From: an uncultured virus (IMG/VR IMGVR_UViG_3300005512_000014)
Lineage: Duplodnaviria > Heunggongvirae > Uroviricota > Caudoviricetes
Strand: one strand, 5' to 3'
Length of the DNA stretch: 64,000 nucleotides
IMG/VR virus record: IMGVR_UViG_3300005512_000014
Shown here: positions 1 to 64,000 of the stretch, piece after piece
How positions within the stretch are numbered: the stretch's first letter is position 1
How the letters are laid out: the number at the start of each line of letters is the position of its first letter
Made by a program: the position numbers and the translations under genes
The notes under the pieces: model-generated
Database searches by the model: none
Seen by the model: only the letters and a program-made list of their open reading frames with translations
Told to the model about the DNA's origin: nothing

Positions 1-1117
1 GCCCTGCTCCTGCACTCACTTCATCAGTGAAGTCGTAGTCTTTGTCACCCCATTCAGAATCTCCATCACCGGTTACCACTACCACCTTAAGTTTTGACAA
101 GTCGGACTTTAGAATACTGAGATGGTCGTCTGTGATTTCAGTTTCTACATCAAGTGCATCTGACGGTTCTTGTGAGAGGGCGTTGGCTAGGCTAGTTGTG
201 AGGAACGTGTCCTGCTTAGCAAAGCCGATGTACTTGGCCTCAAACATCAAACCAACAGTGCATTGCATGGGAACCATTGAGTGTGTGAACTTCGTAAAGG
301 TAACAGTGATGTCCTTCACAAAGCCTTCTACAATGTAGAGCGACGAAAACACGACACGCACCGGAAGAGGTAGCAAGAATGCCGTGTTACCAACATTGAG
401 GCCCACAAATGATTCGACACTAGCCTGTGCTTGTGCTGCTCGGTCTGCCTCGGTTAAGCCCGCCTCTTCTTCTTCTTCACTGGCATCAGTAGCCAATACA
501 TCCGCAATGGCCTCTGCCGTCAGACCCCTAATGATGTCATCTTTCTTCTTACTACTTACGCCTACTCCGATAATGTCGAACAGAAGAGACAGATCGTGCA
601 GTACACCGATTACTTGGGGGCCGAGTTCTTCCCAAGGAGACTGACTAGAGAGGTCGATCTGAGACTCATCAGAAAGCCTGTACTCGTTGAGTTCCTTGCT
701 GCGATCAAAGAACAACTCAAAACCTGTGGTCACCGTACCCGGCATAGGGCGCGCATAATCAGCAGCACTTTGCTGCATAAAGTTAAGAACAGTTGTATTC
801 TGCGACACGTTTTGCGTCAACAGCGCTGGATTGAATTGGAAATTCAGTTTCTTATGAAAGTTGTACCCACGATTCATTGAACCAGTGTCAGGTAGTTCAA
901 TGCTCCTGATGTAACCCCTTTTAAGGTCTAAGTTCTTGTTACTGCTAGTAGTAACGGTTTGACCAGTAGAAGTAGTCTGCGTATTAGGGTCTACAACACG
1001 TACAACGCGGTCTGGGTACTTGAACTCACGGTTTTGCTCAGACGGAGAATACGTAAGGTTCTCGCCTGAAGCATCATTGTCGTACAGGTTTGCTAACTGA
1101 TCATTGCGATAAGACAT
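1..1117 (-). CDS. Partial baseplate hub / tube-initiator-like protein (runs off the left edge)
   Basis: Read by hand: ATG at 1115-1117 overlaps the tape-measure stop (TAATG). Open frame MSYRNDQLAN...LNFQFNPALLTQ...FELFFDRS...VRVVFSSLYIVEGFV...PMQCTV. FQFNP motif and position after the TMP fit contractile-tail hub proteins. Confidence 0.6.
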   Translation of the reverse strand, partial: MSYRNDQLANLYDNDASGENLTYSPSEQNREFKYPDRVVRVVDPNTQTTSTGQTVTTSSNKNLDLKRGYIRSIELPDTGSMNRGYNFHKKLNFQFNPALLTQNVSQNTTVLNFMQQSAADYARPMPGTVTTGFELFFDRSKELNEYRLSDESQIDLSSQSPWEELGPQVIGVLHDLSLLFDIIGVGVSSKKKDDIIRGLTAEAIADVLATDASEEEEEAGLTEADRAAQAQASVESFVGLNVGNTAFLLPLPVRVVFSSLYIVEGFVKDITVTFTKFTHSMVPMQCTVGLMFEAKYIGFAKQDTFLTTSLANALSQEPSDALDVETEITDDHLSILKSDLSKLKVVVVTGDGDSEWGDKDYDFTDEVSAGAG

Positions 1118-3954
1118 TAAGCGCTCCTAAGCCCAAGTGCGTCGACTTCATCCTTTAGATACTTACTGACGGTTTTAGCGATGTTGCGTAGATCGGGAGT
1201 GTCTGCTGCTCCATTGAAGTTGATCACGGGGGCGACAGTAATAGTCGGAGAAGACGTAAAGTTATTAGTCGTTGAGTTGTTTCCCCCAGAACGTGAACCT
1301 ACTCGGTGCGAAGGCTCAGAAAACATAGGGTCACCGGACGTGTACTCAACAGTGGCTGCTGCTGCGGTTGCTGCTTCGCGGAACGAGTCAGTCTCCCAAC
1401 GGTGGTCTCCGTTGCGATCCCACCCTGCTTCGCCATCTAGATATGGGCTGCTATCGGAGCCACGCCACGGCATAAAGCCGGGGTTCTCGCCAGAAGATGT
1501 CTCACGAGAATTCAAGAATAAGAGACGGGCGACCTGAGCGTTTAGGTTTGGGTCGAAAAGATCGGAAGCCTCATCTACACCCGGAACCTGCAATGCTATC
1601 TCTTTATTCGCAGACCAGTTGATCTGCCACATACCACGGTCGGAAGTGTTCGGATTCTTGGCACTTGGGTCCCAACGAGACTCACGACCGGCGATAGCGA
1701 TAAAGTCGATAAGGTCTTGACCTCGGAAGCCTGCTTTATATGCCGCCTTAGCGGCAATAAGCGCACCGGGATCGACGGGGCCGGTAGGTTTGACCTGATC
1801 TGTCCTGAAGAAGAACGGACTTCTGTTCTTGGGATCAGACCACCCTCCACCACCGGAAGCGTTGTTACGTGTTGAAGACCTAACAGATGCTGCCCGTGAC
1901 TGGGTAAACGCGATGACCTCAGCAATAGACATGCCAGACAAGTCGTTAGCGGTCATAACACCCCCGGCGTAACCAGACGTATACACGCTGCTGTGCTCAG
2001 ACGGCATATGACCTGTCTCTTCGTCGTTGGCGCTACCGTAACTGTAGTTATTGTCCGTTCCCCAAGGCGCTCCCTGCTTTTCATACTTAGCACGAGAGTT
2101 AGGTAGATCAGAGGGCTGAACGTGCCACGGCTCGCCGTTGACTCCTGAAAAGTCTTTCAGTCCGTACTTGCCACCGTTGGCAGCAACCCATTCCAAGTCA
2201 CCAACAAGGTCTGCTGCAAGACCAATCTCATGCATGGACCTTCCGGGGGGCGCTGCCGGAGCACCGGAGTGTCGTTTCCAGTTCGTACCACGCCAGAAAG
2301 TGCCGGTTTCTTCCGTGGTCGGTGCATACCGATCAAGGAACATCTTTTCTTGATCCTTTGGTGAACGGAAACCGCCACCGATACCTACACGGCCACCTGA
2401 TGCCCTCATCATGTTCAGTAGTCGTGACTGGAACTTAGGATGCAATTGTCGGAATGTCGACTTGTTTTTCAGTTCTGAGAGCGATATACGTTGACCGTTA
2501 TAACCGTAGGGTACGGTAATACCGGAGTCGCCTGTAGCGTCGGCGCTAGGAGCGGGGCCAGCAGCACCTCCAGTGCTCTCAGCCTCTGGGTTTTCTGGGT
2601 CTCCGAGAGCACCCAATACAGCACCGGTACCCAACGCTAGACCGCCAAGGATACGGGCACCCGGAACAGGTGCCAGCATCGCTGCCATACCAAAGCCGGT
2701 CAATGCGGGTGCTACGGAACTACCCAAGCGAGCGATGGGCCGACTGCTAATACGGCCCCCGATAAGACCGCTCATGGTGTCTTCCAAGGACGCCATGGCC
2801 TCAATCAACCTTTGGTTGCTCTGCTCAAGAGTAGCCATGTTGTCGATCTGACGGCGCATGAAGTTCTCTTCACGAGCAACCTGTGTCCTGTTAGTCTCTT
2901 CCTGCTGTACAGCGAAGTTGTTTTCAATACCCATGATCTGCCGGTGCGCAGCGTTCTGAGCGTTGTAGAATCCCTCACCCCCACGCTCACGGAATTGAAT
3001 CTGTTGTTGTCCCTGCTGAATAAGTTGAGTTGCTGCGTCTCCGGTAATACCGATGTCAGCCAACTGGGCACGAGCGACGGAGCCGGGGCGCAAAGCATTC
3101 TGCGCCAAGAACGCATTGTCAAGACCAAGGCGTCGAATAATGTCACGGTTGACCGATTGCGGATCACGCATGCCACCGCCGATTTCAAAAGCGTTGACAC
3201 CAATCGTCATCAGCATGCGGTTAGCAACAGCAGGATTCAACATCTGTTCGTATGTCGAAAGCACATCTTGAGTACTCAGACTGAACCCTGATTGGGTTCG
3301 GAGAGCCTCAACAGCACCACCCAGTTGCTCAACATTCATGTATCCGGTTTGTGCTTGGAACTGTTGGATGGCGTTGATCCCACCAGTACCTAAACGGAAG
3401 TCTTGCAGTGGCTGACGTACTTGCTGCATCACCTGCATTTGCGACATATTTGTCATTTGCTGTGTCAGTACGTTCAGGCGATCAGCAGATGAAGAGTATG
3501 CCATGCCTCTGTCGATACGGGCATCCATGGAACTTATGCCTGCACCAAGCACGCGCCCAATACCGGCCATACCTCCAGCAGCCATGAAGTTACGGAATCC
3601 AGAGGTGCGCCCTCCACCACCGTCAGAACCCGCAGAGGCAGTTGCTGCTACTTGACCTGCTGCGCGGTCATCCCTTTGGGGGGACGATGTCTTCATCTGA
3701 AGAGACGCGCCGTAACCCTTCGCACTACCACCCTGCATGTTGCTGACATTCTCAGCAACATTCTTTGACGCAGCAGCAAGGAGGTCCATCTCCTTACGCA
3801 ACTCCATCGTCACTGCCTTGACGGCAGTGAGTCCGCGCTTAAGTGTTTCTAACTGATTGGCGTCTACGCGAATGCCAGCCTTAGCGGTACCGGCACGCCC
3901 CATGTGGCTACCGCCGATGATACCAGCGCCTACTTCTGCGTCTGGATTAGACAT
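1117..3954 (-). CDS. Tape measure protein with M15-type peptidase and lytic transglycosylase (SLT-like) domains
   Basis: 945 aa, helical Ala/Gly/Gln-rich N-terminal half. GFRS..Q...APPGRSMHEIGLAAD...EPWH matches M15/VanY. RES...GMWQIN matches the lysozyme/SLT motif. Follows tube and chaperone. Confidence 0.85.
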   Translation of the reverse strand: MSNPDAEVGAGIIGGSHMGRAGTAKAGIRVDANQLETLKRGLTAVKAVTMELRKEMDLLAAASKNVAENVSNMQGGSAKGYGASLQMKTSSPQRDDRAAGQVAATASAGSDGGGGRTSGFRNFMAAGGMAGIGRVLGAGISSMDARIDRGMAYSSSADRLNVLTQQMTNMSQMQVMQQVRQPLQDFRLGTGGINAIQQFQAQTGYMNVEQLGGAVEALRTQSGFSLSTQDVLSTYEQMLNPAVANRMLMTIGVNAFEIGGGMRDPQSVNRDIIRRLGLDNAFLAQNALRPGSVARAQLADIGITGDAATQLIQQGQQQIQFRERGGEGFYNAQNAAHRQIMGIENNFAVQQEETNRTQVAREENFMRRQIDNMATLEQSNQRLIEAMASLEDTMSGLIGGRISSRPIARLGSSVAPALTGFGMAAMLAPVPGARILGGLALGTGAVLGALGDPENPEAESTGGAAGPAPSADATGDSGITVPYGYNGQRISLSELKNKSTFRQLHPKFQSRLLNMMRASGGRVGIGGGFRSPKDQEKMFLDRYAPTTEETGTFWRGTNWKRHSGAPAAPPGRSMHEIGLAADLVGDLEWVAANGGKYGLKDFSGVNGEPWHVQPSDLPNSRAKYEKQGAPWGTDNNYSYGSANDEETGHMPSEHSSVYTSGYAGGVMTANDLSGMSIAEVIAFTQSRAASVRSSTRNNASGGGGWSDPKNRSPFFFRTDQVKPTGPVDPGALIAAKAAYKAGFRGQDLIDFIAIAGRESRWDPSAKNPNTSDRGMWQINWSANKEIALQVPGVDEASDLFDPNLNAQVARLLFLNSRETSSGENPGFMPWRGSDSSPYLDGEAGWDRNGDHRWETDSFREAATAAAATVEYTSGDPMFSEPSHRVGSRSGGNNSTTNNFTSSPTITVAPVINFNGAADTPDLRNIAKTVSKYLKDEVDALGLRSA

Positions 3955-3965
3955 AGTTGCCTCCG

Positions 3966-4160
3966 CTATTGATTACGCCACTTCGCCATACGATACCAGA
4001 AATCGCGTTGGCGAACTGTCATGGATTTAATATCGTGTAAGTTAAACCCGTTGTATGCAGAGGCTATTGCTTCGTATTCCCAATACAGTATAGTCAGATT
4101 AACCGAGTAAAAGTGAGACCCAGTCGAGCAGAAGTGGCATATCTTGCTCACAACTTGCAC
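3966..4160 (-). CDS. Small tail/baseplate assembly ORF, probably a frameshift extension of 4099..4890
   Basis: YWEYEAIASAYNGFNLHDIKSMTVRQRDFW; overlaps the upstream gene in the +1 frame and has no good start of its own. Confidence 0.55.
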   Translation of the reverse strand: MQVVSKICHFCSTGSHFYSVNLTILYWEYEAIASAYNGFNLHDIKSMTVRQRDFWYRMAKWRNQ

Positions 4161-4890
4161 ACTGAGTATTCACCTCCCGCATAGTTGGCCCAAACTCACT
4201 TGTGAGCAGAGCGTTGACCAACTTCTTACGGTCGCCCACCTTTAGGCGACGCGCCCAGTCGATGGCCTGCTGGGGGGTCGTTTCTGTGTCCCACAACACA
4301 CAACGAGACAACATCAAGGTGTTCATGTGCGCTTCGTTATCGGACTCCTTCTGAACGACGCGGGTATCCTCGCCATTAGGAAGCCTAAGGCGTACTACAC
4401 CTTCCGAGATGGTAACTTCCATACCCTGCTTTAGGTCGAACGTCGGCTCAATGATAGGAAAGTCGACATCCAACTCAAGCACCACGTCGTTAGTTTCACC
4501 ACATGAGGTACAGGTAGCCTGAATCTCTCGCGTATCTCCATACGTGGCACGAACGATGGCGAGATACAAGATGTCCCGGTCACCAAGAGGCAACTTATCG
4601 ATGAGTTCTGTGCTGCCCTTGACTTCTACATCACCAATTTTAAGTACTGCGCGTGCGAGCAACTCTGACATGTACTCCGAATAGAGGAGACCTTTCTTCT
4701 TTTCAACAGAAGAAAGGTGCTCTTCGTCTTCTCCAGTAAGTTCCCTTACCGTGGCTACATCGTGCCAAACGTCATTAGCGAGATCATGGATACCTCGCAT
4801 CAACTGAACTGAGTTGTTTGGCACGTCCCCCATGCGGGGGACGGGGTCGGTAATGGCATCATTAACGACCTGAGCCTCTTCCATAGTCAT
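4099..4890 (-). CDS. Tail/baseplate assembly chaperone (T4 gp26-like, two CxxC)
   Basis: VRELTGEDEE, GDRDILYLAIVRATYG, CTSC, CASC; lies between tube and TMP. Confidence 0.7.
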   Translation of the reverse strand: MTMEEAQVVNDAITDPVPRMGDVPNNSVQLMRGIHDLANDVWHDVATVRELTGEDEEHLSSVEKKKGLLYSEYMSELLARAVLKIGDVEVKGSTELIDKLPLGDRDILYLAIVRATYGDTREIQATCTSCGETNDVVLELDVDFPIIEPTFDLKQGMEVTISEGVVRLRLPNGEDTRVVQKESDNEAHMNTLMLSRCVLWDTETTPQQAIDWARRLKVGDRKKLVNALLTSEFGPTMREVNTQCASCEQDMPLLLDWVSLLLG

Positions 4891-4922
4891 ATTGTGCTCC
4901 TAAATTGTAGGTGTTGTAGAGA

Positions 4923-5552
4923 TCAGCCGTACTGCGCGAACGAATCGGTACTAACAGAACCGTCAACCGAGTCAGCCCACTCAATGACGAAGCCCTCGTG
5001 GTTGAGCACCATCTGCTGAATCAGGATTGAAGAGTCACCTGCGTTCAGGTCTCCCAGCGAATACGAAGCAGGCCAGCAGTTGAACAGTTTGTAGGCGATC
5101 TTCACATCACCTGCGGGAGTGGGGTTTCCGTCACCGGTACCGGGCTGGGCATATGAGCCAGCAGAGGTCGGATGGTCGTGCACAGTCACGACCATATCGC
5201 AACGGTAATCGTTGTTACCGCTCTCTGAACCGACCAAGTTCAAGCCACCTTGACCCCATGCATGCATGAACTCTTGCCACTGATACATGGCCTTCTGGTG
5301 TGCGAACACACCCTTAGTCAAGGTAATGGGGCCGTAGTCGCTCTGACCGACCATCTTATGCGGATGGGTGTTCATACCGCCTTCGCGGTATGCGATCATC
5401 TCGTTCTGAACAGTAAGACCAGAAACTACAGAGAAACCCATCTTAACGATGTCTTCGCCAATCAGGCTATAGAGACCAGAGTCGGTGTCGGGGAGGACCT
5501 GAACCTGAAACTTAAAGTTGCGGATCGGGTCAGTCTTGTTTGCGCGTGCCAT
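4923..5552 (-). CDS. Tail tube protein (T4 gp19-like)
   Basis: DPIRNFKF, YREGG, ITLTKG, NCWPASY motifs; directly after the sheath. Confidence 0.92.
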   Translation of the reverse strand: MARANKTDPIRNFKFQVQVLPDTDSGLYSLIGEDIVKMGFSVVSGLTVQNEMIAYREGGMNTHPHKMVGQSDYGPITLTKGVFAHQKAMYQWQEFMHAWGQGGLNLVGSESGNNDYRCDMVVTVHDHPTSAGSYAQPGTGDGNPTPAGDVKIAYKLFNCWPASYSLGDLNAGDSSILIQQMVLNHEGFVIEWADSVDGSVSTDSFAQYG

Positions 5553-5572
5553 AGGAATTACTCCTTAATGTA

Positions 5573-7108
5573 TCAGAGTGATTCAGCAGCGTTGCCGCCA
5601 CCGGTCCACTGACTGAGGTTAATAACGATGAACTCTGCTGGATACTGGAGGGCGACACCGACTTCGACATTCACAATGCCCTGATCGATGCTTGCCGCCG
5701 TGTTGTTGGTACTGTTGCACACCACGTAGAACGCCTGCGAGGCGTTGGCACCTTTAAGCCCTCCAGAGCGGTAAAACTCACCAAGGAACGACGCCACCGT
5801 GAGATTGATGCGGTTCCACAAGTTGGGGTCGTTCGGCTGGAACACCGCAAAATCAGTGACCCGCTTGAGGCTGTACTTCAAGTAGTTCAGCGTGCGTCGA
5901 ACAGGGATGAACTTGTCGGTAGCAGTGCGAGAGAGCGTACGAGCACCGTACACGACTACGCCACCGCCCGGAACTGCCTTGAAGGCGTTGATCGGGGTTG
6001 ACCCATCATACAGAGTACCGATATCTGTGTTAGACAGATTAGCCACGAGGCCGATGGCACCACGGATGTCAGCATCGAAACCAGCAGGAGCCTTAGCGAC
6101 CGAGCGCTGTGTCTCGGTACGAACCATGAGACCAGCGACTGCGCCACCGGGGTAGGTAACCCGGATTGCGCCGGGACCGGTCTTGGCGGGGTCTACCATC
6201 TTTAGAGCCGGTGCGTAGTGAGCAGCATACCCACCATTGGACTGGTTCGTGAAGTTAGACGAGGTGGTCTGGATGCTGCTCAAAGTCTCATCGGTCTTGT
6301 CAGGATCAACGATAACGAAAGAGTCACCACGAGCAGCGGCCTTGTTGACGAGAGCCGTAATAACCGTACCGGAGGTGTTACCGACTGCGTTCAACAGCAG
6401 CATACCTTCGAGGGGGTCCAGAAGGTCAACAGCGGTGGTGTAGTCAGAGTCGGCAACCGCGCTTCCGTCTGAGCCGTTAGCCAAAGAAAAGGTGCTTGCG
6501 GTGTCAAAGGTGTTATCAGCAGTAGCGTTTTCGGTGCTGACATTACTGACCACAATGTAGTTGCTGTAAGTGTTGATGACCGTGCCCACATAACGACTGG
6601 AGTTCGGGTCCAAAGAAACTTCGGTCCAGCGCTCAACTTCAGTCGTGCCATCGGTAATGACAACCGTGAAGGTTCCATGCGTTCCATCTGAGTAAGCCTG
6701 CTGGCCGTTGACGATATTGATTTTGAGGCTATTTCCCCAAGCACCGGCGCTAATGGCGTCGGCATCAAACAGCGTTGCAGCAGAACTGGCGCCAGTGTCG
6801 CCATTCGGGTAATACTCAATGCTGGTGTTGTCAGCGATTGCTGCATCAGAAGCAGCAACACGCACGACGTAGCAAGTGCGACCACCATTGGCAAAGTAGT
6901 GGTATACAGCATACCCAATGTCGTATGCGTCCTTGAGGTCACCGTAGGTACGCTTGTATGAGGCCCAGTTATCGATGGCAGTTACGGTCGTGGGGCCGCG
7001 CTCGGCCTCACCGAAGAACACAGCAGCGGTGCCCCCCGAAAAGGAAGGCGTCAGCGACGACAGTGTGCCCTCGTTAACGTAGACACCCGGAGTTGAGTAG
7101 GTAGGCAT
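5573..7108 (-). CDS. Contractile tail sheath protein
   Basis: TPGVYVNE, YFANGG, KAPAG, YGARTL, VRRTL, FQPND, PAEFIVI. Confidence 0.96.
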   Translation of the reverse strand: MPTYSTPGVYVNEGTLSSLTPSFSGGTAAVFFGEAERGPTTVTAIDNWASYKRTYGDLKDAYDIGYAVYHYFANGGRTCYVVRVAASDAAIADNTSIEYYPNGDTGASSAATLFDADAISAGAWGNSLKINIVNGQQAYSDGTHGTFTVVITDGTTEVERWTEVSLDPNSSRYVGTVINTYSNYIVVSNVSTENATADNTFDTASTFSLANGSDGSAVADSDYTTAVDLLDPLEGMLLLNAVGNTSGTVITALVNKAAARGDSFVIVDPDKTDETLSSIQTTSSNFTNQSNGGYAAHYAPALKMVDPAKTGPGAIRVTYPGGAVAGLMVRTETQRSVAKAPAGFDADIRGAIGLVANLSNTDIGTLYDGSTPINAFKAVPGGGVVVYGARTLSRTATDKFIPVRRTLNYLKYSLKRVTDFAVFQPNDPNLWNRINLTVASFLGEFYRSGGLKGANASQAFYVVCNSTNNTAASIDQGIVNVEVGVALQYPAEFIVINLSQWTGGGNAAESL

Positions 7109-7819
7109 TTAGAAATCCTCCAAGAAAGAGTTGGAAAAAACGGTAGAATCCTCTTCGTTGTCTTTTAGTGTACCAGCAACTGTAAGCACCTTGCTGACTG
7201 CTGTGATGTCGGTTTGAGGCAGTTCAGCATTAATTTGTACCGTAATGACCTTGCGGAAAATACGCTTCTTGTAACCAGTTTCCTGATCTAAAAGATCGGC
7301 TGATCGCCAGTCTAGTATATCGCAACGTCGAATAGTGCCATCTTCTGGGACTTCAATAAAACCCCGTCTGAATGGAAATACATAGCGCAGCAATGCTGCC
7401 GTCAACTGACGGTCGTGTCGTTGACTTCTACAATATGTAGATACTTGATAAGTTAGATCCACTGGGACAAACTCATCAGAACTAATGAATCCAGAATCAC
7501 CAACAATAACGTCCAAGCCAGCCTTGTCATATTCTGAAGGGAAGTAATCCATATTTGACAATGAGTCTCTCAAAGAAGCACTAATACCGGCGTCGTTGGT
7601 GTAGTAGTAGTTCTGCTTTGATTCTTGGCGTTGGCGTGCATGTACAATGTCAACTAACTCCAAAGTGACGAATGGGTATACCTTTTCGGCCTCTGCATCT
7701 GGATAACGAAAGAAAGTACTCACAGAGCGCGTCGTATTACGGTCATCTGTGACGTACAAAGATGACAACCGCTGCTTCAAGGCAGCGTCTTCGGCAAGGG
7801 TAAAACCCGGATTAGCCAA
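7109..7819 (-). CDS. Tail completion / sheath terminator-like protein
   Basis: Immediately upstream of the sheath; YPFVTLEL, PVDLTYQVSTY. Start placed at TTG 7819. Confidence 0.6.
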   Translation of the reverse strand: MANPGFTLAEDAALKQRLSSLYVTDDRNTTRSVSTFFRYPDAEAEKVYPFVTLELVDIVHARQRQESKQNYYYTNDAGISASLRDSLSNMDYFPSEYDKAGLDVIVGDSGFISSDEFVPVDLTYQVSTYCRSQRHDRQLTAALLRYVFPFRRGFIEVPEDGTIRRCDILDWRSADLLDQETGYKKRIFRKVITVQINAELPQTDITAVSKVLTVAGTLKDNEEDSTVFSNSFLEDF

Positions 7820-8213
7820 GAGACACCTCCTTATGCATGAACTCGTCAATGCTGTCGTTCACGCTGTCGGCTGCTTTACGTGCCTGCTTACGGAGAAGCG
7901 CTGTAGGGGGGCGATCTTGGTCACCGAACTCAAGAGCATTGATATACATTTCCGCATCGCCAGAACCGTGGTGAGCAACCGTCAGGTCCCCCTCGCGTAC
8001 GTTGACGTATAACAGGTCAGCAACTGGTGCCCAATCTGGGTCCTTCAGTACAACGTCGCGCATTTCCCTGTATGCCTCTGCGGAAGCCTTGTCAATTGCG
8101 TCTGACAGGTCATTAAAGAAGTTGTCAGACAAGTAGTCGACATGCAGAGCAGCGAACATATCCCCAGAAATGAATCCAGAATCAGCAGGTTTAGGGATGT
8201 TAGAAGCCGCCAT
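7812..8213 (-). CDS. Putative neck/tail-completion protein
   Basis: 133 aa with LEFG motif, in the neck gene block. Confidence 0.45.
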   Translation of the reverse strand: MAASNIPKPADSGFISGDMFAALHVDYLSDNFFNDLSDAIDKASAEAYREMRDVVLKDPDWAPVADLLYVNVREGDLTVAHHGSGDAEMYINALEFGDQDRPPTALLRKQARKAADSVNDSIDEFMHKEVSLG

Positions 8214-8294
8214 GGCTATCCTCCGCGATTCTGGGCATTGTAAGGGCGTTTATACAGTCACAGACGCGCATCTGTAACTGACCACATCATACAC

Positions 8295-8843
8295 TCAACT
8301 TGGGAACGATGTAGGCCAAGGGAGACTCGTAATAGATGGATTTACAGGCCCAACGGAGAAAGGGAACTCCTGATCAACAAACACCTCATAGGCGTTCACT
8401 TGGATGACGACTTCTCCGCGAGGAACCTCAAACGCCTCACCGTTAAGGCGACCCCTGACCCTGTACGACGAAATCTTGTAGTACCGCGAGTCGTACTCAA
8501 CGATGTCGTTTAGGTGGTCGTTGTACTCACCGGCGTTATCTAGACCAGCGTTGACGGCATCATCATGGAGAATGATCAACTGAAGAGTCTGCGTAGGTTG
8601 ACGCGCCTCAGGAATAGCCCTGTACTCATCCTCTGCTTCTGTCGCATAAATAACGGGAATAACAATGCCTCGCGTATACGAGCGTCCACCTGCTCCGGGG
8701 ACGCCTTCGTCGTATACGTCGTCATATAGGCTCGCCCCGTTGTTCAGCGGTTTGAACTGATACCAGATGGTATGTTCTCCAGCAGCACGATTACGCCGAC
8801 GAACGTGCTTGTTGATTAGCCCCAGTTCGCGTCGAACATCCAT
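8295..8843 (-). CDS. Putative head-closure / neck protein
   Basis: 182 aa; DDVYDEG; D.VEYDSRYYKI pattern; position in the neck block. Confidence 0.55.
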   Translation of the reverse strand: MDVRRELGLINKHVRRRNRAAGEHTIWYQFKPLNNGASLYDDVYDEGVPGAGGRSYTRGIVIPVIYATEAEDEYRAIPEARQPTQTLQLIILHDDAVNAGLDNAGEYNDHLNDIVEYDSRYYKISSYRVRGRLNGEAFEVPRGEVVIQVNAYEVFVDQEFPFSVGPVNPSITSLPWPTSFPS

Positions 8844-9643
8844 CAGTAATACCCCGTGCTCAAGTAACCGGGGGGCGGCTCACCGTCAAGGTATACCTCT
8901 TCGCGGAGATCATCTGGTTCTTCCTCAACATTGATAACGCCGTCATCGATCTCTGGGTAGATACGCTCAATGGGGCCGTAGTCCCCCACCTCACGCGGCT
9001 TGTACAGAGGAACGAGTCGATTGGTGGTCTTGCTGACACGGCGAAGGTTAACCACTTCCAAACGCTCAAGACCGATATTCAGGGCTTGGGCACGCTTATT
9101 GTATTCAGAAGTCCAGTACTCCACGAGGCTTGATACCATTCGATACCGTTGCGAGGTTTGTATGTGGACGGACTCCGAAGTAATTACGTCGATATCCCGT
9201 GAAAATTCGGATAGCAATCCCCACAAAGCCTGAACGAGTGCGTGGATACCGATGACATCCACAACCGCGGGGGCCATATTCGCCAACGGAATACGCAAGT
9301 TGTGCGTGTTCAGATTGATCGCCATATCGGCGTAGAAATCCAAGTCAGTAGGGGTAAGCCACTCGTAGTAGTAACCCTCAATCATCAAAGTGTCATTAGA
9401 CGACAGCACAGGAGTCAAACGAAGGGTGCCGTTGCGCTCATCTAACTCGTATTGAGATGCTGTTAGAGCAGAAGCATTAGCCTGACCCTGTGGAACGTAA
9501 GCCACCCACAAAGTATCGGAATCAATGTTGGGGCGACCAAGGTCGTACGTCCTTCCTCGCGGAACGAAGGTCTGCTGAAAGGGCTTTTTGAAGTCGCGGA
9601 GATAGTTGCGCGCTACGTTAGTGATGTCTGCTTTAGTAGCCAT
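8843..9643 (-). CDS. Putative head-to-tail adaptor
   Basis: 266 aa, translationally coupled within the neck block. Confidence 0.55.
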   Translation of the reverse strand: MATKADITNVARNYLRDFKKPFQQTFVPRGRTYDLGRPNIDSDTLWVAYVPQGQANASALTASQYELDERNGTLRLTPVLSSNDTLMIEGYYYEWLTPTDLDFYADMAINLNTHNLRIPLANMAPAVVDVIGIHALVQALWGLLSEFSRDIDVITSESVHIQTSQRYRMVSSLVEYWTSEYNKRAQALNIGLERLEVVNLRRVSKTTNRLVPLYKPREVGDYGPIERIYPEIDDGVINVEEEPDDLREEVYLDGEPPPGYLSTGYY

Positions 9644-11787
9644 TAAGCATCCCTAGACAGGTAGAGGGTTACAGTAAGAGGACCAACTGCTCCAGTGCCT
9701 GCGCTAGTGATGTCAAATGTAAGCAACGAATCGTCTGCCAAGTCAGAGTCAGAAATAGCAACCGCCGATGCAGCGGTTGTAGATGAGGTCTCAGTAGCAT
9801 CAATCGACAAAGCAGTGCTCAGAACGCTGATGCTGTCTTCAAGTACGTCGATTTCAACCGATCCAGAAGTAGAAGCGGTGCTGCCGTAGCCAAGGCTGGC
9901 TCGCACATCTGTCAATTGTGCTCCCCACGGAAGTCGGTACGACGACTTAATGCCAGTCGTCACGTTTGCGCCAGACTCAACGAGTTCAAAGGTGACAACC
10001 TCTTCACGCGCCTCATCGAACAACGACGTGCCCCCGAGAGTAGCGCTATCGGTTCCATGAGATGCACGAATAATCCAACGAACATAGCCAGCCGATGGAA
10101 TAAATGAAACATTGGCTCCAGTACCAGTGCCGCCGGTATTGGTATTAGAACCAGAAGTGGTAGTAGTACTAGCAGCCCCAGAATCACCAGAGAAAACCTC
10201 AATATCTACATTATGTGAGTGATTGCCTGCTCCACTAGTATCACCAGTAATACCGTGAGAGTGCACACCACCACTACCAGTGTTGCCACTTACGTTGTGA
10301 ACGTGGTTGGTAGAGTCAGCAGTGTTGCCACTTACGTTGTGAATGTGGTTAGACAAAGCAGAACCAGTGTAACCACTTAAACTGTGGGTATGCGAACCGG
10401 CTGCTTTAGTGTTAGGGCTATCACTGATAGCCATACCGCCACTGATAGTGTGGTTAGTAGTATCAGCAGCACGATAATTGGTGCTATAAGAAGTTAGCCT
10501 GAGAACGTAACCACTTGCGTTAGGAACAGTAGGCGCTGCGTGCGAGTGACTACCAGCATCACTCAATGCAATGTTGCCAGAGTCGTGGAGGTGGGCACCG
10601 CCGCTATCTGAGTCTAGAGTACCAGCACCGTGAGCGTGAACGCCACCGGCATCCGCATCTAGATTGCCAGCACCATGAAAATGATCATTAGAATTATTAA
10701 TAGTAAAACTTGAACCGTGAACGTGAGATTCAACGGAATTAGTGGCCGTATCGGGGTGATCATGCCCAATTGAGTGCGTATGAGACAGAGTATGCGTATG
10801 TCCTCCGAGACTGTGAGTGTGGGAGGGCAATTGTGCTGTTGTCAGCGTGTCACTATCACGCCCAACATGCTTACCGACAGAGTCAGCACTATTGGCGGTA
10901 GTGTTGGCTGTTCCCTTTAGTACACGAGTACTTAGGTTGGGGACGCGGAAGTTGGCGGTACCCGGATCAGAAGCCCCGTTAAGGGTGTTGTAGTACGTCC
11001 CGTAGACAGAGTAGAGGGCGCTGTACTGCGTCTTTGATAGAGCCTGACCGTTCGCCTCTACGAAACCGGAAGGCAACGTGCCGTGCATAGGCCACGCAAT
11101 GATGCCCCCCACGGGAACGTGAGAACCAATATTCTGAGCAAGTTCGATCCAGCCATTGGACTCAGTCTTGACGTATACACCAGATGACGAACCAGTGGGG
11201 ACGCCCTTCTTGTAAAAGAGGTTGCCGGTGTCTCCCGATGACACGGAGGGGGCGGCAGTACCCTGATCAACGATGCCCGTCGTCAGCAAAAGGCGACGAT
11301 CAGTGATGCGCTGAGTGGTAACTGTGTTTGAACCAGAACGGTACAGCGCAGCAAGCACAACCTCACTGTCTAGGTCAACATGGATGGTGTTGTCGTAATC
11401 ACCGTCATTAGCGAGGGTCTTGCGCGACTGAGGGAACGAAGGGTTAGTAGCATCGTCGTTGCCAGCGATGACAACAATGTCGGCTGAGGTGCCGTTTGCT
11501 CGTGCAACAACAAGATCAAAACGGGTCTCCGTAGGTGAGGCAGGAAGCGACACCGTCGTAGCAGCGACAGCGTGGGGGAGGCCGTCGATGACAACAACAC
11601 CTGACGACAACTCAACCGTAGCGTTAGATGGGGTGGACGAAGCAGTGACCTCGCAACCACGTACGACACCAGAACGACCAGCGTTACCAAGAATCTCAAA
11701 GTCAAGAGAATCCGGCTCAGCCTGATCTAGCGCCTGAAAGCGCGAACCGCTGGCGGTCTCCGTAGCATTAGGAATGATAAAGGCCAT
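9643..11787 (-). CDS. Fibre protein with phage collar domain and HxH-repeat needle
   Basis: PVGGIIAW...GFVEANGQALSKTQYSALY...FRVPNL (collar) followed by many HxH motifs. Confidence 0.8.
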   Translation of the reverse strand: MAFIIPNATETASGSRFQALDQAEPDSLDFEILGNAGRSGVVRGCEVTASSTPSNATVELSSGVVVIDGLPHAVAATTVSLPASPTETRFDLVVARANGTSADIVVIAGNDDATNPSFPQSRKTLANDGDYDNTIHVDLDSEVVLAALYRSGSNTVTTQRITDRRLLLTTGIVDQGTAAPSVSSGDTGNLFYKKGVPTGSSSGVYVKTESNGWIELAQNIGSHVPVGGIIAWPMHGTLPSGFVEANGQALSKTQYSALYSVYGTYYNTLNGASDPGTANFRVPNLSTRVLKGTANTTANSADSVGKHVGRDSDTLTTAQLPSHTHSLGGHTHTLSHTHSIGHDHPDTATNSVESHVHGSSFTINNSNDHFHGAGNLDADAGGVHAHGAGTLDSDSGGAHLHDSGNIALSDAGSHSHAAPTVPNASGYVLRLTSYSTNYRAADTTNHTISGGMAISDSPNTKAAGSHTHSLSGYTGSALSNHIHNVSGNTADSTNHVHNVSGNTGSGGVHSHGITGDTSGAGNHSHNVDIEVFSGDSGAASTTTTSGSNTNTGGTGTGANVSFIPSAGYVRWIIRASHGTDSATLGGTSLFDEAREEVVTFELVESGANVTTGIKSSYRLPWGAQLTDVRASLGYGSTASTSGSVEIDVLEDSISVLSTALSIDATETSSTTAASAVAISDSDLADDSLLTFDITSAGTGAVGPLTVTLYLSRDA

Positions 11788-11801
11788 CAGGCCCTCCTAT
11801 A

Positions 11802-12056
11802 TCAGAGCGTGTCGTAAATGTTGCCAGCCTTCCGAAGGTACTCATAGAGGTCCAAAGGAAGGTCATAACGATGCCCATCAACGAAATCCCATTTGCTGGC
11901 ACCCCAGAACATCGTCCAAGTACCCTTGATCTTGGCGTTCTTCGTGGTGGGGGCGACGATAGTTGGTGCAGGAGCGGGGGCGGGGGCCTCCACAACCTCT
12001 TCAACCTCGTCGTCAATCAGGACTTCAGCAATCTTGGTGGTCTTACTTGTAGCCAT
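11802..12056 (-). CDS. Small hypothetical virion protein
   Basis: 84 aa with RBS AAGGAG. Confidence 0.6.
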   Translation of the reverse strand: MATSKTTKIAEVLIDDEVEEVVEAPAPAPAPTIVAPTTKNAKIKGTWTMFWGASKWDFVDGHRYDLPLDLYEYLRKAGNIYDTL

Positions 12057-12107
12057 ATTAGTTCTCCTTCGTCAGGGCTATCAATGAGTGTAGCAGGTGG
12101 ATAATGG

Positions 12108-12374
12108 TTAGGGGGCGGACTCTGCCTCAATAGCAGCCTGACGTTCGGCAGCAGACTGAATCTCAGCAGCAAGAACGACTTGTTCTTTGTTTGCTGGGAT
12201 ACTGTCAATATCAGGATCGTTCGTCATGCGCTCCACCTCGGCGGTGTAGATGTCGTCAATGGCGATACGGCACCTGTTGTGGACAGCGTTGTCGATCCAT
12301 TCCTGAGGATCAAGAGTGACATGGCGTAGTGCCTTGTCCTCCGCGTCTGTAAGAGTGACTGTGTATGTAGCCAT
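12108..12374 (-). CDS. Small fibre-associated protein
   Basis: 88 aa directly downstream of the C1q fibre gene. Confidence 0.55.
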   Translation of the reverse strand: MATYTVTLTDAEDKALRHVTLDPQEWIDNAVHNRCRIAIDDIYTAEVERMTNDPDIDSIPANKEQVVLAAEIQSAAERQAAIEAESAP

Positions 12375-12383
12375 ATTTATACC

Positions 12384-13853
12384 CTATCCTATTAGGTAGC
12401 CGCTGAATGAAGTATGTCCGTAGAAGGCGCTGCCGTAAAACGTCCGTCCGCTCGTCCAAGAACTTATTCCGACAGTGTCGTTGGCGTTCAGGCTAATGGC
12501 TCCGCTGAGAATGGTTTGCTTGTGTCCTGTAATTGCGTTGCTCGCGTAAGTAGAATACTCGTTAGCAATTGCGCCGTTGTACTGTAGGCGAGCATCTCCG
12601 TCTGTTCCGTCGTTTCCAGTCAATGCCCTGAACGAGAAATAGTAGACACCGGCAACGGGTGCTGTGAACAAACTTGTTGATGCATTGAAATGATTGCCAG
12701 TGTTCGCGGTGACGGAAGGAAATGTAATCCGCTCATTGGAGGCCGTTGTGGTTTGTGTTGAACCGCTTTTCCATGCGTAAAACGCTGGCTGCTCCGGGTG
12801 GAGAACTTCGCCATCCGGTGTCACGTGAATGGCGTACTTGCCGCCAACCCATGAATAGAGATAGAAGTCGTCGTTGCCGACATTGTCGTGACCAAGAAAC
12901 CACTTATTGGTCCCAGCCGTCGCCCAGTTGATAGCGGACTCCGTCGATGTGTTGGCTCGGTCTATTTTAAGATAGTTCGCATCCAAACCGTTGCCAGCAG
13001 TGTTGGAATACATATGTACACGACCGGTAGGTGTTGTTGTGCCGATACCGACATTGCCGCCCTCTGGGTTGAGGACTAGAGCAATGTCCCCACCACCATC
13101 CTGCTCTGATTGAATCTTCCCGTATTGGATTACTCCAGCCTCGTAGTACGAGCCAATACGAACCCGCTGGTCAAGATTCTCAATCAGAATCTGCGTCAAG
13201 TCACCGTTCTGATCCTTGGCGATATGAAGTTCTTCCGCAGGCGACGTTGTACCGATACCCACATTGCCGCCGCCAGTAACTGTTATCCTTGCTGTCTCAT
13301 CTGTGGCGAGGTTCAGGCTTCGTGAACCCGAGTTGTGGCCCACCCACATTGCTGTGCCGTCCAAAGATGCAAAACCCGAGTAACCCGCACCATCAATCAT
13401 CAGATGACCATTGCCGCTTGAGTCTGGAGTAATGTTGTCACCTGCACCTACTTGCACTTGTCCTTGAGCGTCAAGTGTGAAACTAGGTGACGTTGTACCG
13501 ATACCGACACGATTATTCGTGGAATCCACATGCAACGTATTGGTGTCAACAGTGAGGTCACCGGTAACAGTCAACTCTGTAGCATTACGGGTGCCGTCTG
13601 CTAGTAGGTACTGATTGTGGGGGTCGGATGCCGCTTCGTGGGTACTGACAGCACCTGACGTTTCAAAGGTTCCCCTAGAACCATCAGCGAGGGCGTACTG
13701 GGTGTGATCGTCGTCCCCCAAACCACCAAGGTTGCCATGGTCAGAACCACTGCTGGTAACAACATTCCAGACAGTACCGTCCCATGTCCACGTCTTATCT
13801 CCTACGGTATGTGTATCACCGTTAGAGGGGGCGTCGGGGAAGTCGATAGGCAT
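12384..13853 (-). CDS. Fibre/adhesin with GNVGIGTT repeats and C-terminal C1q-like domain
   Basis: Three (G/R)VGIGTTxP repeats; QPAF...FTAPVAGVYYF...FSGYLIG. Confidence 0.8.
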   Translation of the reverse strand: MPIDFPDAPSNGDTHTVGDKTWTWDGTVWNVVTSSGSDHGNLGGLGDDDHTQYALADGSRGTFETSGAVSTHEAASDPHNQYLLADGTRNATELTVTGDLTVDTNTLHVDSTNNRVGIGTTSPSFTLDAQGQVQVGAGDNITPDSSGNGHLMIDGAGYSGFASLDGTAMWVGHNSGSRSLNLATDETARITVTGGGNVGIGTTSPAEELHIAKDQNGDLTQILIENLDQRVRIGSYYEAGVIQYGKIQSEQDGGGDIALVLNPEGGNVGIGTTTPTGRVHMYSNTAGNGLDANYLKIDRANTSTESAINWATAGTNKWFLGHDNVGNDDFYLYSWVGGKYAIHVTPDGEVLHPEQPAFYAWKSGSTQTTTASNERITFPSVTANTGNHFNASTSLFTAPVAGVYYFSFRALTGNDGTDGDARLQYNGAIANEYSTYASNAITGHKQTILSGAISLNANDTVGISSWTSGRTFYGSAFYGHTSFSGYLIG

Positions 13854-14200
13854 TAGACCTCCTCAGGGGGCACGTAGGGGCTGGGGTTGATCACGAGGAT
13901 GTCAGGGGGCGTGGGGACGACGATGTCATCGATGCTAACCACATCCATCATGTCACGCAGTTCCTGACGGTATGCCACCCATGCTGCTTTCTGATCGTCG
14001 GAGAGGGGGCTGTCATTACCGACAGTCCAGTCGGTGTTCAATAACCACTGGTTGCGGAATCCCCTAGCAAAATTGACCTTCTCTTCTACAGTCCACGGGT
14101 CACCCGGAATGTCCTCGCTCACGCCGTTAACGACATCCATGTACAACTGAGTCGCATCCGTATCTACGTATGGTTTCAAATCTTCAAATGCCATGGTCAC
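13853..14200 (-). CDS. Fibre assembly chaperone-like protein
   Basis: RNQWLLNTDWT...W.AYRQELRD motif. Confidence 0.75.
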   Translation of the reverse strand: MTMAFEDLKPYVDTDATQLYMDVVNGVSEDIPGDPWTVEEKVNFARGFRNQWLLNTDWTVGNDSPLSDDQKAAWVAYRQELRDMMDVVSIDDIVVPTPPDILVINPSPYVPPEEV

Positions 14201-15642
14201 ACCTTGATGATGTAGTTGAGAACGATGTACGGCTGCACAATAGTGTGCGCCCCGCCTGAGCCTGTGTTCCCCAAGGATACCGTATGGGTATGGTCGATAC
14301 TGTGCGTGTGAGCCATGTTGTGTTTATGCGTCAAATCGTGCGTATGGTTAGCGCTGGGGTTAGCCGTGGTACCACTATGCGAGTGGTTGTGGTTAAGGTT
14401 GGCAGCGTTAGTACCGTGTGTATGGTTATGGGCATTATTTGAGTTTTCGTTTACCTCAGAACCACTTCTGTGACTATGGTTCCAGTCAAGGTTGGCAGCG
14501 TTCACATTGAAGTTGTGGGCGTGCGCCGCACCAGAACCATTAATATCGTGATTATGGTTGCCCCCACCAATAACATTGTGAGCACTAAACTGGGCAAAGT
14601 TACCATTAGCGCACCTGAAACCGTTGTTAATGTAAGCGTTCATTGACGACGCAAATCTGTCTGAGTTACTTCCGATACCATGGCTGTGGTTAGAAGCATT
14701 GGTATTGTGGTTGTGGTTTGCCGTAGCGTTACCGGTACCGCCACTGTGGGCGTGGTTGTAGTTAAGGTTGGCACCAGCGGTGTTATGGTCGTGGGCAGAA
14801 CTCTCAGCACCAGTGTTATGGCTGTGGTTATAGTCGATGTTAATAGCGTTCGTGTTAAACGTGTGGGTGTGGTTAGCGCTCTGATTACCGGTGCTGTTCT
14901 TGGCTGCTGCGTTAGTGGAATCCAAACCAGAACCGGTGTAGGTGTTGGTGGAGTTACCTGAGTTAGAGGCGCTTTGAGCGTTCGTAGCGGCGTTGTGGTT
15001 GTGACTGGGAATCTCAGAGGTAGTAAGAGTGTGGGTCTTGCTACCGCCTGTCTGTGCGAGGGTGGCGAAGTCGGTGTCCCCTGTGTCTAGTCCTACGGGG
15101 ACCTTTCCTTTGAGGTTGGGGACGTTGAAGGTCGTACTACCATCACCCGACCCGTAGTTAGTTCCAACCACTGCAAAGAGTTCTGAGTAAGTTGTACGGC
15201 TTACTGCTGCTCCGTCACACAGGAGCCATCCGGTGGGGGCCGCTGCCCCGCCATATAGGCTGATAGAGCCAGATGGCTGGTATGAAATGGGGTAATACGT
15301 GGTGCTATCCGCTGAGTATTCCCAGCGGTCATCGTTCTCGTTCCAGCGAATAGCAGAGTTGTCAGCGTCTCCCCGCTCTACTTCGACACCTGCATGGAGA
15401 GTGGGGGTCCCCGTCTGACCATCATTGAGGGTGATGATGTTGTCTTCAATACGCAACTGCTCTGCGGAGAGAGTTGTTGTCGTACCATGTACCGTCAGGT
15501 CCCCGTCAACGGTAAGAGAAGGTACGGCAGAGGGGACATCGGCCTCCACCTTCTTCCAGTACTCACCAGACCAACGCCAACGCTTCTTGCCCTGACTATG
15601 TACCTGACCTTGGGAGGGGCTATTAGGGAAGTTAATAGGCAT
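14197..15642 (-). CDS. Fibre protein with collar domain and long His/Asn-rich HxH needle
   Basis: APTGWLLCDGAAVSRTTYSELF...FNVPNLKG; many HxH motifs; C-terminal QPYIVLNYIIK. Confidence 0.85.
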   Translation of the reverse strand: MPINFPNSPSQGQVHSQGKKRWRWSGEYWKKVEADVPSAVPSLTVDGDLTVHGTTTTLSAEQLRIEDNIITLNDGQTGTPTLHAGVEVERGDADNSAIRWNENDDRWEYSADSTTYYPISYQPSGSISLYGGAAAPTGWLLCDGAAVSRTTYSELFAVVGTNYGSGDGSTTFNVPNLKGKVPVGLDTGDTDFATLAQTGGSKTHTLTTSEIPSHNHNAATNAQSASNSGNSTNTYTGSGLDSTNAAAKNSTGNQSANHTHTFNTNAINIDYNHSHNTGAESSAHDHNTAGANLNYNHAHSGGTGNATANHNHNTNASNHSHGIGSNSDRFASSMNAYINNGFRCANGNFAQFSAHNVIGGGNHNHDINGSGAAHAHNFNVNAANLDWNHSHRSGSEVNENSNNAHNHTHGTNAANLNHNHSHSGTTANPSANHTHDLTHKHNMAHTHSIDHTHTVSLGNTGSGGAHTIVQPYIVLNYIIKV

Positions 15643-15795
15643 TTATTCCTCCTCAGGTTTCTCTGTACCAACCTGTTGTTCTATCCATGTGTCCCATTCT
15701 TCGTGAGTCATGGGGCGAACGAGGTCATCGATCTGTACGTTGACTGAGCCTTCGGGGTAGAGGGCTTCTAGTTCTTCTCTAGTCCATGTGTTCAT
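15643..15795 (-). CDS. 50-aa fibre-associated protein, paralog of 18746..18940
   Basis: Read by hand: MNTWTREELEALYPEGSVNVQIDDLVRPMTHEEWDTWIEQQVGTEKPEEE; coupled to both neighbours. Confidence 0.8.
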   Translation of the reverse strand: MNTWTREELEALYPEGSVNVQIDDLVRPMTHEEWDTWIEQQVGTEKPEEE

Positions 15796-16394
15796 TGTGC
15801 GTACCCATAAACCCTGATAGTGCCACCTGTCATTGTCCCATTGTATGGGTACAACGTGAAAGAGGTATGGGATGTTGCATCTGCCTGAATTCCGACTGTG
15901 TTTCCGTACACTGACGAATACCGGATGATGGCATCCATTTCTGTCGAAGCAGAAAGATACGGACCCATTACGTTGAACCTCAAATTAGGAACTGAACCTC
16001 CTCCTGCGATAAAGTAACCAACATTATTTCCGTTGCCAGAAGTGGGACCAGCACCAGTGAAAGCATTTACCCAATTCAATGCCCAGTAGTACCCAGTTGT
16101 TGCTGAACCAACTCTGAAGAATATATCTACATCGTTTGAAAGAGTCCCACCATTCATTGTTATAAAGTAATTGTCGAACGTGGATGAAAACGCATTATTT
16201 ACCGTTACTGATGATACAGCAGTACCAATTGTCTGCGACTTGACCAGTACTAATCCCTGAGGATTACCGACAGACGTAATCGTCCCCGTAACTGTCACAT
16301 CATTATCGAATGTGACATTACCGGAAGCATCAATCGACCCTGCCTGAGTACCCAGACGGTTCTGCCAGTTATCAAAGCGAGCAGTAGAGGTCAT
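15792..16394 (-). CDS. Fibre tip/adhesin module, paralog of the C-terminus of 18937..19947
   Basis: GLVLVKSQTIGTAVSSVTV...GGTIRVYGY. Confidence 0.7.
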   Translation of the reverse strand: MTSTARFDNWQNRLGTQAGSIDASGNVTFDNDVTVTGTITSVGNPQGLVLVKSQTIGTAVSSVTVNNAFSSTFDNYFITMNGGTLSNDVDIFFRVGSATTGYYWALNWVNAFTGAGPTSGNGNNVGYFIAGGGSVPNLRFNVMGPYLSASTEMDAIIRYSSVYGNTVGIQADATSHTSFTLYPYNGTMTGGTIRVYGYAQ

Positions 16395-16564
16395 TGGGGG
16401 GCCTCAGGAAAAGGCATTGCTGGCATTTCAGGATCAGGACGCTCATCAGTTGGCGCGAGCATCACATGACACCCGCCACACTCCACGAACGGTGGCGTGC
16501 CCAACACGTTGTAGTCAATGCCACCATTCGGGCAGTCGTTGTCTGTACAAGTCACAGTCACCAT
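16391..16564 (-). CDS. 57-aa Cys-containing protein
   Basis: Read by hand: MVTVTCTDNDCPNGG...VECGGCH...PEAPQ; stop overlaps the next ATG. Confidence 0.6.
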   Translation of the reverse strand: MVTVTCTDNDCPNGGIDYNVLGTPPFVECGGCHVMLAPTDERPDPEMPAMPFPEAPQ

Positions 16565-16565
16565 G

Positions 16566-17039
16566 TCATGCCGCCCGATAAGTGAGATTCACGCCGATTC
16601 TGTCGCCAGTTGCCCAACTAAACGGAATTGACGAATTGATTACACCTTCAACGACGGCTGAACTGACTGTATGGTTTGCTTCAAACATAATCACAGTATT
16701 GTTCGCTACGGACAGCGGAAACATCATGTAGGTTGCCGTGCCAGTATCACCAAGATAGCCAGTACCAAGCACCTCAAGATCAGATGTGTAACGAGTAACG
16801 GGGAGCGACATGATGGGTGTTGACGCAATGCTCGTTGTAGACCCTAAATACATTCTTCCAATAACATGAACGATCTTGCCGATCTGAGTGTAACTGAAAG
16901 AAAGCGTTGCGTTCCCAACGGTCAAGCCTGTGAATGTCGGCGTGTAACTCGTCCATGTGCCGATAGCACCCAACGTGCCAGCATCATAAATGGTGTCACC
17001 ATTCAAATCCTGCCAAGAACTGAACTTCAACGTGGACAT
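16566..17039 (-). CDS. Fibre tip module
   Basis: WTSYTPT...YTQIGKIVHV pattern typical of phage receptor-binding domains. Confidence 0.65.
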   Translation of the reverse strand: MSTLKFSSWQDLNGDTIYDAGTLGAIGTWTSYTPTFTGLTVGNATLSFSYTQIGKIVHVIGRMYLGSTTSIASTPIMSLPVTRYTSDLEVLGTGYLGDTGTATYMMFPLSVANNTVIMFEANHTVSSAVVEGVINSSIPFSWATGDRIGVNLTYRAA

Positions 17040-17350
17040 CAGACCACACTCCAATCGCTACCGCTAGAAACAGTCACCGTCACCCCATCAGCAATAGTGA
17101 CCGGACCCGCTGAAACCCCATTATAACCTGTGGGGAACGTGAAATCTGCTGACACAGTGTTCCCATTCAACTGGATGGGGGTGCCAGTAGCCCCCGTATA
17201 TTTGATCCACTGTGTACCATCCCATACAGAGATGTCATTAGTATCTGTTTCATATACTGCTTGGCCCTCGTAGGGGGCGGCTGGGCGTGTTGTCGATGTA
17301 CATACGCCGGGTTGAAGGATACTGTTTGGTACTGATGATGTAAGACCCAT
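17039..17350 (-). CDS. Small fibre adaptor protein
   Basis: GVCTSTTRP..PYEGQ.VYETDT; C-terminal AGPVTIADGVTVTV...W.VV. Confidence 0.65.
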   Translation of the reverse strand: MGLTSSVPNSILQPGVCTSTTRPAAPYEGQAVYETDTNDISVWDGTQWIKYTGATGTPIQLNGNTVSADFTFPTGYNGVSAGPVTIADGVTVTVSSGSDWSVV

Positions 17351-17523
17351 TATTCTGCCCCCTCAGGGTTCCATTCTTCGGGGACGTTACCCTCTTCTAG
17401 CCATGCTAGATATTGTTGGTAATCGGTATTGTCTGGGTCGGCGGGAATAATTGCCATATCATCCAATCGCAATAAGCATCTTGCTTTTTTATTGGTTACT
17501 TGGTCGAAACATTCTCTATACAT
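17350..17523 (-). CDS. Small fibre assembly protein
   Basis: IPADPDNTDYQQYLAWLEEGN motif. Confidence 0.7.
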   Translation of the reverse strand: MYRECFDQVTNKKARCLLRLDDMAIIPADPDNTDYQQYLAWLEEGNVPEEWNPEGAE

Positions 17524-18746
17524 CACAACTCCGCCGCAAAATCTATGTATTGTGAACCACCCGTTGTATATAGCGTACAAGAATCAGCAGCACTTCCTGT
17601 TCCGCCGTTAAAATCAAGTTGTCCATGGTTTTTTGTGTTTACTGTAAGAAGTAGGCCAGTGGCAGTTCCTGTTGATCCGCCATTCCAAAAGTTAAGTGTT
17701 CCTCCAACAACGGATGTAGGTATTGCTCTCATTTCCACATGGAACGGTATAAGCACGCGCGTTGCTCTTCCCAAACTGTCAGCAACTCCTACGCCAGCTG
17801 GATCAACACATCTCCAAAAATACCTCTGACACAACGCTAACTCTTCCCCGAAGGAACGATGTTCAAACGGGGTCGCCTTATTTCCAAGTTCCAACTGTAC
17901 ATCTTTAATGCGGAATAGTTCCCCGCTAGCAGGTGCCCCACCCATACCGTGAAAGTAGATTCCAATACGGTAATAACCACCAGTGGAGACTGTAGCCGGA
18001 AAGGTGTACGACGTACTGTACTGCTCGTAGGCGCTTGTTGAGATAGTGGTGACATTATTCTCAACAGTTGCAATAGTTGCCTCGTCCCGTAGAGAGCCGG
18101 ACAAGTCATCGTCATGATTCACTCTAATAACACCTTGAGTAATCGTGGTGCTGACACGCTTCACTTTGAAAGAAAAAGTTACGGTCCTACCAGCCAGATG
18201 AGCAACATCTTGTCCATCAAAACGCTGCTCAATCATGTAAAAGCCGGGTGCAGTTCCACCACTGCGAACGCTCATGGCGTAACCAGCATCCTCAACCTGC
18301 TGGACATTTCCAGCAATTCCGGCACTGTATGCCTCGTTTACCGGCTCAATTCTCCAGCGATCCAAAGTGTAGCCACCCGATGTACTTACGCTTGAGCCAC
18401 GTTGGGCGATCTGCATTGCTCCGTTGTAAATGTAGTTCTTTCTACCCGTATACGGGGTCACATTCTCCCCGCCAATAGTTACAGCAGAAGCAGTAACGTC
18501 ACCTGTCAGATCGCCGGTAACATCACCCGTGACATTTCCAGTCAGATTACCTGTAACAGAAGCAGCAGAACCAGAATATGACACCAAAGCCGGATCAGAA
18601 ATAACAACCCATGCAGAGTTATCCCATACCAATGTACGGTTGGTATCTGTCTCGTATACGACTTGACCATCGTAAGGATTTTGGGGGCGGTCCGTGGAGA
18701 GACATACCCCTGTCCTGAGTCCGCCGGTAGTGCTAGATACAGCCAT
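17523..18746 (-). CDS. Fibre protein with carbohydrate-binding-like domain
   Basis: KNYIYNGAMQIAQRG...DRW...VQLELG..ATPFEHR..EELALCQRYF. Confidence 0.78.
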   Translation of the reverse strand: MAVSSTTGGLRTGVCLSTDRPQNPYDGQVVYETDTNRTLVWDNSAWVVISDPALVSYSGSAASVTGNLTGNVTGDVTGDLTGDVTASAVTIGGENVTPYTGRKNYIYNGAMQIAQRGSSVSTSGGYTLDRWRIEPVNEAYSAGIAGNVQQVEDAGYAMSVRSGGTAPGFYMIEQRFDGQDVAHLAGRTVTFSFKVKRVSTTITQGVIRVNHDDDLSGSLRDEATIATVENNVTTISTSAYEQYSTSYTFPATVSTGGYYRIGIYFHGMGGAPASGELFRIKDVQLELGNKATPFEHRSFGEELALCQRYFWRCVDPAGVGVADSLGRATRVLIPFHVEMRAIPTSVVGGTLNFWNGGSTGTATGLLLTVNTKNHGQLDFNGGTGSAADSCTLYTTGGSQYIDFAAEL

Positions 18747-18940
18747 CAGTTACCCTCCGGCGGGTCAGGTAAATCTGCATCTGGCCAGTTCTGGTCTGCT
18801 GGCTTCTCCATGCCGACCTGCGAGTCAATCCATGCTGACCATTCGTCGGTCGTCATCGGGCGCACGTCGTCATCGACCTGCACGTTGACGGTGCCGTCAG
18901 GGTAGAGGGTCTCTAGTTCTTCTCTAGTCCATGTGTTCAT
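18746..18940 (-). CDS. 64-aa fibre-associated protein
   Basis: MNTWTREELE paralog of 15643..15795. Confidence 0.75.
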   Translation of the reverse strand: MNTWTREELETLYPDGTVNVQVDDDVRPMTTDEWSAWIDSQVGMEKPADQNWPDADLPDPPEGN

Positions 18941-19947
18941 TGCCCGTACCCGTAAATAAGTATTTTACCACCATTGAAGTTGCCAGCGACTGGGGCAAAA
19001 GTTATGGCCGAAAGGGATGTGTAGTTGTATACCCTTCCCCACATATTGTGGACTAGGTAAGTTGTCGATGTGGACATGCACTTGGTTTGCTGGTCGCTTC
19101 GGTAAGGGCCGAATATGTCCATAGTCATGGCTCCGCCATCGCCGGTTGAATTAGCGGTCGTAAACCCCATCTGTATGGAAGTTGTATCTACTGCCCCAAT
19201 GTAAGATGCACCTGTTGGCGGCGTGTACAAATTCATGTAATAGCCTGCATAGTTGTATACCGACCCGGTTTCTTGCGGGGAGTACCAGTGAACGGCAGTG
19301 TTGTTTGAAGAGTCTTGTAGCACCAAAACAATTCTGTAGTTGTCGTACGACGATGAAAAAGCATTAGTGACAGTTACCGAAGACACAGCATACCCAATAT
19401 CTTGGGATTTCACCAACACCATTCCAACAGGGTTACCTGCGACCCGTACATCACCTGTGGCATTGATGTCACCGTTGACATCCAACGTGTACGACGGCGT
19501 AGTATCACCGATACCGACATTGCCAGAAGTGTTGATCGTTACACGATCTATTCCGTTAGTGTTGAAATACTGATTTCCGTAAGTCCGCACTCTCAGCGGT
19601 TTTGACTGCCATGTTTCTATGTACCCTGTTGCTTCGCCTGTGTGATAACTAAGGCTAATTGCAGGTGTAGTCCCATCGGCATCTCTTGATACGGCAGTCA
19701 CCGAGCCGCTTACAGTGACTTTATCGTTAGGTGTCGTTGTACCTATACCCACACGCCCGTTTACAGAATCAATACTCAACACCTGATTATCGGCAACAAC
19801 AAGCCATGCAGCATTGTCATACACCAAAGTACGATTAGTGTCAGTCTCATAAATTAACTGACCCTCAAAGGGATTGACGGGGCGTGTTGAACTAGTGCAA
19901 ACACCAGACTTGTTGCCAAGCCTACCCAGCGCAGCATCAATACTCAC
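18937..19947 (-). CDS. Fibre protein
   Basis: GVCTSSTRP/EGQLIYETDT N-terminal module and VGIG repeats. Start placed at GTG 19947. Confidence 0.75.
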   Translation of the reverse strand: MSIDAALGRLGNKSGVCTSSTRPVNPFEGQLIYETDTNRTLVYDNAAWLVVADNQVLSIDSVNGRVGIGTTTPNDKVTVSGSVTAVSRDADGTTPAISLSYHTGEATGYIETWQSKPLRVRTYGNQYFNTNGIDRVTINTSGNVGIGDTTPSYTLDVNGDINATGDVRVAGNPVGMVLVKSQDIGYAVSSVTVTNAFSSSYDNYRIVLVLQDSSNNTAVHWYSPQETGSVYNYAGYYMNLYTPPTGASYIGAVDTTSIQMGFTTANSTGDGGAMTMDIFGPYRSDQQTKCMSTSTTYLVHNMWGRVYNYTSLSAITFAPVAGNFNGGKILIYGYGQ

Positions 19948-20276
19948 AGTTCCTTCACCCAACCATTCGCGGTTACGTTCACCGCACCACGGTCAGAAAT
20001 CGCCTGAACCGTCTCAGTAGCAGCCAAAACCAACGCAGTATCAAACACCAACGTGTCATACCCAGAAATAGGCAACTGATACATGATCGCATTAGAAGCC
20101 GTTGAAGTTGCCCCCACACTGATCGTCACCCACGCATCAACACCGTTCGTGTTCGTCACAATGAACTGCTTGATAACCCACACCGTGCTAGAGGGGACGG
20201 TTCCCAACGTCGTGTCAGTCGTACCCACAGCAGCAGGGCCAATAACTCTTGTTTCTGTGCGATCTCCAGCAGCCAT
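19944..20276 (-). CDS. Small beta-rich virion protein
   Basis: 110 aa, coupled within the fibre cluster. Confidence 0.6.
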   Translation of the reverse strand: MAAGDRTETRVIGPAAVGTTDTTLGTVPSSTVWVIKQFIVTNTNGVDAWVTISVGATSTASNAIMYQLPISGYDTLVFDTALVLAATETVQAISDRGAVNVTANGWVKEL

Positions 20277-21220
20277 CAGATAATCTCCATGATGAGTAAC
20301 GCAGCATCCGTCGTGCTACTAGTAATTGTAGTTCCCGATACTTCTTTCCATGTGCTATTTGACCGGTAATAGAAAGTGTCGTTAGTGGTATCTACCGCTA
20401 TGGCTCCGTCTGAAAGACTTGTAGAGGGGGCACCGGCAGAAGTCATGGTGATAAGACCCTGCGTGGCCTCCACTGTTCCAGTGACCGTCATCTCATTAGT
20501 GGCGTTATCCCACACCAAAGCGGAGGCGCTGTTGAACGTGCCCCCCGTGGCGTACTGGATATACCCGTCCTGACCCGACGCAGCAGCACTAGCAGCACCA
20601 ACCTCAACCCATTGCTGACTAGAACCGTCGTCATAGTACAGATATGTCTTTGCTGTATCTGTATCAAACCATAGGTCTCCGTTAGACGGAGTAGAGGGGG
20701 CGGTGGACTGTGTAGTCATGGCGATAACGCCAGCGGTACCTACCTCAACCCATTGCTGTGAGGCACCATCGTCGTAGTAGACGAACATAGAACCGGTGTC
20801 GGTCTCGTACCAGAGGTCACCGTCTTCTGGGTCTACGGGGGCACCATCAGAAGTGGTAACACTCGCACCACCGCCACCAGAGGCGATCTCCCATACCCCA
20901 CCCGTACGGATATAGAGAAGGTTGTTAACAGTATCGATGGCGAGAGCGCCATCTGGAAGGCTCAGCGTCGGCGTACCAGCCGTCGTAACCGTAATGAGGC
21001 CCCCGTCGGCCTGAAAGGCGTCGTCAGTCTTGAGGCGGTCAGCAGCGTCACGGTACAAATTGACATCACCAGTAGCAGAGCCGCTACCCCAGACAATCTT
21101 TCCCCCAGCCTCGTACTTGATGCGGTCATTGGTATCTCCAGCAACAGATACGGCTACAGCATCAGATGCTGCCGATGCAAGATCGCGTACGGTAATGCCT
21201 GTAGTGAACTTCTGAGCCAC
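20276..21220 (-). CDS. Fibre/branching protein with duplicated GDLWxxTDT...YYDDG.SQQWVEVG modules
   Basis: Internal repeats visible in the translation. Confidence 0.7.
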   Translation of the reverse strand: MAQKFTTGITVRDLASAASDAVAVSVAGDTNDRIKYEAGGKIVWGSGSATGDVNLYRDAADRLKTDDAFQADGGLITVTTAGTPTLSLPDGALAIDTVNNLLYIRTGGVWEIASGGGGASVTTSDGAPVDPEDGDLWYETDTGSMFVYYDDGASQQWVEVGTAGVIAMTTQSTAPSTPSNGDLWFDTDTAKTYLYYDDGSSQQWVEVGAASAAASGQDGYIQYATGGTFNSASALVWDNATNEMTVTGTVEATQGLITMTSAGAPSTSLSDGAIAVDTTNDTFYYRSNSTWKEVSGTTITSSTTDAALLIMEII

Positions 21221-21256
21221 AACTCAGCCTTTCTAAGGGGCCGCAACCCCTTTCTA

Positions 21257-22693
21257 TCAACCTGTAATGACGACTTTGTATGCGTTAGCGCTGGGTGCCG
21301 TTGCGAACTCCACAGTAACAGTATTCGTGGTAGCGCGAGCGACATCAGCGTGAACCGTTTCCTTGGAGGTCGTGTCGAATACCTGTACGATCACATCCTC
21401 TGTACCCAAGTTATGAGTCAAGGTGTACGAAGTAGCGCTAGTGGTCAGCGTCTGCGAGGCGATACGAGCCAGCGTCGGGGTGCTGGTCGTAAGGCCAGTA
21501 GCGGATGTCTCAGCGAGATTGTCACGGGCGTCGGCAGCGGTGCTAGCACCAGTACCACCGTGAGCCACTGCCACATCGGTGGCTTCCCACGTACCAGTTG
21601 TGACCGTACCGAGAGTGTCAATGCTGGCCTGACCACCGTATGTAGCGGAAATCTGGACATCGTCAGCATTGACCGTGATGCCGGTACCTGCTCCAACAGC
21701 GAGGGCCGCGCCCCCACCGCCAGTAAGACCACCACCAGCAACTGAGGTGTTGAGTTTAGATTCAGTAACACCGGCGTCTTTGATGATGACGTTGTCGCCG
21801 TTGATCTCAAGAGTGCTGTCATCGACGTTGACATCGATCTGATTCGACTGCGTACCGCTCTTCGACAGACCGTCACCAGCAATAATCTGACCAGCGCCAG
21901 AGAACTTAGCAAACGTAAGGCCAGTCGTATCCAGCGTGACCGTGCCGTCGTTGGTCAGCACCCATCCGCTATCAGCGTTGGCGTCACCCTCTTCAACAAA
22001 CGTAAACAAACCGGGAGTAACTTCTGCGCTGCTGTCAGCGTCGGCTGCTCGTGACCACGAACCGCTCGTGCTTACAACGTAGATACCGTTCTCAGACGAG
22101 GTGCTCTGATCCTTAACGAGGATACGGTCGCCATCAGCGAGCGTAATGTTGTCAACATCAGTAGTCGTATTAGTCAGAGAGATATCAGCCGTAGTAGCAA
22201 CACGCACTGAAGCCTTAACGTCAAGACCCGAGCGGGCAGCGTCAACGTATGCCTTGTTGGCTGCATCAGTTGCGTCAGTGGGGGCCGACAGGCTGGTAAC
22301 GCGGGAAGCCGTGATGACATTCGCAGCAAAATCACCGCTTGCATCGCGGATAACCAACTTGCTCGCAGTAGCAGCGTCTGTAGCATCATCCAACTTGGCC
22401 TTGTCAGTTGCCGACATAAGACCAGAATCTGACGTTGTGGCATCGGCAATGGTGAACGACACCGCGCCGTTAGAGGCAGTGCTGACGTTAACAGCAGCGG
22501 TGCTGGACGATACTCCGGTGATAAGAATCTGCCACGTAGAACCGTCGTAGTACTTCAGCGCATCTTCAGCACTGTTGTAAAAGAGTCGACCCTCAAAGTT
22601 ACCCGTTGATGGGTCAGAGGTATCGGTATGAAACTTGGCATTGACCAGTTCGTTCTGCTTGAGGTCAATATTGGTGAGAAATTGCTGTGCCAC
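21257..22693 (-). CDS. Head decoration / head-fibre-like protein
   Basis: DAANKAYVD...VKASVRVATT...GDRILVKDQ...ENGIY...R..DAD module; close to the MCP gene. Confidence 0.7.
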   Translation of the reverse strand: MAQQFLTNIDLKQNELVNAKFHTDTSDPSTGNFEGRLFYNSAEDALKYYDGSTWQILITGVSSSTAAVNVSTASNGAVSFTIADATTSDSGLMSATDKAKLDDATDAATASKLVIRDASGDFAANVITASRVTSLSAPTDATDAANKAYVDAARSGLDVKASVRVATTADISLTNTTTDVDNITLADGDRILVKDQSTSSENGIYVVSTSGSWSRAADADSSAEVTPGLFTFVEEGDANADSGWVLTNDGTVTLDTTGLTFAKFSGAGQIIAGDGLSKSGTQSNQIDVNVDDSTLEINGDNVIIKDAGVTESKLNTSVAGGGLTGGGGAALAVGAGTGITVNADDVQISATYGGQASIDTLGTVTTGTWEATDVAVAHGGTGASTAADARDNLAETSATGLTTSTPTLARIASQTLTTSATSYTLTHNLGTEDVIVQVFDTTSKETVHADVARATTNTVTVEFATAPSANAYKVVITG

Positions 22694-22704
22694 TTACCGA
22701 CCTC

Positions 22705-23181
22705 CTAAGTCAGATATGCGGTACCCGAAAAGGGTGCTGTAAATTCGATCTGAATCTCGCTTGTACTGTTGTATGTTACCGTACCTACAACTACTGTGCC
22801 GGTAGAATTGACCACGGTAACTGATGGGTAACCACCTAAGTCATGAGGAATAGTCCAAGTATCTGACGCTGCTCCCTGTGTGAACACCGTTCTACGAGTT
22901 AAGCCTGTCGCTTGGAAGAACGGGGTGGCAGGCCATCCCGACTCAGTCTTAGGACCGTAGATGTAATACGGCTCCTGCGTAAAGAAGTAATAGTCACCTA
23001 CGATGCCGGTATCGGAGGGGGGCGGGTCTATTGATCCACTGATAAGTGATGATCCAGCCGCTCCCTGAATCCCGGTACTGAGAACTTCGATGCGGGTGCT
23101 GGCATCTACGACCTCAATAACATTCGTCGTAGGGTCGAATACGACTTCATATACGTCGTTAAAGACTTCTACGTTACTCAT
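22705..23181 (-). CDS. Virion structural protein
   Basis: WTIPHDLGGYPSVTVV...F.APFSGTAYL. Confidence 0.6.
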   Translation of the reverse strand: MSNVEVFNDVYEVVFDPTTNVIEVVDASTRIEVLSTGIQGAAGSSLISGSIDPPPSDTGIVGDYYFFTQEPYYIYGPKTESGWPATPFFQATGLTRRTVFTQGAASDTWTIPHDLGGYPSVTVVNSTGTVVVGTVTYNSTSEIQIEFTAPFSGTAYLT

Positions 23182-23534
23182 ATACGCACCACGTCGGGAC
23201 GAATCGTAAACGTACCCATCAGCAATCGTGTTACCTCGTTTGAGGACGAAGTCAACTCAAGAGTGTACGTGTACTGGCCTGCGGTGATATCCATATCAGA
23301 GGCAGACACCGTAAGCACCAACTCTCCAGTGCTTGCGTTAATGGTAATACGACCGTTGTCTGTGCTTAGAGTAAGTACGACGTTAGTTGCCGTGGTCTTT
23401 TCCCTAATGACTAGTTCTGCACTGTATCCTGCGAGATTGACGGGGGTCTTATCTTCGTTCTTCCACTTGATCACCTGATTAAAAGTGGCTCCCTTATCAG
23501 CGGTAAAGCCATAGGTAGCAGCGAGTGCCGTCAT
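23178..23534 (-). CDS. Virion structural protein (BppU-like Ig fold)
   Basis: GATF...NLAGYSA...Y.YTLEL...RLL.G; RBS AGGAG before ATG 23534. Confidence 0.6.
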   Translation of the reverse strand: MTALAATYGFTADKGATFNQVIKWKNEDKTPVNLAGYSAELVIREKTTATNVVLTLSTDNGRITINASTGELVLTVSASDMDITAGQYTYTLELTSSSNEVTRLLMGTFTIRPDVVRI

Positions 23535-23554
23535 GTCGTATCTCCTATACAACC

Positions 23555-23585
23555 AGAAAGGGCGGGGGCGCTTGGCCCCCGCCCA
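23555..23585 (-). terminator. Intrinsic terminator after the major capsid gene
   Basis: Minus strand GGGCGGGGGC-CAAGC-GCCCCCGCCC followed by TTTCT. Confidence 0.75.
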
Positions 23586-23611
23586 TTCCAGTGATTACCT
23601 TGTCGGGTTTA

Positions 23612-24694
23612 TCAGGCGATGGAGCCGCCGAGCGTGTTGAGAACCACGCGGGACTCGTGGGTGATCATACCGAAGCCCCAGATGGCGTACCATGCCAAGC
23701 CGTGCTCACGACCGAAGTCGATCACACCACCGTCGCGCAACTCAACCGGGAGGCTGATGGCGTGACCGAAGGCGTTGTCACCGATCATGATGGCGTTGTA
23801 CGACTCAGTGTTCGTGTCGCCACCGACGCCGGAGTCGGGGAGGCCAGCAGCAATCTCGCTGGTGTCCAGACCCTTGGTGACCTGCGTGGTCTCAATGAAC
23901 ACCACGTCGTAGATACGACCGATCTCACCGAGCATGAAGTTGCCGGGGGCGGCGTACTTCGTGACCTCAATGAACTCAGGCCAGTCGCGCAGGGCGCGGC
24001 TCTGTGACGGGTGAACGAAGCACACGTAGGTGTCGCCCAAACGCGGGATGTTCTGACCAGCGAGGACCTCAACTGCGTCCTTGACGGTTGCAGGCGAGAG
24101 GTAACCCGGCGAAGCAGCGGTACCGACCGTGCCCGGATCGTACGGCGAGATAGCGCCACGCGCAGAAGCGGCGGTGCGACCGAAGACGACGCTAGGAGCA
24201 ACAGCAGCGCCACCACCGAACGGCACAGCGTTCTGGTAGAGAGTGTTGCGGGCCTGCGTGTCCATGGACTGAGCCATGTGACGACCGAGGAGGCGCGAGG
24301 CCGAGGCCATCACGTCATCGAAGGCTGCGTTGAGCAGCAATTCGGTGACGGCAACAGCCTTGCCGTGCTCCTTGACGGTGATCTGAATCTGCGATGCGGT
24401 CAGCGAGACCGGCTCCATACGCACACCCTCAGTCAGTTCCGACCCGGTCTGGTCGACGCTGAGGTTGTTGTAACGCATGAAGTTGATGGTCAGACCGGGC
24501 TGAACGCCCAGTTCAGTCTTCTTGACGGCGAACTGCTCAAAGCGGAGCACCGGCATAGCCTGAAAGAGAATCTCTTTCGACCAAATCTGCTGAATTGCGG
24601 GTGAAAGAGTGGCGTCGCTTGCGTAGCCGGTCGTGGTGATTGAACCAAGATCGGCACCGGTAATCGCGCCACCTGCGGGGGCTGGAAGGGCCAT
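23612..24694 (-). CDS. Major capsid protein (N4-gp56-like family)
   Basis: G.TINF.RY, LTEGV, FVHP.Q..LR, GEIGRIYDVVFIET, DFGR...AWY; follows the scaffold; strong codon bias. Confidence 0.92.
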   Translation of the reverse strand: MALPAPAGGAITGADLGSITTTGYASDATLSPAIQQIWSKEILFQAMPVLRFEQFAVKKTELGVQPGLTINFMRYNNLSVDQTGSELTEGVRMEPVSLTASQIQITVKEHGKAVAVTELLLNAAFDDVMASASRLLGRHMAQSMDTQARNTLYQNAVPFGGGAAVAPSVVFGRTAASARGAISPYDPGTVGTAASPGYLSPATVKDAVEVLAGQNIPRLGDTYVCFVHPSQSRALRDWPEFIEVTKYAAPGNFMLGEIGRIYDVVFIETTQVTKGLDTSEIAAGLPDSGVGGDTNTESYNAIMIGDNAFGHAISLPVELRDGGVIDFGREHGLAWYAIWGFGMITHESRVVLNTLGGSIA

Positions 24695-24734
24695 GTTACT
24701 TATCCTCCGTGGGATTAATGGTAGTTATTGGGTT

Positions 24735-25517
24735 TTAGCGGCCTCGCAAAGAGGCTTGTGCCAAGAGCCGGTCCCTGATTTGTGCGTACTGATCCATCGA
24801 CATGTTGGCAATATCTGCCGAGGTCAATGTCTGCTGCTCCGTTGCGTTTTCCAATGGCCCAATCGGGGTTGACCCCGTCGCCGGGACTCCCCTCAGGCTT
24901 TGCCGTTGTGGCATAGCCTGTTGGATATTCTCTACAATAGCAGATGTTCGGGCAACAACTGCCGAAATAGCGCTTTCAATCTCTTCTTCTGAATTTCCCT
25001 TAACGAAATCCAAAAGTTCAGGCATAATACTATCCTGCTCTTCTTGAATGCGGCGAGACTTGTATGACTCAAGTTCCTGATAACGGCGCTCCTGTTCAAG
25101 GACAGCCTTTTGGGCTTCTGACTCTTGCTGGAGGGCGTTGAACTTTTCTTCCCACTCTTGCTGAGCGGTGTTAAGACGTTGCTGGAATTCGTCTTCTTTC
25201 TTTGCAAGAAGTTCCTTAGCAGACATTTCTGCCTCTTCACGCTGACGGCGCTCTTCTGCTTCTTTAGAAGCAATTTCCTCAGCGAGGCGTTTCTGCTCTT
25301 CACGCTCATGGTTGAAAACTTCAACCTGATCTTGCAACTTAGAAAGACGGTCGTACAACTTGTCTTTCTCCTGACGACGGATGGCCTCTACCTCGTCTTC
25401 CGTGAACATACGAGTATTCGGAGTCATCGGTTCCTTGGCGGGGGCCGTAGCCTCAGGCGTGACCTGCTGAGCAGGCATATCAATGGTGACTGCGTCACCT
25501 GTCGTGTCTTCTGACAT
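24735..25517 (-). CDS. Capsid scaffolding protein
   Basis: E/Q/K-rich coiled coil directly upstream of the MCP. Confidence 0.85.
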   Translation of the reverse strand: MSEDTTGDAVTIDMPAQQVTPEATAPAKEPMTPNTRMFTEDEVEAIRRQEKDKLYDRLSKLQDQVEVFNHEREEQKRLAEEIASKEAEERRQREEAEMSAKELLAKKEDEFQQRLNTAQQEWEEKFNALQQESEAQKAVLEQERRYQELESYKSRRIQEEQDSIMPELLDFVKGNSEEEIESAISAVVARTSAIVENIQQAMPQRQSLRGVPATGSTPIGPLENATEQQTLTSADIANMSMDQYAQIRDRLLAQASLRGR

Positions 25518-25569
25518 GTCTAATACCTCACGTTGTCGTGCTGATGTGTCTTAAATGGGTTACGATTTA

Positions 25570-26031
25570 TTAGTCCGAATCGGGCTTCAAGTAATTCAAA
25601 GCCCGCTGCACCAATTGATAATCGTCCCGCAACATACCGATACCGGTGTTGCAGGTCACACATAATATACCACGAATCTCTCCTGTGGAGTGGTCATGGT
25701 CTACTACCGTGCGAACCTCACCCATGGGCGTACAGCAGATAGCGCAGGCATGATCCTGCTCAGCACATAGTGCTTGATAGTCTGCTTCGTCCAGCCCATA
25801 GGTACGTTTAATGTGGTTTCTGCGCTGTTTAGCCCGGTATGCGTGCTCATTGGCCTCACGCCATTTTCTAGACTGTTCGGAGGCCCGATCCGGGTTGGCT
25901 TGCCGCCACTTCTTAGACTTGTCCGCGGCGCAACTGTTGCAATATGCACGCCTTGATGGACGATCAGTGCGCTGAAGAAATGCGTCCTCACACTTAGTCT
26001 CATTACACGTAGAACAGGTTTTAGTAATCAT
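25570..26031 (-). CDS. Endonuclease VII-family (homing) endonuclease
   Basis: YGL...Q...CAIC...VDHDH.TG.IRGILC..CN.GIG. Confidence 0.9.
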   Translation of the reverse strand: MITKTCSTCNETKCEDAFLQRTDRPSRRAYCNSCAADKSKKWRQANPDRASEQSRKWREANEHAYRAKQRRNHIKRTYGLDEADYQALCAEQDHACAICCTPMGEVRTVVDHDHSTGEIRGILCVTCNTGIGMLRDDYQLVQRALNYLKPDSD

Positions 26032-27734
26032 CAGTCCGAGTCAGGTACACGGCGTTGGGCGAGGTTCGCACCATACGCTCGCTGTGCCAACTGATTTACA
26101 AAATCGCCGGAAGGTGTAATTCCCGGCATTACTCCCGATTCCTCTTGTGCGGAACCGGCAGATGTTACGTCGGAACCACCTGCACTCTGTACGCCTCCTT
26201 CGGCGTTAGAAGCAGGTTGTGCTCCGTCAGGCATAACCATACCAGTTAAGGCCATAACTGATGCGGATATCTGAGCGTTTATGAGTTCAAGAGCGCCTTG
26301 GTCAATAGCATCATCTCGCAACTCTTCAGAAACTTCAGCCATCTTCTCGTTGGGGAATTCCTCACCCAATGCTCGGAGGGCACCACGCTTGGACTCAAGA
26401 CCCATTGCCATCTTGGCCTGCAACTCATTCAGTTTGATCAACTGATCGACTGGCAGCGGGTCGGGCCAGTGGATAGACGTGCGGTACGTGTTGGGGTCAC
26501 GAGGATCAAGAACCTGCAACTGGTCTGGTTCGGGGAACGTCGCCTGCGCCGGATTCCATTGCAAGGATTCAGGTTCATGTACAGCCTGTGTACGGATGAT
26601 GAGTTCGTTCAACTGAACAAGTCCCTTACTGAAGTGGGTCTTCTTCATATGAAAGCGGTTCATCATAGGCTGGTACTGAATAGCGAGGGCGACGCCAGAA
26701 GTGTTGGAAATCGGCTGCGTCTTACCAAGAGCAGATTCTGGTACGCCGGTGATCTCATGCATTGCTTGCTTGATAACATCCAAGTACTGCAAAGCACCTG
26801 CCATCTCACCCTTAGACTCAAGGTTGTACACACGAGCGTCTTTAGGCAGACCTGCCCATACCTTCTTAGCACCACGCTCCAACTGCGAAGCCTTCGCTCC
26901 GGTGATGATCGTCACGGGGGCGCTGTGGTAGTTGATGATGTCAGAGACCTCAGTCATCTTCTCGTTCATCTCGCGGTTGAGAGGAATGATGTCCCAGATG
27001 TCAGACTGACCCCACGGTGACGAGGAGATGCTGACGTTAGGAATGTGGATGACCGGCACCTTGCCGATGGGGTTCTCGTACTGGTCGATCAACTCATCGT
27101 TGATGTACTGCTCTACGCTCTCGTCAGTAAGAATCTCAGTAAAGGTGTAAACCTGACGAGTACCCTCGGGGCTGGTGCCCCAGAACCGGTACTTCAACTT
27201 GAATCGAAGAATACGGTCACGGTCGTGAGGGTGGTACTCAGGGAAGCAGTACGCAGAGTTCAAAGGAATAATACGTGTACGACCTTCGTGGATAACGCCC
27301 AACGTGTCCTGCCATGGTTCTTCGTACGCAACCTTGACAAAACAGTCACCGGTAACACCGGCCAACTGACCCATCTCCCACAGAACCTTATGCTTGTCGT
27401 TGTCTACTTCCCACACCTTCTGTAGAACATGAGGGATGATAGCGCCCGTCGATTCTGGGGTTTTGAACTGTACACCCTTACCAAAGGTGAAGTTCGTAAT
27501 ATAATCCGACATAGTACGGATGTAGTTCAGCGAAAGATGCTGCTCACCCATCTCACGGCGGTGAGACCAGTGGTGACCGAGATACCACGCCCAAGCAGCA
27601 GAGTAACGGTTCAGGCGGGGGCCGTGAACCTCAAACTCTTCGTCGGCCAGTTCGACCAAGCCAAGGGGCGAAATGGCGACAGTGAGGTCACTGGAACTAG
27701 CCCTATAACTTGGTGACCAAAAATCAACTGGCAC
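26031..27734 (-). CDS. Portal protein (SPP1 gp6-like)
   Basis: 567 aa; NPIGKVPVIHIPN, WGQSDI, SGVAL motifs; upstream of scaffold and MCP. Confidence 0.9.
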   Translation of the reverse strand: MPVDFWSPSYRASSSDLTVAISPLGLVELADEEFEVHGPRLNRYSAAWAWYLGHHWSHRREMGEQHLSLNYIRTMSDYITNFTFGKGVQFKTPESTGAIIPHVLQKVWEVDNDKHKVLWEMGQLAGVTGDCFVKVAYEEPWQDTLGVIHEGRTRIIPLNSAYCFPEYHPHDRDRILRFKLKYRFWGTSPEGTRQVYTFTEILTDESVEQYINDELIDQYENPIGKVPVIHIPNVSISSSPWGQSDIWDIIPLNREMNEKMTEVSDIINYHSAPVTIITGAKASQLERGAKKVWAGLPKDARVYNLESKGEMAGALQYLDVIKQAMHEITGVPESALGKTQPISNTSGVALAIQYQPMMNRFHMKKTHFSKGLVQLNELIIRTQAVHEPESLQWNPAQATFPEPDQLQVLDPRDPNTYRTSIHWPDPLPVDQLIKLNELQAKMAMGLESKRGALRALGEEFPNEKMAEVSEELRDDAIDQGALELINAQISASVMALTGMVMPDGAQPASNAEGGVQSAGGSDVTSAGSAQEESGVMPGITPSGDFVNQLAQRAYGANLAQRRVPDSD

Positions 27735-27778
27735 TATGTGCTCCCGTCAGACGTACGTACACTAAACAGAATAGCAGA

Positions 27779-27946
27779 TTACTTTCCGCTCTTCTTCTTC
27801 TTTGCGGCGTTCATGTTGTCAACAAGATTGGGGTAGGGGCGACCGGCTTTCTTTGCAGATGCCTTAGCCTTGGCCTTCTGAGAAGGAGTCAACTTCTTGT
27901 CGGACTTTGTCGGGTCTTTCTTGTCCCAAACTTTCTTCTCAGCCAT
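27779..27946 (-). CDS. 55-aa basic protein
   Basis: Read by hand: MAEKKVWDKK...AKKAGRPYPNLVDNMNAAKKKKSGK; TAATG coupling. Confidence 0.7.
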   Translation of the reverse strand: MAEKKVWDKKDPTKSDKKLTPSQKAKAKASAKKAGRPYPNLVDNMNAAKKKKSGK

Positions 27947-28209
27947 TACTTCTTACCTCTGTTACGTGCACGATTTGTGCTGGGGTCTTCTTTGACCAAC
28001 TTCCCATCCTTGGTGTGGGAAAGGTCCTTACCGCCCTTACCGTCCATACCACGGTCACGGCGAGCCTGCTTCAACTCAGTGCGCTTAGCGCGCTGATCAG
28101 GTTTCTTGTTGTACTCTTTATTGTAGGCATCCTTCTTCTTTTTGGCTTCAGGATTATCCCTATAATATTGAGCAGTCTTTTTTGGGTTAGATGTTTTGCG
28201 TGGTGCCAT
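27946..28209 (-). CDS. Basic protein with degenerate HNH-like motif
   Basis: GKDLSH...NRARN. Start uncertain: may extend upstream over a duplicated AQYYR segment. Confidence 0.55.
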   Translation of the reverse strand: MAPRKTSNPKKTAQYYRDNPEAKKKKDAYNKEYNKKPDQRAKRTELKQARRDRGMDGKGGKDLSHTKDGKLVKEDPSTNRARNRGKK

Positions 28210-28288
28210 CTTGGCTTTCTTTTCTGGACTATTCCGGTAGTATTGTGCGCTTTTTCGTACTCCCTGATTCTTAGCGGGAGTCAACGCT

Positions 28289-28591
28289 TCACCATTTAAC
28301 TTTGTCAGCCCAATAGGCTGCTGACATCTTGCCCTTCTTGATGTTTGCTCCATGGCGCGCCTTAAACGATGCGCGCTTCTTCTTCATAGCCTCAGACTCG
28401 CCAGACTTAGGCTTGCCTGCGGTCTTTGCTCCTTGCTCACCAAAGCGAATCAGTTTTACCTGATCTCCCTGCTTCGCCAGAACGGCGTGTGACTTGGAGG
28501 GATGGCCGGGGGTCTTCTTAGGCTTGTTGTAGCCCTCAAAGGTGATACCGCCCCGTGTGTACTTGGACTGTTTACTGTCCTTCTCTGCCAT
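28289..28591 (-). CDS. Conserved-type basic phage protein
   Basis: KLIRFG...SFKARH...SAAYWA.KVKW. Confidence 0.7.
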   Translation of the reverse strand: MAEKDSKQSKYTRGGITFEGYNKPKKTPGHPSKSHAVLAKQGDQVKLIRFGEQGAKTAGKPKSGESEAMKKKRASFKARHGANIKKGKMSAAYWADKVKW

Positions 28592-28599
28592 GGTTTCTC

Positions 28600-29340
28600 C
28601 TAGATACTCGTGCTCTTGACACGTTCTTCTATTTGGTTAGTACGACTATAGCCGCCGCACTTCTTACAATGCACGATCTGATAGGTCGCTGTACGGGTTC
28701 TTGCGTAACCACGCCTCTGACATTCGCTATGACCACAGCGGGGGCAACCTTCTTTGTTACCACCGTAGAGTCCGCGGTGTGGGTGGTTCTTGATCCACGG
28801 GAGAAGGCGCTCATACACCTTCTCTGTGAGTACAACGTCTTGCTTGTTGTACCTCTTCATGATCTCCCACGCCTTCTTGTCGCCTTTCATACAAGCGAGC
28901 CACAGATCAAACCCATCATGCTGCACCTTGCTACCAAGTCCGAGTTCCGTTGCCACGTGCTGCAACTTGTTGCTCGTGAAGCGGAAGCGCTGCTTGACGA
29001 CGCTCATAAGGTCAATATCGATATACGGCGATGGCGGTGGATAACCAGCAAGCACAAACTCACGGTTTAGGTGCTTCATATCAAATGATTTGCTGTTATA
29101 CCCCACTACAGCATCTGCTTCGTCCAACATGTCCCACGCCTTGCGCACCATCTCCTCGTGCCCGTCGTGGTAGTCGCTAGAGAAGTGCACCCTCTTCTCG
29201 CCATGCCACTTTGCAGCCCAAGAGATAACGGTACCGAACTCCTCAACTTGGTTGAGTCCTACGTTCTGATCCCACAGCCCCCAGACGTAAGCCAGACTGG
29301 GGCGTGTCTCAATGTCGATGGTCAGTATCTTGATGCCCAA
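28600..29340 (-). CDS. RNase H-fold (DnaQ/PolB-exo-like) exonuclease with C-terminal Zn ribbon
   Basis: DIET, GYNSKSFD, YNKQDV, CPRC...CKKC; RBS AAGGAGG before TTG 29340. Confidence 0.85.
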   Translation of the reverse strand: MGIKILTIDIETRPSLAYVWGLWDQNVGLNQVEEFGTVISWAAKWHGEKRVHFSSDYHDGHEEMVRKAWDMLDEADAVVGYNSKSFDMKHLNREFVLAGYPPPSPYIDIDLMSVVKQRFRFTSNKLQHVATELGLGSKVQHDGFDLWLACMKGDKKAWEIMKRYNKQDVVLTEKVYERLLPWIKNHPHRGLYGGNKEGCPRCGHSECQRRGYARTRTATYQIVHCKKCGGYSRTNQIEERVKSTSI

Positions 29341-29426
29341 GTGAGGACCTCCTTGTGGCACGTGTCGCACGTAACAGTAGCACACCAGTGTTGACGAAGG
29401 TAGACACGTACAGGTAGAGTGAGCCT

Positions 29427-29612
29427 GTGAAGGAAATACGAATGACAGAAGAGCAGTTCCTTGCGATCTACGCCACTTTTGCAGAGACCTACAAAGATGA
29501 CTCAATCGACATCTTTGAAGCCGACGCAGACGAGCAACTAAGGTTGGTAAAGATCGAAACTCGTGCGTGGGACACTATAAGGGAGGTCTACGACCAGTAC
29601 TACAGCGAGTAG
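29427..29612 (+). CDS. Small acidic hypothetical protein
   Basis: 61 aa ORF filling the gap between minus-strand genes. Confidence 0.5.
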   Translation: MKEIRMTEEQFLAIYATFAETYKDDSIDIFEADADEQLRLVKIETRAWDTIREVYDQYYSE

Positions 29613-30463
29613 TAGCGGTCGTATTCTCCGGTATCGCGCAGATACTGATCAAAGTCTGAGCCGGAACGGCGGTCACCCTTTAAGCGCTTCCACGGAACCC
29701 AAACCGCTGCCTGTAGGTCAGAACCTTGGTTTAGGTCGAACTGCTGCCCCAACATTCCGTGAGCAGTTCTGTACACGTCGGCCATGGCGTTGTAACGACG
29801 CTCGTCACCAAGACCTCGGTTATCTCCAGAGATGATCATTCCAGTGGGGGCGTCGTGAGCGTGACGATCAATAGTCAAAAAGTCGTTGCCACCACGAGGG
29901 TCTCTGATGTTCTCGTAAAAGTGGTAAGTCTTTAGACGGGGGCGACCGGGATTAACGATGCCTTCTGAAGGAGCGACTTCGCCCCTACTTACCGGGAGTG
30001 ACTTACTCAACTGGGCCTGAGACCCTGTGTACTGCAACCCGTGTTCTTTCAGCAGGTCACCTCGTACCGCTACGGAGTGAGCCGCCATGAGGTTCCTGCC
30101 CCACTCGTTCTGCGGGCTGTGGATAGCGAGCATCGCCGCACCCATATTGATGGCTTCATCGTCAGAAACGCGAGTTCCATGACGCATAGCATTAATGTGA
30201 CCGATACGCCGAGCATGATCTTGGGCTTGTGGATACCACTGTCGTCCAGCCTCAATCTCATCGTCTGTTGCGGAGTTTAGGACGTGTCCGATGTTCCCCA
30301 CAAGAGCACCGAACTGACGGGTATGAAGCCCTCTAACAGCCGCAGGTAGTTTGTCCGCACGGTTTCCCCTAAGGTCAAACAACTGACCTGCTGTACCGGA
30401 CCTCGTTGGATCGTATCCGGGGACTCTCTCAAAGCCGGGAACCCGACTCTCGTCTCTAGCCAT
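29600..30463 (-). CDS. Hypothetical protein, possibly HhH-glycosylase-like
   Basis: WY...SPQNEW..N...KT..F..NI...TIDRH...LQAAVW pattern. Confidence 0.55.
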   Translation of the reverse strand: MARDESRVPGFERVPGYDPTRSGTAGQLFDLRGNRADKLPAAVRGLHTRQFGALVGNIGHVLNSATDDEIEAGRQWYPQAQDHARRIGHINAMRHGTRVSDDEAINMGAAMLAIHSPQNEWGRNLMAAHSVAVRGDLLKEHGLQYTGSQAQLSKSLPVSRGEVAPSEGIVNPGRPRLKTYHFYENIRDPRGGNDFLTIDRHAHDAPTGMIISGDNRGLGDERRYNAMADVYRTAHGMLGQQFDLNQGSDLQAAVWVPWKRLKGDRRSGSDFDQYLRDTGEYDRYYSL

Positions 30464-30465
30464 AA

Positions 30466-30675
30466 CTATCTCCTACAGTCTTCGTACCCCATATAGAGGC
30501 ATCGCCTACTGCGGCCTACCAAAGCGTATGGAGCAACGGGGATGGGCATATCGGCTGTCTCCGTAAGTTCGCCATTAGCGCCAGCGTCGGCGGGGGTACC
30601 GGAGTCGCTAACTGTTGGGGAACTTACTGCCGACTGCCCACCCCCGGAGGGGGCGGCTGAGCCGCCTTGCATCAA
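30466..30675 (-). CDS. Hypothetical protein
   Basis: 69 aa, coupled to the upstream gene. Confidence 0.4.
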   Translation of the reverse strand: MMQGGSAAPSGGGQSAVSSPTVSDSGTPADAGANGELTETADMPIPVAPYALVGRSRRCLYMGYEDCRR

Positions 30676-31085
30676 CCGTCGACGCGGACGGGGTTCGGGC
30701 GGTTCATGTGCATTCCCGAGTTCATAACCGTCTCAAAGGTCGGCATACGGTCGCCAGCGACTGAGCCGGTGACGAAGTCGGAAAGAACGCTCGGTGCCTC
30801 AATCCACGCAGCCGAACCGACGTGCGCACGCTCTTGCATGGTCTGCTCAGCAGGCTTGTAGAGAGCGGCAGGAGTCGGGTGGTTCATGCGACCGGGAGCC
30901 GGGGCGGTGTCGCCGTAAGCGCCCTGACCGAAGTCACGCGGAACATCGGTGTCCGTGGCAACTCCCTCTTGGAAGTTCTGCGGACCGCGATTACCGGGAA
31001 TGCTCGGAGCCATAGTGCGCTCAAAGACATTCCGCATGGCCTCGGGATACGGGTTCTGCGGGGCGATTGTCGGATTCATGTCCAT
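30672..31085 (-). CDS. Hypothetical (probable virion) protein
   Basis: RBS GGAGG; high-expression codon usage; between TerL and portal. Confidence 0.65.
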   Translation of the reverse strand: MDMNPTIAPQNPYPEAMRNVFERTMAPSIPGNRGPQNFQEGVATDTDVPRDFGQGAYGDTAPAPGRMNHPTPAALYKPAEQTMQERAHVGSAAWIEAPSVLSDFVTGSVAGDRMPTFETVMNSGMHMNRPNPVRVDG

Positions 31086-31161
31086 AAGGATGTAACCTCC
31101 ATGTAGGTTCGTACAGACTAATAGTAGCACCTGCACGTTAGCAGGTTACGATTTTTGGTAC

Positions 31162-32718
31162 TTATTCAAAGAACGGGTTATCGTAAACACTAACAGTCGG
31201 CATAACATCCTGAACCGTCATAGCGCATGCAATGGCAAGAGAATCTGGATAGTCGTCAAAAGCACCACGCTCATCAGGTGCCGCTGCAAGCATATATGGG
31301 CCTCTGTTAACCTTTTCCAAGTCTGCCATTTGTTGATTGAACTTCTTCCAACGCTTTGTTCGCCGCGCCTTGCTATGACCGGGAATGATCAATTGTTCTC
31401 TCTGAATCAACTGTGTTAGGTGTGTCCATCGCTCGTTCTGCGCTTTAGCGTCGGATGAGACGGCAACGACCTCTATCTGTGGAATCAGAATCTGAAGACG
31501 TTCAGCAACCGCTCCACCAACGCCTTGAGCATCTACACCAATCCTGTACACATCATAGTTGCGAAGAAAGTCGATAATCTCAAAGTACTGAGTTTCCCAT
31601 TCGACGTTATTGATCTCGTGCCAGTTCAGAATTCGGTGCTCGTAGAAACCGAAGGCATCTGGGTGGTCCCAGTCAACCCATACCGGAGTGATGACGGTGC
31701 TGTCGTTTGTGCGGGCAACATCGATACCAACGACAATTGGTGTCTTCCACCATTCGGTAACAAGAGGCATGCTGGGGTCGTATAGACGCTCTAGACGATC
31801 CTCGGCAACAAACATACCCTTTTCCAACATCCATCGGTTGCAGTACGACATCTGAAACTCGTCAGAGTCCTCACCAATACGCAACTTCTCTTTAGCAATG
31901 AACGACGCATAGTTGGTGTTGTACCTAGCAGCAGTTCGCCAGTCGTATTCGTGATGATGCTGCTTGTGGTTACGACTGTTGATGTCACGACGCTTGTTGT
32001 ACTGAATAGCGTTGTAGAAGTATGACTTGTAGCGCTGCGCCGTACCACCAAGGACAATGCTTCCGTTGTTCCACGCAAGCATCGGTTTGATCGACTTGGC
32101 GATCATCGTCTCGTCCGCTTCCTGAGCCTCATCGATGAAGGCGAAGTGGTAGGTCTTCGATTCAATCTTGGCCTTAGGGTTACAGGTCTGCATACGGCAT
32201 AGGGAGCCAGACTTCTTCAAAGTGATGATCTTGCCCTTACCACGACCACCGCCTCCTGTGGCCTTGTCATCAATATCGGGATCAAGAAGGAACGACGTAG
32301 CGTGCTCACTTGTCAACTTAGTGACCACACGGCCAAACACTGTTTCTGCCTGTTCTTCTGTGGGGGCGAACACCCCAACCCAGAAGCCTTTCTCAAACTT
32401 CTTCAGCCACGTCGGATAGACGTTAGCGAGTCTGGGAAGGATGACCATAAGGCCAGCAATAAGGTTTGATACGACCTCTGACTTACCGCTCTGGCGAGTT
32501 GCGATTAGCGTCTTCTCTTCACCATCACCCAAAACAATCGACTCAACAAACGAGTAGGCAATGGGAATCTGATAGGGGAAGAACTCTACATCGCAGAACT
32601 CTTCGACAAACATGATGAGTTTCTTGACGAGGTCGTCTACAAACTCAGCCGTAGTCTCATCGATGTCGTCATTGACTTCTTCGACCTCGTCTGCGTATAT
32701 AGCCTCATCCGTACTCAT
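31162..32718 (-). CDS. terL: Terminase large subunit
   Basis: Walker A RQSGKS, Walker B IDEAQ, nuclease GIDVA and DDYPDS. Confidence 0.95.
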   Translation of the reverse strand: MSTDEAIYADEVEEVNDDIDETTAEFVDDLVKKLIMFVEEFCDVEFFPYQIPIAYSFVESIVLGDGEEKTLIATRQSGKSEVVSNLIAGLMVILPRLANVYPTWLKKFEKGFWVGVFAPTEEQAETVFGRVVTKLTSEHATSFLLDPDIDDKATGGGGRGKGKIITLKKSGSLCRMQTCNPKAKIESKTYHFAFIDEAQEADETMIAKSIKPMLAWNNGSIVLGGTAQRYKSYFYNAIQYNKRRDINSRNHKQHHHEYDWRTAARYNTNYASFIAKEKLRIGEDSDEFQMSYCNRWMLEKGMFVAEDRLERLYDPSMPLVTEWWKTPIVVGIDVARTNDSTVITPVWVDWDHPDAFGFYEHRILNWHEINNVEWETQYFEIIDFLRNYDVYRIGVDAQGVGGAVAERLQILIPQIEVVAVSSDAKAQNERWTHLTQLIQREQLIIPGHSKARRTKRWKKFNQQMADLEKVNRGPYMLAAAPDERGAFDDYPDSLAIACAMTVQDVMPTVSVYDNPFFE

Positions 32719-32990
32719 ACAGAATCAATGGTATCACGCTGCTCAACTACAGACCATAAAGCAACAAACGCATCAATACACAAGGTCACATCTTCTGTGC
32801 CTGAGTTGTGGTAACGCCAAGCGTCAAGAGCCTGATGAAGGCTGATGGCTATTGATTCTAGATGCTCGGGAACTTGTCGCGGGTCAATACCTTCAGCCCT
32901 GCGGAGATACTCCGGGTCGATCTCCCTGTTGATTGCGGTCGGCTGTCCACTTCCTAATTTCTTTAGCATCGTGCTCCAACTCTCTGCCAC
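32715..32990 (-). CDS. Hypothetical protein
   Basis: Stop overlaps the TerL start; own start uncertain. Confidence 0.5.
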   Translation of the reverse strand: MAESWSTMLKKLGSGQPTAINREIDPEYLRRAEGIDPRQVPEHLESIAISLHQALDAWRYHNSGTEDVTLCIDAFVALWSVVEQRDTIDSV

Positions 32991-33267
32991 CTACTTGATC
33001 CAACAACGATGACGACTTGCTAAGCAGCACCCCAACTTGGAACGAGTAGTTCTTGTAACGGAACTGCACTCCTTTACCGTACCACCAAGGCTCTGCGGTC
33101 TGTCGCATGAATGCCTTGCAGACTCTTGGCGCGGTGACTGGTGTGTTGTTCCGCGTGATCCAGTACACACGCAACGTCTGTACGTACTGGATACGGTTCA
33201 TAGTGTCCCTAAATAGAAAGTATGAACCAACAATAACGAATAGTGCAAGAATTAAATACAACATCAC
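32893..33267 (-). CDS. Membrane-anchored hypothetical protein
   Basis: Hydrophobic N-terminus LILALFVIVGSYFLF. Confidence 0.55.
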   Translation of the reverse strand: MMLYLILALFVIVGSYFLFRDTMNRIQYVQTLRVYWITRNNTPVTAPRVCKAFMRQTAEPWWYGKGVQFRYKNYSFQVGVLLSKSSSLLDQVGGRELEHDAKEIRKWTADRNQQGDRPGVSPQG

Positions 33268-33764
33268 GGTCCTCTGTACGTGCCCCCGTACCCACCAAAG
33301 TACTTGTTCAACTCCTCATCAGTACAGTAGTCACGAGAAAACCCGTTAAGAACAGAGTTGATGTAACTACCAATACCTGATCCGGCCATACCCATCTCAT
33401 TGACGTTGTTGGCAATGGGGCGACCAACGCCACGATACACGTAAGCGGTGTCGTACTTGTGAAACCTCACGTAAAGGTTGCCCACATCAAACATACCGGG
33501 TCCTGTAGGTACAAACCGTACCTCTTTTACACGACTGGAGCCTACGTCTACCCATCCGGTATCGCCGGGTTCTCCCGACTCGTACATACCACGTTCTTCG
33601 GGGCTTAATCCTGCGAGGTACTTATCACGCTCTTCTTGAGTAGAGGTTGGATCAACAAACGGATTAGTGGGCGGCTGGGTTTCGCCCATGATGTCAGACA
33701 GCGACCTACCTAGTGCCGGTCGTACACCTCTACGTGGTCGTGGTGAGTAGGAATCATCGCTCAT
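33264..33764 (-). CDS. KTSC-like domain protein
   Basis: SSRV...LYVRF...Y.Y.GV...GSYIN. Confidence 0.6.
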   Translation of the reverse strand: MSDDSYSPRPRRGVRPALGRSLSDIMGETQPPTNPFVDPTSTQEERDKYLAGLSPEERGMYESGEPGDTGWVDVGSSRVKEVRFVPTGPGMFDVGNLYVRFHKYDTAYVYRGVGRPIANNVNEMGMAGSGIGSYINSVLNGFSRDYCTDEELNKYFGGYGGTYRGP

Positions 33765-33954
33765 TATTCAAATGCCAATCGATGTGGTCGTCCAAACGCT
33801 CGTCAATACGCTCAATCTTGTTATCAATCTTCATCAAGATTTCCGTATTGCGAGCATGGTCTCTGTTGTTCTCCCTGCGGGTCCTCTCAATGAGGGCGAT
33901 GATGATACCGCCCGGACCCAGCACAATCGCAATAATACCCATCCAATCCATCAC
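33754..33954 (-). CDS. Small membrane protein (holin-like)
   Basis: One TM segment, then coiled coil ending LDDHIDWH. Confidence 0.6.
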   Translation of the reverse strand: MMDWMGIIAIVLGPGGIIIALIERTRRENNRDHARNTEILMKIDNKIERIDERLDDHIDWHLNNER

Positions 33955-34343
33955 GACCTCGCAACAAGAGCAGTTGGGTTATCGTCGGAATCCATCGGAG
34001 TGAGGTTGTCATAGGTGCTGACAGTCAGCGTACCACGAACCACAACCGTCTCAGACAGGGGCGTCGATGTCAGCAACGCTGAACGGCTGACCGTAGCAAC
34101 TACGTCCCATAGATACTCTCCATCTTCAAGCCACTCGGTGTTGTTGGCGGTCATAGTAAGTAGCAACCCGCCCTCCGCTGTGATCTCAACAGGAAGGATG
34201 TAGATGGTATCACCGATCTTCACCGATGCATCAGCCTCGGTTGGAACCCGCTTCCTGCGCGTCCTACGATCCTTGGGGATAATCAGCCGCTCCCAAGGCT
34301 CACCGCGCATGACGGTGTAGTTCAGTTCGGTAATGCTAGACAC
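33951..34343 (-). CDS. Hypothetical beta-rich protein
   Basis: 130 aa; resembles 23178..23534 in layout (GEY.WDV...V.GT.TV). Confidence 0.5.
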   Translation of the reverse strand: MSSITELNYTVMRGEPWERLIIPKDRRTRRKRVPTEADASVKIGDTIYILPVEITAEGGLLLTMTANNTEWLEDGEYLWDVVATVSRSALLTSTPLSETVVVRGTLTVSTYDNLTPMDSDDNPTALVARS

Positions 34344-34588
34344 TTGCGCACCTCCGGGGATCAGGAGCGGACGTATATATTATTGCCGATAGGAACTACC
34401 TCGTGCAGGAGATCGGGGGGTCCTCCAAGAATCTTGGGGGGGGTATTGACAAGGCTGGTATAATGGATACTGATAGAAGGGAAGGGGGGTACCGACACCC
34501 CCATCTGGAAGCCGCGACGAGCGAAGCGAGTCGCTCCCGAAGGGCAGGCTCCCTACGGTCGCCTGTGATGGACACACAAGGAGTAACT

Positions 34589-34927
34589 ATGTCCGAAATT
34601 ACAAAGACAAGGGATGGCTACTACCTCCTCGGTGAGGGTCAGGGACCTAGCGAGGTTGCAGCAGCCGTTTACGGCAACGTCAATAAGTATGCTGAGATTT
34701 CCACCGTCAACTCTGATTTGGAATGGTTGCCGGGTACCCACATCCTCGTCCCTAACAAAGAGGGGCGCACCACAGTCGTTCAGGAGAACGAGACCACCTT
34801 TGAGGTCATCTCACGGATGTTCCCGAACCAGCCGGTACACCTGTACCTAGATCGGTTCTACATGTGGAACGACGGGTTCGACGCTGAAGACCTCGTCGGC
34901 GTTATGGTGTTCATCCCTGAGAGGTGA
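34589..34927 (+). CDS. Tandem LysM-like protein
   Basis: GP.EVA..VYG..KY.EI...N...PGT.ILVP, then a second similar repeat; RBS AAGGAG. Confidence 0.6.
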   Translation: MSEITKTRDGYYLLGEGQGPSEVAAAVYGNVNKYAEISTVNSDLEWLPGTHILVPNKEGRTTVVQENETTFEVISRMFPNQPVHLYLDRFYMWNDGFDAEDLVGVMVFIPER

Positions 34928-35207
34928 AGTCAGGGACGGTGTCGACAATCTTCATCTCCTTGACCATGGCTAATGGGATGTGGAGAAGACCGTCACAGCA
35001 CTCGTTGACATAACTTTGGATAATGGTGACGTGTCCGGGTTTGACGGATTCGTCCAGCATCACACCGACTGACACCACTAAGTAGGGGTCTGGGTCGATG
35101 TCGTCAACAACAGTCCAACTATAAGAACTACCGGCGTGAGCGTCTTCCCACAAGACGATGCATACAGGTAGTTCTTTTTCTTTGTTCTGTTTGCGGTGTC
35201 TCTTCAT
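34911..35207 (-). CDS. Hypothetical phage protein
   Basis: V.WEDA...SVG...IP..MV pattern. Confidence 0.6.
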   Translation of the reverse strand: MKRHRKQNKEKELPVCIVLWEDAHAGSSYSWTVVDDIDPDPYLVVSVGVMLDESVKPGHVTIIQSYVNECCDGLLHIPLAMVKEMKIVDTVPDFTSQG

Positions 35208-35230
35208 AGTTGTACATTAGTACAACTATG

Positions 35231-35293
35231 AGAAAAGGTGGCCCCGAAGGACCACCCTTTCCCTGCGCTTGGGCCAACCAACAAACCCAGCAC
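35231..35293 (-). ncRNA. Putative ~60-nt sRNA (seed hairpin plus terminator)
   Basis: Own TTGACA-17-TACAAT promoter; hairpin exposing UUUGUUGGUUGG; terminator GGUGGUCC-UUCG-GGGCCACC-UUUU; no ORF inside. Confidence 0.65.
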
Positions 35294-35298
35294 GATTT

Positions 35299-35327
35299 AT
35301 TGTAGCGACTCCGTTGGCGCTTGTCAA
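35299..35327 (-). promoter_or_regulatory. SigA/sigma70-type promoter
   Basis: TTGACA (35327-35322), 17 bp spacer, TACAAT (35304-35299). Confidence 0.8.
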
Positions 35328-35596
35328 CAGTTATCAGGATTATTTCTTTGACGAACCCTGCTGCGAACCCCCGCGCCTCCCCAGAAACCAAAGCGCTCCA
35401 TTTCACCGTATTCTCGGCACTGCTCTTGTACTGGGCATGTAGAGCAGATTTGCTTTGCGAGTTTTACCGTCTTAGTGTCGCCACGCTCGGGGAAGAAGAT
35501 GTTGGTGTCCATTCCCCTACAAGCCGCCTTCTTAATCCAGTCCCTTTCACGGTATTCACTGAGGAAAGAATCAAGAGTAAGCAGGTCGTCATCCAT
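35324..35596 (-). CDS. whiB: WhiB-family transcription factor
   Basis: W...AAC...FFP...AK.IC.TCPV..QC...GFWGG. Confidence 0.92.
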   Translation of the reverse strand: MDDDLLTLDSFLSEYRERDWIKKAACRGMDTNIFFPERGDTKTVKLAKQICSTCPVQEQCREYGEMERFGFWGGAGVRSRVRQRNNPDNC

Positions 35597-35628
35597 TGCC
35601 CTATTTTAGGGCAAAGGAACTGCTTTTG

Positions 35629-35883
35629 TCAACGACCGGAGATACGTGGATCAAGATCGTTGCCGTACTCGCCACTCATCTGAACGGGGGGCGCAGACTT
35701 CGCCATTGTTGCCATATAGTCCTGATCGCAGCAGTAACCGGTTCCGGTATGAAGGGGGTGCTCGCGCTGATCGTACTTACGCCCGCGCCCACCATACGCA
35801 ACCTGCTCGTAGCCGCCTCGCTTGCTCAATGGCTTTTTGTTCTGCATAACAGCCTCCGTAGTCGTGTGGGCTAACAGTACCAC
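35629..35883 (-). CDS. Hypothetical protein
   Basis: 84 aa ORF; real start may be ATG ~35847. Confidence 0.45.
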   Translation of the reverse strand: MVLLAHTTTEAVMQNKKPLSKRGGYEQVAYGGRGRKYDQREHPLHTGTGYCCDQDYMATMAKSAPPVQMSGEYGNDLDPRISGR

Positions 35884-35884
35884 A

Positions 35885-36307
35885 TCAATCGTCGTCTTCT
35901 TGAATAATCCTTAGTGGAGCATTCGTCCTAAATGCAACTGCCTGCCTGCCGCCTTCTTCAATGGGTCGATCCATCGATTCTAACGCTTCTTCCATACTCT
36001 CGTGACGAATGAACTCGTGTTCATACGGCTGGCGCTCGCCTTCTCCCAATCGGTATTTACGAGGCATTACTCTATGGACAGTGATCTCAGGGAGCCTTGC
36101 TTCACCAAACTCCACATCACGACCACGAATGTCGCGCATAGCGCGAGAGGCTTCATCGTGTGCTGCCATCCACGCCTCGTCAGGGTTAGTGCTTACGAGG
36201 CGAGTGGTACCACCCGGAACTTCTCTGTGGAAGCGTTCGGTGGTACCAAAGAAAAGGGGACCAAACCTTCCAAATTGGAATTCGTTTGTGCTATCGATTG
36301 CTGGCAT
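35885..36307 (-). CDS. Hypothetical protein, possible degenerate ADP-ribosyltransferase fold
   Basis: LFFGT...ST...A...TVHRV.P...PLRII, same layout as the 41-42 kb ART genes. Confidence 0.45.
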   Translation of the reverse strand: MPAIDSTNEFQFGRFGPLFFGTTERFHREVPGGTTRLVSTNPDEAWMAAHDEASRAMRDIRGRDVEFGEARLPEITVHRVMPRKYRLGEGERQPYEHEFIRHESMEEALESMDRPIEEGGRQAVAFRTNAPLRIIQEDDD

Positions 36308-36440
36308 GTTTATCAGTATAGTCCCACTCATCTACTTGTGGGCCTTCAAACTTCTTTGAAGGTATAGTTTGCGCCCGTAAGCGCTGTTCCATTGCTATGC
36401 GCTTTTCGTCGTCAGACCAGCGCTTACGGGCACGTTTCAT
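36291..36440 (-). CDS. 49-aa hypothetical protein
   Basis: Read by hand: MKRARKRWSDDEKRIAMEQRLRAQTIPSKKFEGPQVDEWD...; TGATG coupling to nrdJ. Confidence 0.55.
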   Translation of the reverse strand: MKRARKRWSDDEKRIAMEQRLRAQTIPSKKFEGPQVDEWDYTDKHASNR

Positions 36441-38368
36441 CACTTGATGGGGCAAGCGCCCCCGGCACATTCACCGAAGTCAACGTCTTCGGCTACGGCA
36501 GTCTGTACTAGTGGAACATCGAAGTTGATTTTGGCAAGCATCTTGTTGTAGGTGTCTTCGTCGCACTCCTCATAGGGGGCGAGTGGGAAGTTGTGATCTG
36601 AATGCAAGAGGAACGACACGGACTTGAGGCCCTTGTCGTAGTTCTTGCTTAGCCATTCCTTGATCTCGTCCAACTCCTCCATGCGGTAGTAGACGGTGAC
36701 AGAGACGGCGTTGTCGGCCCACTCAGTCTGCATACGCTTGACCCACTCCAACTGCTCTACAGCGGTCATGTCCTTGGCGAGTACAGAACCCTCAGGTGAC
36801 TGGCATGGGAACTCCACGACATAACTGGAGCGGTCTTCACGACCATCAAGCCCAACGTCGAACTGCACTCTGTAGCCACGCTTACGACAGGCGTCTACCA
36901 ACGGGTCTGACGACCGGAAACGAACACGACGGATGTAATGCTGCGCATAGGCAGGGTGAATACCGGGAGTCACACCGGGAAGGAGGGCGAGCGTCCCCGA
37001 GGGCTGAACAGTGGTCAAGCGAACGCTGACAGGGAATCCGTGCTCTTTGGAGTACTGCTCGTCAAGGTCGCTCAGGTACTCGTATGTAGGAGATAGCCAT
37101 GACAACTGTTCTGCGCTGCACTGAAGCATGCCAGTCACGCTCTGACCGAGACGAGCGTTCTTGTTGACGATCTTTGTGGTCTTCTCGTACGGGTACTCAA
37201 GACGAGTGATCTGCTTCTGCGTCAGGTACAGCAACCGGCTGATCTCCAGCATCTGCTCCTGCGACTCAATGTTCGGAAGAAAGATGGTGGCGAGGTTGCA
37301 GGACTCGCCGTCGCCAAGAGCGATCTCAGCGCAGGGGTTGTAACCCTCAATGCTGTTGTCAGCCTTGCGCTCACCCAGACGACCATACTGACGAGCCAAC
37401 TTACGATTCAGGAGACCGTACGGCTCACCGCTACCGTCGTAACCCTTCCACAGTTCGGGAAGAATCTCATCGTACGAGTCAGCGTAGATGCTGTTGTTAG
37501 AGTTGGATCGCCATGCCGGAATGGCACCACTGCTCCAGTTCTTCGCACGCAAGAACAAGATGTCGTCAGGGTCACCGATGGCGATCTGTGCGGAGCGACG
37601 GCTTGAGCCAGATACGACAACACGACCGATGATGTTGCAGATGTCCAGCACGTCGACAGAGCGCAACTTCTTACCGATACGCCCATCCATAACCTTGCAA
37701 ATGTCTTCAATACCATCAATAAGGGCAGAGGGGCCAGAGGCGGTGCCACCAAACGTCTTCAGCGGTGCGCCGTACTCGCGAATTAGAGCAGTGCTATAAG
37801 TGAACGACTTGCCGGTCTCAAAGTACGACTTCAGCACGCTGTGCAGGAGGCGGCTCCAGCCCTTGCGGCTGTCAGGCACGATGATGTCGGCATCGTGGGT
37901 CTTCTCGTGCGTGATCTCCACGCCAGCCTTGATCTTCGGTAACTCATGAATCTTGGCACGCTCTACGGAGAAGCCAACGCCCCCGCCGAGCATCAGGTGG
38001 TCGAACAGGAACTCAAAGTCTTCGACCTTCTCAATGTTGACGAAGTAGCAGTTGTTGAGTGATGCACCGTTCAACTGCTGGACAAGAGGCGTACCCAACT
38101 GCCAGAGCGCACGACCGCTCATAGAGCAACGCAGGTGGAACATGTGGTCGAACAACTTCTCGGCCTCTTCCTGCGTGTAGGGGGCACCGATTTCAATGGC
38201 ACCGTTGATCACGCGCTGGATGGTCTCAGGCCATGTCTCGTTCTCACCGTTGTCCTTTTTGCGGCTGTAGGTACGGAGAAACACCACCTCTCCCATGCCT
38301 CCAAAGCCCCACGGAGGAGTCAGTCCGCTGTAGAGAGATACAAATTCGTCAGAGATACGGGTCATCAC
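36440..38368 (-). CDS. nrdJ: Adenosylcobalamin-dependent (class II) ribonucleotide reductase
   Basis: RTYSR, LNNC, GGGVG, RRSAQI, NPCAEI, TVQPSGT, C-terminal CAGGACPIK. Confidence 0.93.
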   Translation of the reverse strand: MMTRISDEFVSLYSGLTPPWGFGGMGEVVFLRTYSRKKDNGENETWPETIQRVINGAIEIGAPYTQEEAEKLFDHMFHLRCSMSGRALWQLGTPLVQQLNGASLNNCYFVNIEKVEDFEFLFDHLMLGGGVGFSVERAKIHELPKIKAGVEITHEKTHDADIIVPDSRKGWSRLLHSVLKSYFETGKSFTYSTALIREYGAPLKTFGGTASGPSALIDGIEDICKVMDGRIGKKLRSVDVLDICNIIGRVVVSGSSRRSAQIAIGDPDDILFLRAKNWSSGAIPAWRSNSNNSIYADSYDEILPELWKGYDGSGEPYGLLNRKLARQYGRLGERKADNSIEGYNPCAEIALGDGESCNLATIFLPNIESQEQMLEISRLLYLTQKQITRLEYPYEKTTKIVNKNARLGQSVTGMLQCSAEQLSWLSPTYEYLSDLDEQYSKEHGFPVSVRLTTVQPSGTLALLPGVTPGIHPAYAQHYIRRVRFRSSDPLVDACRKRGYRVQFDVGLDGREDRSSYVVEFPCQSPEGSVLAKDMTAVEQLEWVKRMQTEWADNAVSVTVYYRMEELDEIKEWLSKNYDKGLKSVSFLLHSDHNFPLAPYEECDEDTYNKMLAKINFDVPLVQTAVAEDVDFGECAGGACPIK

Positions 38369-38474
38369 AAAGCCTCCGCTTGGTTAGGTGTTTAGGGGAT
38401 TTGACCATTCTATCGGCGCGGCCCGCAGACCTTGTTGCTATCCGATTAGTTAATGCACGCTTTAAGTGTGACTC

Positions 38475-39176
38475 TTGACTAGTGTGCTTCTCATGATCGT
38501 TGTTGGTACTACTCTCGCCGCATTTGTAATGGACGTAGAAGACACTTGGTCTGCTTGGCTACGTAATGCAGAAGAGATGCCGCACGAGTATGACCTTTTG
38601 TACTTCGCTGCTTTGGAAGTAGACAGTCGTGGTATCGAACCATTCAACCCCCTTATTGAAAGGTTGGAGCAAGTAGGTGGTATGTACTACACCTACAGCA
38701 TCGATGACGGTCGAACGGAGGTCACGAGTGCAAACCGTCTTCGTCATATTTGTGCGGGGCGTAATTTAGTACAAGATGTTGCAGTAGAACGACGTGCTAC
38801 TCACGTGCTGTTTCTAGATGCTGACACTATGGCTCCCCCAGACACAATTAGTAAGTTGCTAGAGATGGACCATCCTCTAGTTGGGGGGCAAGTAGATACT
38901 TATTGCCTTAGCGGTCCACCGGTCGATAGTTACCCTTACCCTGTAGAAGAACACATGAACACGGCTGGGTTTTTGATGGTAGGTGAGCCGTTGTTGACTA
39001 GGCTGCGGTGGCGATGGGACTACGAGATGAGTGATGATCCGTGCTTCCACCGCGACGCCATAGAGTTCTTCGGCATTCCCACGCATGTTCGCAAGGACTT
39101 AAAAGGAATACACTTCCCCCAGCACATTCCCCCTATCGAAAAGCGTGGCCATGACGATATGAAGGTATACAGGTGA
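38475..39176 (+). CDS. GT-A (family 2-like) glycosyltransferase
   Basis: GRN...THVLFLDAD (DxD)...SDDPCF. Confidence 0.75.
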   Translation: MTSVLLMIVVGTTLAAFVMDVEDTWSAWLRNAEEMPHEYDLLYFAALEVDSRGIEPFNPLIERLEQVGGMYYTYSIDDGRTEVTSANRLRHICAGRNLVQDVAVERRATHVLFLDADTMAPPDTISKLLEMDHPLVGGQVDTYCLSGPPVDSYPYPVEEHMNTAGFLMVGEPLLTRLRWRWDYEMSDDPCFHRDAIEFFGIPTHVRKDLKGIHFPQHIPPIEKRGHDDMKVYR

Positions 39177-39733
39177 TTAAGCAACTTCGTAAATTCTGGA
39201 ACGAGCAGGAACTGGCTGAGATTTACGCAAAGCCGCATGACCACACTAAGTGGGGCCACGGCCACCATCTTCGTATTGAGTTCTCTATCAATCTCGGTAG
39301 GTGGGCAAAGCAGAACTACCGGTGTAACTCTTTGGGCGATCTAAGTTGCGGTAACGCCGCAGCAGCACACGGCATCGCATGTAACAACCTTTTTCTTGGC
39401 GACTTCGCCCCCGGTTACCAGTTCACTGGCCCAATCGAACAAACCATCTATCAAATGCCTAACGTCGATCTTTTCGTCAACCTAGAGACGTTAGAGCACT
39501 TAGAGGAACCGGGAGAGGTACTCAAACTGATTCGGGCTAAATCGCGTACGCTACTGTTGTCTACGCCCATTGAAGCGTGGGAGGACGGCACACCAGAGCA
39601 CTATTGGGCGTGGGATACAGAAGGTGTCGAAAGCCTAATGACTGAGGCTGGGTGGAAGCCAACGATGTACGCCACTCTGGATTCTGGATACATCGGAGAA
39701 GCGTACAAGTACGGGTTCTGGGTAGCGACTTAG
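39173..39733 (+). CDS. SAM-dependent methyltransferase-like protein
   Basis: DLSCGN, ETLEHL..P, LLSTP. Confidence 0.75.
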   Translation: MIKQLRKFWNEQELAEIYAKPHDHTKWGHGHHLRIEFSINLGRWAKQNYRCNSLGDLSCGNAAAAHGIACNNLFLGDFAPGYQFTGPIEQTIYQMPNVDLFVNLETLEHLEEPGEVLKLIRAKSRTLLLSTPIEAWEDGTPEHYWAWDTEGVESLMTEAGWKPTMYATLDSGYIGEAYKYGFWVAT

Positions 39734-39927
39734 CCGAACTGTCCTCTGCTGGCTTGGCTACGGTCAAGCATACGGGTGTACCACGGTTGACGTTTGACCC
39801 ACTGCACCACTTCTTTTCTGTGGTCTTTATCAAACAATGGCCCCTCGCCTTGTTTTTGGGGGTAGGGGTCTTGGCGCGCCCACTCACCGTGCTCTTCCCA
39901 GAGATCGTCGTCTGTAAACCTAGTCAT
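39730..39927 (-). CDS. Small hypothetical protein
   Basis: MTRFTDDDLW...; coupled to the upstream 30-aa ORF 39920..40012. Confidence 0.5.
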   Translation of the reverse strand: MTRFTDDDLWEEHGEWARQDPYPQKQGEGPLFDKDHRKEVVQWVKRQPWYTRMLDRSQASRGQFG

Positions 39928-40011
39928 CTTGTTCTTCCTTAGGTAGAACAACGACTACCCACGACTTAGTACCGTCTGAATTGACTCGCCAATAACCCTT
40001 TGTCTTAGCCA

Positions 40012-40371
40012 TTATTCTTCCTCCCAGTCCATTACCTCTGATGGACGTAAATTTTGGGGTACATGGCCCTGTTCTTGGTAGCCACGCACGGGCACTCCTC
40101 GCCCGTCTAGGTCTTGCCAACGCCATGCGGTAGCAGGCACGTGTGTCAGGCCAGCCTGACGGGACGCCTCAAGGCGGTGATGACCCTCTGCCAGCATTGC
40201 CCTGCGATCTGTCTTACCGTAGGTAACGATGACCGGTTCCTGAACGCCCCGCTCTTTGATGTCCTTCGACAGTTCTGACACGTCATAACGCAGTTCGTTG
40301 TTACGCATGGGCAGCAACGCAGCAATGGGCACCATCTCGGTGAACTGATTGAATTGCGGTCCTAAAGCCAT
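40012..40371 (-). CDS. ParB/Srx-like single-domain protein with MALGPQF tag
   Basis: L..DIKERGVQEPV...EGHHRL.A...G...VP. Confidence 0.8.
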   Translation of the reverse strand: MALGPQFNQFTEMVPIAALLPMRNNELRYDVSELSKDIKERGVQEPVIVTYGKTDRRAMLAEGHHRLEASRQAGLTHVPATAWRWQDLDGRGVPVRGYQEQGHVPQNLRPSEVMDWEEE

Positions 40372-40466
40372 TACAACCCTCCGAGCACTCCGACGCCAAC
40401 AATGCCCCACATAGCACCGGCAATTACGAAGCAAAAACCGATAAGTGCTGTTGTGAGCCTGTACAT
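40371..40466 (-). CDS. 31-aa membrane peptide
   Basis: Read by hand: MYRLTTALIGFCFVIAGAMWGIVGVGVLGGL; TAATG coupling. Confidence 0.5.
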   Translation of the reverse strand: MYRLTTALIGFCFVIAGAMWGIVGVGVLGGL

Positions 40467-40471
40467 AACGC

Positions 40472-41083
40472 TCAGTCTACGATAAACCCAAGTCTGGGAA
40501 CCTCTAAATGGCCGTCTGCATCATCAAAATCAGGTTCATACCCTTCAATTACGTCATCTGACCACACGGGGACGATTCGATTGCAGTTCTGGGGGTCAGG
40601 AGAGGGCCTCATATGCACCTCAATCACCTTTCCACCGATAAATTCGACGTTGATTAGCCCAACATCGCTCAATTCCCGCAGGTTGAACATACGAGGTGCC
40701 GCCAATAGTGGTTTTTTCTCCCACTTACTAAAGCGAGACAGATTTTCAGCGCTGTTGAACCCCTCCCACACTGATGTAGCACGCCATTCACCCTCCCAAC
40801 GGTGACTCCACTCGTAGGCAACGCTCAAATGCGTCCCCTCTAACCACTCTGTCCAGAAGTAACCCGGCTCAACTGAGCGGATATCGCCCTCTTCGATCCA
40901 CTGCTTGCGTGCCCCGATGCCCATACCGGACAAGTTCATCACTGGGCGTACGCAATACCAGCCACTTACTGGTGGTCCAACGCCCCCCGGACCAGAAGAA
41001 ACACCAAATAGACTAGATACAAAGAGTTTATTGAAGAACTGACGATGCTGTGGGTATTTCTTCCACGCTTCAGCGTCAGTCAC
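40472..41083 (-). CDS. Hypothetical protein, ATP-grasp-like
   Basis: VRP..NL.GMG...EWLEG.HLSV...NVEFIGGKVIEVH.R. Confidence 0.55.
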   Translation of the reverse strand: MTDAEAWKKYPQHRQFFNKLFVSSLFGVSSGPGGVGPPVSGWYCVRPVMNLSGMGIGARKQWIEEGDIRSVEPGYFWTEWLEGTHLSVAYEWSHRWEGEWRATSVWEGFNSAENLSRFSKWEKKPLLAAPRMFNLRELSDVGLINVEFIGGKVIEVHMRPSPDPQNCNRIVPVWSDDVIEGYEPDFDDADGHLEVPRLGFIVD

Positions 41084-41579
41084 TCGTTCTCCTTCTACTG
41101 TCTCCCTCAAAAAACCCTGTCTTGGGATCGAATTGAACCTCGCTTATGACTCTCAATCTAGGAGCCATCCATGCGTCCATGTCTAGGTCTAGGTTGGTGT
41201 CTCGCTGCACTTGCCCGATAGGTTCAACTCGGTATAGACGCCCTCTACCCCCCCGCCCATCGTGTGCATAATCTGTGGCTACCTCTACATCCCTTGCAAA
41301 GAAGGCATTATCTTTGAAATGCGCAAACTCGCCTTCGGACGGATATTCAAACTGTGAATGAGCACCCTCACTGACTGGGATGATGTGATCACCGGGTTGT
41401 AACACTGCGGAGGTGCCGTGGTACCCCACAGACGGAGGTTCAGGCTCCCGTCGCTTGCGGTGTACGTCAGGATTGTTACCTAAAGGCCTACCCTTACTGA
41501 CCGCACCCGATTGTCGCTGAGACGCCGTACGGTAGGGAGCCGCTTTTTTATACACTCGCTTAGGTTTTGGTGCTTCCAT
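41076..41579 (-). CDS. Arr-like ADP-ribosyltransferase
   Basis: YHGT..LQPGD.I...A..YA...RLYRVEPIG...D...LRVISE parallels the Arr family layout. Confidence 0.72.
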   Translation of the reverse strand: MEAPKPKRVYKKAAPYRTASQRQSGAVSKGRPLGNNPDVHRKRREPEPPSVGYHGTSAVLQPGDHIIPVSEGAHSQFEYPSEGEFAHFKDNAFFARDVEVATDYAHDGRGGRGRLYRVEPIGQVQRDTNLDLDMDAWMAPRLRVISEVQFDPKTGFFEGDSRRRTSD

Positions 41580-41584
41580 CGTTC

Positions 41585-41866
41585 TTACCTCGCTTTAGGG
41601 AACGACACGATTTCCCCTACCTCTAAACCTACAGGATCGTACCCAGCACTTTCAGTCTCTTGTTCAACGTATTCACTTTTAGGTGTAACTGAGTAAACTG
41701 TTCCAAATAGTCTTCCTTCACTAAGGGCTTTATTAGCAGCATAACGCTCAGCCACTTTGAGGTCTGAGGTGGCGTATGCTCCGTAACCTCGTTCACCGGG
41801 GCGCACGTCACCAACAATCCCCCCACCAGTACCGTGGTACAGGGAAAACTGTGGCCCTAACGCCAT
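41585..41866 (-). CDS. Small ADP-ribosyltransferase-fold protein with MALGPQF tag
   Basis: LYHGT...AYATSD..VA.RYA...VY.V.P. Confidence 0.68.
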   Translation of the reverse strand: MALGPQFSLYHGTGGGIVGDVRPGERGYGAYATSDLKVAERYAANKALSEGRLFGTVYSVTPKSEYVEQETESAGYDPVGLEVGEIVSFPKAR

Positions 41867-42213
41867 CAGTACTCGCCCATCTTCTGTGAGTGCCTGATCT
41901 CCCAACTCGGTGGGAAGTCCACTGCCTTCACGACGTTCAGACCTTCTGGGTCGCTCACGTAGGAGTCGTGTTCTGAAAACTCGACCCCAGAGCGAGGGGT
42001 CACTTCGTAGACAGTGCCAAAGAGACGGTGCTGACCCTCGAACGGTGCGGAGGCCATGGATGCGTAGGTCTGCGCTCGGTGTCCTTCGTCGCCGTAGACG
42101 GCGTACGCCCCGAATCCGTAACGTCCTCGGTTGGGGCGAACAACACCCCCTTCGATTTCACCAGCGGTACCGTGATACAACTTGTCTGGGTCAAACTGGG
42201 GTCCTAGAGCCAT
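41866..42213 (-). CDS. Small ADP-ribosyltransferase-fold protein with MALGPQF tag (paralog of 41585..41866)
   Basis: LYHGT...GAYA...RLFGTVYEVTP...DPEGL.V. Confidence 0.68.
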   Translation of the reverse strand: MALGPQFDPDKLYHGTAGEIEGGVVRPNRGRYGFGAYAVYGDEGHRAQTYASMASAPFEGQHRLFGTVYEVTPRSGVEFSEHDSYVSDPEGLNVVKAVDFPPSWEIRHSQKMGEY

Positions 42214-42947
42214 CAGTCCATCCCCGGAATTTTCACAGCGTTAGGGTCATCGTCTGGGTTATAAGAAGCGCCCCCATCACGTTGGCTTTCAAACTCTTGT
42301 AGTGCTTCAAACTGGGGGGACAAAGCGCGCTGACGCTTTTCTCCACGAAGTGCTTGGTGAATGAGCCTTCTACCAGCATCTACTTCCGAACTACTGACAG
42401 GAGATACTTCTGCACCGTAATAGGTTCCTTTCGGCAACCCGTCGCGTACACGCACGGTGCGGTCATACATGGGCATACGGTTAGTTACTTCAGCATCACG
42501 GTTCGCTGGGTGCCCTTGTACAACTCCCGCATCGATACCGCGCTGAACGATACGACTGCTGTATTTTGATAGGTCGTCAGATGCCAAGGTCCCCGGCCCC
42601 CCACGTTCCAAAGCCAAACCTAACAATGTCCCAACGGTGTGCTTCATCCTCGGATCGGCAAACAGCCCCGTGATCTCTGCTGGCTTACGCATGAACATCT
42701 GGGGAGTATCGCGTTGTTGCCGCTTCGCCTCTTCCTTGACGTGCCAAGGCTCATTCTTCAGCGCTTTTTCAATCTCAAAGTCAGTATGCGATTCATCCAA
42801 CCTGTTACCGACGATTGGTCTTTCTTCTGCATCGTCCATTTCAACACGTGCAGCGGCGTAGTCGTTACCGTCTGTATTGCGAGGCTGCTCTCCTACAGCG
42901 TGGAAAACGGTTGCGCTCCCTGCCTGTTCTTTAAAGTACTTAGCCAT
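42213..42947 (-). CDS. Hypothetical protein, possible degenerate GNAT fold, internal ALSPQF
   Basis: ITGLFADP....VGTLL...LS..S..IV; RBS GGAGG. Confidence 0.45.
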   Translation of the reverse strand: MAKYFKEQAGSATVFHAVGEQPRNTDGNDYAAARVEMDDAEERPIVGNRLDESHTDFEIEKALKNEPWHVKEEAKRQQRDTPQMFMRKPAEITGLFADPRMKHTVGTLLGLALERGGPGTLASDDLSKYSSRIVQRGIDAGVVQGHPANRDAEVTNRMPMYDRTVRVRDGLPKGTYYGAEVSPVSSSEVDAGRRLIHQALRGEKRQRALSPQFEALQEFESQRDGGASYNPDDDPNAVKIPGMD

Positions 42948-43073
42948 ACGCAATACCTCCGAGGACTAAGTTACTACTTCAGTACTCAGAGGGGGCCGAA
43001 ATTGACCAGTTTGGGGGCTACGGACGGATTACTACGGCATGAGGGAACAAGCCCTCATAGAAACGGAGTAATC

Positions 43074-43292
43074 ATGAACCTAGAACGTGACGTTAAGCGG
43101 GCCGAACGTCTTCGCAAAACGATCTGCGAGGCCATTGAGGAGTTGGAATGCGCCATAGCGCCTGACAAGTGGTCAGCAGACCTTATTTACGCTCTGAAGA
43201 GGCTTGACGAGGCAGAGAACATGGCTTGGATCATGTGGTTGAGCGCACAGTTACGCTTTGAGAGGGCCGAAACTACAGGAAGTACTGAGTAA
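43074..43292 (+). CDS. Small helical hypothetical protein
   Basis: MNLERDVKRAE...; RBS GGAG. Confidence 0.55.
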   Translation: MNLERDVKRAERLRKTICEAIEELECAIAPDKWSADLIYALKRLDEAENMAWIMWLSAQLRFERAETTGSTE

Positions 43293-43719
43293 TTGCCTCG
43301 GCCTGCTCACGTTCCTGTGTGGTCATTGGCTTGGGAGGACCATGACGAGGTCCCTTCTTAGGGGGCTGAGGAATACCGCTATCGCCCCTGTACGCCATGG
43401 GTACGAAAGTCTCTTTACCGGTCGTAGCGTCGATATCAGCCTGAGCAGCGACTCGGTGGTGCTTGTCTTCCAACTCGCTACCTCTACTCGTATGTAGTGC
43501 CGTGACTGTACTCAGAATGGGTTTACCCCCTGAGAGGGCGTCGTAGACACCTGAGCCGTGGCCGGTGTCTCGTGGGGCTTTGGACTCTTCCACCTTGCGC
43601 TCCCACATCTGGTCCATGGTCTCTCCGTCATAGAGGTCGCCAGAGGTGTTGACGTACCCCTTGATCTCCTCAGGGGTCATGAACAGTTTCAGTTGGTCAA
43701 ACTGGGGTCCAAGAGTCAT
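43273..43719 (-). CDS. Degenerate ParB/Srx-like protein with MTLGPQF tag
   Basis: GVYDAL..G.PI...DKHHRVAA...VP. Confidence 0.55.
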   Translation of the reverse strand: MTLGPQFDQLKLFMTPEEIKGYVNTSGDLYDGETMDQMWERKVEESKAPRDTGHGSGVYDALSGGKPILSTVTALHTSRGSELEDKHHRVAAQADIDATTGKETFVPMAYRGDSGIPQPPKKGPRHGPPKPMTTQEREQAEAITQYFL

Positions 43720-43836
43720 GTCGCCAAATTATCAGAACGGGCCTATCAGACGGGGCCAAATTGTGTGTTGCTCAATTTTTGAGGGGGCCTATAGGGTAGT
43801 TGCTCGTTGTCTCGGTGGGTGTTGCCTACCCACGCC

Positions 43837-44185
43837 TGTGGATAAACCTGTGGATAAAGGGTGGGGGGGTGTGGATAACCTGTGGATAACTCACTTTTCC
43901 ACAGGTTCCTGTGGATAACTCGGTACTTTTCCACAGCCTGTGGATAACTTTTCCACAGACTTATCCACAACTAGCCTGTGGATAACTTTATCCACAGGGA
44001 GGCTATACATCCTGTGGATAACTCGGATTTTCTGTGGATAACCCATGCCTGAGACCCCGATTTCTGTGGATAACCCTGTGGATTTCCGTCTGCCCCCCGA
44101 AAATAGACAGGGTGGCACCACAGGGCGGGGCATCCAGAATTGCCCTGATTGCCCCCTATATGGCTGTCTGCCAGCCTGTGGATAA
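43837..44185. promoter_or_regulatory. DnaA-box cluster (oriC-like)
   Basis: 13 perfect TTATCCACA/TGTGGATAA at 43837, 43849, 43870, 43881, 43910, 43939, 43961, 43977, 43988, 44013, 44033, 44065, 44177. Three TTTTCCACA at 43895, 43927, 43949. Confidence 0.9.
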
Positions 44186-44251
44186 CTTCGACGTGGGGGT
44201 CTATGCATAGTTATTCACCCCGATGAATAGATATACAGGTAGGTACAATTA

Positions 44252-44318
44252 TCGAACGTATGTTCGGGGTAGCAAGTATCGAACATATGTTCGGTGTACT
44301 GATCGAACATATGTTCGG
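44252..44318. promoter_or_regulatory. Three tandem LexA (SOS) boxes, Gram-positive/actinobacterial type
   Basis: TCGAAC-GTAT-GTTCGG and twice TCGAAC-ATAT-GTTCGG (CGAAC at 44253, 44280, 44304). Confidence 0.82.
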
Positions 44319-45101
44319 CTATCACTCGCCTGTACGTACGTGCGCGTGCGCGTGCATATGCGCCCATACGCCCGCGTAGCGCGTGTTCCTATGCATCTCC
44401 TTGGGAAATGTCCGTACAATACATTACGATTATTACATCGAATGTTACGATTGTTACAAGGTTGGGGGCGCTGCTACCTTGGTCAATGTCCGAGTGACGG
44501 CGACGGCAACAACGGTCGCCACGGTGCGTGTTCAACGGTGCCACACTCGTGTCGTCATGGTGCCCCATGTGGGGCAGCGGTGCAGCGCAGGCCATCCTGT
44601 GGGTGCGCATCGCTCCGTGACGACTTGTACGCCCCATCGGGTCGGGTTCACCGCCGACCGTGACACGATGACGTGGAACTAGGGCAATCGTTGAATCGTT
44701 CCCCCAATTGGGGGGCGCGACACCACGACCCATCGTGGGCAGGCCGTGCCTGCCCAGTGGCGGTCAATGGTCATGTCATAGCGGGATGCGCCTGCGCGAC
44801 CGTGACCAACCGCAGTGTTCTCTGTACTCGCACAATGACCGGATGTAGCCCACGACCGGCGTGCTCTGTCGCGTCCCCATCGCGGGGGGGCGACGTTGTG
44901 AGAATCGTGAGCGTCTAGTCCCTAGCACCCGGCACCCCTACGTGGGTGCCGGAGGCACCACGACACCGAACCAGTGCATCGTGGTGATGCGCCCCTGCAA
45001 GGGGGCGCGCCCACTGCTCCCCTATGGGGGGTAGTGGGGGCATCCCCTTGCCCATCAACTGTGCCCCATGTGGGGCACACGACCGGAAACGGAGACAACC
45101 A

Positions 45102-45752
45102 ATGACCATCAAACTCAACACCGCGCCCGAACTGGCCACCGTAGTCAATGCGGTCAGGACGTGGGACGCTGACGCCAAGACTCTCAACGACCTGACCAAC
45201 CTCGTTGCCGCGGGATTCGATAACGTGCTCCGTCGCATCGTGGAGGCCGTCGAGTGTGGCCACGCCGACAAGAGTGGTCGCAAACTCGCTGCCGAGGCCA
45301 AGCGACAAGGCGTGACCCTGTTCACCAACGGCGGTAAGGCACCGTCGGACAAGTGGTTTGACCGCCACCACGCCATCGGCGTCTTCTACATCGCCGTCGA
45401 TGACCAGATCGACGCCGACAAGGCCGTCGAACTCACCGCCGGTCTTGGACACGGCGAGGGCAAGGTCACACCGGCCATGCTCCGCGACACCGTCAGTGAG
45501 GCCGTGACCGACGGCAAGGACGTGCTCCGCGCCGTGGCTGCATTGTTTGCAGCGCGCCACGACGACGACGACACCGACGACACCGACGGTGAAGGCGAGG
45601 GCGAGGGCGACGACACTAAGGCACCGACCACCGATGCCGACCTCGTCGATGCCATCGGCAACATCCTCAAGGGATGGCAGCACGACGGCACCGCCACCGC
45701 CGACGACCTGTTAGCCCTTGTGGCCAGCGTCGCCACGCCGGTCTACTCGTGA
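45102..45752 (+). CDS. Hypothetical protein, first gene of the plus-strand region, with acidic linker
   Basis: RBS GGAG, strong codon bias, DDDDTDDTDGEGEGEGDD tract. Confidence 0.8.
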   Translation: MTIKLNTAPELATVVNAVRTWDADAKTLNDLTNLVAAGFDNVLRRIVEAVECGHADKSGRKLAAEAKRQGVTLFTNGGKAPSDKWFDRHHAIGVFYIAVDDQIDADKAVELTAGLGHGEGKVTPAMLRDTVSEAVTDGKDVLRAVAALFAARHDDDDTDDTDGEGEGEGDDTKAPTTDADLVDAIGNILKGWQHDGTATADDLLALVASVATPVYS

Positions 45753-45794
45753 CTAGTGACCCTGCCCCACGTGGGGCAGGGTTCACCATCGACA

Positions 45795-45821
45795 CGACCT
45801 GAGCATGTCGTAAAACTGCTC
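45795..45821 (+). ncRNA. Putative H-type pseudoknot, copy 1
   Basis: CGAC-CT-GAGCA-T-GTCG-TAAAAC-TGCTC. Confidence 0.55.
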
Positions 45822-45912
45822 CGGCCAGTAACCGTCAGGTCGTACCTAATTTGTGGATTGACGGAGTTTGCGGAATTGTTTGTGCCGAGCACCCGCAGGC
45901 GCATATCGGTAC

Positions 45913-45940
45913 CGACCTGAGCATGTCGTAAAACTGCTCA
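45913..45940 (+). ncRNA. Putative H-type pseudoknot, copy 2
   Basis: Same 27-mer as copy 1. Confidence 0.55.
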
Positions 45941-46037
45941 CCCCCCCACGGTAGAGCCTGACAAGCATCTCCCACCTCTACCACTCCACCAACCAACCAA
46001 CCGTGCCCCACGTGGGGCACTGAGAGGAACCAACACA

Positions 46038-46448
46038 ATGAACATGCAACTCAACCCTGAGACCGGCGAGTACACACCAGTCATCCGACTGGGTCACCCC
46101 GAACTGTTCGACGCCATCACTGGCGCAGGTGCCCTAGACCACTATCCATGGTACGTGAGCCACAAGTTCATGCTCACCGCGCATGACGACGACGGCTACG
46201 GCAGCGGTAACCGATGCGTCGTCATTATGGACACCGGCGACACGACCCCAGCGGGCGCGCAGTTGCTGGCACGCAAGGTGCTGTCTCCCAACCGCTTGCG
46301 CAAGGTCGTCGTCCAGATGATTCTGGACGACCATCCTGCCGTCACATCCATCGACTGGGCTGACCCATACTGCGACGCGGACATCGACGCAAATATCGCA
46401 GACTGCATCATTCAGACCTGCATCCTTGGCACGGTGGTGTTCGGGTGA
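46038..46448 (+). CDS. Hypothetical protein
   Basis: RBS GAGG; C-terminal DA.IAD.IIQ..ILG.VVFG. Confidence 0.75.
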   Translation: MNMQLNPETGEYTPVIRLGHPELFDAITGAGALDHYPWYVSHKFMLTAHDDDGYGSGNRCVVIMDTGDTTPAGAQLLARKVLSPNRLRKVVVQMILDDHPAVTSIDWADPYCDADIDANIADCIIQTCILGTVVFG

Positions 46449-46569
46449 CATTCACCATCGTCAACGCCATCGCCCAGTTCACTTTCATCACCACCGCCGT
46501 CGTCCTGACGGCGGTGGTGTTGCGCCGTTATCCCGACTGATGCCCCACGTGGGGCAGATAGGAACAACC

Positions 46570-46836
46570 ATGACAATCAAAAACCTCATCCCCACCGCCC
46601 TCGCAAAGGGCAAAGCGTACGCCTCCAACAAGAAGTGGAGTGCAGTGCGTACAGACAACGGCAAGGTCGTCGTGTACCACTACACCACGGCCATGCTGTG
46701 GGTTCTGCCCGATGGCACCCCCGAACCCATCTCGCGGGGCTACGGCTCCATGTCCGACAAGCAAGGCGTGCGCGAAGTGCTCGCCGGTATCGGTATCGAC
46801 ATGTCCTACAACGACTTCTACAAGGAGACACGATGA
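46570..46836 (+). CDS. Hypothetical protein
   Basis: MTIKNLIPT...; starts just after a palindrome and RBS. Confidence 0.7.
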   Translation: MTIKNLIPTALAKGKAYASNKKWSAVRTDNGKVVVYHYTTAMLWVLPDGTPEPISRGYGSMSDKQGVREVLAGIGIDMSYNDFYKETR

Positions 46837-47072
46837 GCGGAGTACACCGTAATACCGTAATCCCCACCGACGCGGGCACTATCGAAGTGTCATCAGTTCG
46901 GGGCAGGGTCGGTTTGGCACACATAAATGAAACATGTGTGTTCCTGCCCCCAATACTGGCAACCCTCCACGGTTGCCAGTCAGAAGTAGTCGGCACCTAC
47001 GACGACCATGCCCGCGTGGTCGATGCCATCCGCCTACTCAACGCAATCATCGTGCCCCACGTGGGGCACTGA
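46833..47072 (+). CDS. Hypothetical protein
   Basis: ATGA coupling; RBS AAGGAG. Confidence 0.6.
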   Translation: MSGVHRNTVIPTDAGTIEVSSVRGRVGLAHINETCVFLPPILATLHGCQSEVVGTYDDHARVVDAIRLLNAIIVPHVGH

Positions 47073-47086
47073 GAGGAGACACCACA

Positions 47087-47737
47087 ATGTCATTACCTAG
47101 CAAAAAGCAGACGAGGTTCATTCAGACCCTCGTAGAAGACCGCCAGCAGGCTCTCGCCGGTGAGTACGCTCACCTGCTCCAGCACCCTGTCAACACTCTG
47201 CAAGAGGCCAGTGCTCTGATCGAAGCCCTGCTCAAGGTGGAGGTCGACCCCCGCGTGGTCGACCCTGCCGAACAGGCGCGCATCGGCGCGCTGGTGGACA
47301 ACATGCCCAACCTGTCCCCCGACGACCGTGACTTCGCCCAGTCACTGGCTACCCAGTTCAACGCAAAGGGGCGACTCAGTGACCGGCAGTGGCTCTTTGT
47401 CGACCAACTGGCCATCAAGACGGAGGCCACTTGCGACCCCCAAGAGGGGGACATCGTGTGGGCACACGGTAACTACTACATCGTGCGGTTGAGTAAGCAC
47501 GGTCGCCCCTACGCCAGCGTTCTTAGAGGGCGTAACTGGGAGTATGCACCACGCCATATGCCCCTCGTACGGAGTGGTCGGATTGTGACCGGCGACGAAC
47601 TCGCTGCATTCGCAAAGGAGTACGGTGACAGTTGGCACCGTTGTATCTTCTGCGCGCTGCCACTCAACGACGAACGGTCAGTCAGCGCAGGATACGGTGA
47701 AGTCTGCGCTGGTAATAATGGCCTACCGTGGGGCTGA
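47087..47737 (+). CDS. DUF6011-like Zn-finger protein
   Basis: C-terminal CIFC..PL.D.RS...GYG.VCA; internal LS.RQW. Confidence 0.75.
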   Translation: MSLPSKKQTRFIQTLVEDRQQALAGEYAHLLQHPVNTLQEASALIEALLKVEVDPRVVDPAEQARIGALVDNMPNLSPDDRDFAQSLATQFNAKGRLSDRQWLFVDQLAIKTEATCDPQEGDIVWAHGNYYIVRLSKHGRPYASVLRGRNWEYAPRHMPLVRSGRIVTGDELAAFAKEYGDSWHRCIFCALPLNDERSVSAGYGEVCAGNNGLPWG

Positions 47738-47769
47738 TGCCCCACGTGGGGCACTGAAAGGAGACAACC

Positions 47770-47892
47770 ATGTATGACGAGAACGGATGGTGGCGACCCA
47801 TCGACGGCTGGGAAGCACAACTCCAATACGGCATACTCGCCGTATGCCTCATCGCACTCATAGCCCTCATTACCTACCGAAAGGACACCTGA
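47770..47892 (+). CDS. 40-aa membrane peptide
   Basis: Read by hand: MYDENGWWRP...GILAVCLIALIALITYRKDT; RBS AAGGAG; TGATG coupling. Confidence 0.6.
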   Translation: MYDENGWWRPIDGWEAQLQYGILAVCLIALIALITYRKDT

Positions 47893-49352
47893 TGACGACC
47901 CTTGCCGACATGCTGAGTGGCGTAACCACGCCACCTGCCCCACGTGGGACATTCACCATCGACGCGCCTGCACCCGACCTGCAACTACCGCTGTACGACT
48001 TCCAGAGCGAGGCATTGGACTTCATTGTCCAACGCCGTCGTGCATATATCGCATACGATATGGGTCTGGGTAAGACCCCCATTGGTATCGCTACCGCATC
48101 GCGTATCGCTGCCAACGGTGGCAAGACTCTGATCGTCGTACCCTCGTCACTGCGCACCAACTGGAAGCGCGAGATCACTAAGTTCGCGCCCCACCTCACC
48201 GTTGAGGTACTGGTCGGCAAGACCCCCCACGCGCTACCCGACGTGGACGTGTACGTCATCGGTGAGGCCGTGCTGCAATACTGGCAGATGCCCCTCGTGG
48301 GGCACGTGCAAGCAGTGATCGCTGACGAGGCGCACTTCTATAAGAACAAGAACGCAAAGCGCACCAAAGCATTGCAGGCCATATCAGCCTCAGTGACCGG
48401 CGTGGTCGTGCTTATGTCTGGCACGCCTATCCCTAATGGTCGTCACGAAGAACTCGCACCCCAGATCGACGTGCTGGGTAGCGAGGCATGGGACGGAATC
48501 GGTGGCAAGGGCAAGTTCTGGAACACGTACTGCCCGCCAGACGAATCTGGCTACGGTCGCCAGTCCTGCGACAACGTGGGACTCAACAAGGCCATGACCA
48601 CATCGTTCATGCTGCGCCGACGGCGCGACGAGGTGATCGAACTGCCCAACAAGGGTCGTTCCGTCATCAGCATCGAATCCGACGCTGGCAGTGCACGCAC
48701 CTATCGGCGCATGGAGGCCGACTTCATCGCATGGCTCGCGGAGAACGACGGCAACGTGGCTGGTGCCATGCGTGCCGAAGCACTGATGAAGATGAACGCA
48801 CTGCGCAAGCAGTCCGGCACATGCAAGATCAAGGGCACCGTCGATCACGTCAAGAACATTCTGGACAACGACACGACCGGCGTGTTCATCGTCGCAGAGC
48901 ACCGCGATGTGATGACCCAGTTATACCTTGCTTTGCAGTCATATAACCCTGTATCAGTCGCCGGTGGTATGTCCGACGCTGAGAAGCAGCACGCCATCGA
49001 CTCGTTCACATCCGGTCAGTCGCGTGTTCTCATCGGTCAGATCAAGGCTGCTGGCACCGGACTGACTCTGCACGGTGGTGGACTCAACCGACGTGTCGTC
49101 GTAGCCCAACTGCCGTGGTCGCCATCTGACCTAGTGCAGGCCGAAGACAGGCTGCACCGCATCGGCCAGACCGCCGACGTGGAGGTAGAGATCGCACTGT
49201 CGCATATCGAAAACGAATGGACTATTGACGAACGTCTGTGGTCGCAGTTGGAGATCAAAGCATTCAGCAGTGCATCGACCGTTGACGGCAACGGTCAGTA
49301 TCTCATCGGAGATGACTCCATCTCAGGTGGAGTGCTGGACACGTACAGGTGA
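47892..49352 (+). CDS. SNF2/HARP-like SF2 helicase
   Basis: DMGLGKT, DEAH, SGTP, GTGLTL, QAEDRLHRIGQ. Confidence 0.92.
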   Translation: MTTLADMLSGVTTPPAPRGTFTIDAPAPDLQLPLYDFQSEALDFIVQRRRAYIAYDMGLGKTPIGIATASRIAANGGKTLIVVPSSLRTNWKREITKFAPHLTVEVLVGKTPHALPDVDVYVIGEAVLQYWQMPLVGHVQAVIADEAHFYKNKNAKRTKALQAISASVTGVVVLMSGTPIPNGRHEELAPQIDVLGSEAWDGIGGKGKFWNTYCPPDESGYGRQSCDNVGLNKAMTTSFMLRRRRDEVIELPNKGRSVISIESDAGSARTYRRMEADFIAWLAENDGNVAGAMRAEALMKMNALRKQSGTCKIKGTVDHVKNILDNDTTGVFIVAEHRDVMTQLYLALQSYNPVSVAGGMSDAEKQHAIDSFTSGQSRVLIGQIKAAGTGLTLHGGGLNRRVVVAQLPWSPSDLVQAEDRLHRIGQTADVEVEIALSHIENEWTIDERLWSQLEIKAFSSASTVDGNGQYLIGDDSISGGVLDTYR

Positions 49353-49377
49353 TGCCCCACGTGGGGCACTAAGGGAG

Positions 49378-49406
49378 TTGACAATGTCTTGAGTAACTGA
49401 TAAAAC
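49378..49406 (+). promoter_or_regulatory. Putative SigA promoter
   Basis: TTGACA-17-TAAAAC, 9 bp after palindrome 49353. Confidence 0.5.
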
Positions 49407-49450
49407 CTTGTATACCCAACCAACAAACCAACACAGAAAGAACAACCAAC

Positions 49451-49864
49451 ATGGAAACAACCACCATCAACGGCGTTGACTACGTCAAGAAAGCAGACGT
49501 AGACAACGTCACCTACAGACTTTCAACGAGGTACCAATCCCTCCATCGACTCGCGTCAAGCCTTGTCGAAGAACTCATCACAAACAAGGTGCAAGACGAC
49601 TACAGCGCGCTGACCGACATGATCTACACGTGGGAAGAACACGAGATCAACGTGACCGGTCGACGCGAGTGGAACGTCACCGCCACTGTCACGTTCGACG
49701 TGGAGTTGACCGTCACCGCTGCCAGCGAAGACGAGGCATCAGAAACCGCTGACACCTATCTGGAAAACAGCGTCCACGTGGAGCAGTTATACAGCGACGA
49801 TGACGTTGAGTTCGATTCGTCTTCTCACTCAAGCACTGACGATATCGACGTTCAAGAATCCTGA
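49451..49864 (+). CDS. Acidic hypothetical protein
   Basis: 137 aa; V.AASEDEA.E.A motif. Confidence 0.75.
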   Translation: METTTINGVDYVKKADVDNVTYRLSTRYQSLHRLASSLVEELITNKVQDDYSALTDMIYTWEEHEINVTGRREWNVTATVTFDVELTVTAASEDEASETADTYLENSVHVEQLYSDDDVEFDSSSHSSTDDIDVQES

Positions 49865-49932
49865 CACACAGGGGGCACCTCATTCGGGGTGCCCCCTGCC
49901 CCACGTGGGGCAATCGACCAAGAAAGAGAACA

Positions 49933-51525
49933 ATGTACACAACCATCGACCCATCAGAGCACCCCGACATCCATCGGGGCTATATCAACATCGGTGATGA
50001 GCAAGTGACCGTCACGATCAGCCATGAAGGCATCATCATCGACCTGTACGACGACAAGCACGGCGAGCACGTTGGCACCGTCGCCAGCGCGTTCGATGAG
50101 ATCGCTGAGATCATAACGAGACTCGCCAACCGAGAGAGAGAACAACTGACATGAGCAAAGAAACAATCACCATCGACCTTGCTGACGACCGCGACCTGCG
50201 GGTCATCCTGCACAACGCTCTGCATGCGCATCACGACACGCTCAACAACCGCCGTCGGCAACTCATGCAAGCACTGGAGGACTTGCAGCGAAGCCAGCCA
50301 GACCACCGCGATATACCAATGCTGCGTGAGTCTCACGCCGATGCTGCGGAGCAGTACGAGAGAATGTACGACCTGCTCATCGCTGCTGACCACGGCAGTA
50401 TCGTTATCTCATATGAGGACTATCCAGAGGTATGAGCACCAACATTCATATCGACATAGAAGTTGAGGGGTCGGTTGTGTTCTACGACATGACCGGCGAC
50501 TCCGAAGCAGTGACACGTATCCTGCTCAACCAGTTCGGTGCGACCATATGGTATCGAAAGAATGGTGCCGTATGGTCGTACTACGGCACAGTCATGCAGG
50601 ACTGCCTGCGTGTGCTGCGCGAGACAGACTCTCTTGGCAAACTCTCTTGGCATATCAAGAGGACTGCTAAGAAAGCGACAAACATCACCAACACGCCCCA
50701 CGTGGGGCACTAAAAGGAGAACAACTGACATGAAGTATCAAATCACCGTGCTGGATGAGGTCTACACACACAAGATTGTGGAAGCCGACAGTCCAGAGGC
50801 CATTGAAGATGGCAACTACGAGGTCATCGAAGAGTTTCCCGGAAACGCGGGCGAGTGCGATCAGATCATCACCATTGACGAGATGGAGGACAACTGACCA
50901 TGGATATCAACATCACACGAGTGGCGGTGGAAGCAGAGGTGTCCTGCGACCACTGTGGCAACACTCACTTCATGTCCGTCGATGACGGCGACACCTATTT
51001 CAGCGAGAGCCAGATGGAAGACGCTGTGACCGAGCGACTCAGCGACGAGGGGTGGGAGGACGACCTCTGCCCCGACTGCGTGTTCGAGCGAGATCATCCC
51101 GAGGAGGACAACTGACATGAGTTCATACGACAACTGGAAGACCACCGACCCTGCCCTTGAGAATGAGTGGGACTGGATTCTCGCCTGCGAGGAATACGAG
51201 GAATCACCTGAGTATCAACAAGACCTCGCTGAGTGGCTCAATGCCGTGCGCGAGGCCGACCCCACAGGAGAGTACGACGAGAGCGACTACCAGATCAGCG
51301 ATTGCTACAACAACGCCGTGGAAGACGTGATGAAAGAACAGGAGTACTGATATGAAGCGATATCGACAGACAATGACCATCACGTTTGACGTGTGTGCAG
51401 ACGACGAGCGCGAAGCCACGCGCCTCATCCAAGAGTGCTACGAAGACATGGACACCGTCGACTGGTGGACACCTGACACCACCGTCATCGTCGCAGACAG
51501 CGAATACTTTGACCCCATCAACTGA
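49933..51525 (+). CDS. Run of seven small, mostly acidic hypothetical genes (49933-50154, 50151-50435, 50432-50713, 50730-50897, 50900-51115, 51117-51350, 51352-51525)
   Basis: Tightly coupled ORFs with RBSs; several junctions read ACAACTGAC(C)ATG. Confidence 0.7.
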
Positions 51526-51561
51526 TAGCAAAGTGCCCCACGTGGGGCACTTCTATACGAT

Positions 51562-51590
51562 TTGACAACCTATCAACCACCAAGTAAAGT
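51562..51590 (+). promoter_or_regulatory. SigA promoter for the AAA+/vWA operon
   Basis: TTGACA-17-TAAAGT, 12 bp after palindrome 51534. Confidence 0.72.
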
Positions 51591-51625
51591 ACCCATACCA
51601 ACCAACGACTAAGGAGACAACCAAC

Positions 51626-52948
51626 ATGAAAGCCAAAGACCTGCGCGCCGACATCCCAGTCGTCGTAACATCTGGTCCGTACGAGGGCATGACCGTCACG
51701 GTCAAGAACGCCACTGTTCAGCCCGACGGCACCCCCAACCAGCGCAAGGTGCTGGTGACCATTCCCAGCATCGGACCGAACGGTGCCGATGTCGATGAGT
51801 ACATGCTGCCACGCATGCTAGAGATTCCGCGTGACACGTTCACTCTGCGTTCACCATCGACACCGCCCACACCGGCTCCGCTGCCTGCGCCTGTTCCTGC
51901 CTACGCCAGTTCCAACGCTGAACTTACTGTCATCGAACACGGTGTCGTACAGCACGCAGTCGACATCACCGACCCGATGGACGAGTCACTGGACGAGTTC
52001 CGTCCCGACCCCAACATCGTCAACGAGTACGTTTCTCGTACACTCCCCGGTGGATTGACTGACGTGGAGTACATGCTGGCACTACGTGACCAGCGTGATA
52101 GCCGTGGGTATTCGCCCAACGTAGCACTCGTTGGTGAGACGCAATCTGGCAAGACCATGCTCGTCAGGGTGCTTGCCGTGCTCGCTGCGCAACGTGATGG
52201 GCTTCCAAAGCCCTATCCGGTCTTCACCCTCAACGGTTCTATGGGTATCACCGACTATGAAATGTTCGGTCAGACCTCTGCCGTCATCGAAAACGGTCGT
52301 GAGATGCTCGTCTGGATGGACGGCCTCGTACCTCGCGCACTGAAGTGCGCTGCGATTCTGTACTGTGACGAGTGGAATGCAGTACCGCCCCAGCAAGCGG
52401 TCGCTCTACACCCCATCCTTGACGACCGGCGTGAGTTCACCAACTACCGCCGTGCCGTTCCCGATGGTCACGGTGGGTACCGCCCCGAAGTTGTGCCGGT
52501 GAACCCCAACACGTGGATTATCAGCACCATCAATCCCGGTTACAAGGGGACACAAACCATGGCCGAAGCCAGCACCAACAGGTTCCGCTGGATGCCTTGG
52601 GATTACGATGCCAAGGTGGAGGCTGCTCTCATCCCATCTGAGACCGTGCGCCTCATGGGTCAGGCTCTACGCACCGCTCGCGCAGAGCGCGCCTTGACCG
52701 TGCCCATCGGTACCTCTGCACTTCAGCGGTTCAATGCCGACTGTGCGACCTTTGGTGTCGACAACGCTCTGTGGGTATTCACCGGAATGTTTCCACCCAA
52801 CGAGCGCGACCGTGCCAACACCATCATCGAAGACCGTGGGTTCCTCAACATCTTGCGTGCTGAGTACCCCAACCCAACCTATGCCCCACGTGGGGCAGAC
52901 GACACCGTCAATGATTCAGCAGATCGTTCGTCGGACGCCCCATTCTGA
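51626..52948 (+). CDS. MoxR/CbbQ/CobS-like AAA+ ATPase
   Basis: GETQSGKT, YCDEWN, TINPGY.G...A..NRF. Confidence 0.88.
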   Translation: MKAKDLRADIPVVVTSGPYEGMTVTVKNATVQPDGTPNQRKVLVTIPSIGPNGADVDEYMLPRMLEIPRDTFTLRSPSTPPTPAPLPAPVPAYASSNAELTVIEHGVVQHAVDITDPMDESLDEFRPDPNIVNEYVSRTLPGGLTDVEYMLALRDQRDSRGYSPNVALVGETQSGKTMLVRVLAVLAAQRDGLPKPYPVFTLNGSMGITDYEMFGQTSAVIENGREMLVWMDGLVPRALKCAAILYCDEWNAVPPQQAVALHPILDDRREFTNYRRAVPDGHGGYRPEVVPVNPNTWIISTINPGYKGTQTMAEASTNRFRWMPWDYDAKVEAALIPSETVRLMGQALRTARAERALTVPIGTSALQRFNADCATFGVDNALWVFTGMFPPNERDRANTIIEDRGFLNILRAEYPNPTYAPRGADDTVNDSADRSSDAPF

Positions 52949-52962
52949 TAAGGAGGAATATC

Positions 52963-55038
52963 ATGGCAAAGAAAAAGACAGTACCAAAGCATCTCAAACC
53001 ACAGCGTGGTCTGGGTCAAGAGATTACGAGGGCACGACGTAGCCAGCGTGACATCTTGCGTAAGCGCGAAGAGAACGACCGGATGACGGCAGCAACCAAC
53101 GCACGAGCAGAGATTGAGCGTCTGCGCTCTGCGAACTGTGTCGTTGACCAGTTTTACAAGTGGGCTAACAGCCTCGTCGGTGCAACCGTCGACAGCCAGA
53201 CCGCTGTACTGCGTTCAATGGGTATGAAGCAGGAGGTCTCCTACGAGGTAGGTGTATGGAGTAGTAGCCGTGTAACCGCATGGACGGACTTCTCACGCAT
53301 CTTTCTGTCGTACCCTCGCAACATGGTACCGTCACGCGACTCTCATCGCAGTGCCATCGTTGACACAATCATCGACATACGTGGCCTCATGCAGCATGAG
53401 ATGGGTCACCTGCGCTTCACGGTGCCGTTCAAGACATTGGTTGATCACGACGCTGAGAGCAGCCAGCCTCGCATCCCCGGCATGTACTTGTTTGGAACCG
53501 TCAAGAACGTATGGAACATGCTGGAAGACCAGCGCATGGAAACACTGGTCGTCAGGGATGTGCCCCACATTCGCGATTACTTCACCAAGATGATCTACCG
53601 ACACATCATCAATACGCAGCACAGCACCAACCCATACTGGCCGTGGCTGCTTGTCGCAGGACGCCAGTATCTGCCACGTGATATGCGCCAGTCATGTCGT
53701 GACATGTTCTCTGACGCACTGCCCCACATCGACAGCCAAGAGTGGTTCGACATCGTCGCGAGGTACAAGACCGCTACAACCTACGACACGATGATCGATG
53801 CCATTCTTGAGGCTACTGCTTGGTACAGTCAGATAAATAATGATTCATTTGAGCACCCAACTGAGCATCGTGACCCCCCTACCAACTACGGCGGTCAGAA
53901 GCAGGAGAGCGACGAGAGTGCCGGGGGCGACCCTTCCGATGCTTGCGAGCCTGAGCAGGACGACACCAAGGGGCGTAATCCTAGTAGCGACGACACTGGC
54001 GACGACACTGACAGTGGTACCGGTGACGACATTGGCGACGACACTGGCAGTGGTAACGGTGACGAGCAGAGCGACGACACCGACGATTCCACTGGCGGTG
54101 ATGGTTCTGGTCAGGCAGATGGCAAGTCGCCGGATGACAGCCCAGACAGCGGTGGCAAAAGTGCTGGCGAAGGCGACGGCACCACTACGAATCGTCGTGA
54201 CTTTACTGAAAGTCTGCGTGATGCCGTCAATGACATCAACGACGACCTTGGCAGCAGTCACGAGATCACAGAAACCATCTCCGACGCCAACTGGCGTGCT
54301 GACAGGGAGGGTCTCCCCAGCAAGAACGGTAGTGGTAGCCCGATGCAACTGGACTACGTCGATGAGGCCCTACGTGCCAGCATTGGTATCCAACAAGCAT
54401 TGACTGAGTGCGTGACCACTACGCAACCGGCATGGTTGTCACATCAAGATTCGGGTGCCATTGATGCCCTTTCATACCGTACGAAGCAGGTAGGTGCTCT
54501 TGATTATCACCGCCGTTTGGACGGCGACTTCACATCAGGTCTGGACATTCACGTGTCCATGCTGTGCGACGTGTCGGGTTCCATGGGTTCTAGTTCTACC
54601 GACAGTGGCCGTACCGACATCGAAGAATTGAGTATCGCTATGTACGCCATTCACGATGCCTGCAATGCTCTGGGTATCGGTTCCACGTACGTGCTGTGGT
54701 CTAGCAACGCCAATGCCCATCGTGTGTGGGATTGTGGTTCAGTCGAACCTATGACGTGGTCTGCATCGGGGGGTACTAACCCAGTCATGGCTCTTGACGA
54801 CTTGACCTTCCACAACGAGGAGGGCGCGAGTAAGCACCTCGTCATAGTGTTCACTGACGGTGTGTGGAACAACAACATACCGTCCCTCAGTCGGTGGAGC
54901 ACAGACGACCGTCACATCATTCTCGTTACCCTTGGTTCTTCCCTAAACCAAGACAGGGGTGCCGATGCCAGCGTCGTCGTCAAATCATGCAACGAACTGC
55001 CTAACCAACTGGCTATTGCACTCAAGAGCCTCATCTGA
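52963..55038 (+). CDS. CobT-like protein: HExxH domain, acidic linker, vWA domain
   Basis: HEMGH...N.LED.R.E; D/G-rich linker; MIDAS DVSGSM...GGT...TDG. Confidence 0.85.
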   Translation: MAKKKTVPKHLKPQRGLGQEITRARRSQRDILRKREENDRMTAATNARAEIERLRSANCVVDQFYKWANSLVGATVDSQTAVLRSMGMKQEVSYEVGVWSSSRVTAWTDFSRIFLSYPRNMVPSRDSHRSAIVDTIIDIRGLMQHEMGHLRFTVPFKTLVDHDAESSQPRIPGMYLFGTVKNVWNMLEDQRMETLVVRDVPHIRDYFTKMIYRHIINTQHSTNPYWPWLLVAGRQYLPRDMRQSCRDMFSDALPHIDSQEWFDIVARYKTATTYDTMIDAILEATAWYSQINNDSFEHPTEHRDPPTNYGGQKQESDESAGGDPSDACEPEQDDTKGRNPSSDDTGDDTDSGTGDDIGDDTGSGNGDEQSDDTDDSTGGDGSGQADGKSPDDSPDSGGKSAGEGDGTTTNRRDFTESLRDAVNDINDDLGSSHEITETISDANWRADREGLPSKNGSGSPMQLDYVDEALRASIGIQQALTECVTTTQPAWLSHQDSGAIDALSYRTKQVGALDYHRRLDGDFTSGLDIHVSMLCDVSGSMGSSSTDSGRTDIEELSIAMYAIHDACNALGIGSTYVLWSSNANAHRVWDCGSVEPMTWSASGGTNPVMALDDLTFHNEEGASKHLVIVFTDGVWNNNIPSLSRWSTDDRHIILVTLGSSLNQDRGADASVVVKSCNELPNQLAIALKSLI

Positions 55039-55079
55039 TACAACCGAGTGCCCCACGTGGGGCAAGAGAGGAGACACGT

Positions 55080-56048
55080 ATGGAAACGTACGAACTAGAA
55101 ATACCTGAGGGCAGCATTGAGTACGTCACCGTAGTAGTACGGCATCGTGAGTCTGGTGCTGTGTTCCCTACCAACATTGCTATGGGCGCAGACCTCACCA
55201 TCGACACGACCGGCAAGACACCTCTATCACCGCTGCTCGCCATGTTAGAGACCACGCTGCTGACTGCTAGTGCTGGCCCTCAGTGGATAGCAGACGACTT
55301 GGACACCATCGGTTTCGACCTCATCATCGAAGACGATGATTGCATCATGCCGTCGACCGAATGGGACTGGGAGGGGATGCTCGATGGATGACTTCACACT
55401 TCATGTCATTATCTTTCTTGGCATACCCCTCTTTATGCTTATCGTATGCATAATCATATGCTTTGTATATGCAGGTGAGATATACAACAACGGCAAAGAC
55501 ATCGTGCGTACAATTGCTCAGGAACTCCCTAAGTTCCTGAAATCGCCAGACAAGTACCGCAAGCCATGAGTGAACAGTGTGCTACCGTCTCCTCCGATGG
55601 CAAGGAGGTCAAAGTGTCAAAGAAAAAGTCCACATACGTTTGCAGCAGGTGCGGTAACCGTATTACAATCCTCATCACGCCAGTGCACGCACCAACGTGC
55701 AGCAACCACACAGGTGGAGGCGTGGCGATGAAACTGGTCGAAGACCAGTAACCAACCCAACCACAACAACAAGGAGCCAACATGGCAACAGAAACCAACC
55801 CCACCGACGAGATCAAGGTCATGGACCCCCCTCCACGTAGTCGGAACTCGTCGGGTCGAAGCGGACGCTGGCAGAAGCGCATCCAGCAGGTGACCGACCA
55901 GCACCCCAACGTGTGGGCACTGTTCGCTGAGGGCGTCAAGTCCCCCGCCTACTTCTACCTCTTGTCTGGTAAGTACGATCACATTGAGATCACCACTCGC
56001 CAGCAGGATGACAAGACGTTCGACGTGTATATCAAAGTCAACGTCTGA
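55080..56048 (+). CDS. Four small hypothetical genes (55080-55391, 55384-55569 with TM segment, 55566-55751 Zn-ribbon-like, 55782-56048)
   Basis: Coupled ORFs with RBSs. Confidence 0.6.
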
Positions 56049-56054
56049 CCTACA

Positions 56055-56082
56055 CCACCTGAGCATGTGGCAAAACTGCTCA
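56055..56082 (+). ncRNA. Putative H-type pseudoknot, copy 3 (compensatory change)
   Basis: CCAC-CT-GAGCA-T-GTGG-CAAAAC-TGCTCA. Confidence 0.55.
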
Positions 56083-56107
56083 CCCCACAACCAAAGGAAA
56101 ACCAACC

Positions 56108-56560
56108 ATGCAAACATTCGCCCCCGAAGGTCGACTTATCGACCATGGCTTCCGAGCACTGGACTACCAACGCTTAGGCAAGCAACGTGTTGAGACGTGG
56201 CAGATTCTCAACGTCCTGCGTGGCGTAGACAACGAAGGCAACCCCAAAGACCACAAAGGCTGGGTGCATCACCCTGCCACTCTTATGTGGGAAGGGCATA
56301 TCGCAGCACTTGCTCTCTACGGTATGCGCTGCTGCGAGGAGTGGATCGGACGTGGCTACAACGACACGATGCTTCCCCGATTCACTAACGTATTCAAGTC
56401 ATTCGTATGGTATGGAGACGACCCCTCCATGCCTCTGTTCTTGGACGACATTGCTGACTCGCATAAGTCCAACCTCATTCGCAAAAACCCAGCGTTCTAC
56501 CAACCGCTGTGGCCTCACATGACCGACGACCTGCCATACGTATGGCCGGTTACAGCGTAA
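56108..56560 (+). CDS. Pyrimidine-dimer DNA glycosylase-like protein (MSMEG_6728/DenV family)
   Basis: MQTF.P...LD..RLGKQRVE..QIL...GW..HPA..MW...SH.SNLIRK.P..Y...LPYVWP. Confidence 0.88.
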   Translation: MQTFAPEGRLIDHGFRALDYQRLGKQRVETWQILNVLRGVDNEGNPKDHKGWVHHPATLMWEGHIAALALYGMRCCEEWIGRGYNDTMLPRFTNVFKSFVWYGDDPSMPLFLDDIADSHKSNLIRKNPAFYQPLWPHMTDDLPYVWPVTA

Positions 56561-56747
56561 GGGAATCAAACTGGTACCGCGAGGCTTTATGGGTTTGACG
56601 TTTGCCCCTCCTTTCACTCGTAGGTGATTCCCTCCCCCCTCACTATGTACCTCCTCTAGTCGGGCGGTTACTACACAGTGAGGGGGGCGAACCAGTCTTC
56701 TGAAGAAATAGTTGCAATACCCACAACCAAGGAGTAGTGTTCTACTT

Positions 56748-57356
56748 ATGGAAACCACAACCACACCACAACCAACATCCAACCCCAACCTCCGCGAAGA
56801 GATCATGGACGTGTTCCGTACCTCGCACAAGACGAACCTCACGTTCGCGGATGTCCGATCACAAATCCACCACTCCACCGACGGTGCCGTCCGTCAGTCT
56901 CTCGTCTGGATGGCGAAGCACCCGGCGTGGGGTATCGTCAGGGCCAAGCGAGGCCAGTACCGACTCTCGCCAGACGAGCGTGCCAACCGCGTAGAGACAA
57001 CGCTGAGGGCATACGGTGCACCGCTCACTCGCGCAGAGATCAGCCACCTCATTCCCAGCATGTCGCCCCACGCCATCGATCTTGCCATCGCTACTCTTGC
57101 CAACCGTGGCCTCGTTGTCACACGTGGCATTGCAGGTCGCAAGACATATGAGTACGTAGCGAACGATACGCAGGTCGACGCCATCCCTGAGCCTGAAGAG
57201 GCCACCGAAGAGCCGGTCGTTTCTGGTGACGTATTCACCATCGACATCGACAGCACCTTCATCCTCCACCACGTCAGCGACATGGAGGGCGGTCGTATCC
57301 TCGCCAAGAGCGATGACGGTAAGTTCTACCTCATCAAAGAGGTCAAGTTCGTCTGA
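56748..57356 (+). CDS. Putative tandem winged-helix DNA-binding protein
   Basis: Two HTH-like segments (LTFADVR...RG.Y; LTRAEI...L.NRGLV). Confidence 0.6.
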   Translation: METTTTPQPTSNPNLREEIMDVFRTSHKTNLTFADVRSQIHHSTDGAVRQSLVWMAKHPAWGIVRAKRGQYRLSPDERANRVETTLRAYGAPLTRAEISHLIPSMSPHAIDLAIATLANRGLVVTRGIAGRKTYEYVANDTQVDAIPEPEEATEEPVVSGDVFTIDIDSTFILHHVSDMEGGRILAKSDDGKFYLIKEVKFV

Positions 57357-57380
57357 CGACACCTCCTAGTCAGACGACGC

Positions 57381-57409
57381 AGAGCCGGGGCACTAGCCCC
57401 GGCTCTTTG
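57381..57409 (+). terminator. Intrinsic terminator at the convergence point
   Basis: AGAGCCGGGGC-ACTA-GCCCCGGCTCT-TT between convergent gene blocks. Confidence 0.8.
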
Positions 57410-57473
57410 CGTTACCGCCAGCGGATGTATGCCAGTAACCCAAAGCCAGCCAAGATGTATGCAATAGCAAACG

Positions 57474-58547
57474 TCATTGCAGTGCCTCCAAGAAGTCGAT
57501 CAGTGCAGATGCACCGACTGAGATGTCACGTTTCTTTACAAGTTCTAACAGAGAAGACTGATACTCCATACGTATATTGATATCTAGCAATATGGATATC
57601 GACTTGAGCCAGTCTTTCGGTCGACGCGCAACGCAGAACCCAGTCCCCCAGTCATCCAGTAACGAGGAGTAACTCGGCAGTGCGGCAGCGATGAACGGTA
57701 TACCAGACGCTGCGTACTCTAAGCCTTTGATATCGCTCTTAGCGTGATTGAACGGCTTATCCGTTAGAGGTACAAGACCGACATCCATAGTCATCAACGA
57801 AGGGTACTGATCAGTAGCAGCCATCGGTACAGTTGTCACCCACTCGGGGGGCACGTTCAGTAGGCTCGCAAACGATGGTGCAGATACGCTGTCACCGGAG
57901 TGATGCAGTTTCAGAGAGCCATCCCTCACGAACCTTTCAAAGAGTCCACGAAGAGTCTCAACATCTCCAGACCTGTGCGACGTAGAACCAACCCAGCCAT
58001 ACGTAGGTATATCAGACTGTACGACCGGCGTGAACCTAGCCACATCGACCGTGTTGCGCAGCAGCACCGGAGTTCCGCCGAACTTGCTGCGAACCTTGTC
58101 CGCTAAGAACGGTGTCGATACCGTTACATATGACGATGCCCCAATATTCTTGGCGTAGAAGTTGGTGTTCTCTTTCTCGTTGAACTTGGGGTGCGATGCT
58201 TTCCATGCATCGTTACGGGTGTCCAGACCGAAATACCAGTCGTCCAAATCGTTGATAGCAACCTGACCATTAGCGATACCCTTACGTATCGTCTTGTCAA
58301 TGTTGTCATGCATCAACCTCTGAAGTATGACAATGTCGGGGACGACCATGTCACCGGTATGCGCATCCTCCACCGCCATGCAGTTCTCGTATTCCCACAG
58401 AATACCTACCGTGACCTCGTGCCCAGCCTCGCGTATGTGTGGGACGTACTGACCTATTCGCGCCCATCCAGCACCGCCCCACCTCTCCTTACCATCTGCT
58501 GCTTTACGTGGATGTAAGTAGTCGGCACTGGCAATGCCAATCTTCAC
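57474..58547 (-). CDS. GT-B (family 4-like) glycosyltransferase
   Basis: DLDD, TVST, GWVGS.SH..D, D.GLVPL...FN.AKS.IK.LEY.A.GIP. Confidence 0.85.
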   Translation of the reverse strand: MKIGIASADYLHPRKAADGKERWGGAGWARIGQYVPHIREAGHEVTVGILWEYENCMAVEDAHTGDMVVPDIVILQRLMHDNIDKTIRKGIANGQVAINDLDDWYFGLDTRNDAWKASHPKFNEKENTNFYAKNIGASSYVTVSTPFLADKVRSKFGGTPVLLRNTVDVARFTPVVQSDIPTYGWVGSTSHRSGDVETLRGLFERFVRDGSLKLHHSGDSVSAPSFASLLNVPPEWVTTVPMAATDQYPSLMTMDVGLVPLTDKPFNHAKSDIKGLEYAASGIPFIAAALPSYSSLLDDWGTGFCVARRPKDWLKSISILLDINIRMEYQSSLLELVKKRDISVGASALIDFLEALQ

Positions 58548-58795
58548 CGGACGACCTCTAGACGTTCAGTGTGCGTCAGACCGCCCCACATACCGAACTT
58601 GATACCGTTGCGTACGGCAAAGTCGCAGCACTCCATACGTGAAGGGCACTCGCTGCAAATCTTCTTCACCTCTGCCATGTGTCGGGACTCGTAGAACCAT
58701 TGCGTCGGTGTCGTCTTGCAGTTGGCTGCATCACGCCACGAGCGGTCACGGTCAGGGGACGAAAGAAAGGGAAGGCTCTCCACTGCGTTGGTCAT
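58544..58795 (-). CDS. whiB: WhiB-family transcription factor
   Basis: W...ANC...IC.ECP...EC...GMWGG. Confidence 0.9.
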   Translation of the reverse strand: MTNAVESLPFLSSPDRDRSWRDAANCKTTPTQWFYESRHMAEVKKICSECPSRMECCDFAVRNGIKFGMWGGLTHTERLEVVR

Positions 58796-58827
58796 GTAGT
58801 AATCCTAGTGTCTCGGTGTGACGGTGT

Positions 58828-59175
58828 TCAAGCACGCTTGCGACGTTTTAGATGCTTTCGCATGGCGTCTCTTGTGCCTCGTAAGTCTAGTCGACCGTTG
58901 GGGTCAGTGCGTGGAAGGTGCTGGATCGCGTAAGGTTCGATGCGAGACTTGTTCCACTCCATACGTCCTGTACGGCGTTCTTTGGGGGTCGTACCGCCCC
59001 ATAGACCGAACTCTTCGTCCTTGCCCAACTCTGCGCACGCCTGCTGCATCGGGCAGTGCTCGCACACAAACTTACCCAACCAGTAGTACGACGACTCGGG
59101 ACCCTGCCTGTCCTCCTTATCGATAGGAGGATAGAACATCTCCAAGTGGAGACCTTTACATAGTGGGTCAGTCAC
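58828..59175 (-). CDS. whiB: WhiB-family transcription factor
   Basis: LC...FYP...VCEHCP...AC...GLWGGTTP.ER; start placed at GTG 59175. Confidence 0.88.
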   Translation of the reverse strand: MTDPLCKGLHLEMFYPPIDKEDRQGPESSYYWLGKFVCEHCPMQQACAELGKDEEFGLWGGTTPKERRTGRMEWNKSRIEPYAIQHLPRTDPNGRLDLRGTRDAMRKHLKRRKRA

Positions 59176-59470
59176 GACGCATGGCGCGATCAACGCAGTC
59201 CCACCCACACGCTGCGTAGCCAGCGAGGTCGACCCAGTTGTCGCGGTGCTCAGGAGACCAAGCGATACGGCTCAGTTTCAGCATTGACATAAGTGCTGCC
59301 ACATCGTGAGGCAGCAGGTAACTACGGTTCTCGTATACCGACTTCAGGTAGATGTCCCACATCTTGGCTGTCTTACGAAAGTCATCAATGGGGTCACCGT
59401 AATCGACGTTACGGTCACCGTTGACAAGGTTGTCAGCCTCTTGCAGAACTTCGGTACGGTTATTGTCCAT
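59168..59470 (-). CDS. DUF6378-like protein
   Basis: GDRN.DYG.P..F...W...DVA.LM..LKLSR...D.WVDLAGYAAC. Confidence 0.85.
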   Translation of the reverse strand: MDNNRTEVLQEADNLVNGDRNVDYGDPIDDFRKTAKMWDIYLKSVYENRSYLLPHDVAALMSMLKLSRIAWSPEHRDNWVDLAGYAACGWDCVDRAMRRD

Positions 59471-59481
59471 GGCTGGAAATC

Positions 59482-60915
59482 TTAGTCGTCAAGGATGTCT
59501 GCGTTGAGGATATAAGAATCGACATCTTCGGGTTCGATAGGCTCTGATAGTTGTTTGGTTTGCTCTGCTGCTTTGCTACCGAATATTCGCGACAGTACGC
59601 CCGCACCTGATCTGGCTTCTACTTCAAACCTGAACGTGTCTCTTGTATCTTCAATATCCTTGAACTCTTTTACAAGTTTGAACAGCCTGTCCATTTCCGC
59701 AGATAGTGCGGGGTCCATTCCTTGACCTTCTAATTCTTCAGCAAACTTTGCAAATAAGACTCGTGAAGTTTGCATCTCTAGAATGGCCGTAAGAGTCGCC
59801 CTCAGTTGCTCCTTCGTCTTGATCTCTACAGGAATCCTGTAAGCACATTCACTATGTTCCTTGAACGCAGGGCAACGGGACGCGAGATAGCAACTATCAC
59901 AATTACGAACACCAGACTGAGCATATGTGATGGTACTAACCTCTATGCCCTCTATATCAAGGGTTTCCTCGCCATCCTCACCCACGCTAGAGGTCTTCGA
60001 TACCTCTCTACCGACCCCAATAACCGGTAGCAATAACTGCTCACTTTCGTGCCGGGTTTGGGTGGGTTCGATAGCAATAGCCGGGGTGTCAGAAACCGGA
60101 AAAAGGCCACTATGGTTTATGGGGGTGATAGTTGCTATCCCCCCTGTTTCGGCACCCTCAAACTCATCCTCGTCAGAGTCCGTAGAAGGGTGGTAGGCCC
60201 CAACTCGCTGGCTATGTTTCTCCCATTCCAGCCAAGAAACTACTGCGAGTTTTGCGCATTCTGACACGTCGTCGGACTGAATAGCCTCGTAATCAATACC
60301 CAAACGAACGATGTCTGAACGGTGCTTTTTACGTGAAGACTCTTTCTTCTGAGATGGATAACGACGCAGTCCATACCCATCCCATATCTGTGTCTCGCCG
60401 TACCTGACAACGCTAGTCCACGAGGCCACGATCACCGACGACCAGTCGATTGCTTCGATGGTATCGACCTTGCTAGTCAGACCAATGTACTCAACTGACC
60501 ACCTCTGCTGTAACTGCTTGATACGAGGCAGAGTCTTGGCAGTAATAGCCCTATCACTGATAGCGACACGACCATACTTCTGGCACAGATGGGCAAGCCT
60601 TTCAGTGTCTTTGTCGTCGTTCCAAAGGGGTACGTACTTATCGCCCAGCCAGTCACCGTTGTAGTCGGGGCGACCGATAACCGTCGTTATCTCATCGGCA
60701 TGTTCTCGTATGAATAAGTCGAACTTCTCGGTGTCTTCGTCACCGTCGCTGGTGTACACGTAGACCTCGGCACCGCCCAGCAACTCCCGAAGATCGACAA
60801 CCTTTGTCTTGGGGACGTTGTACTGAGTCAGGTTAAGAGCGATACGAGGGGCTTTGTTAGCAATAAGGATGTTACGGAACGTCCCCTTCTCGCCACCAGA
60901 CAGAGCGATCTTCAT
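59482..60915 (-). CDS. Hypothetical protein: possible degenerate TGT/DpdA-like N-terminal domain plus Cys-cluster C-terminal domain
   Basis: IGL...W.SV...SW....RYGETQIW; CDSC....RCP......C. Confidence 0.45.
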   Translation of the reverse strand: MKIALSGGEKGTFRNILIANKAPRIALNLTQYNVPKTKVVDLRELLGGAEVYVYTSDGDEDTEKFDLFIREHADEITTVIGRPDYNGDWLGDKYVPLWNDDKDTERLAHLCQKYGRVAISDRAITAKTLPRIKQLQQRWSVEYIGLTSKVDTIEAIDWSSVIVASWTSVVRYGETQIWDGYGLRRYPSQKKESSRKKHRSDIVRLGIDYEAIQSDDVSECAKLAVVSWLEWEKHSQRVGAYHPSTDSDEDEFEGAETGGIATITPINHSGLFPVSDTPAIAIEPTQTRHESEQLLLPVIGVGREVSKTSSVGEDGEETLDIEGIEVSTITYAQSGVRNCDSCYLASRCPAFKEHSECAYRIPVEIKTKEQLRATLTAILEMQTSRVLFAKFAEELEGQGMDPALSAEMDRLFKLVKEFKDIEDTRDTFRFEVEARSGAGVLSRIFGSKAAEQTKQLSEPIEPEDVDSYILNADILDD

Positions 60916-61388
60916 TCGATCTCACCCCAGTTCTTCTCGGACCTAGCGAGTGCCTGCTTATCGATCTCGTCAACCAGAGAATCCCACCCGCGAATCTGCT
61001 TCTCAACACTCCACTCGGGTCTGATGGTATATGGGAGGCATACCAATAAGGATGGGATACCCAATTGTAGGGTATGAGCAACAGTCGCAGCGTCCGTATC
61101 TAGGTACATGCTGCGGCCTCCGGCGGCGGTGAGCATTCGCTGCACGACCTCGGCCTTGACTCGGGGTTCCGTAGTACCCACTGTCTCATAGACCACCGCT
61201 TTGACGTTGTTGATTTTCAACCACGTCTCCAGTAGTTCCTTGTCTACGTCCTCGTCTACCACAACAGCAGTGCGCCCCACTGAAGACTCGTACAGGCTTC
61301 TCCACATACCCATACCGTCAGGGTCTGGCACACGTGCTCCAAAGTTCTCGTTGGGGCGCGCAAGGACGTTGACGTTGAACAGAATCAC
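60912..61388 (-). CDS. HAD-fold-like hypothetical protein
   Basis: N-terminal ILFNVNVL; YLD.D...GIPSL. Confidence 0.45.
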   Translation of the reverse strand: MILFNVNVLARPNENFGARVPDPDGMGMWRSLYESSVGRTAVVVDEDVDKELLETWLKINNVKAVVYETVGTTEPRVKAEVVQRMLTAAGGRSMYLDTDAATVAHTLQLGIPSLLVCLPYTIRPEWSVEKQIRGWDSLVDEIDKQALARSEKNWGEIE

Positions 61389-61870
61389 CGGTAGAGGCCA
61401 GCCTTCTTACGCTGTGCGTGTTCTACGTAGGAGTTGTAGGGACAGAAGTCGCAGATGAAGTTCCACTGATCTTTAGGAATACCAGTAGTACGGCCAATGG
61501 CCCGGTGGTCTGCCCGGTAGTCGGAGCACCCAGCCCCGTATCCAATGCCATATGTGGGGCGGTTATGGATTTCATAGCATCCCAAAGCATCGGTCTTGTA
61601 GTTCTCGCGCTCCTCTTTCAAGAAGTTCTCAAGACGCCCGTCGTGAACAGCCTGCTCCAAACGAGACTTGTCGATGAGGTCAAGTTCATCATCGGAGATA
61701 CCAAACAGGTTGGCCTTATGGCGCTCCATAGGCCCCCCAAACTTGCGTAGGTGCAAGTCAATAGCATCACGCAGGTGATGATCGTGCTTCGCCTCGGGGT
61801 CATTCTCGGAGGCGTAGTCAGGAAGGATGTCGACGGTCTTGCAGGTATTGCAGACAAGAAGGCGTGCCAT
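61385..61870 (-). CDS. Cys-rich hypothetical protein
   Basis: CNTC...C...H...C...CDFCP; RBS AAGGAG. Confidence 0.7.
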   Translation of the reverse strand: MARLLVCNTCKTVDILPDYASENDPEAKHDHHLRDAIDLHLRKFGGPMERHKANLFGISDDELDLIDKSRLEQAVHDGRLENFLKEERENYKTDALGCYEIHNRPTYGIGYGAGCSDYRADHRAIGRTTGIPKDQWNFICDFCPYNSYVEHAQRKKAGLYR

Positions 61871-61922
61871 GTAGTGCTCCTTAGGTGAACTCGCTTTGCG
61901 AGTTCATTCTACACAGGTAAAT

Positions 61923-62144
61923 TCAGCGACCTGTGTATGCGACACGGCTGGCGTGATAGCCCTGCATAGGGTTAGGGCCTGCTACCGTGTCATACAAGTC
62001 ACGACTGAGCGCGCTACGAACAGCGCCTGCATCCATGTCGTCGTTGGGAAAGCCACCACGATCTGGGCTGGCTTTCTTCACCATGCCGTCGGTGATGCCT
62101 TCCTGAAGGTCGGCGTTCATGCTGCGAGTTTCGTTTACTGCCAT
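61923..62144 (-). CDS. Small hypothetical protein
   Basis: MAVNETRSMN.DL.EG.TDG..K. Confidence 0.65.
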   Translation of the reverse strand: MAVNETRSMNADLQEGITDGMVKKASPDRGGFPNDDMDAGAVRSALSRDLYDTVAGPNPMQGYHASRVAYTGR

Positions 62145-62167
62145 AATGATATCCTATCACTAATAGT

Positions 62168-63304
62168 TCATGCATCAGGGTCAAATAAGCCCATCTGATT
62201 AGGGTCTTTTACGGCACGTCGTTCACCACGAGTTGCATTACGCCCCAGACGAGCACCAAGACGAGGGTTAGTGGGGGGAGGCGTTCCACCAGTGCGCTGA
62301 CGCAAAGCCTCAAGAGACTCTTCGGAGGGGCGATCCTGCGGGTTGCGAGTGGGGATGCCACCGACGACGCGAGCAGGACCTTCGTCTCCCTGTCCTGCGA
62401 CGTATGTGCCACTAGCAGGGCCAGCCTCAAGCGCCCTCGTGGGGGCGACGGGAATGGGACCACCCTCATACACGTTCGATGTAGGACGACGCCTCCGTGC
62501 CCCAGCACCTGTTACGTTCATAGTACCGGGAATGCGAGACACATTTACTGGCGTTACACCCTGACTAGTATCCATACGACCTGTGGCTCTGGGTAGTTCT
62601 CCAATAGCGCGCTGTGAGGGGACACCCACAGCAAGGTTCATATCATCAACGTCAGCACCAGACCATCCAAGACGTGGATCGTAACTACCCGGACTAAGCA
62701 CTGCACGCCCTCCGATAGTCATATAACGACTGGCTTCAGCAGGGGACATCTTACGCACGGTGCCCTCATCTAGTTCTCTATCAAGTTCTTGCCATGCGGG
62801 TGGCTGTGCGCTTTGTTCCTTTTTAACTGCCTTGATAGCCTTGCGCTGCGCTCGTTTTTTAGCCTTTCGCTGTGCGAAATCTGATTCTCCATACTTCTTG
62901 ATACCTGCACCGATAGCAGCGCCTACACCCGCTGATACTGCTTTAGTAGAACTCCATTGGGGGTCGAATGGGTCGATACGTTGAGAACCGAAGTTACCTG
63001 CTGCACCCGTTACGTATGCTTCGGGCTTCGCGGGGCCGGTTGCTTGACCACGTTCGATATCACGGGTTACCGGAGTGGGGCCGGTACTCGGCACTGAGAC
63101 GTAACCGCCCCCGACTCCTCCGCTACCACCACGAGCAGCCCACGTATTCGTGCCAGAAGGAGCGGACAAGAACGAAGACCCTACCTGCTGCCGGTTGTAA
63201 CGAGCAGAAGCGGTCAGACCACCAACACCGATACCACCGGACTCATATGGGTTCTGATACGCCCGTGTAGATTGCCGAAGGTTGAAATACTCTTCTGCTG
63301 ACAT
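62168..63304 (-). CDS. Low-complexity G/A/P/R-rich protein
   Basis: 378 aa, appears disordered; ends QMGLFDPDA. Confidence 0.7.
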   Translation of the reverse strand: MSAEEYFNLRQSTRAYQNPYESGGIGVGGLTASARYNRQQVGSSFLSAPSGTNTWAARGGSGGVGGGYVSVPSTGPTPVTRDIERGQATGPAKPEAYVTGAAGNFGSQRIDPFDPQWSSTKAVSAGVGAAIGAGIKKYGESDFAQRKAKKRAQRKAIKAVKKEQSAQPPAWQELDRELDEGTVRKMSPAEASRYMTIGGRAVLSPGSYDPRLGWSGADVDDMNLAVGVPSQRAIGELPRATGRMDTSQGVTPVNVSRIPGTMNVTGAGARRRRPTSNVYEGGPIPVAPTRALEAGPASGTYVAGQGDEGPARVVGGIPTRNPQDRPSEESLEALRQRTGGTPPPTNPRLGARLGRNATRGERRAVKDPNQMGLFDPDA

Positions 63305-63618
63305 TACATACCACCGGCTTTCAGGACATCAGGAGGGGGGCTGATATCCATAGAGGCGTACGCTGTGCGAGTCGTGGCTCGGCTAGCGGGGCGCAAGTTA
63401 CGTAGACCAAAAGGGTCTTCTGCCATCTCACGGCGACGCAGTACGTTGTCATATGCCCCACCCGACTCATATGTCGGACGAGAGAACTGACGCCCCTGAG
63501 AGCCTGCGATACCGGCCTCATATCCACCGTCTTTCATCTGACGAGTGAACTCTCGGTCAGGGTCTACGGGGGCGTTCTGTACGGACTGGGTGTATGACTG
63601 CCGTTCGTTCATTACCAA
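63304..63618 (-). CDS. Hypothetical protein
   Basis: Coupled to both neighbours. Confidence 0.6.
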   Translation of the reverse strand: MVMNERQSYTQSVQNAPVDPDREFTRQMKDGGYEAGIAGSQGRQFSRPTYESGGAYDNVLRRREMAEDPFGLRNLRPASRATTRTAYASMDISPPPDVLKAGGM

Positions 63619-63911
63619 GTCCCTTCACTCATAGCATTACGTGCGGTACCAGACCACGCTTGATCAGACATTACACTAGGCATGACGGGCATACCGCTCA
63701 TCCATGACCTGTAAGTGGGGTTATATCGGTCGATATTCATGACCTCATGAATATCCCATTCACTCTTGGCAAACCCACGTCGCTCTGGAAAGGCATTTTG
63801 GACAGACGCAACGGGGCGCATCTCGCGCAACTCTTCAGGAGTAGCAGCGAGGGCGCTCTCTAGTGCAGCATCGACTAGATACTCACTACGAGACTGCCAC
63901 GGACGAGCCAT
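63612..63911 (-). CDS. Hypothetical protein
   Basis: 99 aa, MARPWQSRSE... Confidence 0.65.
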   Translation of the reverse strand: MARPWQSRSEYLVDAALESALAATPEELREMRPVASVQNAFPERRGFAKSEWDIHEVMNIDRYNPTYRSWMSGMPVMPSVMSDQAWSGTARNAMSEGTW

Positions 63912-64000
63912 GAGTTCAGATTTCTTCCCAACCGGAATCGGCCATGTCCTTCTTATTGAAGACCTTTTTTAGCATAGGTGTAGGGTCCAGCAGCCCGCTC

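Follow-up and report, generated by a model that had tools for sequence, protein, structure and literature searches.

To our knowledge, the small RNAs so far described from phages come almost all from phages of enterobacteria and from those of few other hosts. Small RNAs of the DapZ and MicL type, which are enterobacterial and Hfq-dependent, derive from 3'-UTRs and are transcribed from an internal promoter. In phage lambda, the PR'-tR' arrangement of a constitutive promoter and a terminator upstream of the late genes is the precedent for late control, and both OOP of lambda and sar of P22 are encoded opposite their target. The accessible part of a 2025 review presents the latter two as terminated phage RNAs of ~70 nt acting as antisense repressors of a phage regulator, with OOP tabulated as cis- and sar as trans-acting (PMC12197685). 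The same part covers the 77-nt c4 RNA of P1/P7 (immI), the complementary sequences of which are thought to be located in loops and which acts in trans on a phage mRNA leader, pairing around the ribosome-binding site of ant mRNA (PMC12197685). No actinobacterial-phage small RNA is listed in this part of the review, and the terms 'actinobacteri' and 'mycobacteriophage' occur 0 times in the text of the review (PMC12197685). As to the short PR' transcript of lambda and Stx phages (6S RNA, StxS), the available part of a further publication indicates that it can itself be regulatory (PMC7547250).

The window analysed here, i.e., the whole stretch of 64,000 nt from an uncultured member of the Caudoviricetes (IMG/VR IMGVR_UViG_3300005512_000014), harbours a short promoter-hairpin-terminator unit (termed cassette in the following) on the minus strand, in a 116-nt gap separating the two minus-strand genes whiB and g98 (Table 1). 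The whiB product belongs to the WhiB family (61.2 bits against Pfam PF02467 at a cut-off of 23.6; E = 1.4e-16), and its presence points to an actinobacterial host. Since the whiB promoter ends 6 nt before the ATG, this gene is probably leaderless. The minus-strand late block headed by g98 extends over ~35 kb and includes the genes for the terminase large subunit (32718-31162) and the portal protein (27734-26031). Among 10 records, the terminase of Streptomyces phage BRock ranked best, at 45 % identity, and IMG/VR contains 495 terminase relatives. DNA similarity to cultured phages was detected neither for positions 34000-37000 (megablast) nor for 34900-35650 (blastn), and g98 yielded no match in a protein search of cultured phages and no relatives as a query against IMG/VR.

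The conserved gene g111 is encoded in opposite orientation within the late block, with a perfect extended -10 and an AAGGAG ribosome site; 17 nt of it overlap with the 3' end of g98. Its orientation is the same in the relatives holding this region (38 locus matches), while neither a Pfam family nor a cultured-phage match in the protein search was found for its product. If made, a g111 transcript would cross g98 in antisense direction and approach the terminator hairpin of the cassette. In relatives, a tRNA gene is present between g98 and g111 (L004 3634-3706, L016 3643-3715, L024 3521-3593); ARAGORN and Rfam each found 0 tRNAs in the window.

Table 1. Coordinates of the cassette, its neighbouring genes and the complementary sites in the window
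Feature	Position	Strand	Remarks
-35 hexamer TTGACA of the cassette promoter P_x	35322..35327	-	includes whiB stop codon TGA
-10 hexamer TACAAT of P_x, spacer 17	35299..35304	-	predicted start G35293/T35292
5' hairpin GUGCUGGGUU[UGUUGGUU]GGCCCaAGCGC	35265..35293	-	predicted fold
G/U-rich motif GGUUUGUUGGUUGG (CCAACCAACAAACC on + strand)	35274..35287	-	carried by the 5' hairpin
Intrinsic terminator GGGUGGUCC-UUCG-GGGCCACC (35257-35237), then UUUUCUC (35236-35230)	35230..35257	-	predicted fold
TAATGT, -10-like element (P_late)	35214..35219	-	putative leaderless late promoter, 6 nt 5' of the g98 start codon
Perfect 12-bp inverted repeat TCATAGTTGTAC/GTACAACTATGA	35204..35231		spans P_late and the g98 ATG
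whiB-family gene, 90 aa	35324..35596	-	PF02467; promoter TTGACA-18-TAAAAT 35632-35603
g98, first gene of the long late block	34911..35207	-	start codon ATG at 35207
g111, conserved, 112 aa, converging on g98	34589..34927	+	extended -10 TGGTATAAT at 34456-34464
Exact 14-nt complement CCAACCAACAAACC	49416..49429	+	predicted 5' end of the mRNA from TTGACA-17-TAAAAC (49378-49406)
13/14 complement	45989..46002	+	36-49 nt before ATG 46038
CCAACCAACGA in the leader of the AAA_5 gene (ATG 51626)	51598..51608	+	promoter TTGACA-17-TAAAGT 51562-51590

An initial annotation had described the cassette as a near-consensus TTGACA-17-TACAAT promoter driving a unit of ~60 nt that ends in a UUCG terminator, and both elements are indeed present. 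The promoter (35327-35299, minus strand) matches the consensus at 11/12 positions; between 30001 and 50000 only one further site attains this score, namely the one driving whiB, and intergenic TTGACA-17/18-TAnnn[TC] sites occur only four times in the window (at 35327, 35632, 49378 and 51562). The predicted P_x transcript, beginning at G35293/T35292 and ending in the U-tract at 35236-35230, is ~62-65 nt long and would close with a 15-bp UUCG-loop terminator hairpin, the stem of which is extended by an upstream A-tract. For the 68-nt cassette RNA, the minimum free energy amounts to -40.9 kcal/mol (z = -6.4), and 0/200 shuffles fold as well. A hairpin exposing the complementary seed had also been proposed. 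The hairpin is recovered at 35293-35265, but only 8/14 seed bases (UGUUGGUU) reside in its loop according to the predicted fold, whereas the outer seed bases, GGUU 5' and GG 3' of the loop, form base pairs, some of them G.U.

Judged by consensus match and predicted fold, the cassette has its own promoter and an intrinsic terminator around a short non-coding stretch, as is characteristic of an independent sRNA gene, and an RNA of ~63 nt is likely to be made from P_x. Features of a 3'-UTR-type sRNA are equally present: the promoter overlaps the end of whiB, with the stop codon held by the -35, and the terminator is shared, no other terminator being found between whiB and position 35257. The previous designation as a stand-alone sRNA is appropriate with regard to own promoter, own terminator and distinctness from a g98 leader, but not in the strict sense, because the -35 overlaps the whiB stop codon and the whiB mRNA shares the terminator. 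Rfam 15 yielded 0 hits at or above gathering score across the whole window; in E-value mode, four sub-threshold hits were obtained for 35150-35400, the best of them (STnc320, 20 bits vs a cut-off of 50) covering the terminator only. In the relatives, Rfam retrieved tRNAs only. By these searches, the cassette RNA belongs to no described RNA family.

Related loci were collected by terminase, whiB, motif and middle-gene searches, and only those containing both whiB and g98 were used for comparing the gap between the two genes. Among the 8 distinct gap versions, 5 bear a cassette (the window; L001/G005; L004/L013/L016; L014; L020/L024/L144), with a terminator hairpin following 40-130 nt after a promoter-like site on our reading of these gaps, while neither promoter nor terminator is present in the other 3 (L006, L011, L028). 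Given its presence in 5 gap types and absence in 3, the cassette is, as far as these gaps tell, an accessory unit that comes and goes. A strict consensus tool confirmed only the promoter of L001 (10/12) and the terminator of L024. The promoters of L004 (TTGACG-18-TAACCT), L014 (extended -10 TGTGATATAAT) and L024 (extended -10 TGATATACT) were recognised by eye and fail the strict hexamer rule.

The inner cassette sequences are unrelated between the types, except for those of the window and the L004 type. The latter is represented by 3 sequence variants on 5 IMG/VR contigs and can be aligned with the window sequence at both hexamers of the cassette promoter, at the terminator and at the late -10, overall identity being ~60 % as judged by eye. 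The longest invariant block shared by the window and the L004-type cassettes is the 14-nt GTTTGTTGGTTGGC, a comparison of two independent lineages only. In L004, GTTTGTTGGTTGGC is again located in the 5' hairpin, the stem of which is formed from different bases and alignment columns; there, the motif is predicted to pair with itself via G.U, with a 5-nt loop left. In the two lineages that share it, the G/U motif appears to be the best conserved part of the cassette. This homologous cassette was seen only by reading the gaps; a blastn search with the element in the first 83 loci returned nothing at E <= 0.01. The exact 25-nt hairpin pattern had 0 matches in IMG/VR. A gapped motif pattern matched 8 loci there, 3 of which (G006-G008) are chance matches within coding sequence, and 60 stretches in 185,579 species genomes, 0 of them with the terminator signature of the cassette.

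Further peculiarities were observed around the cassette site. In L004, the cassette -35 is located within a hairpin CCGTCAA-nnn-TTGACGG (3204-3220, minus strand); read on the opposite strand, this hairpin precedes a T-run and is scored as a terminator that may serve the converging transcript of g111. In the close relative L139 (16.4-kb metagenome contig; RNR 94.5 % identical in protein and 88 % in DNA), three unrelated genes replace g148 and whiB, indicating mosaicism beside the cassette site; the first early leader of this contig reads TTCAACCAACAACGCCTGAGGAGG.

Directly upstream of g98, a TANNNT hexamer is located 5-7 nt before the start codon in 8/8 gap types (TAATGT, TAATCT, TAAAGT, TAACCT, TAAAAT, TAGAAT, TAGATT and TAAGAT), its columns aligning between window and L004, and a Shine-Dalgarno sequence is absent in 8/8. 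Leaderless genes and TANNNT promoters are frequent in actinobacteria. On the basis of this spacing and of the missing Shine-Dalgarno sequence, the g98 mRNA is probably leaderless and transcribed from its own -10-only promoter. As g98 seems to have its own -10, the promoter-hairpin-terminator unit would not simply constitute the g98 leader. Both leaderless-looking genes, whiB and g98, display a 12-bp inverted repeat centred on the -10 (35592-35618 and 35204-35231, respectively), with the start codon in the right arm. The AUG would be buried in this repeat in a read-through RNA, while the left arm is missing from the leaderless RNA.

The sequence observations made before on the possible partners of the RNA were likewise all confirmed. 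The exact 14-nt complement at 49416-49429 begins 10 nt after the -10 of the 49378 promoter, i.e., just past the predicted start, and 22-35 nt before the ATG at 49451. Of the two near matches, the 13/14 site at 45989-46002 is separated from its ATG by a palindrome hairpin, and no good promoter was found upstream of it; for CCAACCAACGA at 51598-51608, the distance from the -10 of TTGACA-17-TAAAGT is 8 nt. Both this site and the one at 49416 coincide with the predicted 5' ends of their mRNAs. The respective start codons follow the ends of the three sites by 22, 36 and 18 nt (in the order 49416, 45989, 51598); all three are upstream of the Shine-Dalgarno sequences, and none covers the ribosome-binding site. 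The candidate targets are 10.7-16.3 kb away from the cassette, and 5/5 motif copies reside on the plus strand. Used as queries against IMG/VR, the 137-aa protein encoded at 49451 had no relatives and the SNF2 helicase retrieved 1 distant locus.

Whether the complementarity exceeds chance depends on the null chosen. The seed pattern with up to 2 mismatches has 3 matches compared to 0.49 expected, a count reached by 1/100 shuffles. When only leaders were considered (45 nt upstream of 90 heuristically called genes), those of the genes at 49451, 51626 and 46038 ranked 1, 2 and 3, and 0/400 composition-preserving seed shuffles reached the best score of -24.3 kcal/mol; for the three named leaders alone, 0/2000 shuffles reached the best and 1/2000 the summed score. 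These p-values are optimistic, because it was from the same data that the idea of testing leaders as a class arose. The number of leaders at -17 kcal/mol or below was matched by 94/400 shuffles, and the multi-target count is thus not significant. In a 14-mer duplex scan of the whole window on both strands, the site at 49411 was best (-24.3 kcal/mol), and 1/40 composition-preserving shuffles beat this value. Cofolding of the 33-nt hairpin with 6378 windows ranked the 49401 window first (-17.8), whereas 4/4 seed-shuffled hairpins cofolded at -18.0 to -30.2. A duplex scan with the whole 29-nt hairpin was dominated by GC-rich coding sites and was uninformative. Exact repeat pairs of at least 14 nt number 170 in the window, 55 of them outside a palindrome family of 11 copies, as compared to ~15 under a uniform expectation, and 154/2030 segments of 63 nt contain a 14-mer recurring elsewhere in the window. 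Among the leaders, only the 49416 site stands out, so that the case for the proposed co-regulation of several early operons is weak.

A/C-rich leaders are a general feature of the clade: 14/19 distinct 40-mers preceding the AAA+ gene of relatives have an A+C content of at least 0.65, compared to 7.5 % of background 40-mers. In the 68-kb relative G005, the leaders begin with CCCAUACCAA, and its early region contains no CCAACCAACAAAC at up to 2 mismatches; the G005 cassette RNA has no G/U motif, and its longest complement elsewhere is 10 nt and outside the leaders. None of the 5 contigs bearing the homologous cassette extends into the early region, and no contig was found to carry an L004-type cassette together with early leaders (G001-G003, L125/L121/L126, AAA+ loci and 24 metagenome loci). 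Matches no more frequent than expected in A/C-rich leaders had been named as evidence against an antisense function. In this regard, the leaders-only result (0/400) speaks for the match, while the equally good performance of shuffled seeds across the window and the clade-wide A/C-richness speak against it. Overall, the earlier interpretation is partly supported, with trans-antisense control of early leaders as a reasonable candidate function.

Several other repeats were noted in the window. The palindrome TGCCCCACGTGGGGCA (core CCCCACGTGGGG) occurs in 11 copies in the plus-strand early block (45765-55051); all copies read in context are intergenic and several are positioned a few bases before the next Shine-Dalgarno sequence. 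The variant GTGCCCCATGTGGGGCA is present at 44560 and 45061, and relatives have GTGACAnnnGTCAC palindromes in the same kind of place. The TGCCCCACGTGGGGCA palindromes recall the conserved inverted repeats of phage phiC31 and could represent an operator family or intercistronic RNA hairpins. A cluster of direct repeats CCTGTGGATAAC(T), resembling DnaA boxes (TGTGGATAA), occupies the gap between the minus- and plus-strand blocks (43879-44190) and recurs in relatives (L096 3690-4080, L125 16440-16460); it probably represents a replication origin or control region. Upstream of the first early gene, the 27-nt sequence CGACCTGAGCATGTCGTAAAACTGCTC, including a TAAAAC -10-like hexamer, is directly repeated (45795-45821 and 45913-45939), with AAAACTGCTCACCCC recurring at 56072. 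The longest repeat of the window is a 31-nt exact direct repeat, TCTAGTTCTTCTCTAGTCCATGTGTTCATTG, in the late block (15767-15797 and 18912-18942).

Tentatively, the locus may be viewed as an accessory cassette located at the 3' end of the phage whiB gene, serving as small-RNA gene and insulator and endowed with a regulatory G/U hairpin. A host sigma-A-type promoter overlapping the whiB stop would start the ~63-nt RNA, composed of the 5' hairpin with the G/U-rich motif and the strong UUCG terminator. The whiB mRNA would end at the same terminator, so that the hairpin doubles as whiB 3' UTR, and the terminator would shield the late operon, the putative leaderless -10-only promoter of g98 being located ~10 nt beyond. 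With the conserved G/U motif taken as the working part, the RNA would pair antisense with early mRNAs at their A/C-rich extreme 5' ends, primarily with the mRNA from the 49378 promoter. Such 5'-end pairing would alter stability or processing rather than directly block the ribosome site. Taken by itself, trans pairing of the cassette RNA with early leaders is rather unlikely, with the 5' end of the 49378-promoter mRNA as the only concrete target lead. More doubtful still is a generalised version, in which the gap between whiB and the late promoter would be a hot spot for small-RNA gene swapping, and the RNAs of the window and L004 lineages would pair via their G/U hairpins with A/C-rich 5' ends of early mRNAs driven by host polymerase, regulating the phage's own early programme in an actinobacterial host.

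According to another, not very probable account, the cassette is solely an insulator: the terminator would stop whiB/early as well as g111 transcription before the late promoter, the RNA would be a by-product and the 14-mer match a chance event. Shuffled seeds finding equal or better sites across the window and the 55 unrelated exact repeat pairs of at least 14 nt agree with this account, as do the unrelated inner sequences of the cassette types and the G005 RNA, which is hardly more than a terminator hairpin. However, a pure terminator needs no promoter, yet on our reading all terminator-bearing types (5/5) have a promoter-like site upstream; furthermore, the loop motif and not the terminator is the longest invariant block, and in the leader-restricted test 0/400 shuffles attained the best score.

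Conservation of the motif and its display on a hairpin in two lineages, together with the equivocal evidence for early-leader pairing, would also accord with a regulatory RNA having another partner, i.e., a G/U hairpin binding a protein or host mRNAs instead of phage early leaders. This is improbable, as no candidate partner was found and the leader match is the only specific signal.

The position of the cassette, a strong promoter and a terminator immediately following a regulator gene and immediately preceding a ~35-kb late block, is the one to be expected if P_x were a constitutive late promoter of the lambda PR'-tR' kind, halted at the terminator until a phage antiterminator acts, with the RNA as a by-product similar to 6S/StxS. 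Such a function is nevertheless quite improbable, considering that in 8/8 gap types a private -10 precedes g98 at leaderless distance, that promoter and terminator are absent in 3/8, and that the g98 AUG in a read-through RNA would be enclosed in a 12-bp hairpin devoid of a Shine-Dalgarno sequence. Moreover, the gene upstream encodes a WhiB protein (PF02467) rather than a Q-type antiterminator, and we know of no antiterminator function of WhiB.

As the motif follows the -10 of P_x and of the 49378 and 51562 promoters by 7-25 nt, and all of its copies (5/5) are on the plus strand, CCAACCAAC(A/C)AAC might alternatively be a double-stranded protein site at approximately +3 to +18 in several early promoters, P_x among them, so that the apparent complementarity would reflect one operator in opposite orientation. 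This DNA operator is very doubtful: a binding protein was not identified, the copies in the three leaders show 1-4 differences over 14 positions, and stem-forming bases flank the motif in two lineages, which a DNA site would not need. Finally, a leaderless micro-ORF or attenuator, the translation of which would melt the terminator and couple into g98, is hardly credible and was rejected, for although a GUG coinciding with the predicted start of the P_x transcript and spaced 5 nt from the -10, a leaderless-style distance near that of whiB and g98 (6 nt), opens a 29-codon frame (35204-35293, minus strand) that passes through the terminator and overlaps the g98 AUG with its terminal UGA (AUGA), an open frame of this length is ~25 % likely by chance and is not conserved in the L004-type cassettes, which lack ATG/GTG at the predicted start and the frame of which stops 24 nt before g98.

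Returning to the small-RNA and insulator cassette, an RNA that is real and acts on early leaders would mean that a large family of uncultured aquatic phages controls timing by means of RNA and would, if true, provide a function for the conserved A/C-rich leaders. Independent of such pairing, the comparison suggests where late transcription starts, namely at a leaderless -10-only promoter beside a phage WhiB, and reveals a promoter-terminator cassette that comes and goes at the whiB-g98 spot.

Compared to the described systems, c4 RNA, a short phage RNA acting in trans on a phage leader, is closest to the action proposed for the cassette RNA. It differs from the cassette RNA in that the sites of the latter are upstream of the Shine-Dalgarno sequence at the mRNA 5' end and the host is of the actinobacterium type, and the two have no sequence or Rfam relation. 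In contrast to OOP and sar, the candidate targets of the cassette are 10.7-16.3 kb distant. The PR' transcript resembles the cassette RNA in being made from a strong promoter with an immediate terminator just upstream of late genes, whereas the late operon here seems to own a leaderless promoter, WhiB instead of Q is encoded upstream, and 3/8 relatives are without the unit. With DapZ and MicL, the cassette has in common a promoter overlapping the upstream ORF at its end and a terminator shared with the parent mRNA, though it resides in a phage of a presumably WhiB-using host. The architecture most akin to that of the cassette is shown by the lambda/Stx PR' short transcript and by 3'-UTR sRNAs having internal promoters.

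Follow-up and report, generated by a model that had tools for sequence, protein, structure and literature searches.

The window analysed here, by which we mean the whole stretch of 64,000 nt from an uncultured virus, was surveyed by scanning 70 ORFs against PHROGs and Pfam. Genes for the tail sheath, tube, baseplate, tail fibres, major head protein and portal occupy the region from 1.1 to 27.7 kb. They are followed by genes for a large terminase (31162-32718), a class II ribonucleotide reductase (36440-38368) and a ParB-N-domain protein (40012-40434), and further to the right by those for a SNF2-type helicase (47787-49352), an AAA_5 ATPase (51626-52948), a DenV-type pyrimidine-dimer glycosylase (56108-56560), a WhiB-like regulator (58828-59208) and a DpdA-like transglycosylase (59482-60915). 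Genes point leftward between 1.1 kb and 43719, rightward from a central non-coding region (hereafter, the hub) up to ~57.4 kb, and leftward again beyond that point, the glycosylase gene falling within the rightward block. We take the window to represent an uncultured BRock-like myovirus of an actinobacterium because its major head protein shares 60% identity with the corresponding proteins of Streptomyces phage BRock and related phages, the actinobacterial host phylum being suggested by the WhiB-like protein and by the type of LexA box found in the hub. The phage family looks lytic, since a tyrosine integrase was missing from all five complete relatives searched for one. More than 600 capsid relatives, with identities of up to 97%, were found in IMG/VR, where a search with the SNF2 helicase returned one distant relative. 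Interrogation of cultured phages by BLASTN with positions 43000-46000 gave no match.

The non-coding hub extends from 43720 as far as 44382 at the least, and possibly up to 45023, the overlapping ORFs displaying no codon-position signal. To its left lies the first gene of the leftward block (43273..43719, minus strand), which was called on its ORF and GC3 and encodes a 148-residue protein with no Pfam or PHROG family and no usable Atlas match. The left part of the hub (43720..43836), which would provide leader and promoter space for this gene, holds two copies of GGGCCTAT at 43739-43746 and 43785-43792, with a spacing of 46 bp; the degenerate form GGGYCTAT occurs five times in the window, three of them in the hub. 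Next comes a core array of DnaA boxes (43837..44085) made up of 12 perfect copies of TTATCCACA, three copies of TTTTCCACA and one AAATCCACA, and then, 92 bp to the right of this core, a thirteenth, isolated perfect box on the minus strand (44177..44185). A third copy of the hub motif, GGGTCTAT, is found on the plus strand at 44197..44204 and is followed by GATGAATAGATATACAGG, which on a by-eye reading resembles the final bases of the BRock terminal repeat, TGATGAATAGGGGGATATCCAGG. The least stable 100-mer near the array (44200..44299; 62% A+T; z = 2.5, top 0.36% of the window) starts at this point, and two of the window's 15 least stable 40-mers map to the hub, at 44222-44261 and 44419-44458.

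Three LexA-type (Cheo/SOS) boxes, CGAACGTATGTTCG, CGAACATATGTTCG and CGAACATATGTTCG, start at 44253, 44280 and 44304 (44253..44317), the first of them 68 bp beyond the rightmost DnaA box. CGAAC-N4-GTTCG, the SOS-box consensus of Gram-positive and actinobacterial LexA proteins, has no exact match in the window other than these three. A possible -10 element of a rightward promoter, TACAAT, was picked out by eye on the plus strand at 44244..44249, 3 bp before the first LexA-type box, and a promoter consensus scan, all hits of which were weak, pointed to a leftward site, TTGCTA-16-GATAAT, running from 44275 to 44248 and overlapping that same box. Further to the right are a perfect, G+C-rich, 32-bp tract of alternating purines and pyrimidines (44332..44363), which is the most stable stretch of the hub, and two 15-nt direct repeats on the plus strand, ATTACGATTATTACA and GTTACGATTGTTACA, 21 bp apart (44423..44458), in an A+T-rich stretch that ranks sixth among the least stable 40-mers of the window. 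The first clearly coding gene of the rightward block is a plus-strand gene at 45024..45752 (GC3 0.79) for an acidic 242-residue protein of no known family, for which a pattern search of IMG/VR found no relative; two weaker coding candidates precede it at 44383-44682 and 44673-44918. With the leftward gene starting at 43719 and the clear rightward gene at 45024, the array indeed sits where gene orientation flips, as the initial annotation had it. The absence of a recognisable initiator nearby was likewise upheld, in that none of 35 neighbouring ORFs compared with PHROGs and Pfam looked like an initiator, Rep or DnaA-like gene. No CRP-type site was detected in the hub, the sole match in the window (up to one mismatch) lying at 305-320, and a scan of 43300-45300 for known RNA families yielded nothing near the gathering score.

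An exact 9-mer search of the 64-kb window retrieved 13 copies of TTATCCACA, every one of them within 43837-44185, with 11 on the minus strand and 2 on the plus strand. In a shuffle control, this motif was found 0.41 times on average and at most 3 times, none of 100 shuffles reaching 13. Up to one mismatch allowed, there were 29 matches in the window, 16 of which fell inside the array, among them the three TTTTCCACA sites on the plus strand at 43895, 43927 and 43949. Up to two mismatches allowed, there were 35 matches, 17 of them within 43836-44186, the seventeenth being the weaker AAATCCACA at 44077-44085 (two mismatches). The initial annotation had counted 13 perfect and at least three one-mismatch boxes, which is what these searches give, and its head-to-head pairs were recovered as well: both facing and back-to-back pairs are present, as exemplified by TGTGGATAA-CT-TTATCCACA at 43977-43996. 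Boxes come as close to one another as 3 bp (43837/43849) or 2 bp (43870/43881 and 43977/43988), the successive start-to-start spacings of the perfect boxes being 12, 21, 11, 29, 29, 22, 16, 11, 25, 20, 32 and 112 bp. The 11-mer GTTATCCACAG is present in full at 8 of the 13 perfect boxes. Going by their sequence, the sites of the array are canonical, extended DnaA boxes of the high-affinity class.

To place the array within its family, perfect boxes were searched for in 30 records, 28 of them capsid relatives and two contigs found through a 24-mer of the array. The number of boxes at the junction proved highly variable, with counts of 0, 0, 0, 0, 2, 2, 5, 7-8 and 11 in the nine relatives of 90% completeness or more. 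Three of these nine carry arrays, namely G012 (11 boxes), G006 (7-8) and G008 (5); G015 and G011 have one box pair each, G010, G014 and G016 have none, and in G019 the only two boxes are separated by 1.5 kb. The boxes of the window and those of G012, G006, G008, G015 and G011 occupy precisely the interval that divides the last leftward gene from the first rightward one. For G006 and G008, this placement at the strand switch comes from ORF calls in which ribosome-binding sites and GC3 were weighed, and which overturned cruder calls that had put both arrays inside the leftward block. At the strand switch of G014, which is devoid of boxes, no gap exceeds 250 bp; the array is therefore an enlargement of the hub. 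Farther removed is a group (L242 and L247-L249) that has a left-hand gene 48% identical to the 148-residue gene of the window, located ~2.2 kb from another DnaA-box cluster in L242/L247, and about five boxes, which in the L247 group are interleaved with GAACATATGTTC and with TGTGAC..GTCACA palindromes. L247, L248 and L249 differ at too few box positions for a test of selection.

Whether such an array might be a DnaA-dependent or DnaA-assisted phage origin was considered by comparing it with bacterial loci. According to this reading, host DnaA would open the A+T-rich DNA at 44200-44260 or 44420-44458, and a phage DnaB-type helicase would then be loaded, aided by transcription from the divergent promoters. 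The comparison set comprised 80 bacterial loci with three close boxes, six of which hold 13-15 perfect boxes per 350 bp; where the flanks were scanned (five of the richest six loci and one with 12 boxes), dnaA or dnaN adjoined the boxes in all six cases. Same-orientation spacings in the array (11-12, 20-23 and 29-32 bp) agree with those of true oriC regions, which peak at 11-12, 20-22 and 32 bp, as they do in the phage family. The high-affinity DnaA-box identity proposed by the initial annotation was substantiated, density and helical spacing matching those of real bacterial origins, and as regards its boxes the array may be called origin-grade. In number, in perfection and in their phasing of 11-12, 21-22 and 32 bp, the boxes are indeed what an origin would have. 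Within the 37-275 bp to the right of the last box are found two of the window's 15 least stable 40-mers, the extra repeats of the hub could be iterons, and no initiator is known for the phage helicase. The relatives, moreover, encode DnaB, primase and polymerase, with a DnaC-like loader in G012. Their replication genes were located by homology to five annotated replication genes of BRock; this evidence comes from the relatives, as the 64-kb window ends before the module.

Other observations argue against an origin at this place. The array can be absent or nearly so: of the nine relatives with a completeness of 90% or above, four lack boxes at the junction and two have just a pair. The basal unwinding system of bacteria, reportedly defined by Richardson in 2016, consists of DnaA boxes, DnaA-trios and an A+T-rich element, and a Rubrobacter oriC used as a control (L312) displays the arrangement box-box-GGCC-(TTA)5 followed by A+T-rich DNA. 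The phage array resembles this oriC in box sequence, perfection and helical spacing, and nearly so in number (13 boxes compared to 14 in 350 bp), but no DnaA-trio run or GC cluster adjoins any of its boxes, no dnaA or dnaN flanks it, it lacks two opposed blocks of boxes converging on an unwinding element, and it can be dispensed with among relatives. Its last box, in addition, faces away from the A+T-rich stretch, and the unstable DNA next to the array is not conserved, ranking in the top 11% in G012, 3.3% in G006 and 14% in G008. Cumulative GC skew, a check put forward by the initial annotation, reaches neither a maximum nor a minimum at the array, whether in the window or in the three complete relatives analysed. 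Another of its checks, for a primase and polymerase elsewhere in the genome, gave a positive answer in the relatives, where exonuclease, polymerase, helicase, primase and DnaB genes were located 30-40 kb from the array; this distance, too, speaks against an origin at the hub. P1 oriR, pSC101 and RK2 are Rep-dependent origins with auxiliary DnaA boxes, and the hub is like them in carrying boxes on a mobile replicon beside repeats and A+T-rich DNA; it is unlike them in that no rep gene adjoins it, the boxes are far more numerous and the phage is lytic. Of the host-DnaA-driven origin envisaged in the initial annotation, the canonical, origin-like boxes thus remain, while the optional nature of the array, the missing DnaA-trios and the non-conserved unstable DNA go against the rest. 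Judged from the sequence, the array would be neither a captured oriC nor, in all likelihood, the main origin of the phage, and a DnaA-dependent or DnaA-assisted origin at the hub is, in our estimate, unlikely.

An alternative is that the array has no role in cis and instead acts as a sponge which, multiplied by the copy number of the phage, would drain free DnaA, stop re-initiation in the host and release DnaA-repressed host genes, as multicopy datA and mioC plasmids do in E. coli. DnaA-box clusters of B. subtilis are non-origin titration or inactivation sites. Plasmids with DnaA boxes or datA are described as titrating DnaA, and surplus datA as delaying initiation (PMC5835720). The same source gives datA two consensus and four one-misfit boxes, plus an IHF site needed for the hydrolysis of DnaA-ATP (PMC5835720); the phage array is comparable to datA in being a high-affinity cluster outside an origin that could, in principle, hold many DnaA molecules, and differs from it in residing on a multicopy lytic phage rather than on a chromosome. 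Close packing of boxes of the highest affinity class is what a sponge would call for, and so is the lack of an unwinding module. Box numbers ranging from 0 to 16 among relatives at one locus are as selection on dosage would predict; the ~16 sites are far above the need of a promoter switch, a surplus that dosage selection fits at least as well, and arrays have arisen in unrelated phages. Density and perfection, on the other hand, are not diagnostic, as true dnaA-dnaN origins reach 15 perfect boxes per 350 bp; the argument that the array is denser and more perfect than any oriC, and hence a sponge, was discarded in view of the six bacterial loci with 13-15 perfect boxes described above. Nor would a pure sponge need a fixed place, yet the boxes are always in the hub, and four of the nine complete relatives cope without any. 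If T5 breaks down the DNA of its host early in infection, a block of initiation would add little there, and T5-like phages nevertheless keep their boxes. Overall, we regard a sponge devoid of any action in cis as improbable.

We next turn to the protein that reads the boxes. All perfect boxes with 8 flanking bases were aligned from seven arrays, those of the window, G012, G006, G008, G020, G021 and Klebsiella phage ZK1. The resulting consensus was (a)gTTATCCACAGg, with a selected unit of (A)GTTATCCACAGG and an information content of about zero past 2-3 flanking bases. Since information is limited to (A)GTTATCCACAGG, the selected unit is the DnaA box itself and not a longer, private iteron; the flanks in (a)gTTATCCACAGg are the same as those around the strongest boxes of E. 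coli, R1 and R4. A gene for DnaA domain IV was found in none of the five complete relatives searched. Given this box-only unit and relatives lacking the DNA-binding domain of DnaA, the reader of the array is very probably host DnaA. The guanines of phage DNA may be replaced by DpdA-like enzymes, as known from the 7-deazaguanine literature, and such replacement, if present in this phage, could change the binding of DnaA or LexA. The boxes might instead be read by an unrecognised phage protein, their match to the DnaA box then being coincidence or mimicry, and most genes next to the hub do belong to no known family. This we consider very unlikely: seven arrays, from unrelated phages with hosts as different as actinobacteria and Klebsiella, have the same 12-13-bp unit in common and nothing beyond it, an all-against-all BLASTP of the ORFs around six arrays disclosed no conserved neighbour common to them, and the five complete relatives have no homologue of DnaA domain IV.

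An independent metagenome contig of 2,929 bp (L243), the only near-identical DNA found, is 99.97% identical to positions 42931-45859, with a single mismatch, and takes in both flanking genes and the entire array. The worry raised by the initial annotation that a piece of host oriC had been joined to phage DNA by chimeric assembly, to which a box density matching that of real origins might lend colour, can be put aside as wholly improbable, as this contig reproduces array and flanks alike, the flanks hold no dnaA or dnaN and are phage genes syntenic in relatives, and the relatives carry arrays at the syntenic junction.

The position of the hub in the genome may be gauged from BRock, the genome of which has a direct terminal repeat of 221 bp. 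On the BRock map, a block of genes pointing rightward, starting with gp1 and gp2, precedes a single long block of leftward genes. The window gene at 46934-47737 is homologous to gp2, and the DpdA, terminase and structural genes follow the same circular order in BRock and in the window. The gp2 homology and this common order put the ends of BRock at the very junction where the window carries its array. A short motif links the two regions as well. In the hubs of G012, G008 and G010, the best matches to the palindrome GAATAGGGCTATTC come as a pair, 43-46 bp apart; G015 has this pair too, the G006 hub has a single GAATAGGGCTATTC-like copy, and in BRock a GAATAGGGCTATTC-like pair lies inside the 221-bp terminal repeat. 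We read the GGGCCTAT pair of the window (43739/43785) as the counterpart of this family palindrome pair. By homology, as drawn from short motifs and synteny between phages with capsid proteins 60% identical, the hub would correspond to the terminal-repeat region of BRock. A repeat 221 bp long, like that of BRock, would overlap the gene for the 148-residue protein. The BRock genome has only four TTRTCCACA sequences, which are scattered. Overlaps between the contig ends of G012 (249 bp) and G006 (197 bp) were rejected as true terminal repeats, as they lie at different, non-homologous places.

Box clusters were also found in other phages. Among cultured ones, the Klebsiella podovirus vB_KpnP_ZK1 has 6 perfect boxes within its 292-bp terminal repeat, at either end of the genome; seven boxes occur in Lactococcus phage 949, in a 1-kb gap near a strand switch, and three in Streptomyces phage Faust, in a 1.5-kb gap. 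G021, retrieved through the 24-mer of the array, is a phage of a different type, with 8 boxes located upstream of the gene for its portal. In IMG/VR, no fewer than 121 loci have two boxes at a distance of 2-3 bp, and the 80 of these that were looked at more closely hold 2-7 perfect boxes. T5-like phages are described as having ~8 boxes in their untranslated left terminal repeat (10.1101/866236; PMC13250531), the origins of T5 being placed near the genome centre, away from the terminal DnaA boxes (10.1101/866236). In that account, the role of the T5 boxes, including a stop of DNA entry during two-step injection, is offered only as a hypothesis (10.1101/866236). Among the top full-text matches outside subscription journals, DnaA-box arrays were not found for actinophages or for Autographiviridae termini, and T5 was the only case.

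The iss region of T5 offers several points of likeness. Both phages are lytic and have their own replisome, with replication genes away from the boxes (in the present case, as judged from the relatives); both have a cluster of consensus boxes in a large untranslated region, which in T5 belongs to the terminal repeat and in our phage, to go by synteny and short motifs, may do so; both have close box pairs 2-3 bp apart; and neither cluster is at a known or likely origin. The T5 boxes are framed by inverted repeats with a 52-bp spacer. The two differ in the number of boxes (16-17 here, compared to ~8 in T5) and in their quality, most being perfect here and about half being variants in T5, and also in the LexA-type boxes found alongside the array and in the actinobacterial host. 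DnaA boxes and several LexA boxes side by side are reminiscent of the E. coli uvrB promoter region, which is described as being under joint DnaA/LexA control (PMC6015884), and a DenV-type glycosylase is encoded in the rightward block of the window.

The reading that we tentatively favour, while rating it somewhat below an even chance, is that the array is a cis-acting, non-origin dock for DnaA in an early-control or terminal hub of the phage genome. Action in cis is preferred because the boxes are always in the hub, which they share with other host-regulator sites, because the same device is found at the ends of phages with origins elsewhere, and because the marks of an origin are missing. DnaA is a transcription factor as well as the chromosomal initiator. 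Host DnaA would bind the ~16 sites of the hub and form an oligomer, and the resulting nucleoprotein would act in cis on the hub. DnaA and LexA together might then gate the early divergent promoters, so that the phage would read the replication and damage state of its host; alternatively, or additionally, the DnaA nucleoprotein might hold the genome end. Growing phage copy number would also draw DnaA off the host, either as a by-product of the dock or as a second benefit.

Beyond this phage, arrays at the terminal-repeat or early-control region could conceivably be a general device at which lytic phages with terminal repeats have arrived by convergent evolution, a generalisation that we advance with considerable doubt and of which T5-like phages, Klebsiella Molineuxvirinae and the BRock-like actinophage family may be examples. 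Such a device would make the host initiator serve as a clamp, dependent on growth state, on the DNA that enters the cell first. Its effect would be to gate early transcription, or else to keep the genome end in place and protected; combined with the LexA sites found here, it would allow a two-input reading of host replication and damage state. The use of DnaA by lytic phages has so far been described only as a hypothesis for T5. The present analysis shows that unrelated lytic phages infecting actinobacteria, enterobacteria or lactococci carry (A)GTTATCCACAGG in their non-coding hub or terminal region, that the boxes within one phage family number from 0 to 16, and that features of a true origin are missing. 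The DnaA boxes retained by T5-like phages, a long-standing loose end, are now amenable to testing, since cultured systems exist. Should the arrays gate early transcription or genome entry, they would represent a new class of phage-host interface; should they titrate DnaA, they would amount to a DNA-only means of host shutdown. Either outcome would alter the annotation of non-coding phage DNA.

As a positive control for the detection of DnaA-trios, we used the dnaA-dnaN gap of a Rubrobacter sp. MAG (positions 560-960 of the retrieved region, L312). This is a textbook origin, in which 14 perfect TTATCCACA boxes are followed by GGCC-(TTA)5 and then by A+T-rich DNA. DnaA boxes were also found in cultured phages. 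The T7-type podovirus vB_KpnP_ZK1 of Klebsiella carries six perfect GTTATCCACAGG boxes in each copy of its 292-bp terminal repeat (record positions 1-292 and 45548-45839), four of the six being housed in 21-bp tandem units. In Lactococcus phage 949, seven perfect boxes (2007-2381 of the retrieved region L378, or about 19140-19514 of the record) lie close to a strand switch, within 1 kb of unannotated sequence that separates ORF40 from ORF41; a full-text literature search found no paper naming phage 949 and DnaA together.

Mixing of DnaA boxes with other regulator-like sites was apparent in a more distantly related phage group. At positions 500-900 of L247, DnaA boxes are interspersed with GAACATATGTTC (LexA-like) and TGTGAC..GTCACA (CRP-like) palindromes, an arrangement likewise present in L248, L249 and L242, and two facing DnaA boxes in this group flank one LexA-like site.

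At the hub of the window, its non-coding divergent junction, the rightward block is headed by three putative LexA-type SOS boxes, exact matches to CGAAC-N4-GTTCG carried in 26-nt repeat units (44253-44317). Between these and the A+T-rich repeats lies a perfect, G+C-rich tract of 32 alternating purines and pyrimidines (44332-44363) that is prone to form Z-DNA. These A+T-rich direct repeats, ATTACGATTATTACA and GTTACGATTGTTACA (15 nt each, 44423-44458), are 21 bp apart. The stretch that contains them ranks among the least stable in the window, and they could represent an operator or iterons. Across the phage family, the hub is marked by a pair of GAATAGGGCTATTC-like palindromes spaced by 43-46 bp (12913/12956 in G012, 26517/26560 in G008, 89488/89532 in G010 and 118/164 in BRock, with one copy at 88938 in G006). 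The pair may serve as a terminase or early-regulator site, and in the Streptomyces phage BRock it is located within the terminal repeat.

The start of the rightward block (44000-49000) has a G+C content of 59-61% and a GC3 of 0.70-0.79, compared to ~52% G+C in the remaining phage; in G006 and G008, the genes that open the rightward block have a GC3 of 0.77-0.88. Further along, an AAA_5 (MoxR-like) ATPase gene followed by that of a 691-aa protein without family (51626-55038, plus strand) forms a pair kept in G012, G006 and G008. Because LexA-type boxes stand at its head and both SNF2 helicase and DenV-type UV-damage glycosylase genes lie inside it, the rightward block may be a damage-inducible phage operon.

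On the minus strand, a 167-aa protein (41076-41579) matched a rifampin ADP-ribosyltransferase domain (Arr-ms, E 1.4e-6, slightly above the cut-off), a domain unusual for a phage. Also on this strand is a DpdA-like gene of the queuine tRNA-ribosyltransferase family (59482-60915), homologous to BRock gp36. The DNA of the window phage may contain 7-deazaguanine bases, and such bases could alter the binding of DnaA and LexA at the hub.
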